Source of the DNA: Haplodiscus bocki | Lineage: Eukaryota | Direction of reading: 5' to 3' | DNA length: 64,000 bases | NCBI GenBank assembly: GCA_965655095.1 | Contig: OZ296649.1 | Location: 4,712,001-4,776,000 of the forward strand | Shown: piece after piece, positions 1-64,000 of the stretch | Layout of the letters: every line of letters starts with the position of its first letter | Numbering within the stretch: the first letter of the stretch is position 1 | Made by a program: the position numbers and the translations under genes | The notes under the pieces: generated by a model | Database searches by the model: none | Seen by the model: the letters and a program-made list of their open reading frames with translations, nothing else | Told to the model about the DNA's origin: nothing

Positions 1-1561
1 CTCTGCCGAACGCAATGTATTTATTGCCGCAAACTTGATGTGAAATCAAAGGGAGGACTCTGTGCAAAATTGGGCACCTCGTCACAAGATGTCAGAGGAC
101 CAACTTCAAACTCGACTCCGGATCCACCCGGAACGTGTACAACATCATCCACCGGAACGGACAGCACGCTCCTCGGAAGAATCGAACACTAATACATAAT
201 AGTCCCATGATGCCATCTTCATGTAAAAGCGCGCTAAAAACTAGCTGGTGGAAAATATGAATGGTCACTGAATTAGTCCTACAAACAACGAGCTAACGAA
301 AAGGAGGAAGGAAGACTTTTCTAATGGCAGTTCGGACGTAGTGACAAAACCCTCTAAAACAGACTCTGGAAAAAGGTTTACTGGAACCAAGGTATCTTCA
401 AGCAAGAATCTTTCAGATTGTGCGCTCTCATCTCCACGTCCATCGCCAACACCATCCACAATACTCCCCCGCTTCCATCGTGTGCATCATCCACACTTGC
501 TTACTCAGCTCCAGGAACAATCTCGCCGCCTAATTGCTCAAGCGCTCTCGTGGTACACTCCTCTCATTCTCTATCTGCTGAATTTAAATTGAGGACAAAT
601 GGGGGATCAAGGGACAACCTTCTCGCAACATCATGTTTAGCTATCGCCAACTGTCTTTCATCCATTACATGGTGGATTTATAGTTTTTTTGTTAAAAAAC
701 TAAGATAATAATATCTCAAGTCGGCCAGCAGAGACCTCAGCATGTATTTTCAATGACACATTGAAAATTGATGCTGAAATGTTCCTCATTTTCAAATTCT
801 ACATTTTCAATTTGTTTTTAAAGTATCAACTTCATTGAAGCTCACCGATTACTTGACTCCATGAATCCAATTGCTTACCGCGGGAAGATCAAAGGTTTTC
901 CAGACTGATGAAAGTTTACTGCCGCTTCCCTGTTCTTCTTCAGTCACTTATTCATGTCAACCTGTCGAACTCAGTAGTTAAACCGTAAATTTCATTTCTT
1001 TGAAAATGAGCAACAACAACTCTTTCAATTCGACAAATTCAGACTTCTTCTGTGTGGAACAATTGTCCGGCGTGCAAAGACCAAAGCGAAATAACACCCA
1101 AGAAATCCTTAAGTCCACGGAACTTTCCGGAACACACACAAGGTAAAAGATCACCATCTCGACCGTGGCGTCCCCGGCACTCCAAAAAACTGACAATCAA
1201 TTCGGACTCAAACGAGCCAACTTCCTTTCTCGCCATGGGAGGCAAGATCCTATAATTACACCCAGTTTAAACGACTTGAATCTGCCGTCTAACTACTTTA
1301 GCAATCGGGCAACGGTGGCGGTTGTACCACCTACAATGCGTCAATGCGAGGAGAGAGAAAACCCACAATCACCGGTGCCGTCAGAACTGTCATCGAGTTT
1401 AACGCCACCAATGAACATTCGTACAGCTAAAAGATGACACGTTCTACTCATAAGAGGAGCCCCGAAGAATAATCCGACTTTCAAGCCCCTCTCCTTCAAC
1501 GCCACCCAGGAAATAGAAACGGAAGCTCAGCATAAGGACGTCCTTTCCCCAAAAAAGGGAG

Positions 1562-3301
1562 TGTCGCAGCATGTCTGTGAAGACTGCGGGCAAGCGTTGA
1601 CTGAAGAAAAGGTTATCCCGGGTCACTCTACGAATAAGGATGAGACTTAACAAACACTAAACTCTATATTTATTCTTAAATTCAAAGTTCTGTATAAATG
1701 ATACGTAGCGTCCACGTAATATTCCTTTGGAAATGTGTTCAGGTAAGTGATATGTAACGTCCTCGTATCACTCCTTGGTGAATGTATTTCATGTAATTTA
1801 AACGTAGTGTCTATATATTGTTCCGGCGTATTGATCCACGTTGGTAATGAACCGCTACGGAACGCACGGTCATTTATTTATTTTTCTAATTGCCTGTTTA
1901 TATTTTAGAGCTGCTATTTTTTGAGTAACTTATGCAATAATGATCATAATACCACCATCACAACAAAGAGAGCAGTAATTAAAAACTAAATTGACAATGT
2001 CGATGAATTTGCTTAGAACAACTGCAATATATAGAGCGTGACTTTAAAAGTGAGTGTTTGTTCCGTACCTGTTCCGTCGCTATCAAATTGGTGACGTCAA
2101 ATGGAATAAATCCAAACCACTGTGCTACATTTTGGCCTTTTACTGAAGAGTTCCGTGGCCAGCCATTTCATTCATTTGAGCAGCACTGGGACAGGCAATG
2201 CTAAAAGCGAGTACCTTTTGAAACATATCGGTCAACAAAATGAAGAACCAGCTAGTAGAAAAGACGAACGGACTAGGAACAAACCTAGTTTTGCTCCAGA
2301 ACGGCATGTAAAGGATGAGCAGCAGAAATATATATAGCTTCTTTAATGTAACTATCAATTACCTTCAATATTTTATTTAGTTCGATGAATTTCATTTTTT
2401 TTCTCCAACATGGGAAAACTTTTGATCGAGTGTTTGTAATACTATTTATTGTGCCAGTGCGTGAATAAGGAATTTGATATTCTTTTCTGACGAATGAGGC
2501 CCGTGTTTTTTCCATCTGAAGATGGAAAAGACTCGGCTTATGCGGGAAGAAAATGATGGAGTGGTATTTATTTCCGGTCAGAGTCGGCATTTTTCCATTT
2601 TCAGTCAATATAATTAAAGTACTTTTCCATAATTGAACTATAACTTGGCGTGTACAAAATTATGTATTCTGCGAAGGAAAAAATTGTTAAGGGAGAGAAG
2701 AATGTATTATTAAAAGTACCATTAATTTGGTATTGCCGAACGTTACTCCCGTTTTGTATTTCAGTTCACTGTTGTTTGTTCGGGAACTGTTCCGCAATTG
2801 GAAGGAAAGCCACTTTTGTGCTACACTCAAGGATTCAAATTGAAATAAAAAACAGTCAGATTTCAACGCTGATGAATGTTTTTCCCGACGAGAATGGGAA
2901 TGGCAACTCTGAGAAACAGCAAAAAATTGGTGCTCTTAAAATAGAGAAATGTGAGGGTCTTCCTATGAGAAACCTCCAAAAAAAAGCAAATGTTCCCAGA
3001 TCACAGGAGGATTATATTTCTCGAGTCTCTGAAGAAATCCAAGATAGAATAACCAAGAAGCTGTCCAAGATATTTAGTTAGACAGAAAGCCGCAGTCTAT
3101 GTGCTATTTACCAACTTGATTAGTTTCTTCTGAACCCACTAATCCAGGTCCAATCCGGAACCACTCCAGAGACATCCAGGAAGGCACTTTGCGCAAACCA
3201 GGGACCAATTGAGGACGACTCCCAGAGTGATCCTCGTCCTGAAACGAGTGTTTCTCACAGCTAAACAACACACGTTTTCGGCCCGAGAGATGCCTACGAC
3301 A
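1562..3301 (+). repeat. Putative LTR (~1.74 kb), TGTCGC...GACA
   Basis: Starts with TGTCGCAG after a purine tract. Length matches the 1.77 kb LTRs of the intact element, and gag-like coding lies in its 3' third. The right boundary is uncertain. Confidence 0.4.
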
Positions 3302-3450
3302 TATGAAATGAGCTCAAAAGGAGATTCTTTATTGCTCCCGTGGGATTTCAGGCAAACAAAAGAAGGCGCGCTCAAGTCAGCCATATTTCCGCAAAGAAAA
3401 CACGCCTGAGACAATTGCAGCAGACCAGCTTTTGTTGGCTTTCAGCAGAA
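2860..3450 (+). pseudogene. gag N-terminal remnant
   Basis: NVPRSQEDYISRVSEEIQDRITKKLSKIFS*TESRS...LD*FLLNPLIQVQSGTTPETSR: helical/coiled-coil coding with in-frame stops, in the same position as the LTR-encoded gag start of the intact element. Confidence 0.4.
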
Positions 3451-4081
3451 CAGTGATAAAAATCCATAACTGATCTTTGTGAATGACAACCTGAATTTGT
3501 GCCATTTCCTGGAGCTAAACGGTGCGGAGCAGATCACATTGCCCCTCAGTTTCACTCTGAGGATAACACTATGTCAACCCGGAACTGTCGGGATTTTTTA
3601 TCAGTATCGGAAAGTTCCTAAAGGAAATCGTATGTAACGAAAACTTTTTGACGACTCTGTTTAGTTAAAGTAGGACAACAAATGATGCCGTCTTGGACCA
3701 CGAAAAATCCTATTCTCCCCAAATTATTCGCCATTTTGACGTCCTGTATTCCGTGATTGACTCTGGAAAGGTTGGGAAGTAGTTTCTGTGGATTGGCGGC
3801 TTTTCACTACAATTAGTCTTTACTCTGAGGCTGAAAAGTGATTTGACCATAGAAAAAAAACAACGCCCATCTCAGTAACAAAAGGTGTCCAACTTTCAAC
3901 TTTTGTTCGTTCTTGTCTATCAATATCTTCTTTTATTCTGTCTCTGACTATTCGGGAACAAAGCGGAAGAAAGGGGCGCGCATTCGGCGTTCTCCGCCTT
4001 TATAACGACATTTTGCCCATTTGGATGCCCATCATGTCAAACCTTCAGATGAGCGACTTTGAATTTTTCATCAATAAAAAA

Positions 4082-4545
4082 AGAGTGAGTCAGTCAGTTG
4101 GGGAGGGGGGCTGGTGTTGTTAGATCTTTCCATGTACAAATACAGGCTCTAGATCTTGGATACCGAGTTGAGTCTTTGACCTATGTATTAAAATAGGCTA
4201 CAGTTCGTTGGCATTATTTTAAGATAGGGCATGGTATCGACAATGTCTTAAGATGGGCTATCATTCGGTGATTTGTTCAGACAGGGGGTCCCAGTCACTG
4301 TATCAAGTTAGGAAACGTATGAAGGTAAGGATCCGGTTCAATGTAGGAAAAGAGGGATTTTGTGTGAAGATAGGAGCCCGTTCGAGTTAGGTAATGTTTC
4401 AAGATAGGGATCCGAGCCTAGGCAAGGTTCAATTTCGGATTTGTTAGACTTTCTCGAAAAGAAATCGGTTGTTTTTTCAGGGCGTACGTGGATATTCATT
4501 AAAGTGCGGACTAACTACATTGCTTGCGGATAATTTGCAACGCCT
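4082..4545 (+). repeat. Left TIR of Polinton A, with ~30-bp subterminal repeats (ATGTxTTAAGATAGGG-like)
   Basis: Reverse-complement similarity to 37485-37872: terminal motif, CCGAGTTG.GTCTT...TATGTATTAA and GTGCGGACTAA..TGCGGATA blocks. Strongly diverged. Confidence 0.75.
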
Positions 4546-4689
4546 CTAGATACTGATGCGAGTTAATGCTATGTGAAAAAAGTGTTTTAAAAACTAAAAA
4601 AACGTGATTAGAGCGTATGAAAACAGCAAAGCATTCAGTATTTGTAACCTGTAAACAGTGAAAGAATCTTCTAAACTGCCTTTATCAAT

Positions 4690-7600
4690 ACATTACGGGG
4701 TGAGTGTGTATTCCAGCTGGCTGAGTTTTTCATCCGAGTTGACAGTCATTCCTTTGTTGGCTCCTATGTGGCCACAGGATTTTGGTTTAGACCAAAACTT
4801 CTATTTGTTGACGTTACTTTTCCAACGTCTTCCAATACTTGGCAAAACTTGGATATGGGACCATCAGAACAGTCTTCAGGCGTTCTTTCATTCAAGCCTT
4901 TGCTGCCTATTTTGAATTTGTTTAATTAAGAGTCATACCAAAATTAACTTTGCTACACAGGCAAATCATTTCGCGCAGCTGAAGTTTTCAAGAAACCAGA
5001 TTCTCGTCTACTCATGCTTAGTGCCGCAGTTACCAGAAAAAAATTCGTTGTTGGATTGGCTCAGAAGTCGTCAGTACAATCTCTGCTTCGGAAAAACTTC
5101 TCACTACTTTCTCATTGTTGGTTTTATTATAGAATCAAACGAGTCTTACTCAGATAATGCTTTAAAAAAGAATCTGAGTACATCTCCATCTCTTCAAACT
5201 ACATAACACCGCAATATCTGTCTCTGAAGTTATAATACAGCTCCAGCGTTTTCAGATTTCCTTGATATAAAATAAAGAAAAAAACAACACTCATCGGTTC
5301 TTTGTGTTCACGTTTTGACTTCACAAGCTCTACTTTACTCTACTTCACACAATTGATCATTTATATAACTCAAACGCCTAAACATTTTGTTATTGATAGT
5401 TGCTTGTGTCTATTCTTAACTGAGACACTCTGTTGCTGTATGTTGACTCAGATCAAAGATTTGGTAACCATAGGAGATGTTAGCTAGGAACTTCATTGTC
5501 TCAGTCACAACAGTAGAATATGGATTCTCAACCCCACTCTCCCAGCCTTCAATGTAGACTGAACAAAGATGATCAAACATTTCATTGGAGTGTACTGCAC
5601 AAGCCGACGATATTTTTTGCAAACCAGTCCCGAATTCAAATGAAAGGGCCGCAACGGTGAAGCGATTGCTCCATTCTCCAAGAAAGAGATCGATCTAATC
5701 ATTCCTTAAAAAATCAGATGTTTTGTATAGTTTCCACCAATCACAATCGTACGTCTCCATGACCTCATAACCGTCTTCCTAATTTTTGTTTTCGTAGTTT
5801 CGTTCTTTCTTTTTACCACCCGCTGCATTTCTTAGTCAGTGGGGGATCGACGAGTTTTTTGACATACACAATAATGATAATAACAACGCATTGGCTCAAA
5901 CACAGCGTTGCAGTCTCCACAAAAGCAATCAACGCCATAAGCATCATTCATTTACTGTGTGCCATCGTGAAGGAACTTTCCACATCACACTGTGGTTTTA
6001 ATTGTTAAAATTATGACATGACCATTTTTCCAATTTTTAATTTCTTCTTTTGACGCAGTTTAATTTTGTCAATTTCAGTATCTAGCTCCCATTTTGTTTA
6101 GAAACCTATAGGTATCACTTCACACATAGAATAGGGACAAACCTGAGTGGCATCAATTCCAATAATTGCTTTGCTGCAGTTTACTGAATGAAGAATAACA
6201 GCCTTGTCCACATCAATTTTGCAAAAACAATGGATTGTCCACCAACCATGTCCCTCCTCGTGTAATTCCTCCAACATTTCTGTTTCGCTTTGTGTGAAGG
6301 GATAAAATCTCGCAATATTTGATTTGTTAAGACAACTATTTGCAAGACGTGGCTTTGTGAACCCAAGCTCCAACATTTCAATTAATTTATTGTAGTGAAA
6401 AGAACATTTTGGGCATAACCAAGAATGTTGGAACTACGTCTTTTTTGTTATACAAGCGCAAAACTTCTTTAAAGGTACACATTTTTAACTGCTCCCACTC
6501 ACTGATCAAAGGTTGATAATATTCGTGTCCAGTTGTAGGCTGTTGACTCGGTTTCAAAACCGATAACGCTTCTCTGGTTGTCATACCCCCATCTATCAAG
6601 TTTTTAATGTCTGAATAGCCATTTTCAAGAGGATTGTGATTGCGCAATTTGCTGAGGAAGGCATAATAAAGAGGAAGTTGAGTTTTGTTGAGCCTTTTTG
6701 GATTATCGAACCATTCATATGCAGAATAAGGTTTCGTCCCTGAAGTCTTGAAAGTTTTGAGGAACAAAATCAAGGCTCGTAGCAGCTGAAAGAATGTTCA
6801 CTTTATCTATCACCTGAACATTCCCAAACTTGAACGATACAAAATGATGGGCCCTTTTGGTCACTACTGGTAAGATCCTTCCTTCGTTAACGAAGAGAGG
6901 CAGTAGAAAGGTCTTCAAATTTTTTGTCAAAAACTGCGCTGTTGCAGCCAAAGACTCAAAGACTGTTGCAACGTCTTTCCAAGTGATCCTGCAAATCAAC
7001 ATGATCCATCAGTGGTTGCGTGCGACGGCGTCGTTCAGCAAGTGTGGAGAATACATGATAGAGTTTGCTCAAAACATTGGTCTCAAAACACAACAACTGC
7101 AGTTTCATCCGAGTTTTGTTCTGTGTTGCTAACCCAAAGAGAGCATCAACAAAAGACTCTTCCAAATTTTTTCGATTGAACTTGCATTGAAAAGTTAGTT
7201 CTTCAATCAAATTGAATGAAACTGATAAGGAAATTGGAACGAGCTTGTTGTATTGGAACTCAAATTGTAGTATCCGCATCGCGGAGGGTGCCTCTTTCAC
7301 ACAACTGGGTTACAAATCAAGTTTTGTCAAGATCCCAAAGAACTTCTAACTCTTCAATAACAGCGTAAGAGATACCGAACGAGTTTTTTTTGTCAAACGG
7401 TGTTTCTCGCGGTTGAAAGAAGTTCTGGTGAAAAACTTGTTTACCTCTTCTTACTCAAGTTGTCAATTGCCGCTCCAAATTTGAAGCTCTTCTCATAAGT
7501 TGACTACACGAAGGGCAACAATAGGTTTCGAAAAAGAAGTTGATATTAGAGACTAAGGTGACTATTGTAACGTAATAGTCCTGCAATCTTACAGTACTTC

Positions 7601-8700
7601 ACCAAACTTCTCGCAAGCTCACCAACCATAGATCCAACTAGAATGTCTATATCCTACAGAAAATATTGGCTTGAACAATATCTTCAACTGTTGCAAGATG
7701 TTTCATACAAACACTCAGAAAGTTAGTAGGATCAGTGGCAGCAGCTTTTTCCAAAAAAATTGAATAATTTAGAAGTTTCCTCCTCCAGTCCCTAAGTTCC
7801 AAGCAAATGCAAAACTAGAGCTCTAAAGAGACTCAAAGTATCGTATTACGGTTTTCGCTTATTTTCATCAAATGTTAAACAATTGACTGAATGATTTTTT
7901 AGACAATCTGGCAATAGAGCGCCTTTACAGCCCATGGTAACTTCTTTGAGTAATGCAGCAAAGAATGTATCATTGGTTAGGTTGTAGAAGTTCCGCTTTG
8001 TAATTCTTCGTTTTATGTGCGCAATTCAATGATATCAATTCTACTTAGGAGGGTCTTGATTGCTGACAAGTCTTCGGTATTAGCCACAAGTTAGGCCTTC
8101 CCAACAGTCTGTTAGTTTCATTTGCATAGTAAAACTGACAACTCCCATCTGTTACGTAATTGATCACAAAATGGAATGTTACACTTAGATTAGCTGCATT
8201 TAGGAGACTTTCAAATACGACATACAAAGTTTACAACCAGATTTTTTCGATCCAGAGTGGACCCAAGTAAAAACTCTGTGTCTCCCATTCTCCATCTCAC
8301 TGTCCACCAAGAAGTGTTTGTATGTTTCTGTTTCCTCTTTTAGGCTATTGTCATCAATGGTTCCCATTGCGTGAGTAACATCATCATTCTGCGCTCCTGA
8401 TCCTCTCTGTCGTCCATGCTCCTTCCGCCTAAGTTCTCATAATAAAAAAAACCTGTCAAAACATTTATCACTTCTTTTGCATTTATGAACAGTTCCAGCA
8501 GTTCTTGCAGAAGTTTTCACGTTTTTATTCAATTCGACACGGAACCTTGTTGAGAAATTGGTACAAAAAACTTGTAAAGGTTCCAGGAGAACAACTTATT
8601 TTGTGACGCCCAAGGTTAATTCGTGTAGTCTGGATATCACAAAACATACAATTAACTTTTTCGTTGCGGTTGACAAAACAAATTTCAGTGCAAACAGTTC
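4690..8700 (-). pseudogene. Protein-primed family B DNA polymerase of Polinton A, with N-terminal zinc-finger region
   Basis: Fragments in the expected order: YEWFD..LP..AF.SKL; ExoIII-like YNKKDV; VGGQSIVF; motif A GIDATQVCPYSM; motif B KFLANISYG; motif C-like EMYSDS (~5170); EMICLCSK (~4955). Many stops and frameshifts. Confidence 0.85.
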
Positions 8701-8875
8701 AAAAAGAAGAATCTGCAATAAACGTAAAGTTTGAAACAACTTGATTGTCTCATTGCAAAAAAACGGTAGAAAAGTTATGTAGCAAGTGTTACTCCATATG
8801 TTTTACCATATATGAGAAGACCATAAATTGAAACACTAGTGACAAACCCATCAAAGAATCTGTCAAAATAATGTT

Positions 8876-9480
8876 GAAGTGACGCCGTTAGGGCCCTGGC
8901 AATAACACACAACGAAACTTCAGCACAAACTACGTGAATTTAGGTTGTTTTCTTTCAACCGTTAAATTCAGTTTTTTGTTTGAGTCTTTTTAATCCAACA
9001 TTTCTATCATTAAAACAAGACAGTATCCATTAAACCTAAAACGCTATCTGGAAGTCCATGAAATGAAAGATTGGATCATTTGACCACACACAAAAAAAAA
9101 CATAGTCACAAACTCATAGAAGGCGTTTTCAATCACTTTTTCCACACAGAAGTGGAAGTGACTCCGTTAGTACCCCAATAATGATACGCGAGAGGAGGTT
9201 TAACGCATTTCCTATTTTCAGATAATAAGACAGTCCGTCTGGCAGAATTAATCAAGTTGAACTTTGATCCTGCCATCAAGCGACAAACTGTCTGTGATAA
9301 TCACTCAAGTGTGAAAATTTCCCCTGATCAGGAGACAAGTTGGGAAAATTAATCAAGTGGAACAATGATCCCCTCTGGCGACAGTCTGTCTAACAAACGC
9401 TGTCATTAGGATCAACCACTCAGCGTTGGGGCGAAGTGTTGTCTCAGAAAGTCGCTGAAGTGGAACAAACTATCTTGATA
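8876..9480. repeat. Array of short iterated motifs upstream of polB
   Basis: AATTAATCAAGT(T/G)GAAC...TGATCC at ~9247 and ~9347 plus partial copies; GACAGTC(C/T)GTCT at ~9229 and ~9380; GAAGTGAC(G/T)CCGTTAG at ~8876 and ~9156. Confidence 0.55.
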
Positions 9481-11189
9481 GGGATACGGATTGTCTGAAA
9501 TTTATTGTGGTTATCATGTTCAATTTTGTTTCAACTCTCACTCAAAAAGGCTTCCAAGAAAAAAAATTTATTGAGTTTTGCACAGAATGTGTAGCGTAGA
9601 GATTAAAGGCGTCCGAATATATAAAGTTGTCCATTTAGGTCTTTCCAGTGACCTGGGGAAACTATCAGGTTTATAAGAGCTTTAGAACAATTGCACAAAT
9701 TATTGTCAAAAGCGAGATATTTAAATGTGATTGTTCAAATAAAAAGCAATGCCGTTGCAGAAAGTCAAAAACATTAACCAACTGCAAAAATTTCACAACT
9801 ACACCACCGATAAAAGCATTTGGTAAAATTTACTGACTAGTAACAGTTGATGTCTCTCAAAAAATAAATTCCCAGTTTTTGGAAATTGTATTCGCTCTAC
9901 GAAGAACAACCAGAAGAAACTTCGGTCGAAGCGGACGCAGTTGGTCATTTCTACTGCATTATTTTCAATAATTATTAGTCGCAGCATCGAATAATACGAG
10001 ATAGCGAATGCTCCAACATTTTGCCACGAAGTTTTCCCTCTTTTGCGAGTTGAAGACGCAGCGACATTAGATCCTCCAACAACACGTAAATGTTTCTAAA
10101 AGAAAACTTGGTTGTTTGCTCGACAATATGCGTGAACTTCTAAAAGCTTTCGATCAAGCTAGCAAGATCGCCAAATCCACTGCCGAAACCCAGAATTGAG
10201 ATTGCATCTGCAAAGGAAAAAAAAAACAATTTTTTTTCTCATTGCTTTAAAGATATCATTGAACATTCAAACAGACAAAGTTGTTGAACGTTCCGTTCTG
10301 AGAACAAAAAAACCGTGCATGTTTTCCATCAAACAGTTTCAACTACAAGGTAATCAGTTCATGCTTAAGGCAATTGTCAAACTAACTATCGACAAAAGTA
10401 CCATCTAATTCAGGACCGAAATTACGTTGTATATAAGAGTGAAAAACTTGAGAGCAATTACCATGTGTAGCACAGACGATCGTGAATAATGCTTCAACAA
10501 AAGAATTTTTGAGTTTATTGGAAAGGTGGACGTTTTGAACAAAACTTCTTCCTGGATATTTTCCAAGCACAAAAACACCAATAAATCTCTCGGCAGAAGA
10601 GACAACCAATGTCCAGAATGAGCGTCTACGTGCCGGTTGTGCAAAACTTACCTTGAAAATTGAACAATATCGGTTTTTTATGTGTCACCACGGATTATAT
10701 AATTTTGAAGAGACAAAAAAATTAAAAAAAAACGTTATTGGAGTTGGCCATTGTCCTGGCAGGTTTGCAGGTTTTGTTTCAACAAAAAACAAAACAGAGA
10801 GAAATGCGAGTTTGTTGCCTGTCAAGTAACTACTCCGAGATCCATTTTTGGTTTTGGAAATTGTGGAGCCCGGTTGCTTGTTCTCAAAGCACCTTCTAAA
10901 ATACAGCAGCACGCAAAAAACATAAACACACACAAAACACGCTTCTTCTTTGCGAAAAAAAACAAGTCAGTTGAAATGGTTCAGTCTTTTTAATGTCAGG
11001 TAATTGTTGCATTTCAACTACAGTTACTGCAAGTTTTACGGGAGAAGTTCCTGGAGTTGTTGGTACCGCATGATAAAGTCTCAATTTCAAATTTAGCCTG
11101 AGAAAACGTTTTCTATCATCTCCAGTGTTCCAAATCGTCCTGGTTCGAAAAGGAAAAAATGAAAGATAAAAAGTTGAAAATTTTTTTTT

Positions 11190-11737
11190 TAAAAACATTA
11201 AAAGTGGACTGATTGGCGAAAAATTTTTCATATACAGAAACTGTTACATCGAGTAGAAGAATAAATTCTTCAAATTATAATTTCACATGAATAGGTTGTT
11301 GAAATGTTTCTTCCTCTTTCTTTCTTGCAAATTATTGGACTTTAGCATATGAACTCCCTGGCATGTCCTCATTGTCCTGGAGCATAGTCACACATGAAGG
11401 TCTGTTTGGACAATCCACGAAGTCAACCACCACATGAGCCAGTTTGAGTCGTTCATTCATGTTTTGGACATTGTTGGTATCTAAATGGGGAAAAATTGCT
11501 CTCTGCCAAAACTGCATGAAATGGTTGATATCTGACTCTCCCCTTGTAACATTTCTTACCGGTCAAATTTTTTTGTTATCACCCTCCTAGAAAACTTTGA
11601 GTCTTACATGCAAGTCGTTGGAGTCAATTTTGGACCAGGAGGATCCGTCTTCTCTCAAAATTATCCTAACATTTTCCAAAATCCACACAGTCGGTACAGG
11701 TTAACTTGTTCAAGGAGCCAATAGTGTTGTAAACCAT
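11190..11737 (-). pseudogene. Element-A hypothetical gene remnant (copy 1)
   Basis: MVYNTI...LTCTDCVDFGK...SWSKIDSNDLHVRLKVF*...ERLKLAHVVVDFVD...SSYAKVQ, broken by stops and frameshifts. Confidence 0.5.
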
Positions 11738-12799
11738 GTGTTTCGGTTGTCGGTTGTCGAGATATAACACGTGTAGCTGGAAAAAGTAAAAATGAAGTTT
11801 TACAAATTGGAAACTAGAGAATGTTTTTGAAGTTGTTGTTTGAATTTGCTTCTTTCTTAGTGATTGTCACGTGGTGTTTTCGAAATAAAGGATAAAAAGT
11901 TCGAGGGGATCTAAAATATGGAATCTTTTTCTTTTTTTGTAGTGTTGTACAAAAAAGTTTTGAATTGCTTTCCGGAGTCATTTGTTCAGAAAACGTCTCA
12001 ACATTCAGATGGCAGCTGCAAAGTTACAAGTGGGACAAAACCTAAAGCAAAATATTGAAGAAACAGTCTGTTTGTTTCTATAAACTCAAATGGAAATTTC
12101 ATTTTGACTAAAAACTACTGTATTGCCCACCACGGTGACAATATGAGCTTTCTGCCCAAATGCAGATATCACATTTTAATGTTAGGTACCGTTGAAGAGT
12201 TGCTACAAAAATTGGACGCATTGTGTTTCACTTAAAAACTTCTGGACTATCTCGTTACACTGTTCAAGTGTCGATTCAGTGGAAAAAATGTTGTCAAGAG
12301 TGGTCAAGTGTTTGATAATGTGCAAAGAGACAGTTTATTTCAACCAGTTAAACAGAGGAGTGGAACAAATGCCTAGCATTGCCGAAAAGGAACTTTTGGG
12401 GGAAAAGTACAAAACGCATTTTGTGAGCTCTTCCCAAAAGACGAAATCAACACAAAGGAGTGGATCAGCGTTTGCATGAAGTATCGAACCAGTTAGATAG
12501 ACCAAATTTGATCAACTGGTTTTATTTAAAATTGTTTATTGTTTTCTTTTTTGTAATGGAAATTGCTCAAGTAACCTGGTGACCTTTATAAAGAAACGTT
12601 TATAATTTAACGTTTTTTTGACTCCGAAAAAAGTTGCCAAATGTCTTTTGGTAGTTTAAATGTCATCACAACCGTCATCAGTCCCACAACAGTTAGGAAA
12701 CCAACAAACAGATTCCGCCAATTATGAGGGGAACAAACAGCGACACCTTTAACATCCTTTTTCCAAGTGAGACTTTTTCATGCTAGACAAGTTACAAAC

Positions 12800-13270
12800 C
12801 AAATTGTGAATCAAAAATGGTACAACGCGTCAGATTGTGGAAAAAGTTTTCCGTCTTGTGAGATTTTGAAATAGAAACATTCAACGCGTCAGTTCTCAAA
12901 ATAATTTTTGTTTTCGTCTCTTCAGATTTTGCAGTGATTCAAAAAAGCCAATTTCGAAGAAGTATTTTTTCTTCAAAATCAGATTTTTTTGTTAAATTTC
13001 TGTGAAAAAAAAACATTTTTCAGAGAAAAAATTACATAATAAAAATCACATTTTGACTCAAGATACTCCGAAAAAACGAAGAAAGTTCATTTTTCGCTTC
13101 TCTAAAAGCACGATTTTGAAGAAAACGTTTTCGAGAAAAGTCAGATTTTTAACGTTTTTTTCCCAAAAAACTCAGACTTCGAATTAAACGATTTTTTTTA
13201 AAAAAAAGGTAGGCTGTGAACGAAAATTTGTAACAAAGTTCCGATTTTGAATTGAATATTCTACAACGTG
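12800..13270 (+). repeat. Degenerate internal repeat array of element A (ACAACGCGTCAGATT / TCAGATTTT units)
   Basis: Recurrent CAACGCGTCAG and (T)CAGATTTT motifs separated by A/T runs, mirrored at 28200-28660. Confidence 0.6.
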
Positions 13271-13506
13271 AGTAGTGTATAAATAAATATATGAAGCCAG
13301 ACACGGGCACCGCACAAATTATGTCAAATGAAATAGTAGGAAATTATACTATAGCAATGGCGGTACACAGTAATAAAAACCTAATTTTGCGAAAAAGTTT
13401 TAAATAGCCTTATCAAAAGGTGTATACGGGAATGAGAAAAATTTTTTAACTTTCATTTTTTTCTACAACACATGATCATTTCCTCTATAATTTATTAAAT
13501 TCATTT
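13271..13506 (+). repeat. Left TIR of Polinton B
   Basis: Reverse complement of 27960-28199 at roughly 80% identity; begins with AGTAGT. Confidence 0.85.
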
Positions 13507-16420
13507 GATCAAATCTGCTGAAATCAAATAAATCTTCAAGATTTTTTAAGTCTTTGATTATATCTTTGTATTTAAACTCAATACGAAGCTATCGCTATCC
13601 ATATACTGCAATTGTAGATTTTTTTCGTCAAAATAAGGTTGCATTTTATCATAACAGGTTTCATACAAGAATAATTTACTCAATTCTAATTTTGCGAATC
13701 CAAGATAAATTGGCATATCCATAAGTACTTCATCTCGCTTAAATGAACAACTATCATAATTTGTAGAAGATTTGTGAATACCAATGATTGTTAATTTTGA
13801 CTGTTTTTTGAAAGTCTTTCAATATCACGCTTTTTAATAAATTCTACTTTTATTCGATTACGAAAACTTTCCATTGTTTTTCCATACAATGCGTTATTGA
13901 GTAATTTAAAGAAATCTTTTCAGAAATTAAAAACAGCTTGATTTCTCTGTCATTTACTAAAATTTATATGTTTTTCTAATCACCTAAATGAACCAATTTG
14001 TTTAAATGATATTATCTCGTGAAATTTATCAACCATCATACCATGTCTAACATATTTAATTAACATCGTATAATGAATGGCATATTTCTTTATTTGCTCA
14101 TAATTTATTTATTTGTATTCGCTATTTGTTCATAATTTATTATCTGTTTTTCTCATATGACATTGCCAAATATATCCAAGTAAACTAACACAAAATGGTG
14201 GGAAAATATCAAAGTCTTCAAATGATACTTCAATAAAATTCCGAAAAACATCAGGTATTAAAAAAACATCAATTTTTAAGTATAATTTAGATAATTCCTC
14301 TCAGTTTTTAATATTGAAAACTTCAATAAAAACTTTGGTTTTTCATCAAAAGGGCATAATTTTTTAAGTTACTAAAGAAGTCTTCTTTTTATAGTTTTTC
14401 ACTGGTTTTTGACAATCTTCAAGGTTATTGAAATATTCATTATAGTAAGCTTTTTTTTAAATAGATATTCCCATTTATCCGGAAATTCTTCCTTCAAAAT
14501 CTTAAAATCATCGTCATCTAATGCTTTAACTTTTGAATCTAAGCTATTTGATAAAAATCCATAACTACCAAAAAATCTAAAATAATCTTATGTTATTGAT
14601 AAATTTTGTTCATCTGTTTTAGATATATTATCAAAATTTATTTATCATTCCTTTCATCAACCAATTTTTTGAAAAATAGTTCACAATCATAATACTAAAA
14701 TTGTCAAATACAAATGGTAAGAATTTCCTGTATTTCTGTGCGACACTAATATTACATTTGCTTGAGCTGGATCTCTATATTCACCTGCTAAGTGAGAATG
14801 ATCTCTAAGTTTATCAAATTCAAATTTTTTCTCACAAAATCGACAAGTTTTGTTTTTTCAATAGTCTTCTTCAACTTCCTCAGTCACTATAAGATCTTTA
14901 TTAGTGTTTTAAAAAAATATCAGCCTTTTTCTTTTCTGATTTTTTAACTTCACCCACAAACCAATCTATATTATCATCTCCTGAAACAGATTCATAATAC
15001 CCACCTTTTAGGACATTGTTCAATTCAGATACTATATAATAACCATTTCAAATAGGATTTTGTTTATAAATATATGTTGTTTTATTACCCACATTCTCCT
15101 TATCAATTTCATTATCCGCTTCAAAATCTGCAATAATTCTAAAATATAATGGAGTCTTTTGAAAAAATTTTTCCAGTATAGATGAGATTCTGTACATATA
15201 TTTATTGAAATTATCTCTTGTTGACCGCATTTTTGCATATGATTTTTCAAAAAATCTTGATTTGTTTAAGAATCTAAACACCAACTGCAAACAAATTTAC
15301 AAATATGACACCCTAAAAATACATCTAATTTTTTAATGAAAACAAAATGATTTTTATAGAAAAATAAGTCAAAAACTATCCTTCTTGCTGATTTTAAAAG
15401 GTATTATTTTATGTTTCCTTTTATTTTGATCTTGATAAAAACTTCGTTCAAAGATATTCATAGATAAGCTGTTTTATTTCTCTAATCTATGCATATCACT
15501 AAACTTAAACCCATATGTAAAATTCAAACCTCCAATGTTTAGTTCATTAAAATATTGTCAATAAATTGATACTCCGTTAGGATGACCACTTTTTCAATAT
15601 GCTATGGTATGCAACTTAGCTAATATTGACCAAGTGAAACAATACTTATCATCTTTTTGAACATTCAAGATAGCAGAGTTTCTCAAACGATTATCAGCAT
15701 ATGATGAACCATTCAATTCAGTAGTTTTGTAAGAAATATTGTCATTGTTTTAATTTTATCAAATTTCGATCCACTATCTTTTAGTTATAGTCTTTGAGTT
15801 TGTTCTTCTGAGTGAAATCTGACATTCATGTTATTCATATCAGACTTTGTTAAATTTTTATTACCATTTAGGTTTTTAAATTATTCAATTTCATCTAACA
15901 TCTTTCCAACTTCATCTTGTTTATGGAATCTCGCCGAAATTACTGTTTGATATATAAACTCATGTTGGTTTATTAATCTAGCATGAATAGGGGCCATTTC
16001 GTTCAAGATTTTATTAAAATATTGAAAATCTCTTTCAAATTCGGGGAAAAAAGGTTTGATAATTATTTTAGAATTAGCATGATTGATATGATGTCTTTCC
16101 GAACTTTCATTCAATCCAATTTTTAGTGCTCTACCAGTAAAGTAATATGGATTATTTTTTTCTTCAGCTAATTCTTTTTTTAGTTGCTTGTCATCTATTT
16201 CTATACTTTTTTTGGCTTTTTGTTTTAATAGTTTAGGATTATATGTTTTTCACTTTTTTTTCAATAGGTTTCTGAAACAATCTTTCTTGTATAATCATTT
16301 CCTCTTGCTTGTCATTTTCCAATTGCGTTTTTTTCTTTTCAATTGTTCTGCATAAGATGCTCTAGGAACATCAATTTACACAAATATCACATCTGCGGCA
16401 ATTTTCCGTTTTGCGTCGCT
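13507..16420 (-). pseudogene. Protein-primed family B DNA polymerase of Polinton B (internal and C-terminal deletions)
   Basis: DDKYCFTWSILAKLH; ExoI-like IADFEAD; CRFC...RDHSHLAGEYR endonuclease-VII-like insert; motif B KDFFKLLNNALYGKTME (~13880-13920); motif C YMDSDS (~13590-13605). Motif A and the thumb were not found. Confidence 0.85.
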
Positions 16421-17575
16421 TTTTATATAGAATAACAAATTTGAAACGAACTATCTAAGGTCCTACTTTTCTCTAGCTTAATATTGTTTCACGAGTTTTA
16501 TTTCATATTTCATATTCTGGCATAATATCATTATCTTATTCATCTAATTCATCCTCTGTTTTTCATCTTTCTTTTTAATAATGGTACAATACAAATAATA
16601 ATAAGTTATATTCCTTTTTTTAACCTGAGGCTTAGTTTGTAAAAACATTGATTATCAGTAACACCTCAAGATAAATTTTATCAATTCCTTCTGCATTTAT
16701 ACAAAAAGGATCTTCTTCAAAAAAAGTTTCACTTTGCCTTCTAGAATTCAGTTCATCGTAATAATCATTAATAATTTGCTAAATTTTCAATTTCGTTTTA
16801 CCTTTTAACTCTTGTAATTTAATAATCATATCTTGTGTTGTAAGATGTTTAGTATTAACCATAGAATATTATGTTTCACTAATCTTTTTATTAGCATAAC
16901 GTTCTCAACTAGAAAAGAATATGTCTCGTCTAGGAAACTTTTCATCTGTTTGATGTTTTTGTTTCTTATTAATTTATTCACATTCTGGAGTTTGAACTGA
17001 AGAACCATGAGAAAATTCTACCCAATTATTTGTCTTACAGGAAAGACAATGTGGTAGAATAGGTTTACGTTGTTGAAAAAAGTGGTTGTTTTTTTAAGGA
17101 TAAATTTTAACCATCAATTCATTATTAGTTTTCCTAATAACTTTTTGATTTTTTCTGATTTGATTTTCACTTTTACTGGATATTTGGTTCTTCAGCTTTT
17201 CAGTGGATCTCGTACTCTTAATAGAGAAAAGTCGGTCAGATGAATTTCTTTATCGTCTATCCTTTGCTCTTAGATACTGAATACCTTCAAGATACTTCTT
17301 TCAGAAAAGTCAAAACACATCCAATCAAATCGTAACGTTTCATATTCACATAAAAATACCTATCATAAAAAGCTAACAGTTTCGATAATGTCAAACTATC
17401 ATGTCCAAAATTCTATATACCTGTTGATGTTCTTGAATAATAGTTTTGTTCAAAAACAAGCTAATCTTTCATTTTTTATATTTTTCGATTGAAAAATTGT
17501 TCATTTATATTTTTTTTGATTTTCACTTTGGATAAAGCTTCGTATAATTTATTAAAATCTTTACCTCCATATGTT

Positions 17576-17803
17576 TTATATACACCTGTACAGAAGCAAA
17601 AATATTTTCCCGCATATTTTGGTCGATTCATGATGCTTACTTTTTCTCCTCGAAATTTCACTCAGCTCGTTTTTTCTTTTGATCATGTTACAATTACACG
17701 AAATACATGAATTTTCATATTCATTTGGAAAGAACAAATTTTGACCATTATATCCACATTTTTTCGCATGTTTTTGAATGATTTGATCTTCACTTAATTC
17801 CAT
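17576..17803 (-). pseudogene. Small Cys-containing hypothetical protein of element B
   Basis: 75-aa ORF directly downstream of the integrase, with decayed Cys pairs (KKCGYN...CISC). Confidence 0.3.
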
Positions 17804-17869
17804 TTATTGAGTCCCTTTTTTTAATTAGGTTTATTCCTTTCATAATTTGATTGTTTTCATTAAGAGCTA

Positions 17870-18690
17870 AATTTGTGAATTTTAACAGATTCTCGTTGTA
17901 TCTCTCAGCTAACTAGTCAATTCGATAGCTAGGAATACCATCATGTATGACTTTGGCTTTTGTGTAGAATTTATATGACCAATTTGCACTGTCTCCTTTT
18001 TAGAACACTTTTCTAATATCTGCTGTTCTAACTAATTGTCCTAACTTACATTTTGGTTTAAGTGTTTTTCTTTTGTCTTGGAGATTTCAGTAAACTATCT
18101 TTTTTCTTTTTTATGAACGCTTGATTGGGAGTCATGTTTTTGAATTGTTTGTGTTGTTATTACTATTCTTAATGACTGATGGGAATATATTAACCCAATC
18201 AGCATCACCCCGTTGGAACTAAGGTTTTTTTAAGAAGATCCCTAATAGTTCTATTAAAACGTTCTGCTATTGATGGTCCTTCAACAGAAAAACGAGGATA
18301 ATGTTGCATATTTTTGAGTTTCCTGAAATTTTGAAAAAATCCTATTTTAAAATCATTTAACTCGATCGCTTTCTTTTAAAATAGGTTTTCTTTTTGAAGT
18401 AGATCGTTTACTTGAAATTTCATCTGACTTTGTTTGAACATTTTTGTTTTTTAAGGAGATAGTCCAACCATATTCAGAGAAATTATCAATCACTACTAGA
18501 ATATATCTATATGCTCTGTTGTTTGACGTTTTATAATCGTTTAAATCTAACAAATCGAAACCCTAATTTTCGCCGATGTGATTACATAGTAATTTTTTCC
18601 TTTCATAATTCTTCTCAATGGGTTTGGATTATCAATATACGTTTGAGTAACATTCCTCTTGGGCATTTAATTTCAAAAACTAACTTGCTT
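17870..18690 (-). pseudogene. Retroviral-type (rve) integrase of Polinton B
   Basis: LDLNDYKTSNNRAYRYILVVIDNFSEYGWTISLKNK...KRKP..ESDR, then GPSIAERFNRT-like and KWSYKFY-like segments. Frameshifted. Confidence 0.85.
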
Positions 18691-19254
18691 TCACTTTCTG
18701 AACCAAGTATAATCGTTTATCAATTTTAGCTTTTTTGAAAAATTTTCATTACAACACATCGGTCGAAAAAACTATTTCAAATTAGGAGATTTTAACTTTT
18801 CTATTTCAGTAGGTAAATCAGCTTTGGATAAAAGATAACACTGATCGATACACCACATACCACCATAATTTTTGATATTCATATCACCATCAATTTAAAA
18901 AAGTATCCATCTTTTGAAAAATGATATAGAACATCCTATTAAATCAATAGTATTATCTAATTTCTCAAGATTTTGTGCTTCGAATGCTTGATTTGTTCTA
19001 CGTCTTGTATTACAAATAATAATTTTTAATTTATATCTCCTTGTTTTCTGTTTTTTTCACGTAAAATTCTTTACTCTTTTTTTACTATGATATAGTTTAG
19101 CACAATTTATCCAGTGAGATTGTAAACCATCTTTTTTAGTACTATGTATATAGAAGTTTACTTTCAATTGTATATTTCTACACTTATAACATTTTTAAAC
19201 CAATTCCTCAAAACAAATGTTCATTTGCTAAACATGTTTCATTTCAAATAAAAT

Positions 19255-19690
19255 CACATATCTCGTAATCTCAACCCATTTTCAAGCATGTCGGTTAGTG
19301 ATAAAAATTTACCTCCCGATATACCGTTTAAAATAAATGTAGTAGCTTGAGCAACTTGAGGAGTTTTAGTTTTGGCTCCAACAGCCATACCAATAAACGG
19401 TGCTGCAACATTGTCTGCAGGTTTTAAAAAGTTTATTCCAAGCAGCTTGTGGTCCTGGGAACACTGATTTTAGTTTATTTTTAATTGAGCCTCTTTCCAT
19501 TTGAAATTGTCTTGCAGTAAAAGTAATTTGCTTTTGACATTTACGATTAGGATTTTGACAAAGATCATGTAATTTAAGTATATCACCATTATTTTTCAAA
19601 TCACACTATGCTGAAGCTGACCTATCTGAACAGTATTTATTTTTGCATCGACCGTTTTTCATAAAAACTTCTCATCGTGTCATTTACTTA
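19255..19690 (-). pseudogene. Small basic/amphipathic virion core-like protein of element B
   Basis: LHDLCQNPNRKCQKQITFT...GSIKNKLKSVF...AAPFIGMAVGAKTK...ISGGKFLSL: Gly-rich amphipathic pattern. The function is inferred. Confidence 0.4.
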
Positions 19691-20959
19691 GTAAAAAATT
19701 GTGAATATTTGCAAGCCTAAATACCATAAGAACGTTTAATAATTTTAGTGAGTTTTTGAATTTTAGGGTTTAATTTTTCATATACATTCTGAAATATGGT
19801 ATCACTATAGTGCCTACCACCAACACGCCACGTCTTTGTCATTTAATTTGAAAATCATATTCAAGAGGAGCACTCGGTTGAGAATCATTATAACTTTTCT
19901 TTCTCTTTCTTGGTTCAAATAAGTTTAAAATTATACAAGAATTATTATTCACAGAATAGACTCCTTACTTATTATATCACCGAAAATATCTTGTACTTTG
20001 AATTGTGTATTTTTCATAGTGTTTTTTCTCTCATCTAGATAAAGACTTATAAAATTTTTTTAATTCTAAAGCTTCTTTATGATCGTTTTTTTAAATCTAT
20101 CAACAATTGTTTCAAAGTCTTTCCAAAAAGACGAGTAAAAAAAATAAACCAATCTCGTAACTTAGTACATCTTATTCCTAGATTACTAATATCTTCATTC
20201 GTAATTAGAACAGCAATAGGTATTAACAAAGCTGCACTAGATGATATAACAACACCTGCACTAGGATTTAATATTGCTGAATTACTTGAACTTTTTGTGG
20301 AAGAAGATGTGATAATTAATATTACTTTTTTTTATTCAAACTCTTACCTTTTTCCCGTAAAAATCAATATGAACCTTAAAAAATTTCAAAATGTTCTCAT
20401 GATCCTGCCTCTCCAATTTATATTGTAGATGTCTCAACTGATCATCTTTTGTTTTACTTTTTACCAAGTCTGGGTCTTTTTTATATTCGGATATGCCATT
20501 TAAGCAACAGAAAATACCATTCTAATAATTGTAAGGCAAAGTGTTTCTTTAAATATTTTTGTCTTTGTAAATATTCTAGAGCTAGATTTTTTTATTGGAT
20601 TATGTTCATCATCTGTAAATTTGTTTTGTTTTAAAATATCTGGATCTGTTAGTGACAGTAGTAATTTTAACGATTTTTCATATGTAACATCTTGAAACGT
20701 TTTAGCAAAATATTGTTCCACTTACTTATTCAAAGTCCTTTATTAGAATCTTCTTCATTTTCAATATAATGAAAGTAGTCTTCATTTTGTTCCATTAAAA
20801 TACTTTTAAACTCTATACAAAGACGATTAATATCATTTATAAGGAATCCATATTCTTGTAATCAATCAAGATCGTTTTTAATTAAAAATATCAATACCAC
20901 TAATTTTTTATATTTTGGGATTGATTCAAACAGGTCTTTAAAATAACTGATTTGATCCA

Positions 20960-22270
20960 TTTAGTAAGCAGAATGTGTTATTGTAATAATAATACTAAAG
21001 CACATATCACCATGTAGACTATCGATTTAACCAATTATTATCTTGATACCATAAATTTCTACAATAAAAAATAAACTTACTTCCGTCCATTGAGTTGGTG
21101 TATTGCTTTATCGATCATTTTTAGGTATGTTATATCTAGTTGACCAAGTATCATCAACTAGTAACTATTGAACTCTAAACATACCCGTTGATTTTAATGG
21201 ATCCTTAGTTAAAATTGAGAATTTAATATATTAGAATCTGATATTACTAAATTGAATAATATCGGTTCTTTCGAAGCTACAAAAAAACACTTGAACCATG
21301 GATAATACCACTTGTCTCATTATACAAAAAACTATTACCGATAGGTGGTAATTTTGTTGCTCCCAATTAGCCCGTTGGATTGCTTCTCTTTGTTGATACT
21401 ATAAAGTTTTGTCTTTTACCATTATTATTTTTATCATTGTTTTTCATATTCCATTTCTGTAAAAGATATCTTCCGGTGTTGGGATATTTAATAAATGTTG
21501 TAACAAAAACTTTTATTCCACCATATTTAATAAGAATATAAACATCCTTTCCAACGGATACTTTGAGAGAGTTTTCTAGTGAACGATTAAATGTTAAAAT
21601 ATTAGTACCACCTAATGAATCACAACATACTTTCTATTTGCTAATTGCTTATCTGAACTAGGTTTTCTAATAACTGTAATACTAATCCAATTTTAGGAAA
21701 ATAATCTTACCAACTTCATTATCTTGATCCTTAAATACTGATAAAAAATCTCGTCCATTTCTACTGTTTTCATGTAGGCTACCAACATATGATTCGGTAG
21801 GTACTTCTGTTATCGTCTTGGTTGATGTTAAAGTTGAATTAAGAAATTTGTAGTCTTGGTTTTTTAGTTTCAATTTTTCTTCAAGATCTAACCTTAACAA
21901 TGATAACTCATCCACGCTATGAGAAATAGCTTCATCAACGTAAAATTTTGGAGTAAGATGTTCCCGGGCAGCAGGCAAACTATTTACTTTAACGAAACGC
22001 AAATTATCAAGATCTTCATCGTTAAAATCAACATGAACATTGTTTCCTAATTTGCTTGGATCATTCAATCCACTATCTACATAAGTTCTACGAACATAAT
22101 CTGAATTTTCTATGGAATAAGTTAAAAATTTAACTTTAAATTGATTTTTCATGACAATGTCTTCTTCAATGTTAGATTCAAAGTAATTAGTTCTCAAATA
22201 GGGTTTTTGAAGAAAAAAAACTGTATCAAATGTATTCTCAAAATTACCAAATATTACCAAACACATTTAT
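20960..22270 (-). pseudogene. Minor virion / fibre-like protein remnant of element B
   Basis: 194-aa ORF fragment with iterated ..(R/K)xYVD-type motifs (RRTYVD, KFYVD, ESYVG), typical of fibre-like repeats. The downstream part is broken. Confidence 0.45.
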
Positions 22271-22289
22271 CAGCATATTCTGTTTAATT

Positions 22290-22670
22290 AACCAAAATAC
22301 ATTTATCAAATAGCATCGTAAAAATTACCTTCTTTCAATAAGATAGAAGAAAATTAAACAATAGCTACCACACAAATTATGATAAACATCTTGTGTTTTA
22401 TATTTATGATATTTTATTGGTTTAGGTAATTGGTTGAGTAGAAATTCATCGGGAACTCCTCCAAACGAGTCGAAATAGAATGGTGTTGTATCTTTTATTA
22501 TGAAACATGTCCAATGGGTGCCATTTTCAAATCTGTCGTCTATTTTTACAAACCCTTTATCTGAATATACTTTTGACTCCCTAGGATAAATAGGAAAGTT
22601 ATGAACCTTTTGTATTTCACTTTTTTCATAGTATCATTTTTCGAATTATATTTTTTTATCATTTAAATTA
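22290..22670 (-). pseudogene. Adenain/Ulp1-like maturation protease of Polinton B
   Basis: GTHWTCF...FYFDSFGGVP...Q...CGSYC: the His/Asp/Gln/Cys catalytic motif order. Confidence 0.85.
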
Positions 22671-22689
22671 AGTTTTTTTGTTTTCTTAT

Positions 22690-24040
22690 CTCAAATAACA
22701 GTAACTTCAGTAAATTTTGTCCCATCTGATATCAATTCAATATCTCTATATCTGATTATTATCAGAAGCAATCAAGCACTGTTAGTAGTAACTCTATTTT
22801 CTTGATGCAGTCGAATTTGCTTTGGAATAATATGATCAACTTGAATTCTAACATCAATGACTTGAATAGGATAATTGTTCTTCATATCAACATAACTTAT
22901 AAAAGGACCAAGTAGTTATTCTCCAACACAGCCTTTGTAAAATAACGTAAGATCTCTATATTGAACGAGATAGTCATTTGATGCATAGTCAATACCAACA
23001 CCTTAGGAAAGCGAAAACCATCAATATCAACATGATATTTTCCAACATTAAGATTATCATTAACTGCGATATTATTTGCTTTTTTTGGAACTCCTATTCT
23101 AGCAGCTGTTTAATGAGCTGCTATTAGATATTTTGGACTGTTATTATTTTGAGCACTTCCATCATCAACTTGATTTTTCAATAGTGTATCAACCGTTTTT
23201 CTAGGAGTACTCCTTGAATCACATGATAAAATAAAGCTATTTTTAATAGAATCATAAAACATTATAAGCGTTTCAGCATTGGGAATAAATATAGGTCCAT
23301 ACAAAAATAATTTCTCAAAAATTACTTCATTATCCTCACCTAGTGTTGTATAAATATTATCTTGTAAATCACTAGATTTGAAAGTTAGATGAAATCCTAA
23401 TTGTTTAGTAGTCTTTCTAAAACTTCGACAAAAGCCAAAACTATATTCATGAAGTGAATGTCTTTCAATTTTACCTTCATTGGCAGCTATGTCAAGGTTT
23501 TTAATGAGTAAACCTTTAAGAGATGTATTTTGGATTTGAGCTTGAGACTCATCAGTTTTATCAAAATGAGATAGCATATCTCCATCTTTACTTGTTGGAA
23601 CTCTCATAATTCAATAAACTTGTCCACAGTATTTATTATGTTCTATATCTGAGCCACCTTTAACTTAATATGCAAATGCGTTGTTTACCAATCGAATACC
23701 ATCTTCATCTACAAGAACTCTGTCAGCTGCAACGACTTTTTCAATTGTCATTGCATATTGAAGAGTTGTATTGCCGATCTGATGATAATTAATATTTTCT
23801 CCAAACATGAAGTCATTATTTTGATCAGAATAAATTAAATTTGCTGCTTGTTGATGATGAATTTTCAAAAAAAACTCTCTTTATATTTGAATTATCAATT
23901 GTTTCTTTAGATATTAATTGGAAATCTTCAAGGCTCAAATTTATACTATAAAACCATTTCCTGATAAAAATTTGTTCAAGACTTTGTATATTTTGAGGTA
24001 ATATAGAAGTACGATTTTCCATTCGAGGTTTTGGTGTTTG
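22690..24040 (-). pseudogene. Major capsid protein remnant of Polinton B
   Basis: Colinear fragments (FMFGENINYHQIGN...LVNNAFAY; FGFCRSFRK..LGFHLTFK; NSPKYLIAAH) over ~1.35 kb between the minor capsid and protease. Assigned by size, position and recognition. Confidence 0.6.
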
Positions 24041-24084
24041 CTTAAGTTTTTTAGAAATTAATCTTGGTTTTATTAAAGACTTCG

Positions 24085-24875
24085 TCATTTATTGAAAAAA
24101 AAAATTCTGACAAATAATCTGAATGTCATTGATTGACCATTGAATGACACAAAATTTCCATTTTCAGTTTTCGATTTGAAATTGATACTTGACATAAAAT
24201 CTTTTAATTCCATCATATACCATTGAACACCGCCTCCAATTTTTTGAATATACTTATATCCAGGATCAACGTCCATTGTTACTTTATGAATGATACCACC
24301 TCTTTTGCCTTTCAAAATCAGTCCCTGAGCAGTATCACAGTCGAGAAAAATGTTATCAAAGGATATTACGTCTACTGGATTAGGTGATAGATTATCTTTT
24401 TCGTTTTTTGTGCTTGCATTAAATCCTAAAAGATTTCGTATACTATCATCAGGTAGAAAACTAAATAAAGGTTCTTGTCTCGAAAGTTCTGAAAAGATCC
24501 AAGTGTTGAAAATTTGGGTTTCATAGTGAATAGATAAATTGCTTCAGTAAAATTACCTTCTTCGATAATATTCTTCTTAATCCCGTCATATAATGATTCA
24601 AGTTCATAAGCACCTTGAGGGATGTTAATTTGAATAAAACCATCTTTATCAGTAACTGATTTTGCGAAATAGACTTTATTATTTTTGGTTACAAATATAA
24701 AGAAACCGTTATACTCTGTTAAGAAAGTAACGGCTATTTTAAATTGTTTATTATCACTTTGTAAAAGATTAGCTAGATGTTCTTCATGAGTAGGTTTTTC
24801 CCTAACAATCAACGTATGCTCCCCTATTTTCGGTTTCTAATTCAATGCTGTTTGCTCAAATTTTTTTAATAGGTA
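24085..24875 (-). pseudogene. Minor capsid (penton-like) protein remnant of Polinton B
   Basis: IAVTFLTEYNGFF...NNKVYF...IPQGAYELESL; VDPGYKYIQ..GGVQWY...INFK...NGNFVSFNGQSMTFRL, a pattern typical of Polinton minor capsids. Confidence 0.7.
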
Positions 24876-24882
24876 GTTCCAT

Positions 24883-25767
24883 TTATTGATTATGAAATTT
24901 ATAAAGAGCATTTCGATATTGTCGTTCGTTTTGTATGTCAACTCTTGTGTATAATTCATCTTCTAATCTACAAGCTTCTGTTGGAGTTTTGCTATGACTT
25001 GATAGTTTTATTCCTAGCAACACTTCTAATCTAGTATAAAAAACATTTATGTTGGTTGGTATGATAATTCTTGGAATTCCTTGACATTCTAAATCAGATT
25101 CATCTCCATAAGAATCTTCTATAGTTTCTGTAGTGGGTAATGATAATAGAGGATTTCGAATTTTTTCTAAAGCTGTTGGAAGATATTTTAGAGCATCTTT
25201 CTTTCGATTTGATTTCAACTCTTTTGTATGTGTCATTATATAACCCAATAATATTACGTATATCATATACTACTGTTTTCTTTTCATTGTTATCCAAAGA
25301 TTTAGTATTGAGATTTGTATTAGAAAAATAATTTTGCACATCTGGAGTTATAACATATTCTTCATTCTCAATTTTATTTCTTTTTTGTCCAAGTGGTTTG
25401 ATAATTATATTATTCCAAATTACATCTCCATTATCTTTTTCTACTAGTTTGAAGAAAATTTACTTCCCTTCAAAAACGCTAAAATGTCACATATTGATTG
25501 AGTACCTATTTCGTTTTGTATAGCCGGTGTTTGAGTGTTTTCATCTTCAACATCTGGTTTATTAAATACATCTCCTATTTTTTAAAGGGATTCCTTAATT
25601 TCTTCTAATTTTTTAGTGATAGGTGAAAGGTTTTCTACTAATTTCATATCATGTGTTTGTTTTAAAATTCTGTTTTTACTTTCAATAGCTCGTTGATTCT
25701 TCTGTGGTTCTGCTAATTTACCTGAATTAAATAAATCTTGTTCAGTCACATTAGAATAGATACTCAT
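24883..25767 (-). pseudogene. Hypothetical coiled-coil protein of element B
   Basis: Colinear fragments MSIYSNVTEQDL...LSPITKKLEE and IIIPTNINVFYTRLEVLLGIKLS. Confidence 0.45.
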
Positions 25768-25774
25768 TTGTTTA

Positions 25775-26480
25775 ATTTAAAAAGTAGAGCTATTTGGAAC
25801 CAAGATGCTCCTAAAACCTAATCGATATCGACCTGTATATTTATCCCTAGTCTTATCAATGGTTAGTGGTTGATATTTTTCATCCCAACATGTACTAGTT
25901 TAAAAATTGAATTCGTTAAAAGTCATATCCATGGAAGATTTATCTTGGAAAAGATTTTGTACATCTCTGAAGTTATTAGGTTTGAAAATGTGATGGTAAT
26001 TCATAGTAATCTTGACTGATTATGAAAATAGATAAATTATTTTGTCTCGATCTTTTAGACTTTGCTTTTATTCTAGGATCATTCATTTCTTTTCCACTTA
26101 AATAGTCTAAGGTAATAATACCCCCATCATCAAACCCCTGAGGAAGTCTTAATTCTTCTATACTTTCATATGTCTCTATTTCAGTATCTGATTTTTCGAA
26201 GTCTTTATCATTAACTCTCTCCTCAATCACTGAATCTATATCTTTTCATTGAGAATTTTTGGGACTACGTTAATTGGTACAAAACTACTGAAACAAGTAT
26301 TTAATTTTTGATACATTTCTTGATGTAGATTTGGTGAGTAGATGTATATTTTTTAAATATCGTTAAAAAAATTAAATTCAAATTTGTTAGAAAAACTGAT
26401 TTGCCAGATTTTCTGGGTCCGGTAATGATACAATGAACTGGATGAGTTGGGTTTAGAAATTTCTCCATTTATTATTAGTG
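25775..26480 (-). pseudogene. A32/FtsK-like packaging ATPase of Polinton B
   Basis: Walker A HCIITGPRKSGKS (~26395-26435); decayed Walker B (GIITLDY); RSRQNNLSIFIISQDY motif. Confidence 0.85.
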
Positions 26481-27784
26481 ATCAAAGGGTTGAGAATTGT
26501 TCATATCATTAAACTTATTAAACATAAAAAAGATAGACCGCATGGTATCGTTAAAAGTAATGTTGGTATAAATGCATCAACATTATCTTCATTGTCTGTA
26601 CATTTAGTGAATGTGATAATATCACAATCATCAGTTAATTTCAGCACATACATTTATAGAACATTAAATGGAATATTACAATCTTTTCTGATTAAGAGAG
26701 GGTTAATAATTCTATCTAGCGAATTTATTGATCAGGAATTTTAGAATTTATCATATTTATTTTTAATTCGACCAGTTGCATAGGCTGTTTAATATAATGT
26801 TCTTATGTCGTGTCTCTAAAAGAATTTTTAAAACTAATTCGCCTTTCAATTACCTGATCTTGATTGGTTTTAGACAACATTACTTTTCTCGGAATATAAA
26901 ATTTATAAAGTAAAATTGACCGAGGTTTAGTTCTAATATATCTAGCGCGATTTGTAGCATTTAATAATTTTAAAAAAGATCGGACCTGACGTTCCTCAAA
27001 ATGTTTATTACAGATATTAACAAGTTTTGTCAATATTTCGTCAACTTTATCAAGATCGAGATTTCAAACAACATATCTTGATATAAAAGAGTCGTTGAAC
27101 TGAGTATGGGTCATAGATTTAAAATGGTTATCTTTTGATGTAGATTCCATTCTTTTATCACATAAATGACAAAAATAAGGTCATTTAATAACATTGAAAT
27201 CATCAACGTGTTCTTATATTTTCATGTGCTTGATGTTTCTCATAAACATCAAAAACATTAACGTTTTCCTATATTTTTTCATTTGTTTGATAATAATAAC
27301 ATTAACGTAATCTTATAAACTTCAATCTTTCTGGACAATGACGAGCAAGTTGTTTGTAATAATTTAACAAATTCGATCATGTGTTAACAAGGAAACAAGG
27401 AATAGTCTTATACTGATGGAGCTAATATTCAAGTGAACTGTTGGAGCGATTGAACGATGGTGAGCATGATGTATGATATCAGAAAGTTTTTAAAATAACT
27501 CTACTGGCCAACTTTCTGATCTACTTTCTTCAACAAATCAGAGTGAGCCTTCCTGGCAGAGTTCCCCGTCGATCTAGTCAACTGTTTCAAGCATCAAAAT
27601 GTAGACAGTTCCTCCATATAGCTTTTGTGCATGATGAGGACAAAGGCAGGGGGACGTTGGCTAATAGTGAACCCCAAACACTATGACTACCAATCAAGCA
27701 TAGTCTTAACTTTAGCCAATGTCACAGAAACCACTAGGCTATAGGACGCAGAATAGAAAATGAGAAACTAGAATAAATTGACAT

Positions 27785-27910
27785 ACTCTGTTATGTCGAC
27801 ATAACTGGTAGTGGTGAATTTTTCAGTCTAGTCTTTGTCAACAAAGTTGGTAGTGGTATTTTTCAATCTCGTGCAGGTTCTGTTATGTCAACATATTTGG
27901 TATTGCAGTC
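27785..27910 (+). repeat. Three degenerate ~45-bp subterminal repeats containing the palindrome GTTATGTCGACATAAC
   Basis: GTTATGTCGACATAACTGGTAGTGGT, TTTGTCAACAAAGTTGGTAGTGGT, GTTATGTCAACATATTTGGTATTG. Confidence 0.6.
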
Positions 27911-27959
27911 TCGCTTACAAGGTAAAAGAGCATGTGTAATACTTTTATTGATTCTATGT

Positions 27960-28199
27960 TCAAATAAACCCAATAAATTGTAGAGGGAATATTCATGTGT
28001 TGTAGAAAAAAATGTAAGTAAAATGTTTTTTTTCTCATTCCTGTATACACCTATTCATAAAACTAATCAAAACTTTTTTAGCAAACTTATTTTCTTCTAC
28101 TGTGTACCCCCCTTGATATAATATAATTTCCTATTAACTCTTTTCACATAGTTTGTGCGGTGCACGTGTCGGGCTTCATATGCTTATTTATACACTACT
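27960..28199 (-). repeat. Right TIR of Polinton B
   Basis: Ends in ...TACACTACT; inverse of 13271-13506. Confidence 0.85.
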
Positions 28200-30509
28200 C
28201 ACGTTGTAGAAATTTCAATTCAAAATCGGAAATTTTATACAAATTTTCGTTCACAGTCTACCTTTTTTTCAGAAAAATCGTTCAATTCGAAGTCTGCGTT
28301 TTTTGAAAAAAAAAGTTAAAAATCAGACTTTCCTCGAAAAAGTTTTCTTGAAAATCATGCTTTCAAAAAAGCAAAAAATGAACTTCTATCCTTTTTTCGG
28401 AGTATCTTGTGTCAAAGCGTGATTTTTATCATGTAATTTTTTCTCAGAGTCTTTTTTTCACAGAAATTCAACAAAAAAATTTGATTTTGAATAAATATTT
28501 CTTCTTCAAAATTGGACTTTTTGAATCATTTCAAAAACTGAAAAGACGAAAACAAAAGTTATTTCGAAAAATGACGCGTTGTATGTTTCTACTTCACAAT
28601 CTGACAAGACGGAAATTTTTTTCCAGAATCTGACGCGTTGTACAATTTCTGATTCACAATTTGTTTTCTAAATTGTCTTTCAAGTTATAGCATGAAAAAG
28701 TCTCATTTGGAAAAAGAAAATAAAGGATGCCACCGTTTGTTCCCCTATAATTGGCGGAACCTGTTTTTTTGTTGGTTTCCTAATTGTTGTGGGACTGATG
28801 ACGGTCGTGATGACATTTAGACTACCAAAAGACATCTGCCAATTTTTTTAGGAGTCGAAAAAAAACGTTAATTTAAAAAAGTTTCTTTTTGAAAGTCACT
28901 AGGCGACTTGAACAAACTCACACGGCTTTTGAAACTACTTCCATAACAAACCAGGAAACAATAAACAATTTTGAATAAATCCAGTTGGTCAAATTTATTC
29001 TATCTAACTTGTTCAATACTTCATGCCAACGCTGAAACACTCGTTTGTGTTTATTTCGTCTTTTTGGAAGAGCTCACAAAATGCTTTTCGTACTTTTCCC
29101 TCAAAAGTTCCTTTTCGGCAATGATAGGCATTCTTTGCACTCCTCTGTTTGGTTGCTTGAAATAAACTGCTCTTTGCACATTACCAAACACTTGACCACT
29201 CTTGACAACAATTTTTCAGCTGAATCGACACTTGAACAGTGTATAGGGAGAGTCCAGGTGTTGTTATGTGAAACACAATGCGTCCAATTTCTGTAGCAAC
29301 TCTTCAACGGTGCCTAACTATAAATGTGATATCTGCAATTGGGCAGAAACCTCATTTTGTCACCGTGGTGGGCAATACAGTACTTTTTGTCAAAATGAAA
29401 TTTCCATTTGAGTTTTTAGAAATAAAAAAATGTTTCTTCAATATTTTGCATTAGGCTTTGTCCCACTTGTAACATTGCAGCCGCCATCTGAATGTTCAGA
29501 CGTTTTCTGAACAAATGAATCCGAAAAAAATTCAAAACTATTTTTTGTACAAGACCACAAAACAAAGAAAAAGATTCCATATTTTAGGTGCCCTCGACTT
29601 TTTTTCCTTTTTTCCGAAAACACCACGGGACAATGACCAAGAAAGAAGCATATGCAAGCAACAACTCCAATATCATTCTCTAACCTTCAATTTGTAAAAC
29701 TTCATTTTTACTTTTTCCAGCTACACGCGTTATATCTCGACAACCGAAACACATGGTTTACAACACTATTGCCACCTTGAACAAGTTAACCTGTACCGAC
29801 TGTGTGGATTTTGGAAAATGTTGGGATAATTTTGGGAGAAGACGGATCCTCCTGGTCCAAAATTGACTCCAACGACTTGCATGTAAGACTCAAAGTTTTC
29901 TAGGAGGGTGATAACAAAAAATTTTGACCGGTAAGAAATGTTACAATGGGAGAGTCAGATATCAACCATTTCATGCAGTTTTGGCATAGAGCAATTTTTC
30001 CCCATTTAGATACCAGCAATGTCCAAAACATGAATGAACGACTCAAACTGGCTCATGTGGTGGTTGACTTCGTGGATTGTCCAAACAGACCTTCATGTGT
30101 GACTATGCTCCAGGACAATGAGGACATGCCAGGGAGTTCATATGCTAAAGTCCAATATTTTGCAAGATAGAAAGAGGAAGAAACATTTTAACAACTTATT
30201 CATGCGAAATTATAACTTGATGAACTTATTCATCTACTCTATGTAACAGTTTCTGTATATGAAAAATTTTTCGCCAATCAGTCCACTTTTAATGTTTTTT
30301 AAAAAAAGTTTTTCAACTTTTTATCTTTCATTTTTTTTCCTTTCCGAACCAGGACGAAGAGGAACAGTGAAGATGATAGAAAACGTTTTCTCAGGCTAAG
30401 TTTGAAATTGAGGCCTTATCATGTGGTACCAACATTTCCAAGAACTTCTCCCGTAAAACTACCAGTAACTGTAGTTGAAATGCAACAATTACCTGACATT
30501 GGAAAGACT
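28200..30509 (+). repeat. Right arm of ~2.3 kb inverted duplication of element-A DNA
   Basis: Begins CACGTTGTAG, the reverse complement of CTACAACGTG at 13261-13270. Similarity stops abruptly after GGAAAGACT. Confidence 0.95.
29753..30300 (+). pseudogene. Element-A hypothetical gene remnant (copy 2)
   Basis: Same broken frame as 11190-11737, including TAG (~29901) and TGA (~29925). Confidence 0.5.
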
Positions 30510-32007
30510 TAACGCAGAACAAAAACTTTTTGTCTAAAATAGAAAAGTTCCTAAGGTAGGACAGAAGTGTGTGTTCAATTCAAACTGATACAGACAAAAT
30601 AAAAAATGACGAGTACCAATATTGAACAATTTCTACCTAAAAGACAGTGACAACTATCTGAAATTGACAGACAGCCAGAAGCTTTTGACAAAACGAGTAT
30701 ATTTACAGAGTTACGTTTCACGTTGACGTTTTTTTCAAGAAGTGCATTGCGCTAGATGAAACAACTAATCATGATTGAAACAAAACTCGTCAAGAATGGA
30801 TGTTCTTTTTCTAATGAGCAGTTTAGGATTCAACTTTGGAATAAAAAGTTCATTTGATCACAATAGTGCTTGCAAAAACTTTTTCTAAGTGCATTTTGCT
30901 GTCGGTATGATAGCTTTTTTGCGCGAGATGGAAAAGAAAATTAAATTTGATGGAACCATTGGTAATGGTGACTTGACTTTGAAAGATAAATTCTGTCTCT
31001 ACAGAGTATTCAGACAACATACAATACTGCATGAAGCTATTCTGCTGAAGGCCCTCGCTACTGTTAGATGATTGGCGGGGGAACAAGTTAATGTCTGCTT
31101 AATCAAGTGATGGGACTTCTCATTTCTCTTCACGTAAGACACTTTTGACCTTCCATTTTTTAGTCAACTTTTAAAACAAAGTGTCTTGCATTTTACTAGA
31201 ATTCGAGCTGGCCTGGTAGATGAAAACGTTATCAAGGAGTTGAAAGTTTGTTGACGGGAATGTTTGGAGTTACTCATTTCCTCCTCCAAAGAAACACTCC
31301 CACAGAACAAGCATTGTGTTGTGATGAGTTTTGCACAGATTTGTGTCGCACAATAGATGTTTGGATTACAATGAGCTTCCCAACATTCTTCTCACAGAGG
31401 TAATGGCTGAATACTTGGCAAAAAAGACAGAAGCTTGCAAGATTCTTGACAATTGATTGGGCGAAGAGTTGGAACACTTTGATGAACACGGCTGTTCCAA
31501 AGTTCGAGATTTTGTTGATACTAAAATATATGAAGAAAAGGAGAATTGCTTCCGATAACTTTTTCGAACACAAAGCCATACTTCATCGAGCACAGCGCAA
31601 CGCAAAAATCCTTGGTAACTGGAATGCAGCGTTCGAAATTGTAACTTTTGCATTGTGAAATTTGTTGTCAGTACCTACCTAACTAAAGAACCTAAAAAGT
31701 TTCAACATTTATTCTGAGATTCTTTTTTGAGTGATTGAGCGTATAAACTAAATGACTGATCAAAGAGGAAACATTAACTTGAGCAAAGTTGTCTTTGACG
31801 ACAAAAATCAAGAGAGAAGATCGTGGGTCTGTTGGCGTCAAACACGTTCCAGATCTTTTTTTGTCTTTATGTGCCACCTTTTTGTATTTTTGATGTTTAG
31901 GTTTAGTTGCCTTGAAGAATTCATTGTTCAAAAACTTCTGACGAATCAACTGTTTGAGTGGAGGTATTTTGTACTGCTGCAGTACACCTTTTACCGTCAC
32001 CAACACT

Positions 32008-32560
32008 ATGAACAATCGGATTACTAGAAAAAAATTGGAGTCTTTTGATCCTTGGTCGGTCTGTCGAAGACGGGAAAATCGAAGTTAGTTGTAATTGCCT
32101 TAAATTAGAAACTTTCAATCAGAATTTATCAAAGTTAACTTTTTCTAACTTTTTCTTTTTCATTTTTTTTCATAACTCCCAGCAATTTTACGATGTTATG
32201 CAAAAAGAAACTGAAAATTTCCAGTTGGTTTATTGTGTAAATTTTGTTTTTATCGCTTCGTTGAAAAGCAATGGGACAATTTACTTGTTACACCTTGACG
32301 ATTCTTGTAACAAGCTTCAACGTCTGTTGCCTACGGTCCTTGATTGATTGACTTGTCGCCATCAACAAACGATAAACCACGTTACTGTACAAACAGCGGA
32401 TCCATTCCTTCGAAGATTCAGATGCCTGAACGGTTGCAACATTTGAAACTTTAGGACCAAGAACACACAAAACTTCTTTATTCTCCGTTGCTCCAATAGT
32501 CCTCCTACAAAAATAAAGGTCCTTTGCCCCAATCTTTTCCAAAAGAGTTCATTCGGTCTC
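32008..32560 (+). pseudogene. A32/FtsK-like packaging ATPase of Polinton A (internally deleted)
   Basis: Walker A LVGLSKTGKS (~32052-32081); Walker B YLLHLDDS (~32282-32305). Confidence 0.8.
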
Positions 32561-33159
32561 TGTGTGCATAATGAACTTGCTCCACGGGAGCTTGCAAAGT
32601 ATAGAGAGACACTAGTGGCAAAATTTCATAAACAAGTGTTGTCATTATCTCTAAAGCGAACAACTTGGAACCGAATAGGAGACGTTTTGACGTCCGAAAC
32701 AGGCTTGCAACTAATAAAAGTCATTTTTCATCAACCATCTGTCATAATATGGAGAAGTCTGATCTCGCCCCTGCTTCTGCGTGCAACAAGGCTTCGATGA
32801 CGCAATAACTTAGAAAGCAGGAATTACCAAGGTTTCAACCTCAAAAAATCCCACGTACCAAATTGGTTCGCTGAGAAAAGAAAAAAAAACACGAAAATTT
32901 GTTTGCTCAAGCTGACTCACTAATGTATAAAGTTTCATCTTGTTCACGTTTTATGCCTTCAACACCTCACAATCAATGTCTTTGGATGGTGTAGAAACTT
33001 GAGACTTAGAGTCAGATTTTGCTTAACAACTGCATCCTAAAAACGCAGACGTCCCGGACATTTACTTTACTTTACTTGACGCTGCTGTTATATCTCCAAC
33101 TCTGGTTCTCAATCAAAACTTTGAAGGCAAAGAGAAGGAAAGCTGAGTCTCTTTCAAAA

Positions 33160-34040
33160 TGTGAATGTCAAAACCAGCAGCAGCTGTACACACAAGATGG
33201 TGATGGTTATGAGTCTGTGCGCAATTTAGTGAAAACTAGCTCAAGTTTAAGGCAAGTTTTGCATTCAAACCCTTCCTATACAGAATATAATCTGGTCACT
33301 AGTAAAATCAAGGGAAAGAAGGGCTTTGCATTATTCAAAAACGAGATTTGCTCGACGGATCCGGCATGTGTTGATAAACGTGCAAACGATAAATTCAGTG
33401 GAAATTAAATACCAAATCGTCATGATTTGTTTGATAGAACCGTAGATGCAAAAGGAAAGAAAACAAAAGATTCCAAAGATTCTGGTAGGTCATTTTCAAC
33501 CATGTTTACAGAAAGAACCAACCAAAAAACTATTGGGTTGAGAAGGGCACATATTTTGTTGGAGAGCCTGAAAAGCTTTCCAAAGCTGAAGGAATAGAAA
33601 TTATTTCTACAACGAGTGAAACCAAAGCTGCTTTTGCTGAACGTACAATACGATCCTTGAAAAAACTTTTTGCCGTGGAAGACTATGGATACAAGTACAT
33701 TCACAAATCGTCACATATCGTCACAACTCTGAATTTCAAAAAAGTTTGCTTGATAGACTTGATACGAAAGAGTTTCAAGAATTCTGACTCTTTCTCCATT
33801 CTGTATAGCGAGGCACTACGAGTATATAGAGAACTCTAGTTGAAAACTTTACACACAGAACAAATCTCCAAGTAAGGTTTACCCTTCAGGAAGGGTCATA
33901 GGCGACAACTCAAGCAGTAAATTTGTGAAAGTGTGGCAAATGTTTCCAAAAAACCACTATCATACACATTAAAAGATGAACGAGAAGAGATGCTACGTCA
34001 AAAACTTCACCAAAAAAAGTTCTTCAAAGTCTTTTATAAA
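33160..34040 (+). pseudogene. rve integrase of Polinton A
   Basis: LYTQ..YESVRNLVK...LHSNPSYT...FKNEICSTD.ACVDK; RHDLFDRTVDAKGKKTKDSK; ETKAAFAERTIRSLK; FRKGH...YTLKD. Confidence 0.85.
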
Positions 34041-34829
34041 AAGAATCGCAGAAAATACTGTTGGTTTCTAATGCATCTGCACAACTATTTCCACACTCAG
34101 CTCTTATAGAGACATTTTTCAGGAGCAACTGAATCTACCGGAGCAATGGGAAGTTGGAATTTTGGAAATGTCCTATCTTTTAAAATACCAAAATGTTGCA
34201 GAGAGAAATCTTATATCTGGTTTAAAAAACCTTTCAAAGTACTCAGAATTTTACAATCTGGAAGCCGGTTTTTACTTTTGTATTACGAATATCGTTGAAC
34301 AAATGAACGCATTCCTTTATGAACAACACATTCGCACTAAAAACGGTATCGTAGTTAAAGTGCCCCAAGGACGCAAAAAGTAGAGACTTACCGTTCAAAT
34401 GAAAAGTCTAGTCTTTTACTCCTTAGTACGGAATTGGGACGAACTTATGGAAGTAATGAAGGCGATGATTTTGGGGTGATGTTGAAAGGAAAAGGACCTC
34501 AAGAACCAAAAGTCACTTACGACATTGTTGGCATACATTCTCTCATGATATACTAACACCACTTTGAGTACAAAATTCTTGGCGACACAAGAGCTCCTTA
34601 ACTGCGTTGTTTTTTTAATTTCAAAAGTAAAAGTTGTCGATATTATAAATACTGGACAGTAGATGACCTACGAGACCGCTTTTGAACTACAATCCTAACC
34701 GCGGCTCCAAATTCTTTTCGTGGTACTTATGTGGAATTGAGAGAAATGAGTGGGTAAGCACGCTTAATATCTTTCGCTATGACTCGTGTTATTCAGTTGT
34801 TTAGGAAAATCTCTAACATTCATTTCTAA
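34040..34829 (+). pseudogene. Minor capsid (penton-like) protein of Polinton A
   Basis: LVSNASAQLF...QEQLNLPEQWEVGILEMSY...LEAGFY..IT.IVEQMN...SLMIY...EYKILGDTRAP.LR. Confidence 0.8.
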
Positions 34830-34849
34830 CGTCAAATACGTCCCAAAAA

Positions 34850-35229
34850 GGTTGCATCAAGACAAGCAGTGATTCAAATCTATAGAGGTATTGGTCTACA
34901 GCGCAGAAGGGGATTCGATGCACTTGCAAAAGTTACAAGGAGAACGGTTTTTCCATTTTTGTGCCATTTTGTCGTCCCAGTTGCAGAATGTGTAGGTTCT
35001 GACTTGCTGGAAGTTGCTCTGCCAGAAGTTGCAGAGGCTCTTAGTAGTAGAAAAAATTTCAAGACAGCTGCAAATAGTGTGGGAAGATAAACTCTGAGAA
35101 AACAGCTGTGTAGTGGTAGCAGAAAATAAAAGGCAGTCGTAAAAGAGAATTACAAGCGTCCGGTAAGTAGGCAAGCGAGCTGAGTCATTCCAACAAACAG
35201 AATCTGCAAAACAGTCAGTCGGTCGTGAG
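34850..35229 (+). pseudogene. Small basic core/membrane-lytic-like protein of Polinton A
   Basis: YRGIGLQRRRGFDALAKV.R...PFL...VVPVA..VGSDLL...RKNFKTAANSVGR between the minor and major capsid genes, the usual position and pattern (Q.G.G-like) in Polintons. Confidence 0.65.
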
Positions 35230-35263
35230 GAGAAATTTTTTTTTCAACCATTTCTCACTGATC

Positions 35264-37038
35264 ATGTCGAGAAATTTTCGGTACCAACCTTTGTGGCAGA
35301 TTCTGGAAATCTTGGAGGAAAAGTTGAGGTTTTTGACGATTTCTTGCCCTCTCACGGACAAGATATTCATCCTACTACCTCACTCAATTAAAACTGCATA
35401 GAGTTTGAATTTCAAACGGATCGGGACTATTACGTTGATTTGAGGCGAAGATTCCTGGCTTTCAAAGTGAAAGTGGTGTATGGTTACAAAACTTAAAATA
35501 CCGAAGCAGTTAAAAATCAGGAAAAACAAGAATCAAAGGAGACTGCANNNNNNNNNNNNNNNNNNNNNNNNNNNNNNNNNNNNNNNNNNNNNNNNNNNNN
35601 NNNNNNNNNNNNNNNNNNNNNNNNNNNNNNNNNNNNNNNNNNNNNNNNNNNNNNNNNNNNNNNNNNNNNNNNNNNNNNNNNNNNNNNNNNNNNNNNNNNN
35701 NNNNNNNNNNNNNNNNNNNNNNNNNNNNNNNNNNNNNNNNNNNNNNNNNNNNNNNNNNNNNNNNNNNNNNNNNNNNNNNNNNNNNNNNNNNNNNNNNNNN
35801 NNNNNNNNNNNNNNNNNNNNNNNNNNNNNNNNNNNNNNNNNNNNNNNNNNNNNNNNNNNNNNNNNNNNNNNNNNNNNNNNNNNNNNNNNNNNNNNNNNNN
35901 NNNNNNNNNNNNNNNNNNNNNNNNNNNNNNNNNNNNNNNNNNNNNNNNNNNNNNNNNNNNNNNNNNNNNNNNNNNNNNNNNNNNNNNNNNNNNNNNNNNN
36001 NNNNNNNNNNNNNNNNNNNNNNNNNNNNNNNNTCTGCTTACTCATGAAAAAACATTCTGCATTCAATGTTTTAATATGTCGAGGTGTATATCAACAACCA
36101 GCAAATCTATAACTCCATTGGATTGTATGCACACAAGTCTTACTTTTCCAACAACTGCAAGGAGTCATCTTCGAATGTAGACGAATTTTGTACTCTGAAA
36201 GGTATGACTTTGAAAGACTTTCTGATGGTTTCATGGAGAAACTCTTGTCGGATCCATTTCTTACAGGGAAAATGAAAATGCTTAGTAGACTCGATGGTTT
36301 TTGTTGTATGACAAATTATGAGTTGACATTTTCTCCAATTCTGATTTGCTATATTTAACAATCGAAGAACTACGACTAATCACAGCCAGACCTAATATTT
36401 ATATGCATAGCGACAACCCCAGCGTTAGTCGTGGAATTGTTGATTTCTACACTCGCAGTCAAGGATGATTGTCACAAGAGAAGAACACACATTTTTGCAT
36501 AAATTCTCGTGGATTTCAACTATTTGGAGATTCTAGCAAAGAAATTCATCATTCCCGCCAGGCAAAATCAGTTCATTCGAGGAAAACGTTTTCAACAAGG
36601 CTCCAGTTCGTCGGATTGATTTTGCAATGAATAGCAACTCTCCATTCACTGGATCTTACACGGTAAATTCATTCTGGTATCATCAATTTGATCGCAAAAA
36701 AATTAGAATACTCAGAGGTGGTCAGCCTCTGGTAGATTTTGATGCTGCTAGTATTCGTTTCCTATAAAATTCGAGAAAAAAAACAATGAACTTTCAAAAT
36801 GATATCCCCTCAATTCCATTTTGATAACTTCAAAGACCACTATGTACTAGTGTTTCATTTGACTTCGATGCAAGATGCTACTGAAAATTGTCAGTACCCA
36901 GAACTATTTGGAGAACCACTGAGGCTGGAGCTAAACTTTACTTTTCCTCTAGAACAGGTTACTGAACCCATTTTATTGGGAGAAAGAATGTCTTCGGTTG
37001 CAGTTGACAAGTTTGGTGTTGTAGGAAAAAACATCTAA
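35264..37038 (+). pseudogene. Major capsid (double jelly-roll, hexon-like) protein of Polinton A; spans an N-gap
   Basis: N-terminal IHPTTSL..CIEFEFQTDRDYYVDLR; VYINNQQIYNSIGLYAHKSY; C-terminal HYVLVFHLTSMQD...LRLELNFTFPL..V...LGER.SSVAVD. Confidence 0.8.
35548..36031. other. Assembly gap (N run)
   Basis: Run of n. Confidence 1.
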
Positions 37039-37039
37039 A

Positions 37040-37430
37040 ATGGATAATGTTTCTCTCCAGCAAACAATCAACCGTATCCTACAACTCAAGTATCGGTACC
37101 GTGGCTTTTTTTTGCTCTGACTGTGTGCCAACTCTTGACAATGACACTTTTGCCAATATTAATACGCAACTCAGCATTATGCAGGGTGAGCATTGGATAA
37201 TAAGTGCAACCTCTCATCACAAATTGTTTTTTCTGAGTCACTGGGAAGTGATAAGTGGTTTTCTCCAGCAGCGCTACAAACAAATGTCTTTACAGTCCCA
37301 TCCCTAGCGTTTGTGGTTTCCACACTATATATGCAGCTTTTCATTTCTTCAAGTTCTGACAAGAAGAAATTACCTCTGACTTAGAAGTAACTACTTGTAA
37401 TAATTCATACTTTACAAGGTTTTTGTGATT
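37040..37430 (+). pseudogene. Adenain-like maturation protease of Polinton A
   Basis: MDNVSLQQTINRI..LKYRYRG...FANINTQ....GEHWI...LQSHPSVCGF. Confidence 0.8.
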
Positions 37431-37484
37431 ACTTGTTCTCTCTAATTAACTTTAAACTTTAATACACTCTCTTCACATAGCATT

Positions 37485-37872
37485 AAGTCGCAACAGTATC
37501 CGCAGGCTTTATAATTAGTCCGCACAATAATAATTATCCGCGGGGGCCCTAGAAAAAAGTTCAAAAAAATTTTCGAAGTCTCACAGTGCCGAAAATGAAG
37601 CCTATCTATGCTCGGCTCCCTATCTTAGTACATTACCTAACTGGGACGGGCCCCTATGCTAAAATATTGTCCGTATCTTTTCACATTGAATCGGGTCCCA
37701 ATCTTTATACATTCCCTATCTTAATATATTGACTCCCACCCCCTATCTTAATACATTGCCGAAGCCACACCTTATCTTAATACATAAGTGGAAGACCCAA
37801 CTCGGGATCCTGGGTCTATAGGCTATCTTAACACGTGGGAGTGTCTTCCACCCCAACTGGTCGACTCACTCT
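37485..37872 (-). repeat. Right TIR of Polinton A, with subterminal CCCTATCTTAATACATT repeats
   Basis: At least five CCTATCTTA(A/G)TA(C/T)AT-type units at 37615-37790; terminal GACTCACTCT. Confidence 0.8.
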
Positions 37873-40789
37873 CTGACTACTTTCAACGCTGATCGTTAAA
37901 TCTAAAATCGAAATAGGCTGAAGGTTTTTTCCACTGCAATAGTTTTTCCTAGCTATAGGTGGCTTACAAATTGTTGAATGCATAGCATTCTTCTCTTTTT
38001 AACAAGACTAAAAATTTAGATCCATTTAGCTGTGCTCGAAACTTGTAAAACTGTCAAAACTTCACTCCTGAAGCTTGTATAGGCAATTAAAACATCAACG
38101 CAGTCATCCTTGAATTTTATTAACAAAGTTAAATTGATTCACTCGAGAGATTTTGTCAGAACAGAGTCTGTATTGCAACCCCAAGTCAAGCACACCTGAA
38201 GAAGCAATATTATATTAATGTGTAACTTTTACTTTACTGCTCTGAATAGTTGAACGTGTTTAGACTTGTTTGTGAATCAAGAAAGCAATCATTAGCTAGG
38301 TTAGAATCCTGTGTCGAAGAGGGATCAAAGGAGAATTAATTAATAAGCAAAAGATTCACACCCACCCATTCAGTTAGCAGCAAGTGGAGAGATTTAAAAA
38401 ATTTACTGTGGTCTTAAAAGATTAACCTTTCATTTCACGTGAATTGCTTCAATACCCCCAGGGGGAGTCAGTTTGGATTTGGGCTGAGAAGCAAGACAGA
38501 TAGAGAACAGCTCAGTTAAGGAGTGCTCTTGACGTTAAATTTTCAAGTATTCTTTCAAACGGAATCGTCAATACGGAAGGACATACGTCACAAGAGTCAA
38601 AGCACAAAAAGTGCCAAAAGTTGTCCGATTATATTTGTTGTCAGCATGAGCTGCCTTCGAAATATCAATGCAACCCAAAATGGTTGGATGTCGTGAATAA
38701 TGTAGAAAATACATACTAAACCTTTTCAAAAATCCTCATTATCAATTTCCATCAATCTCCATAATGGAAAGCCTGAAAGTGAAAAAATGAGGACCAGAGC
38801 ATAAAAACATATTCATACATAGTTTATAGGAAATCATGCAAGAATATAGTGATCTCATTTTGCGGCATCATTCTTTCTTTCCTCCGCCGATGTCTGCCAA
38901 TCCCGCTCTTCCGACTTCAAATTTCAATGTGCTAACAATTTTTTTCAACACTTTCATGGCAAAATTCTTCCCATACCAAATTTTTCAGCAAACATCTGTG
39001 CGATACAAGACGATTGCTACCCGACATCAGCGGGATCGATTTTCCAACCTTTCAAGGTTTCTGCAATTGCTTTTGACAGGTTTTTGGGAAAAATTCGAGC
39101 ATTACTTCCCCTCCCATTTATTAAACTTCTAAATTCTTATAATGTTTTTGGTACATAAGCGTTCAATTGGCCAAAATTGGGAATATATGCTGTAGCGGCC
39201 TTCTAATTCATTTCTTTGAGATTTGTTTTTCGATGTGAGAGAATGGATCAATATGTTTGGGCATTAGCAACTTGGGAAAAATGCTTCCGAAAGTTTGTCC
39301 AATTTGATTCCAACTTCCCAATGCTATACCCTGGTATTCGGGTTTTTATTGCCTCATTTCAACGAGAGTGATATGAGGCATTTCTATTTCATCATCTATT
39401 AAACGCCGATGAGTGTCGGAAATTCTTGCAATGAATTTTTGCTCGAGATAAAATGAAAAATAGGTTATTTTCTCACTTGTCATTCAGTTATGCTGTCTTC
39501 AAAACTGTGTAACTTCACTTCTATACATTTAGTCGGAATAGTCTTCCTCTTTGAATACACAGGTCTTTTCTAACATTCACTAGGGTTTATTAAAAGTTAT
39601 GCAATTTGTCCAGTTGCGCGTAATAGAAACCTGCAGCAAGTTTTTTTAACATAATTGTTGAAAATCTTCAGTTGCCCGAACTGTCCAAAATTTTGGGATC
39701 CGACTGTTCGTGTTGGGCTTAAGAGAGGAGGAGGGCTTGATCAAGTGGGTCAGGTGGATTCCCATGGGTGACTTTAAAGCTTACACTCTGACAGCTGAAG
39801 ACCTAAAACACTGAGTAAAACCGAACTAGGCATAGTCCTGGTGATGACTGAAAATTCTCTCACAATCGAAAAATGTAGCATCCCACGGAAAGTCAATTGC
39901 TAATGTCGAGCAAGTCACATCAATGTAATTTTAAAGTACAAATTTATTTTTTCATGGTTCGATTCTATGTCTATCATTCTTTCCATTCTCTCGGGTGTCT
40001 CGTGGGAAAACAAAGAAAGGGCTTGAGTCAAAGTTTTTGAGTCTTAATAAATTCTGGATGCTTTTTTGCATGTTGCAAATGTCTGCAAGCCATGACTTTA
40101 AACTTATGGCTCAAAGTTGACAATTTCAATTCATGAGATTTGCACTGCAATGGCTTAATCTAAGCTTTCGATAACAGTATTTGAAAGAAAAAATATCGCT
40201 AAGTATCTTTCTGTAGTTGTTACTTTTTTTCCCATTCTCCCGACCGTGTATCAAATACTTAAGGTTTTCAATGTAGCAGATTCTTGCTTCGAATTAACCG
40301 TTTGACTCTGTATCTAGTGGGAACAAATTCAAGCGATCGTTTAGCACAAGAACGAACTGAGAACAATGCATTAAAATTCCTCGCTTTCAAAAACTAGTAT
40401 TTTGACACCTAAATATTTAATCATCATGAACCAGTTACTTGTCATTGTGATGCCGGTCACACTCTTTTTCTGTGACAGACAAATCACTGACTAATCGGTT
40501 TACTTTGAACCCTTTAAGCTGGTCATATGCAGGCCATCTGCATTTCTTGAGAAATCCCTCTAATTTTGGTCTAACACAACACTGCTAGGACTACGTGTCA
40601 ACGAAGTACTAGCTTACCTACAGCAAGTTCAACCCTAGAAATTACTCTTTTATCCAATACAGAAAAATCACGTCTAGCATCTCAGTTTCGACCGTGGCAA
40701 CAACATTGTCCACTTCACATCGCACTTCAATTGAGATGTTCCATTCTAGTGTTTGCATTTAGTTTGAGAATTAAATTCGGCCATCGGGT

Positions 40790-40989
40790 NNNNNNNNNNN
40801 NNNNNNNNNNNNNNNNNNNNNNNNNNNNNNNNNNNNNNNNNNNNNNNNNNNNNNNNNNNNNNNNNNNNNNNNNNNNNNNNNNNNNNNNNNNNNNNNNNNN
40901 NNNNNNNNNNNNNNNNNNNNNNNNNNNNNNNNNNNNNNNNNNNNNNNNNNNNNNNNNNNNNNNNNNNNNNNNNNNNNNNNNNNNNNNNN
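40790..40989. other. Assembly gap (N run)
   Basis: Run of 200 n. Confidence 1.
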
Positions 40990-42059
40990 AAAGTGATTGG
41001 TACTCTAGCAAGCTCCGGTTTTGGATAATTTGGAGTTTCTCTTGCAACTACTCTGACCTAGCAGATTTTTTAAATGCTGTTCACTATAGAAGCCTTAGAT
41101 TTTCAAAGAGAAACGGATTTAATGAAAACGCCGATCTAGACGTGCAGTATCACCGTGAGATTTTTCATCACCAAGTGCAGTCACGTGAGAAGACTTTTTT
41201 GGAAGTGAAATTTTCGGATAGAATTTATGAAGTGGAAACTATTCTGAGTCAAGTGTTCCGTGCTAAATAGAATACTGGAATCTCAAACGAAGTAATCAAG
41301 TAAAATTCGTCGCATTCTTGTAACGGAAAGCGTTTGGCCTCGAACTTTTTGTTTTGGTGACGTCAAAATTGCAAAGTGACTTTCAAGATCATTTGCAAGT
41401 CATGTTTGGCGGCCAAATGAACACTCTGATAAATACAAAACCGTGAAGTGAGAAAACGGAGCCCACAGTGAGCCCAAGGCTAGAAAAATTCAAACTTTCC
41501 ATTAATCTACATTGATTTATGGCTATTCTTCAACTGGGAACACCAAACGACGAATTGTTCTTCGATTCCAGGAATGCAAAAGTTTAGAAGGTGTTTACAT
41601 GGTTTGTTTCAGTTTAGATTTAAAGATTCGGCCTGAGGCACTGAATTTTTGTAACGGAAACATTTAGGCTAAGCCTCTGCAACACGAACTTCAAATTTTG
41701 ACGAATTTCATAATATGTGAAAAATTTGAAACCGATTTTTTTTCCATGCTGGACAGGAAAATGAACAACGTGATATCTTAAGGCCGGAAATTATTGACAA
41801 GAAGTAGCATTGACAAAAAAGGTATAAAAAGAGAGCCAGTTGCCAGAGCAGAGCAGTACAATTTGAAATTACCCCTGATAAGTTTTGTATTTATGGACCT
41901 AATATCAATAAATAATATTCTTTGGGAAATTATATTTTCCACCCGCGAGTGAATTTCCACTCACCACAAGGGTATCGCCGAACTCAGTTTTACGTGAAGA
42001 TTTCACATCTTTAGGAGCAATAGCCTGAGTCAAAAAGTTACGTCCTAAGAATACGTGTT

Positions 42060-43050
42060 ATTGATCCATGTGACCGATTCCCTCTCCTCTCTGGAACCCG
42101 ACATGGATAGTTGGACTTCAAATTTGCAAGCGGTTCGGACAGATGAAGATTTTCGGTGGAAAGGAACTGGATCGTTTGTTGTCCACCCTAATGTTAACAG
42201 AGCTTTTAGCAGACTTCCCAAATATACATATTTTGATTGGCGACCACAGACGGATCAGAGAGTAGCCATGACCTGAGATATGGAATATGCAAGATCGTGA
42301 AATTCACCTCAAGATTGTCGGCACCCGGTGCCGGACAGTGCATTCTCACATTGTAGTTCTAGTCCTGATGGCGCGAAAGCCCCCTTGAAAGGTGACAATT
42401 TTGGTGAAAAACTCGAAGCTACCATTCCGGATTAATTGCGACAAGCTGGACAAGCAAAAGAAGATTGCGAAATCATGAAAATGGGCATGCCAAAAAATCC
42501 GCAGCCCCTTTTTGCCGGACCCAGATAACAGACGGACAGAAAGAACGAAACACCATACGTTATTAAACTCTGAAAACTTAAATTTTACGCCAAAATTTTA
42601 CTATATTGAACATATTACAAAAAGTCAATTTTCCTTGGGGAGTAATTTTTTAGATAGTGATTTCGACAAAACACCAACCACTAAGATATTGCCGCAATCA
42701 GTTTCACAAGGTGGTTATAGATATTTAGAAGTTACAGGCTAAGCCAAAGAGTCGTATCCTGGTTAATCCACTTGAACAATTTCCCTTCCTCTTTGGAACC
42801 CAAAAAGGATAGTCGCAGACCAAAACTGCAGACCGTCGGTGAGCCTACGGATTTAGGTGGACCAGAACTGTATCGTTTGTCGTCCACCGTAATGTTAACA
42901 GAGCTTTTAGCAGATTTTTTATGTATAATAATTCTGATTGGCAACCACAGACGTATCAGATAGTAACCGTTACCTGAGATATGGAGTATTCAATATCCTG
43001 GATTTCAATTCAATAATGTTAGTAGCCAGTGTTGGAGAGTGTTTTTCAGG
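42060..43050 (-). repeat. Two diverged direct copies of a ~300 bp module (42060-42350, 42760-43050)
   Basis: Shared blocks GTCCACC.TAATGTTAACAGAGCTTTTAGCAGA, TGATTGGC.ACCACAGACG.ATCAGA and ACCTGAGATATGGA. Confidence 0.75.
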
Positions 43051-45270
43051 GTGTGTTTTAGATACTGAACACTTGAAACCTTCTTGATTGTTACTGTTGA
43101 TTGTAGTACAAGTAATTTTCGCCTATGTTCAAACGTTCAACCTATCACAGCCACAATCCACGATACTGCCCGACAGTACCCCAGGAATTCACAAGTTTTT
43201 GACTTCGTTTTTGCTCAAAATCGTTTCTGGTGAGCTTAGTCATGGCAAGAGTTGCTATCTCCGAGTTCTTCGTCGATGGATTTATGAAAAGTGATTTTAA
43301 AAGTAGTCACTAAGACAAAGGAATAGCAAACACTCCTTTGCGTTCCCACGTCCAACTAATTTTGGTGGCAATCCGTGAGACACCTGACAGAACTCTTAGG
43401 GTTCGAATAAATGTAAATAGGTAGGATCATTAGGCGTCAAAATACGTTTAGTTTGAAACAAAAAAAATTTAGAGATGGTACGGTTTGTCCGTTTGCTGCT
43501 AGCAGCGGAACGCTGCAACAAAGGACAAATAGGAGAAGAAGCGGGAAAGTAGTCGGAAAAGAGCCAGAATTTGAAGACAGAAAAAATGAACACCTTTTAA
43601 AAAATGCCTGAAATGCCCCGCACTACTAAAATAAAACCTCCGTTGGTGCACCCCGTGTTAGGCCAAAAAAAAACGAAAGAAAACCTGAAAAAATAACTTT
43701 CACTGTGATCTTTTTGCTCAAAAGGTTGATTCTCTCAGTTTTTGTTCGATTCAATTTTGACTCACTTCTCGCAGTTGAGATTGGCACCCCAACCTCGGAC
43801 CATCCGTTTCCGATTGGTTCGCAATCCTTCCTTATCCAGGAGCAGTTGTCAACCTGGGGCCAGCTCGGGAATCACCTCACACAACTGAATATCACGCAAA
43901 AGTAACTAGAATAGCCTGTTCAAGAGTCCTTTTTGACGAAAGAGAAAACATATAACCGGCAAAAGAAGATAAATTTGACTCATCACAGAATTGAACCAGC
44001 TTCTGCCGACAGCCACACATTTTCCTTGAAAGTTTCAGGCAAATCAGACCATTTTTTCACAATTTTTTCCCAAAAACGATCAAAACAATCCATCAAGAGG
44101 CTCAACTCCGTGAGAAAATAAATCCAGAGCTCATAGAGTTTTTCTTACCTCATTCGGACCAGTAATAAAAATGTTAGTGCGAATTTTAAACAGTTTAGAA
44201 AACCGCATTCAGAGATCTGCAATCGACTTTTGATGGATCCTACTGCACTATCTTCAGATGTAGCGGCGCTCAAATTGGCTGGAACATAGCTCTATCAATG
44301 TGACTATAGACCAAACCTCAGCCATTCCGGACAATTCCCCAGCGAGAAGCAGCCGAGGACATCAAAAATACCCCAGTTCATATACCAAAAACTAGTTTTG
44401 CGGCCCAACACAACAACCAGTGCCGGAAATGTCCATCCAAGGTCCTTGACCAACCATGTGTTTGCATTCCGAAAGTCATGCCGTTTTGAGAAGCAAAGTT
44501 GATTTGGTCGAACAAAGCTTTGGTCGAACTTTCTGCAAATAAGCATAATCATCCTTGGGCTGAAATTCAATGGGGTCAAATTTGTGTGAGCAAAAATTGC
44601 GCATGGATGTACCCCTCTAACTAAGAACAACCTCGCCTACACAGTTCTATCAACCTGTGATTCTGTTTGGATCTTGTTTTGACCCAAAAAACTTGATCAC
44701 AAAAAAACCGCAGGCGCAAAAGCTCAACTAACAGTTTCGGCGTAAACAAAACGAGATCAAAAATTTTCATCAGTATAAAGAAACGGTGGTACAATAAACT
44801 TGCCATGAGCATCATACCACGTACTTGCACGGCGATTTGAGCTAACCATCTGTGTGACAACATCAAAATCTTAGTCAATTTCGTTCAACTTTTGAATTTC
44901 GGAATATCGAAAAAATGCCTTCCGCCGGAACACCTCAAACAAGCTGGTTTCACTCATGCTCATATGGGGAATCATGAGCAACCGCTGATTGCTTGTGCTC
45001 TGAGTAGCTGACGTGATTTCCGACTTTCGAAAGTTCGAGTGATGAGAGTTAAGAAACTCAGTGAACTTGGTTCAAAATTCAAGAGAGCTTGAATTTCTTC
45101 CCAGTGTCTCAAAAGCCTTAAATTTCGTGATCCAAACTTTTCGAAAGAAGGTGAAAAACTGAGAGGATGGAACGTATCGGTCGGTTTCTGACGATTTGTG
45201 ACCGCTCCAATTTCGACTTTGGAACAGAGATGTTTTTTAATGAGAAAACTGCAAAAATGAAACTCTTTGC

Positions 45271-47035
45271 TGTGATGAGTATGCGTTTGCCGGTCAAAAT
45301 GTGTTTCAGGGACCGGCAATTCACTTACCTCGTCTGGATTGTTATGTCGAGTCTCATCATTTCCATTTGATACACCTTGTGTATTGTTGTTTCCAGATGC
45401 GTTTTCAAAAAAAGCATTGATCCCAACATGTTCCCTACGTTCTGAATTTACGGACACACTCGTCGCAGCCTGTCCTGAAGGTGCATTTTTTGACCTGATC
45501 GCTAGATCAATTTTAGGAGCAACGATGTTTTCAATAGCGATCAAAATTGCATTCTGTATCCTATTTTCAACTGTATCAATGATATTGTTCATTTCTCTAT
45601 CAATCTTTTGTTAAAACACCTATGCAATGTTTTCACATTAACCGTACTTTCGTTAATAACTGAATCATTATTAGAGGTACTAACGGTAAAATCTCGGTAA
45701 TTAGTACCTTCGTTGACCACAGCATTTTCTTGTCTCTCGCTGACGGTGCTGCCAATGATCATATCCTGATCAAAGTCATTTAATTGGCTAAGAAGCCTTT
45801 GGTTTGACTGCCTTTTCTTACGAGTGGAAACCATGTTTGTTTTAATAACTGAATTGTTCTTGAGATTATGAAATTAACAGCAACGTAAGAACTCAATCAT
45901 ATTTTTACAAAACAATGCTTGCTGGGGATTTAAATAACCCGCGAATAAACTGAATCAATTTAAATATTTGTTGCAGTGAACTGTTCTTCAGGAGGGCAGT
46001 TTTTCTTCTGTCTATGGTTTTTTGTCAGTAGTGGGTCACCATTTCCTTCGCCTGACCTAACATTCGTCGACCAATTGGGTGGCACCATCTACTGACGTCA
46101 TGGTCGTCATTCTATTTTTAATCAATACATCAAAGGGCTTAACCCGAGTTTTACATATCATCATCGTGACATCACTTTAATAATAGTAACAAAACAAACT
46201 TCGAAGGAAAATACTGAAAAATCATGACTCAAAAAAATATGGTTATGGAATCTGGATAAATGGTAAAGGTCAAATAAAATCTTGTTTGCATGTATGGTTC
46301 ATATCATGGGTGGTCGTTTATGGTTATAATATAATAGATATGACAAGAATATTGATATTGAACTTCATGCACAGGTTTTAACTCTGAGCTAAAGTATAGT
46401 GGTCAAACGTGGGCACTATGACCGTTTGTTGGCCAGATGGTAATTTTGACTTGAGATTTATTATTAATTAGCACTAGATAGTTTATTATCACATAATTAA
46501 ATAGGCTTATATAAGCACATAGCAACGTCTTCTAGTTGAATATGGTCATTCTTCAACTTTTCTGACTTCGTTTGGCCGTAATTCGCCTTTTGTTTAAAAT
46601 CGACCACTCGCTTTGAGCAAAGTGGTCAAAATTAGGTTCTTGTGACCAATCTTGACCACGCTCCGGCAGCGCTTTTGCTTGGTCAAAATTTGATACGAAT
46701 ACTTGTCTTGACCAATCAAATTTAAGTATAGGACTTCAAACAATTTGAGCGCTATAAACATTTGTTTATAACCTTTCTCTCATGATACAAGCTTCTTTGC
46801 TAATTGTGTAGATTTTGCACAAAATACATAAAAATTCATAGGATCATTTATCTATATATAATATTATATAAATATGTAACTTCAACATGGGGGGATATTT
46901 ATCCAGCGCGTTATTTAACAGTGGTTCTATTAGTTTAGTCTTCAAATAAGGGAAGAGCATATCCCTGTGTGCCCATGTTTCGTCCATTAAGGTTAACGGA
47001 GTAGACTAGGCCGCCACACGCGGCAGCCTGCGACA
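45271..47035 (-). repeat. 3' LTR (1765 bp)
   Basis: Direct repeat of 59251-61017; reads TGTCGC...CATCACA on the minus strand. Confidence 0.97.
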
Positions 47036-47752
47036 CTCCCGGGGGGAGAAAAGTGAAGACTCCGCTCTGAATACCGTCTATGAAAGCGTTTCTTTTGATT
47101 TGGCGTTCCCGTACTGTTTCACCTGGCTGTGCTGTCTGGTTGAGATAGTCGGCTACAGTTTCTTCTATGACTTGGTCATAGGATTTTCCGCAGATCAAGC
47201 AACCTGTCCCCCATTCGTTGCGTTGTGGATGGGGTGCAATGTCAGGTTTTGCAATCCATCAGTGACTGTCGTGATAATGGGGGGTTGTTTAATATAGTTG
47301 GTGACGGTTCGTTGGGAATTTCGTCGGGACGAAAGTTGTCTGATTGCCCACGATTTTCTGGGATCGGAGATTCCGGCGTATCTGGGATGGGTGTTATTTG
47401 CTGGCATAACTGAATTGGAATAGGGTGGCGGTTCGGTGTATCGGGCAAGAATTGGGCGGGGTTGCCTGTTATAGGAGTGAGCATGTCGTCATCTTCGTCA
47501 TCGGAAATTAACGAAGTTGGCGGGGTGATCGAATATTGTGGGGCAGAGGTACCGGACAAAGACATTTGTTCGTGATGTGCCGCTATTAATTCGGTTATTG
47601 CACTGTACGTATCAGGGACGTTGTTCGGTAGTTGCGGGATAGGTGATGAGCAAGGTGAGTCGATTTCACTCTCATCACTGGATAGAAAAATGGGCTGTGT
47701 TTCCATTTCCTGATTTTTGTGAAAATTAAATTGGGAGTTGGTTTCAGCCATG
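46935..47752 (-). pseudogene. Sense-strand Pro/Ser/acidic accessory ORF reading into the 3' LTR (one or two lesions)
   Basis: MAETNSQF...PIFLSSDESEIDSP...PIPDTPESP (ORF 47242-47955), continued by 47195-47407 and 46935-47198. The last ~33 codons lie inside the LTR. Confidence 0.6.
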
Positions 47753-48709
47753 GCTTTCTTTTTGAAATATTGTAACGCCGTGTTTCTAGAAGAGATTCGT
47801 AAACTGAAGCGACTGAGTAGAATGAAAGTTGAAACTATGAATGATTTTAGGGTAAAATTTTGAAAGGTTTTCCTGGGGAAAATAGTGCGGGTTTTTGCCT
47901 TTCGTTGAATTAAAAGGTTTTCTCGGGTTAAGGCGGTTGGGTTAAAAGAAATCATATTTTGATTTTAACCAATTTATTTTGCGGCAATATCAACACTCGA
48001 GTTTTAAGTGGTCATCAATTCCCACGAGTGACCATGTTGATGAAGTTGAAGCGGCACTTCACTTTGATGAATGGAGGCTGACCTTTTTGTAATGTTAAGA
48101 GCCAATCAGCGTGAAGCATGATGAAATTTAATGGAAAATGAAGAAATTGAATGAAGTTTTAGGTACAAAGTAAAAATGGAATTACTGAAGGTCAATATTA
48201 GGCAACTCTGGCAGAAGTTGACCTAAATAGTAAAAATGTAGATAATGTTAGATAGGTAATATCGTGTCAATAGTGACCATAATGTGACAAAATCCATATT
48301 GTACAGCCACGACTCTCTCATCTTTTGAAATTGTTGACATTTGAATTGTTATTGATTATTGTTCTTTGTTTGAATTGCTGATTACCTTATTGTTGATTTA
48401 TTGATTGTTTATTGCTTTGTTTACTGGATTTGTTTTGGATTTCGTCAAATTGTGTTCGAGTGGAGTAAAGGAGGAGCCAGTTTCTGTGGAGATTCAGAAG
48501 GATTTGTCGCTGTTAAGAGAATGGGTGAGTGTTGCTTTTTGATACTATTTATTATGTTGGAATATGTCGAATCAAGAACTGCTTGATGAGTGAAGGCAAT
48601 TTGATTGCTTGGCCAGAGCAATTTTTCTCTCTTCACTTTTGGGAGAACACATGGTAGGTTCGAGTTTAAACAACCACGTGCTTCCGCTTACGGATATCCG
48701 GTTGTCGAA

Positions 48710-51700
48710 ATGGGCGAATATGCTGGCATGTTGCCACGGAAATTTATTAGCTTCCATTGTTTAGAAAACGAATCCAACGAACAGAAAGGTTGCAATACAG
48801 AAGGGGCTGAGAACTTCCTAGATCTTCCCCGAAGAAGCGAATCCGACAGTGAATGTAGTGATGGTGGTGGATCTCCAGAGAAAAGACTAGTAGAATTAGA
48901 TGTAATGCTAGTCTGTGAATTTCGCAAGGAGTCAATCGAAGGAGTCGGTGTAACTAACTTGCCCGATGCTGTTGAAAGGGTTCAAGATGTTAGTCATGTT
49001 GAAAGTCAGATTGTTGTGAGTCATTTACTTGGTGAAAGTTTGGAAGGACTCGATGAAAGTGGATTACACCAGCTGATTCAGAATGTTCCTGAGCCGTTCG
49101 AGACTGGATTAGAGGAGGAACGATCTTGTGCTGTGGACAGAGGAGTGAGTGTTGGTCAGATGACAGAAAGTGTGACTTTTTTGGACGATGTGATGAACTT
49201 GGAGAGTGGCAATCGGACTTCGACGCCATCAAAAGATGCTATGTATGCGAGTGGAAAGCGAAAATCTCAAGGGTCCGAGGCTGAAGGAGAATGTGTGCTG
49301 CGTCGGAAAATTGTTGCTTTCGAAATTGGAGATGGGAGTGACGAAGAGATTATGGCTTTTCGGGGTGAAATTGGGAGGGTAGGTGTAGGGAAGTCGTGTC
49401 TCAGCAGCGACTATACGGATAGAACACTGACTGAATTTGGGTTGTCGGACTTGGACATGATGGCTCGGGCAAAAGCGCAGGAGTTGGGGCCTGATTCCCA
49501 TGTAGTGTCGAGCGACGGAATGCTGCGTGTTCCGACAGTGGGTTCCTCTGGAGGGCTTCCGGATGCTCATGCCAAGAGAACAAAGTATTATCCGAGCCAG
49601 TCTGCAAAAAGCTTCTTGGAGGATTTTTTCGAGCTTAATCCTCCCACTCATTTGGACGCGACGCATCAGACGACGAGCTTCAGTGCAGACCAGATGATAC
49701 AATTCGCGAGGGCCGTTGGTTTGGAAGTATCGTTAGCGTCATTTGGGATGTTGGAAGACCTGCTTCTGAAAGCTAATTTAATTGGGAGACGTGGAGGTGG
49801 AGGGAAGGCATCCAGTAAGTCAACGTTCTCTAGTTGTGCCGGAACGAGTGTTGGCGATAGTGTGGCATCACGTTCCGTTAATTCATTACCGACCATAACG
49901 GAGTCGACGCGGAGTGAGAAGGTTGCAATGGGTTCTCAAGATCCATGTTCGAGTCGTCAGGCTGATGAGGCGTTGTCTGTTTCGGTGGTCCAGAAAAGGT
50001 TGTCCTAATCCTCCTCCAAGGAGTGGAGAAGAGAGCGGTGGGTACGTATTTACGGAAGAGATGTTGGCACTTGCACCCTTTGCAAAAGTTTTCGCGACTG
50101 GGCCTGATGAGCTTTTGAAAAAGAGACATTGTTTCTTCTGTATGTTATGTAAGAAGAACATCTCGATGAAATCAAGAGGATTGTACGAGTTGAAGAGGCA
50201 TTATCAGCGTGATTGCCATTTGCGGATTGATTAGCGTTTCTGTGAAAGATATTGTCCTGGGAAGGTGCGAGGAAAAGATGCCCGAGTTTTGTACGGTGTG
50301 AAGTTGGAAAAAGAACGCGAACAGTACATGGAGCTTGATGTGCCTGATCTATGCTATAAACGTCCATTTTATTATGATGTGATTGAGGGGAATCCTTTCA
50401 CGTTCACTACAGAATCGACCCACATCCGAATCCAGATTGAATTGTTATTGATCTTTTTGAAGAGTGGTGGCCAGTTGTGGGCTCTCGACGATTATTGGAC
50501 ACAAGTTGGTGTTCTTACAGGGCATTCAGCTGCAACCGCTGACTTTAATTGGACTCCATCACATATATCGGTTAGTATGATGCGATTTATTGTAGTAGTT
50601 TATGTGAAGAAGCATTAGGGGAGGAAAGTTCGGTCAATGAAGGGCAGCATAACCATAATATGACCTAATTAATTAGTGTGGTATGTATTATAAGGGAAAA
50701 TGTCAGACCTCAAGTTATTATTTTGACCGTGTTATTTCAGGCAATTCTTCGTCATTTGTTCATGGAGCTCATGAGGCACATTGCAGACGTAGTTGGCAAA
50801 GAAGGTGTGCTTTCCCTTGAGTTCAAAAGTTCAGCGGTCCGTCGCAGTTTGAGTTTGTGTTTCTGGGAGGGGAAGAATCTCGTGATGATGGCGTTGACTC
50901 ACTGTAGTAGAGATGTTCCTGTGGTGAAGGTCAATGTATCGATGGTTGGTCAGTTGCTGAGTGTTGTGTCGGCAAATCCAACGATTGTGTGTTGTGGAGG
51001 TGCGGACAGCGATTTTATTAAAGCCCCTGATAGAGATCCAACACGGAAAGCTGGAGTTCAGTACCCTTTTTGTTTGAGTCCGGTGCAAGTGGAGAAACTG
51101 ATGCACAAACCCAGTTCCGGTGTCTTGCGAAAGATAGATATGTTTTCGATGCTGAAGACACTGCTAGTACGTCTTTCTGGGATGTTGGATGGGCCTTGGG
51201 TGCAGTCGACTCGATATTTGCGAAAGGTTGGATTTATTGCTGGGATGTTTAACGGCCAATGTGGTTCGTTTTGAGTTGTACTTGTGTGTTTAAGGCGCTT
51301 GAAGGTGCAAGTCTGGATTTGTATTCTGCAAGTCTTGTGGTGCAGGAAATGCTCAATCATTGGGCGCAGATTGTGTCATATATCAGTGAGACTGGTCAGC
51401 GGCAAGAATTCCAGAATGTGCATGGGCGTGTAAGTTTAGTTGTATTGTTAGTGCCGAGTTGTTTAAATGGTTTAACGTATACTTTAGTGATGTCTCAGGG
51501 TCAGGCTTTTGATGTTCAAGTGACGGGAGACGAGTTTTTTTAGTGCAGATTGGAGTTATTCAAGGTAATTGTGCATATTACCGCGAGGCATTCAAACAGT
51601 CTTCATGCCCGAGACGTGACCAAGGTTTCTTTCTGTGCAAACAAATGTTGAATTTTCTGCACCGGTTGTTGCGACGGATTGTGGAGCGACACACATTGCC

Positions 51701-52760
51701 TGATGAAAGTGATTGGGAGGCTTTGCGGCAATATGACTTTATTGAAACAAAACTTTTGGATGTGCCATACTTTATGGAGAAAACTGAGTTTCGGGCAAAG
51801 GCTATGCGGGTAGCGAAATCGAAAATTGATGTGGAGCGAGAAAAATCAAAACGCCAGAAACCATCGGATGCTGTCGCACGATCTGTGATTGGGGCTACAT
51901 TCAATCCGTTTATTGAAACTGGTCGATCATATTTGCGTTATGTCGCCAAGGAATTAACTAAGCACCCATCTTTCAAGTCAGATTTGGTGATGGGAATGGC
52001 GAGTTTCGATTACTCGACCTTGTTTGTTTTTTCTCGACCGCAAGCTATTGAATGTTATCGTCATCTATTCCAAAGTTTCAGTTCGCGTGGATGGTTGGCA
52101 AAGGAATTAAAAAATGTCCATATGGATGACTATGTGGAGTTCGTTGAAGATTTGCGCCATGTATATTTAGACAATGTGATCAGTGGGCCGTTCATTGATG
52201 ATATGGTCACGTTTTTGTCTAATTGTCGTGAGTTGGCCCGCCGAGAATATACACTGCACGTCTTCAAATTATGCTGTTTGTGTCTTGGGCACATTTGTCC
52301 AGCTTTGCCTTCCGTCGGACTCAATTATGCAATGAGTGGAGTGGGGAGTGTTGATCTTTATTCGGTAATTGAGCCTTTGCAAATTTATTTGCTATGTGGT
52401 GAATTGGTCAACAATTTCTTTACTGATCCGGAGTCAATTGCAAGGTGTGTCGAGTTGGTGGATAACTTTGGAGATCAGGCTCTCCAGGCAAATTATAATC
52501 CATGGGACAGTGTTGACTTCCATGGGAGGGCTGGCATTATGGAGGGGTTGTCAAATGTTTACAAAGCTGTTTGTGTTGCTAGTGACGTGGATACCAGTTC
52601 CTTCAGCACAATTTTACAGAGTCCTGGTAAATTATCTATGCAACGTCGTACTCCGGTTCAGGCGCCCAAAATTGACCTGGAAAAGACGAGTCGTGCTGGT
52701 ACTGCTTCCGCGTTGGTGAGCAAGCTGCGTTCACAGAAAAACGTAGTGGAAACAATGAAT
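48710..52760 (+). pseudogene. Antisense multi-exon cargo gene: acidic disordered N-terminus, BED-type zinc finger, hAT-transposase-like body
   Basis: Long colinear ORFs (467, 106, 117, 198, 94 and 427 aa); CMLC-x14-H-x5-H finger; phase-0 GT-AG introns at 50571-50740, 51227-51294 and 51430-51548 join the frames. One frameshift (~49990) and one TAG (50232). Confidence 0.75.
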
Positions 52761-52964
52761 AAACATATTAGGATTGTTTGTATGCATTGTATACTTTGTT
52801 TTGTTCTTTTGTTGAATCAATGGTGATTAATGTTTATATGGATTTGCCCCAGAAAATAGAAAAGAGAATGAATGATGTGTGTGCAAAAAATTACAGAATG
52901 AGAGTAGCACACGAAAAGGGGCATCAATAAAATTTTGCACACATCAATATCTGTATAATTCTGA

Positions 52965-54690
52965 TTAGTTAGGATTAGGATTAGGGCGTAAGTTGTATGT
53001 GCCGGCTCTAGAATGGCTTGGTTCGGTTTGCGGAAAATCTTCAGTAGTGGGATCGTTGATCTCAAATGTTGAAAGGGTATTACACTGCCCTAATGGTGAT
53101 TGTGTCATAGGTTCACATGTAGTATCAGTGTCTGTACTTGGCTCAGATGTTCGTTTGGAATTATCATTATGAGTTAGGTCGATAGTGGTCTCAATGTCCT
53201 GACTTTGACTATTCGATTTAGGCAATAAATTTTGTGGTACAGGTGAGTCAGAAATAGGGCATGTTTCCCTGTTTTGACCATTGTTAGAATCATGAAAATA
53301 GGAAAGTGGGACAATAACAGTGTCTGGTCCCTGTATGTGACTATCATCAAAATCAATTGCGTTAGGGTCAGTGTATATGATAGGGATATCGAATAGGTGT
53401 CCACCAAATTCCACTTCCCATGCAATTGTGTATAAATCATCTTGTGGGACAACGATATTATCGTCAACTTGCCATTGAGTTTCCTGATGGTTGTCTTCAG
53501 GAGGCTTTTCAGGGTTGTATTTTCGGAGGCGAATTCTGTAAACGATTTGAGTTTTGTTTGTATTAAGTTTCCGCAAAATGTAATTATTGTTCGGTAAAAC
53601 TTTTTCTACTAAATAGGGTCCAATCCAACGGAACTCACGGGACGGTATTTTTGACCCTTGGTGGTCCGCTTTTGGCTGAACTATAAAACAGTAATCTTTT
53701 TCTTTTAAAGGTGAGGCTTTTGCTTTTTTGTCGTAATACTTCTTGTATTTGATATATGACTGCATGACCTTTTTCTTAGTTTTGTCATACAGGATTTTGG
53801 TTCTGCGAAGTAATTCTTCTGCAAAATCTGTAGTTGGTGTGATATTAGGGTTAAAACGTAAGCCAAGTTTGTGATCTAGGATGTTGTGTGGGACTCGGCC
53901 ATGGATTACTCGGCTTGGTTCACAATCGATATTAGAATGGTATGTTGTGTTAGAATTCAGGATTGCAATGGGTAAATATTTGTGCCATTGTTTCTTGTTC
54001 TCGCCTGATGCCATTTTCAAAGAAGTTTTGATTGTGGCATGGGCCCGTTCTAGGACCCCGATAGTTTGTGCGTGTTTTGTTGTGGCATGTTTTAAATTTA
54101 TGCCCAATATTTCGTGTATAACTTGGGAGACGAAAACGCTTCCTTTGTCTGTTATAATGAGTGTAGGTAAGTAAGCGTGTCTTGTCATGATGTCTATTAT
54201 CACTTTCGCTGTGTTTACTGCCGTGGGGTTGGAAACTGGGTAGGCAAATGAGTATCTCGAAAAAAAATCAATTGCGGTTATGATGTTCTCATAGCCCCCA
54301 CTTGGCGGTAATTCTGGCAATAATCAATTTGCATAAGGTCTTCCGGTCCGAGATCCCATTCTGGGATGTGGATTAATTCTGGGGTGATTCGTGTGTTATT
54401 TATGCGCTTGTCTTGAATGCATATTTCGCAGTCACGAACCCAGTTTCTAACGTATGTTGCAATGGAAGGAAAGTAATACTTCTGACGGATTTCTTGTATC
54501 TTTTTTGAAATGCCTGGGTGTTTACCAGCTGTTCCGTGTAATGATTGTAATAACACTTTGAGTAATTGTCCGGGCAAAAGGACCTGTAAGTGACTGACTT
54601 CACCAATATCGTTGTAGTATTGTCGGTAGAGTATATCATCTTTGATGATTATACAATTTTTGTTTCTGAATTAATGCATGTAACGTGCGT
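52965..54690 (-). pseudogene. Gypsy integrase (HHCC, rve core, GPY/F motif, low-complexity tail)
   Basis: LHGTAGKHPG...CEIC; QID..PELPPSGGYENIITAID; ITDKGSVF; ERAHATIK; WIGPY. Frameshift at ~54320. Confidence 0.95.
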
Positions 54691-54693
54691 CAT

Positions 54694-55686
54694 TTAAAAA
54701 ATTTGTTCGTCAAATGGTAATCCCAACATTTCTCGTTTGACTTTGAGTAGTGTTGGATCTGAATCTGGTTCAATGAGTATGCGTGATGGTTTCGTTAATT
54801 GTGCTATGTTCACAATTGTTGTGTCCTTGTGTAGGTCATTTGCGTAGTAATACGACACTGTGATGACTGGTGGATCGTTAGGTATGGCGTTTCGGGCTTC
54901 TTCTTTACGTTTCCAAAGTTCTTTCTCTGTGGTCTCTAGTTGTTCTGTAGGATCAAAGAAGACAGTTTCTTCTTGTGCGATGCCTGTGGACTCAATGTTC
55001 ACTTCAATTGGTTTTGTTGGAATGTCTTCTCTGATTTTTAAAATTAATTTTTCGTTTGGATCCATTTCTAATCGAGATAAGAAATCTGCTGCAGTGTTCA
55101 TTTTTCCTGGAATGTGTGCAATAGTAAAACTAAATTGTAGTACAAAGTCACATGCATTCCATAAGGTTGGAGGAATCATTTTTGTTTGGAAGAATCTAGT
55201 GACCGACTTGCTATCCGTCATGATAATCACTGGTTTGGTGGCACCCCAAAATATATGTCCAAATTCTTTGAAAGCCATGTAAATGGCTAAAAATTCTTTT
55301 GCGTAAATGGACATTTTGATTTGGGATGGTGAGAATGTTTTTGAGCCATAAGCTATGGGAGCGTAAGTTTTGCGTGTTGAGGTGTACTTCCGGTTGGGAT
55401 CGTCTTCTATTAGCACCGCATAGCCAGCTGCTTGAAAACTTGCATCAGTCATGAGGACCAGTTTTTTACCAGGTAATGGTTGACGTAAGGCCAGTTGGCA
55501 ACAACGGTCGAGAGCTTCGTTTATTTCCCTGAACTCTTTCATGATATCAGAGGTAATCAGTATTTTGGTTTTGGCGTCAGCTGTTTTGAGTAGCTAGAAG
55601 AACGGTGTCAGTCGTTCTGCCAATCTGGGTATGTAGTTTCGATAATAGTTTCAAAATCCGATGTACCTTTGAAGTGCTTTCTTGGA
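54694..55686 (-). pseudogene. RT connection and RNase H
   Basis: LMTDASFQAAG; YAKEFLAI; TDSKS; HIPGKMNTAADFLSR. Confidence 0.95.
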
Positions 55687-56781
55687 TCATGGGAATTTGA
55701 CTTTTTCAAGGAATTTGGTGATCTTTTGTTTTTGTGGGGCAACACCCTTGGTTGTTATTGTTCGTCCAAGGAAATCTATTTCTTGTACCCCAAAATAGCT
55801 TTTAGCCATACTTAGTTTAAGGCCAGCTCTCCGCAGGCACTGGAGAAGTGCTCGTAAGTTTTTGATTAATTGTTCCGGGGTATTGGCGGCTATGCCAATA
55901 TCATCAACATATTGTGCATTTTGATCTGCTTTGATTACTGGATCGAGGTATTCGCGTATGAAGCTCGAAAATGCCGATAGGGAACGGCTAAGTCCTTGTG
56001 CCAATCTTCGGTACGCAAATGTTCTACTTGCGAAGTTGAATGCAAGGAGTTCGATTGATTGCTGGTCTGCCATTTGAAGGCAGTGATATGCCTGGGAACA
56101 ATCAAGTTTGCAGAACAAGTTTTTCCCAGCCAAATAATGTGCTGCATCCGTCAGTGTGCTAACCGGATGGTAATTGTTGATATAATCATCTGCGATAAGT
56201 GTGTTAATTTTTCGGAGGTCGACAAAAAGGCGTAGTTTCCCGTTTGGTTTCCTTTGTGCAAATATTGGACTAGCATATTTGCTGAAGGGTAATGTTGTGA
56301 TGATTCCATACTTGTGTAATAGGGCTAGTTCCACGAGGATGTCGTCCTTGAGTTTGATCGGCGCAGGAAGGCTTTGACTATAAGCAGGCCTGTTGTCTAA
56401 CGGTGTGAGTTGTACTTTGAGCTCTGTATTGATTCCGATGTCAAAGCGGTGCCGTGCAAAAATGTCATGAAATTCCACAAGTAGGTTTTCAACGGCTTGT
56501 TTGGCTTCCGGTTGTAAAGTAGAATCTGTCCCATCGAAATTGGATAGAAATTGGTTTCGAGAGTTGGTATTATCTAATGGATTTATTTTTTCCAATTGTT
56601 CTAGTTCTCGTAATTCATTGAGAATACGTGTCTGAATGGGCGTGTGTTCCTTTTCATTGCCCCGATTTTGTGGTGTTGGGAACCAGTAGGTCTCGTTGAC
56701 TTCGTCATCTTTCGATGTCTTCAGAAGGCTGTTTATGTATTGCATAGCGTCGTCATGACTGTTGTTTAGAAGGTGCCTCAC
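55687..56781 (-). pseudogene. Reverse transcriptase
   Basis: SKYASPIF..RKPNGKLRLFVDLRKIN; KLDCSQAYH; LAQGL; YVDD; FLG. Premature stop at 55687. Confidence 0.97.
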
Positions 56782-56789
56782 TGGGGTAA

Positions 56790-57723
56790 GATTGACTGGT
56801 CGAATGTGTTTTGTTTGTTCAGGAGTTAATATTGAGAAATTTGCGATATGCGTTCCTTTCTTTAGGGTGTAAGGGTGGTCTAGAAAATTGCTATTTTAGA
56901 CCATATGTTTGTTGTTTTGGGTTGATGAAAGTGCTGGACAGATGAGAAGATCGTCGTCGTTCTCTAGAAGTGGCGAGGGTTGAATTATTCCTGTCGCTTC
57001 GTTATCTGTGTAAATCTGTGACTTTACCCAAAATGTGGTTCTTTTTCCCGGTTGTAGTGTGGTTTCTACTGTGTTTAGTATAGGCTCAATGACATTTGGG
57101 TATGTCCGGTCTTCATTTTTCAATTGCATTGAAAAGAAGGGAAAGTTCAGGATTCCTTGACGCATATCGAGTATGGTACTGTTGCGTTGTAGGAATAAGA
57201 GACCAATCAAAGGGTTTGTGAGACTTGTCATGACGATGAATTTCTCTCTGAATGTAATGTCACCGACTTCGAATTGCAATTCTACTGTTGCAATAGGTGC
57301 TTCCAATTGTCCATTGGCAACCATAATTTGGAACTCAGGTGGTGGGCCTTCATTTAAAATTGTATGTGGAGTCAGTAATCGAATTTTACGTAAGTCGGCT
57401 TCCGGAATGGCGCTTGACAAAGCACCCGTATCTATGAGCCCGTCAATATTTAACTCCCCGAAATCCATTGGAAAATAAAGCTTTTTTCGCTTTTTCTTTA
57501 ATGGCAAATTTGTTGAAAGCGGGAGAAACCTTGTCAGTCCGTCTGGTGTTACCTGGAGCTGTGGTAAAATTTGGTCGTCAATGACTGCTGTGTGCCTTTG
57601 TTGACTTTGTGGTCTCGGTCGAAAGTTGGGTAATGCTGATGTTTCAGGTAAATGTGGATTGACTGTCCACAAATCTATCAAGGCATGTCGCAATGCGTCT
57701 GATACGTGTGCATCCGTAATCAA
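56790..57723 (-). pseudogene. Aspartic protease followed by a beta-rich (dUTPase-like) segment
   Basis: LIDTGALSS active site; ANGQ; LIGLLFL; then TTLQPGKR...YTLKKGTHIA. Confidence 0.9.
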
Positions 57724-58102
57724 ATCATCACATTCTGGTCATTAGGTTTATTGTAAGTATCTTTGTACTCCAACTTGTCGTGGTCATAGAATTATTCATC
57801 CCAATATAGGTCAAATCCGTATTGAGGGTCAACGAAGTATGCGTCGTATGCAAGGACTTCTGGAAGGGGTCTAAATTGAGTTTCCAAGTTGTCTGTGTAG
57901 TCGTATTCGTATGTTGAGAAAATTTTATGGATTATGTGCATATTATAATATCTTCGAATGTAGGCTTTTTCCATTTGTTGCTGCCAGACAAATGGAATTC
58001 CCGTGTTCGACGTTTGATGAGAGTGGTATACTATGGTGGGTGGGTCAGATATAACGTATTGTCTCACTGATGTGTAATCTGCCCATTGGAGTCGTGGCTT
58101 TT

Positions 58103-59814
58103 TTAGTTTGAAGAGTTTTTAAGAATTGATGAAGGTCCTGAATGGGTCAAGTTTTCTTGTTCCTGCCCGTCATTTCGATTTTCTGGTTTATATTCTTGCT
58201 TGAACCGCTTGGGTTTGTTTGCTGCGTTAGGACCGCTCCAACACTTTTCTGGAGGGTGATTTGTCCGTTGGCATTGGGGACAAGGTGGAAATGATTTAGA
58301 TGTCGGATGTTTTATATTTTGGATTAAAGAATCATTTCTCTGCTCCTGTTCTTTTCTCATCCTTTTGCGACAATCTCGGATCACGTGGCCTGGCTTTTTG
58401 CAATAATGGCATACCACTTTCGTTTGTTCATTGTTTTGTTGGTTGTCATTTGGAGGTGCGGCTGTCATTGTGGGTATTGTCAGCTCCCCATCGTTTTCTA
58501 AACCACTGAGTTCTATTTCTCTTCCGAGATGTGCGACTATTTGGTCGTATGTGCCATTTTCCAGGTATGCTAGGTTGAGTGATCGTTTCAAATGAGGTGG
58601 CAGTTTTGCGTAGAGTAGGCTGTCAATCATGTGTTGGGCGTTGTCGCTGAACGCTCTTTCGGCACATTCGTTGAGTTCTTCTAATAAATCGGGGAGTGAT
58701 TTCGTGTTAGGATCGAATGTGAGTTTGTGCCATTTGTGTTTAGCTGTAGCTTGAGATTCTGATTTAACATATTTGCGTCGAAACACAATTGGAACGTCAT
58801 CGAGAGTCTTCTTGTTTAATGCACTTATGTTTCTGAGTGTTTGAAGTGCTTCTTTTCGTAAATGGGCGTGAAAATTGTTAATTTTCAAAGCTTCTGTCAT
58901 CTCCGGTTGCAATTTGAGCATTGTGTGAAATAGGTCTTCAAAGAGTTCGAATTTCTAATTTTTGCCATCGAAAACTAGTGTATTTGTGGATACCGGCTTG
59001 AGCATTGTGCCTGCTTGTGGTCGTTGTTGGGTTGCAATCCCAGCAATTGCGTCAGCTAGACGGTTAATGGAATTGTTTGCATCTAAGTTTTGATTTCTCG
59101 GTGTTTGTTCAGCCACTGGTAAATTGTTGTCTTGTGATACTTGTGTTGAAAGGTTCTGATATTGAATTGATGGTGGCTTGCGTGGTGTTACAATGCGTCC
59201 TGTAAGGAATTCAGGGAATTGATTTGTTTGGGCTGTTTGTCCTCTCACCATTTGATGAGTATGCGTTTGCCGGTCAAAATGTGTTTCAGGGACCGGCAGT
59301 TCACTTACCTCGTCTGGATTGTTAAGTCGAGTCTCATTGTTTCCATTTGATACACCTTGTGTATTGTTGTTTCCAGATGCGTTTTCAAAAAAGGCATTGA
59401 TCCCAACATGTTCCCTACGTTCTGAATTTACGGACACACTCGTCGCAGCCTGTCCTGAAGGTGCATTTTTTGACCTGATCGCTAGATCAATTTTAGGAGC
59501 AACGATGTTTTCAATAGCGATCAAAATTGCATTCTGTATCCTATTTTCAACTGTATCAATGATATTGTTCATTTCTCTATCAATCTTTTGTTAAAACACC
59601 TATGCAATGTTTTCACATTAACCGTACTTTCGTTAATAACTGAATCATTATTAGAGGTACTAACGGTAAAATCTCGGTAATTAGTACCTTCGTTGACCAC
59701 AGCATTTTCTTGTCTCTCGCTGACGGTGCTGCCAATGATCATATCCTGATCAAAGTCATTTAATTGGCTAAGAAGCCTTTGGTTTGACTGCCTTTTCTTA
59801 CGAGTGGAAACCAT
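58103..59814 (-). pseudogene. gag: gag (starts inside the 5' LTR; capsid-like domain and two CCHC knuckles)
   Basis: MVSTRKKRQ... (59814), frameshift at ~59580, stop at 58955, then FELFEDLFHTMLK...CHYCKKPGHVIRDC...CPQCQRTNHPPEKC. Confidence 0.9.
59233..59250 (-). promoter_or_regulatory. Putative primer-binding site TGGTGAGAGGACAAACAG
   Basis: TGG directly abuts the 5' LTR end, as expected for pairing with tRNA 3'-CCA. The primer tRNA was not identified. Confidence 0.6.
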
Positions 59815-61017
59815 GTTTGTTTTAATAACTGAATTGTTCTTGAGATTATGAAATTAACAGCAACGTAAGAACTCAATCATATTTTTACAAAACAATGCTT
59901 GCTGGGGATTTAAATAACCCGCGAATAAACTGAATCAATTTAAATATTTGTTGCAGTGAACTGTTCTTCAGGAGGGCAGTTTTTCTTCTGTCTATGGTTT
60001 TTTGTCAGTAGTGGGTCACCATTTCCTTCGCCTGGCCTAACATTCGTCGACCAATTGGGTGGCACCATCTACTGACGTCATGGTCGTCATTCTATTTTTA
60101 ATCAATACATCAAAGGGCTTAACCCGAGTTTTACATATCATCATCGTGACATCACTTTAATAATAGTAACAAAACAAACTTCGAAGGAAAATACTGAAAA
60201 ATCATGACTCACAAAAATATGGTTATGGAATCTGGATAAATGGTAAAGGTCAAATAAAATCTTGTTTGCATGTATGGTTCATATCATGGGTGGTCGTTTA
60301 TGGTTATAATATAATAGATATGACAAGAATATTGATATTGAACTTCATGCACAGGTTTTAACTCTGAGCTAAAATATAGTGGTCAAACGTGGGCACTATG
60401 ACCGTTTGTTGGCCAGATGGTAATTTTGACTTGAGATTTATTATTAATTAGCACTAGATAGTTTATTATCACATAATTAAATAGGCTTATATAAGCACAT
60501 AGCAACGTCTTCTAGTTGAATATGGTCATTCTTCAACTTTTCTGACTTCGTTTGGCCGTAATTCGCCTTTTGTTTAAAATCGACCACTCGCTTTGAGCAA
60601 AGTGGTCAAAATTAGGTTCTTGTGACCAATCTTGACCACGCTCCGGCAGCGCTTTTGCTTGGTCAAAATTTGATACGAATACTTGTCTTGACCAATCAAA
60701 TTTAAGTATAGGACTTCAAACAATTTGAGCGCTATAAACATTTGTTTATAACCTTTCTCTCATGATACAAGCTTCTTTGCTAATTGTGTAGATTTTGCAC
60801 AAAAATACATAAAAATTCATAGGATCATTTATCTATATATAATATTATATAAATATGTAACTTCAACATGGGGGGGATATTTATCCAGCGCGTTATTTAA
60901 CAGTGGTTCTATTAGTTTAGTCTTCAAATAAGGGAATAGCATATCCCTGTGTGCCCATGTTTCGTCCATTAAGGTTAACGAAGTAGACTAGGCCGTCACA
61001 GGCGGCAGCCTGCGACA
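59251..61017 (-). repeat. 5' LTR (1767 bp)
   Basis: I count 13 substitutions and 2 homopolymer indels relative to 45271-47035. Confidence 0.97.
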
Positions 61018-62639
61018 TTTGCATGCTTCTGTCGTGCAAAATCCTTTCAAAGTGCCATTCAAATTGCCTCGTATTTCAGAATCTCCATCGTACGCTCTGC
61101 TGAGTGCAAAAAAGCAGCAGCTAAAACCAGTTCGAGTAAAATGTGGAAGGTAGGCAACAACTTTTTCTCAACGAGCATAGCGAAAGAACAGAGTTTTTTG
61201 GCCTCCTCAGGAATAATTTTCAAATTGGCAACATTCCAAAGCCTCCTTTTGCAAATCTTGACTAGGGATCAGCTAAATAAAATGAAGGTGAAACCATACG
61301 GCCCATAAAAAAGGAACGGAGAAGTCGGAAGCGTGTACAAAAGATCAATAAAAACTCAAAAATCTTGTTGGCGTCAGAGATTGTCAACTAGGACAATCAG
61401 TGACGCAGACTATGATTGAATCCTCAGGTGGAAAAAACCCACAAAACCGTAAAGACTGAAAAACGACGAAAGCGACCAGAGTGACCTATGTTCAGAACTC
61501 AAAATGACTCAATAAAAAAGCAAACTCAAAGATACTGATGTGGTATGTCTGAAAAAACAACCAAACAAGCGGAAGCATTTGGACAAACATTTCCCAAAAA
61601 AAGCCATTCAAAAGACAAAGAGGCTACCTAAGAAGAGTCAACGTTCACAACGAATCAAATAATGCACGAGGAGGAACAATGCGTCCTCAGGATCCTAGAA
61701 ATTGCTCAAAGAATTTACTCCAATAACTCACAGGATGATGATTACCTGTCAATAATTAGTGGTGATAAAGATAAAGTAGTTCCACTGCTACCGAACCGCA
61801 GCAGCAGTAAGTGCGCGAACAGGAAAAGAATCAATTTATGGAGAGATAACCTCAACGAAAAATCAAAACTCCTTCATAGTTTTCCTGCCAAGTCTTGGGA
61901 TAACACAGGCATGACTAGCAACTACTGCACCCTGGACGAACCCATGATAAAATTAGGCAACCTGGTACTTTTCAAATGTACGGGTTAAAATTTTAACAAA
62001 GAAATTTACTGACTATGGCACGAACCGAGGGAACGAGGAGAGGACAAAACAGTCATCAACATCAGATAGTAAAACTCCGCCATCCTATTGATACACGAAT
62101 TGACTATAAAGTAAAGGCATCCAAGCTGCTGAAAATTACACTCTCGTAGAGGAGCAGCGAATGGTTTACATGCAGAACGCTATGAAAGTCTTTGAAAGAA
62201 CGAAGCAGCTTTGCAAACTTCTTTATCTCAAAAGAAACAGCAGGTATACTAAGTTAGCGGCAACAAAAGCTTTTAGGCGGACAATAAAACGCAAAGAACA
62301 ACCTCTGGTAGTTATAAAGGGTATCCCACCAAGTCTTAAGGGCGCAGAACTGGGAACTGGAGACCAGAGTGATGATGACGCCATGACTTCTGTAGTTTCA
62401 ACTTTGTGAGCCCAGATTTCGAAAACTTCTGTTGTGACCGAAACTGCCGTGCTTTTTAGGCTGGCATGCAAACCCGATACTAGGTGACAGCCGAAAGAAC
62501 CGAAATTTTGACCGCAGATGTTCCTCGACCATTGCTTTTAAGAAAAGAAGAGATGACATTAGAAGGATAGTCTTGAAAAATAAACAATGGAGATAATGTG
62601 GACATAGGTCTAACAGATATTGACCGGGAACGTAACCCA

Positions 62640-63560
62640 ATTAAAGATTGACAAGCTCTCGGAAACAATCATGGGAGTCTTCGTGCTCTTTTCACAAAGA
62701 TGCGCCATGAAAGAAAAACCCACAGCATGGAAGTGAAACCAACAGTTTTCAGAGGGCCCCAAAGAGATGTTGAGAGATGGATAGCCTTCATGAAGGATGT
62801 CATCAAGGCGTCTCAACCCTGCGTGGAAGACGCTCACGTGGTGTGGTTAGTGATCATTTACTTGGAAGCAGAGGCGAGAGACTTTATTTTGAACAGAGCC
62901 AAGTCTGAGATAAGAGAACAAAAAAACTTCCAAAATTTGTCATGAAGATTCGTAGAGGGTGATAGTTCACACCATATGAAGACTTCATTGGATACCCGAA
63001 AGTTGAAGCGTGAAGAAACCATTGTTTTGTTCCTGGACAAGTTAGAGTGATTATGGAGCGAAAGTGAACTGGAAAAATTCCAGAAGATTTTCCTTATGAA
63101 AGAATGCAATCATGGAGAAAAGAACAGTTGTGTTGTTGGAACCTCTAAATTTCACCAAAACAGTCCAGGAACTACACATCAATCACAATGCCACATTCGT
63201 TTTGAGCATCGCGGCAAACCAATTTACGTGGTTGGATCGATACTAGAGTTGGACCATCATAATGAAAAAATGTGCGTGGCAGAAACTATCTACAAATGTT
63301 CTTTACAACTTGTTACCCCAGCGTTTCAACCTCGTAGCACCAAACTGATTGGAAATTCATAACTTTGGAGCAGCACAAAGACATGATTGTTGATAGCTGG
63401 CTTCATACTGCCAGTCGACTTTGTTGGGTCAGTTCACTGCCTGGGCAACGAATTCGCTCTAGGAAAACTTTTCCTGGGACAATACGATGTCTCGGTGGAT
63501 TCCAAGTCAACGAAGCTGCCAATCAACAATCCCCATCAGGACAACATGGCAGCAGTTTTT
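62640..63560 (+). pseudogene. Highly decayed retrotransposon gag/protease remnant
   Basis: KPTVFRGPQRDVERWIAFMK...YLEAEARDFI (capsid-like), and later FVGSVHCLGNEFALGKLFLGQY (like the protease C-terminal LG.DFL motif). Confidence 0.5.
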
Positions 63561-64000
63561 CAAGAGTTACGTGCAGGAGTGCCTAGGGTTTCCTTCACAG
63601 TCATGGAAAAACGTGAAATTGAACAACTGGAAGCCAAAATAGAGAAAATGAAAAAAAGAACTCATTCAGGTTGGTCACATGTACGTGAGCCTGTACTGAT
63701 AACCAAGGCTGAAAGCTTTATGTAAACGTCCTCTGTTTCAGCTGGAACAATGGGCATTGGGCAATCAGATCAGTCAAACATATGTTTAATGAGAAATGAC
63801 ACCAATGAAACGGGTGTCTTAGATATCTATTCTACCATTTGAGAAGTTGATTTCTTGGATACCCACAATCTGCCTCAAACTCAAAAAACAAGTGAAAATG
63901 TGATTGAAAGGGAAAAAATTTTTTAATGTAAATGTGATTAACAAATTTTCCTCTGATTAATTATCTGAAACAGAGTCTTGTCAGGATCGGAGTGTCTCTT

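Follow-up and report, generated by a model that had tools for sequence, protein, structure and literature searches.

How a Polinton can come to lie between mirror-image flanks, instead of the direct 6-bp TSD of these elements, is the question raised by a 64,000-nucleotide stretch of Haplodiscus bocki DNA (the window), in which an inner Polinton (B) is inserted in an older one (A). The two termini of B, 13271 and 28199, abut the identical nucleotide of A: CTACAACGTG followed directly by AGTAGT occurs once in the window (13261-13276), as does its reverse complement (28194-28209), and no direct TSD was found around B at either terminus in the window. Self-BLAST and the search for the junction pattern thus confirm the initial annotation in that the B ends join the same nucleotide of A in inverted orientation. 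Self-BLAST detects a single inverted pair in the window, 10979-13511 versus 30513-27957 (2581 alignment columns, 87.8% identity, 242 mismatches and 37 gaps). The inverted match of ~2.3 kb reported earlier is real, but its arms are old, being 90.7% identical across 2268 ungapped columns (88-91% as an overall figure). What had been described as a 19.5-kb giant inverted structure amounts to an inverted pair of 2.5-kb arms separated by a 14.4-kb spacer; it is an old rearrangement in place, rather than a giant new TIR.

Sequence comparison shows A to be one dead Polinton copy harbouring B. Its left half (4073..10980, plus strand) is colinear with three family copies and includes a decayed left terminus, a TIR and a broken pPolB-like gene (4740-7962, minus strand), which was located by tblastn from the long ORF of a relative. 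This long ORF retains motifs and weakly matches a DNA_pol_B_2-positive ORF (E 1e-05); no Pfam or PDB match was found for the pPolB of A. The right half (28200..37881, plus strand), delimited by family comparison, Pfam and tblastn, ends in the right terminus ACTACT at 37881 and includes an ATPase (31942-32439; Pox_A32, E 1e-04) and an integrase (33112-34013; rve, E 3.5e-10), both mapped to the window from ORFs of relatives. A probable decayed left TSD, TTCATC (4067..4072, plus strand), matches TTCAAC at 37882-37887 in five of six positions; a match of at least 5/6 at a fixed register has a chance of ~0.006, with the left terminus decayed and placed by eye. The integrase, ATPase, weakly matched pPolB, TIRs and 5/6 TSD are features of the Polintons/Mavericks. 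Nested and inverted A copies occur elsewhere in the genome (C4:112.4M). Gene calls for both elements are based on Pfam searches of stop-free ORFs and relatives' ORFs; six-frame searches of the window against Pfam yielded nothing, and ESM Atlas provided nothing usable for the two extra ORFs of an LTR element.

The two arms differ in their relation to A. The right arm continues colinearly into A as far as ~37,400, and by comparison with family copies 28200..30513 (plus strand) is the native A segment and the proposed template. The left, or mirror, arm (10981..13270, minus strand) is identified by self-BLAST and comparison with relatives as an inverted copy of A 28200-30513, and occupies the place of ~1.2-1.5 kb of absent A sequence (1208, 1466 and 1474 bp versus three relatives). 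B is inserted within A in an internal array of tandem TACAACG(C/T)GTCAGA units, and the idea that B had inserted at a terminus of A was rejected on this ground. Position 10981, where genome matches begin, was also considered as the natural end of family A and was discarded, as relatives extend past the right arm. No TSD is present where the arms end on the outside (GAAATG versus GCAGAA, read by eye); together with the continuation of A beyond the right arm and the lack of another composite in the genome searches, this argues against a composite mobile unit with 2.5-kb TIRs.

B (13271..28199, minus strand) is decayed, and its genes are recognized by Pfam on relatives' ORFs that were mapped by tblastn. 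These include: (i) a truncated pPolB (about 13509-14950; the relative's ORF, DNA_pol_B_2 E 7e-07, maps to 13466-14950), (ii) a weak integrase fragment (18356-18562), stop-free over 69 aa, with an rve match (E 0.14) below the cut-off, (iii) a capsid-like gene (22694-23871; DJR-like_dom, E 4e-09) and (iv) an ATPase (25780-26468; Pox_A32, E 2e-12). The stop density is 16 in 1443 codons, a level of decay like that of copies with 88% TIR identity. The AGTAGT termini are present, and family copies have the 6-bp TSDs that are missing at the window copy. The right TIR (27483..28199, minus strand) ends in ACTACT and is at least 0.7 kb by family comparison, in keeping with TIR pairs of the B family that align across 699-1034 columns (0.7-1 kb). 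By contrast, the left TIR (13271..13511, plus strand) begins with AGTAGT and spans ~240 bp, with 34 mismatches to the right TIR in 235 columns. In relatives, ~1.2 kb separates the terminus from the polB 3' region, versus 0.24 kb at this end, and at the inner junction (13505..13516) the TIR is fused straight to the truncated 3' part of the pPolB gene, with ~1 kb found in relatives missing. The ~235-bp TIR is a truncated remnant of a B left end that is short by ~1 kb. The proposal that it was effectively extended to ~2.5 kb is incorrect in detail, and nothing shows the mirror to be a working end. B carries a further deletion of ~390 bp compared to relatives, which indicates that separate deletions do occur. 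One B-type copy includes an intein homing endonuclease, the site of which is ~27 codons from the inner junction of the window.

The arms carry nine in-frame stops (six outside the converted tract described below) and nine frameshifting indels in common, whereas four and three stops are private. Differences between the arms are symmetric (55 versus 53) and not enriched at third codon positions (33/105, p 0.76). This common damage, accrued without purifying selection, indicates that both arms descend from one dead genomic copy. The arms are 91% identical, compared to 75% or less for the other A copies scored: three genome searches, with 40 candidates scored in each, yielded none above 75%. Common stops and indels, neutral symmetric differences and the lack of a closer copy among these candidates together indicate that the arm copy was made locally, after A had died. 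A near-identical tract of ~400 bp (29729..30150, plus strand; partner ~11340-11740), with 8 differences in 400 (permutation p 0.0002), is likely a later gene conversion. Divergence, taken as a guide to relative age, decreases from the A TIR pair (21%) to the B TIR remnant (14.5%) and the flank arms (8.8%); the latter two differ (34/235 versus 200/2264) at p 0.007, or p 0.058 without the converted tract. TIR pairs are a poor clock, as conversion occurs between TIRs.

The mirror was probably generated by a template switch from one B TIR to the other, with overshoot past the terminus and rejoining. B would first have integrated normally with a 6-bp TSD, after which a DNA end that had broken or stalled within the left TIR may have switched to the right TIR, guided by TIR homology. 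Copying would have run outward beyond the right terminus into 2.3 kb of A flank, and the new end would have rejoined A on the basis of scant homology or none. The presumed agents are enzymes of host repair or replication, acting through SDSA overshoot or BIR-type template switching, and the 400-bp conversion tract would have been exchanged between the arms afterwards. The observed outcome is a single A copy with a native right arm and an inverted left copy, from which 1.2-1.5 kb of A and any left TSD are lost; the copy lies in place and derives from the neighbouring arm, as expected of an inverted-repeat-primed template switch. A possible TTAATGTC match lies at the second junction of the window in roughly the right register, as compared with 70% relatives only, and no clear divergence step was seen inside the window's TIR remnant.

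Mirrored flanks recur in this genome. Of 57 further Polinton end pairs surveyed, 46 are bordered by a plain TSD and 10 by a mirror flank, as is B of the window in place of the TSD; the last shows neither arrangement. The 10 comprise four credible old cases, one special case and five near-identical mirrors that are possible assembly artefacts (C1:3.17M, C1:10.58M, C2:49.1M, C4:69.7M and C2:135.1M); thus, at least four other Polintons credibly bear mirrored flanks. At C9:10389341-10406348, the TSD is kept (5/6) beside an 87-bp mirror with 2 mismatches, the right terminus is doubled with left TIR alleles in the inner copy, and rejoining occurred at a short TC(A/G)GC match. As this credible case retains a TSD, mirrors can form after normal integration. 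At C2:39591208-39607025, the mirror is 1284 bp of single-copy DNA, 6.0% diverged, and the TIR differs by 4.9% in its outer 450 bp versus 21% in its inner part, a figure to which aligned sequence outside the true TIR may contribute; such a step is the expectation from a switch within the TIR. Steps of this kind are also noted in the young near-identical mirrors, which may be artefacts. At C1:89.13M, an 18-bp mirror switches at TAAAAA, likewise a short match, into 258 bp of left flank duplicated in direct orientation, and the rearrangement resembles its TIRs in age. Two loci were set aside. At C2:14.7M, the 3.9-kb flank corresponds to a long TIR belonging to a different family, and the locus was counted apart from ordinary mirrors. 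The 890-bp, 100% identical mirror at C6:97.7M, found by similarity and outside the 57, was considered as proof that TIR homology is dispensable, but could be an older fold-back with a recent or artefactual mirror.

Several observations sit uneasily with the template switch. Once the converted tract is removed, the TIR remnant is barely more diverged than the flank, and the stop density of B fails to separate the age of B from that of the arms. The loss of the B left end reaches the mirror edge, an extent explained equally well by one event, either integration-coupled or primed by microhomology. Flank divergence is near TIR divergence at C1:26.06M and C1:89.13M, and the sharpest cases of a flank younger than its TIR are the near-identical mirrors, which are possible assembly artefacts.

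The main rival, considered unlikely, is a one-ended integration in which the B integrase joined only the right end; the left end would have lost ~1.2 kb, primed on the right junction, copied TIR and flank, and been joined by the host at the time of insertion. This scheme explains the truncated left TIR, absent TSD and target deletion in one step, and the decay of B, like that of copies with 88% TIR identity, is near the 89-91% of the arms. The mirror and duplication at C1:89.13M are about as old as the TIRs of that element, and PMC5041404 describes aberrant HIV and ASLV proviruses with truncated ends and duplicated, deleted or inverted host DNA, in which one end is normally joined by integrase and the other is truncated and joined to rearranged neighbouring DNA. 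However, inversions are the rarer outcome in those proviruses, viral ends are direct repeats, and the retroviral route would leave no TSD, whereas at least one mirror (that on C9) coexists with one. The greater divergence of the TIR remnant relative to the flank, at the two p values given above, also argues against a single step, as does the ~390-bp deletion in B, since separate deletions occur.

A duplication of the dead A::B composite nearby in inverted orientation, followed by a crossover or deletions between the copies, is improbable. It would also yield common stops and neutral divergence, and the nested, inverted A copies at C4:112.4M provide a precedent. Against it, genome searches found no second A::B composite, no close A copy lies among the candidates searched or in the 30 kb upstream and 10 kb downstream of the window, and the model needs extra deletions that preserve both the colinearity of A and its probable TSD. 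The related idea of the initial annotation, a crossover between amplified composites, is not supported by the junction search: of four matches genome-wide, the two outside the window are A-family termini and not B, and the same lack of A copies above 75% identity among the candidates scored weighs against it and against independent insertions, as do the disabling mutations that the arms have in common. The lost left junction GACACGTTAGTAGTRTR has one match in the genome, without similarity to A, B or the window.

An assembly mis-join or amplification chimera is very improbable. Logan short-read contigs, which derive from one study of two samples, possibly including the source sample, and cover the left-side junctions, bridge 10980 (contigs 10250-11021 or 10478-11021) and both 13270 and 13511 (12300-13545 or 13077-13545) in 4/4 runs from the two samples, with an extension of 34 letters on the shorter side of the inner junction. 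The arms are 9% diverged with symmetric private changes, and A is colinear through the structure, with its probable TSD. On the other side, no Logan contig spans the entire 19.5 kb, and such artefacts may exist in this assembly: at the near-identical mirror of C2:135.1M, the outer junction is bridged by none among the contigs listed, one contig runs unbroken into the native flank, and depth within the mirror exceeds that of the native-flank contig. A scenario in which B inserted twice, independently, into two A copies at one and the same nucleotide, with recombination afterwards, is scarcely credible given the disabling mutations common to both arms, and the weak hint of a favoured site, two A-family termini elsewhere that also follow TACAACGTG, is equalled by two matches to a reversed control pattern.

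The template switch has relatives in known systems. In plastid inverted repeat expansion, as outlined in bioRxiv 10.1101/2021.06.21.449227 after Goulding et al. 1996, a break in one repeat is mended with the other copy as template, and DNA synthesis that passes the boundary converts single-copy flank to repeat. The likeness is inverted-repeat repair with synthesis past the repeat boundary; by contrast, the repeats here are TIRs of a dead nuclear Polinton, the copied flank is external to the element, and the product is a chromosomal scar rather than a maintained genome feature. Human DUP-TRP/INV-DUP rearrangements, which arise at inverted low-copy repeats (PMC11293582), have one junction within an inverted repeat pair and a second with microhomology, formed by iterative template switching. 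The window event differs in being kilobase-scale with a return point ahead, which leads to deletion and inverted duplication; the inverted triplication proper is absent, as the window has two arm copies and a deletion. A and B share the gene set and ends of the Polintons/Mavericks (adintoviruses), as these are presented in PMC8502044.

In adenovirus panhandle ITR repair and poxvirus end-to-end copying, one end serves as the template for the other via the ITR of a free linear genome. The annotated possibility of panhandle copying is supported in kind, as one junction was apparently copied onto the other, but the setting is chromosomal: native A sequence carries on past the right arm, the mirror arm is joined into the left half of that one A copy, and a TSD is absent from the outer ends. 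Unlike in the viral cases, it is chromosomal flank that was copied, and the same host element still adjoins the structure on both sides. This repair chemistry has precedents in plastids, human inverted repeats and retroviruses, but its occurrence at Polinton ends appears to be undescribed; the literature searched has no description of a mirrored flank replacing the TSD there.

If 7-18% of copies are mirrored, annotation by TIR plus TSD misplaces their boundaries, TIR divergence gives dates that are too young, and every insertion is a seed from which host DNA nearby can be deleted or duplicated in inverted orientation. One speculative source of the mirrors, which we regard as doubtful, is that Polintons, once integrated, suffer repeated cuts at or near their termini, made by integrase or another encoded nicking protein in failed excision, and that repair on the opposite TIR leaves mirrors on ~1 in 10 copies. 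If so, the mirrors would record attempts at reactivation in a form that can be dated, and Polinton TIRs would have a route to acquire host DNA or the ends of another element. Double termini were tried as a predictor of hidden mirrors and abandoned, as a mirror accompanies two of seven such loci; the other five (C2:129.19M, C9:64.0M, C1:58.8M, C1:16.46M and C8:21.6M) are direct tandem duplications. One terminus motif matches ~3000 termini genome-wide.

The two nested Polintons of the window are the older host element A and element B, which sits within it. The open reading frames (ORFs) of B-type relatives have Pfam matches to pPolB, packaging ATPase and double-jelly-roll capsid, and those of A-type relatives to integrase and ATPase; both sets were placed on the window by tblastn. 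The integrase of B is a weak fragment, and the polymerase of A is assigned by motifs and a weak pairwise match. By comparison with three family copies, a single A in one orientation makes up 4.1-11.0 kb (its left part) and 28.2-37.9 kb (its right part). The terminal inverted repeat (TIR) pair of this A shows 66 differences in 314 columns; TTCAAC follows its right terminus, and TTCATC precedes its decayed left terminus. The insertion site of B is an internal tandem repeat of A. Since one colinear A spans both sides of B, and B lies inside this repeat, the right arm (28200-30513) is native A. The left arm (10981-13270) is an inverted copy, at a place where relatives have 1.2-1.5 kb more A.

The arms form the single long inverted pair of the window (10979-13511 versus 30513-27957; 87.8% identity with gaps), the flank part of which is 90.7% identical over 2268 ungapped columns. 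As the initial annotation described, the AGTAGT (13271) and ACTACT (ending at 28199) termini of B join the same nucleotide of A, and B has no direct target-site duplication (TSD) in the window; 6-bp TSDs are present in family copies. The reported TIR length of ~235 bp is an apparent one: TIR pairs of the B family can be aligned over 0.7-1.0 kb, and B lacks ~1 kb at its left end in the window, including the end of pPolB, which makes its TIR look short. The left-side junctions at 10980, 13270 and 13511 are bridged by short-read contigs in all four runs (two samples of one study), none of whose contigs crosses the whole structure.

The mirrored copy was made locally, from an A that was already dead, as judged from (i) the lack of a close A copy, (ii) disabling changes shared by the arms and (iii) arm differences that are symmetric (55 and 53) and codon-neutral, with no third-position enrichment (33/105, p 0.76). 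No other A copy of >75% identity was found among the 40 scored candidates in each of three genome searches, and the junction pattern has four genome matches, of which the two outside the window are A-family termini. Common to both arms are nine in-frame stops and nine frameshifting indels, in the frame of one relative that is only ~69% identical, such that differences between subfamilies may account for some of the shared indels; four and three stops are private to the two arms. A 400-bp tract with only eight differences between the arms (permutation p 0.0002) was probably converted later, and because three of the nine shared stops fall within it, six count as shared by descent.

Mirrored flanks recur elsewhere in this genome. 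From exact-motif lists, 58 candidate end pairs were picked by eye among the first 100 matches of three lists and all of the fourth; one proved not to be a pair. A direct TSD (4-6 of 6 positions; six called by eye owing to a decayed terminus) flanks 46 of the remaining 57, one has neither TSD nor mirror, and ten have a mirror that starts at a terminus. Four of the ten are old and credible: C2:39.59M (a 1284-bp mirror of single-copy DNA with 6.0% divergence), C1:26.06M (113 bp, 6/112 differences), C9:10.39M (87 bp, 2/87 differences) and C1:89.13M (18 bp, linked to a direct duplication of 258 bp with 25/256 differences). Five are putative mirrors of 99.2-100% identity. The special case at C2:14697494-14729035 (L214, L215, L224, L225) is an A-family element with both ends on the same nucleotide of the two 3.9-kb TIRs that belong to a third, long-TIR family; AGTAGT or AGTATT stands at the start of the outer ends, which show a 6-bp TSD on inspection by eye. 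The mirror rate ranges from 4/57 (7%, interval 2-17%) to 10/57 (18%, 9-30%) and is probably inflated, because exact-motif selection favours homogenised ends. Other rearranged ends include a fold-back of the right half of a B copy (C6:97721678-97732462, L110-L112; 4.9-kb arms, 915-bp spacer), in which identity is 100% over 890 bp of flank plus the outer TIR and 86-100%, in patches, over the inner part. At C1:16459053-16471920 and C8:21602395-21604979 (L280, L138), a Polinton terminus and neighbouring DNA are tandemly amplified with periods of 4.3 kb and 1.1 kb.

The most telling case is C9:10.39M, the right end of which has two termini. Beyond the inner terminus, which has the alleles of the left TIR, lies a mirrored copy of the left flank; this mirror is joined back, at a short match, to the outermost 80 bp of the original right TIR, and the TSD is kept. 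Here, B-like ends integrated normally first, and the opposite TIR was then copied with overshoot. At C2:39.59M, a step in divergence lies ~450 bp inside the TIR. By analogy, we infer for the window a switch from the left to the right TIR of B, as well as which enzymes acted and what caused the break; copying would have overshot the right terminus by 2.3 kb into A and then returned to A at a more distant point, with loss of the left TSD and of 1.2-1.5 kb of A. Plastid IR expansion by break repair (Goulding et al., via bioRxiv 10.1101/2021.06.21.449227) works alike. The two-junction template switch of DUP-TRP/INV-DUP (PMC11293582) is also similar; unlike DUP-TRP/INV-DUP, the window has no triplication.

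One-ended integration of B followed by host repair is a possible alternative, in that the left end of B is cut short just where the mirrored block stops, and C1:89.13M is similar to the aberrant proviruses of PMC5041404. A crossover between oppositely oriented A::B composites and two independent B insertions followed by recombination, both proposed in the initial annotation, are excluded as stated by local copying from a dead element, and the structure is not a mobile composite. The locus is regarded as a real, old repair scar of a type recurrent at Polinton ends in this genome. Differences are denser in the TIR remnant (34/235 columns) than in the flank (200/2264; p 0.007, or 0.058 once the converted tract is taken out), and B, with 16 stops in 1443 codons, resembles copies with TIRs 88-92% identical (0.8-1.4 per 100); on the evidence of the window alone, the mirror may have arisen either together with the insertion or somewhat after it. 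No description of mirrored flanks at Polinton ends was found in the open literature, and the finding would be of greater interest if switch points prove to cluster at termini.

Related Polintons vary in their ends and coding content. In a large B-related group, the first 250-500 bp of the TIR form a unit that ends in an inverted copy of the terminal motif, such that each end has two termini and is able to form a hairpin (e.g., C1:10961756-10962034 and 10981438-10981717, L154 and L155, among many others). A B-type pPolB (L194:6778-8610; C1:10.598-10.600M) carries, at its YxDxDS motif, an intein-like insert that contains a LAGLIDADG homing endonuclease domain; the insert is absent from B of the window. 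Two A-family elements (L107, L108) lie directly after TACAACGTG, one of them having landed in another A copy, in the same region; a target preference for TACAACGTG is possible, with a count not above control. At C4:112395003-112430798, an older A copy contains a young one, which has a 6-bp TSD and the opposite orientation. The window also includes a Gypsy-type LTR retrotransposon (45273-61017; 1.76-kb LTRs, 99.2% identical) with gag, protease, RT, RNase H and integrase on the minus strand and ~5.5 kb of extra ORFs on the opposite strand (47242-52826; 467, 201 and 437 aa), which have no Pfam match and no usable Atlas match. A 230-bp direct repeat of 77% identity is found at 42078-42306 and 42781-43007, and 1808-3448 has a ~80% identical counterpart 10-11 kb upstream of the window.
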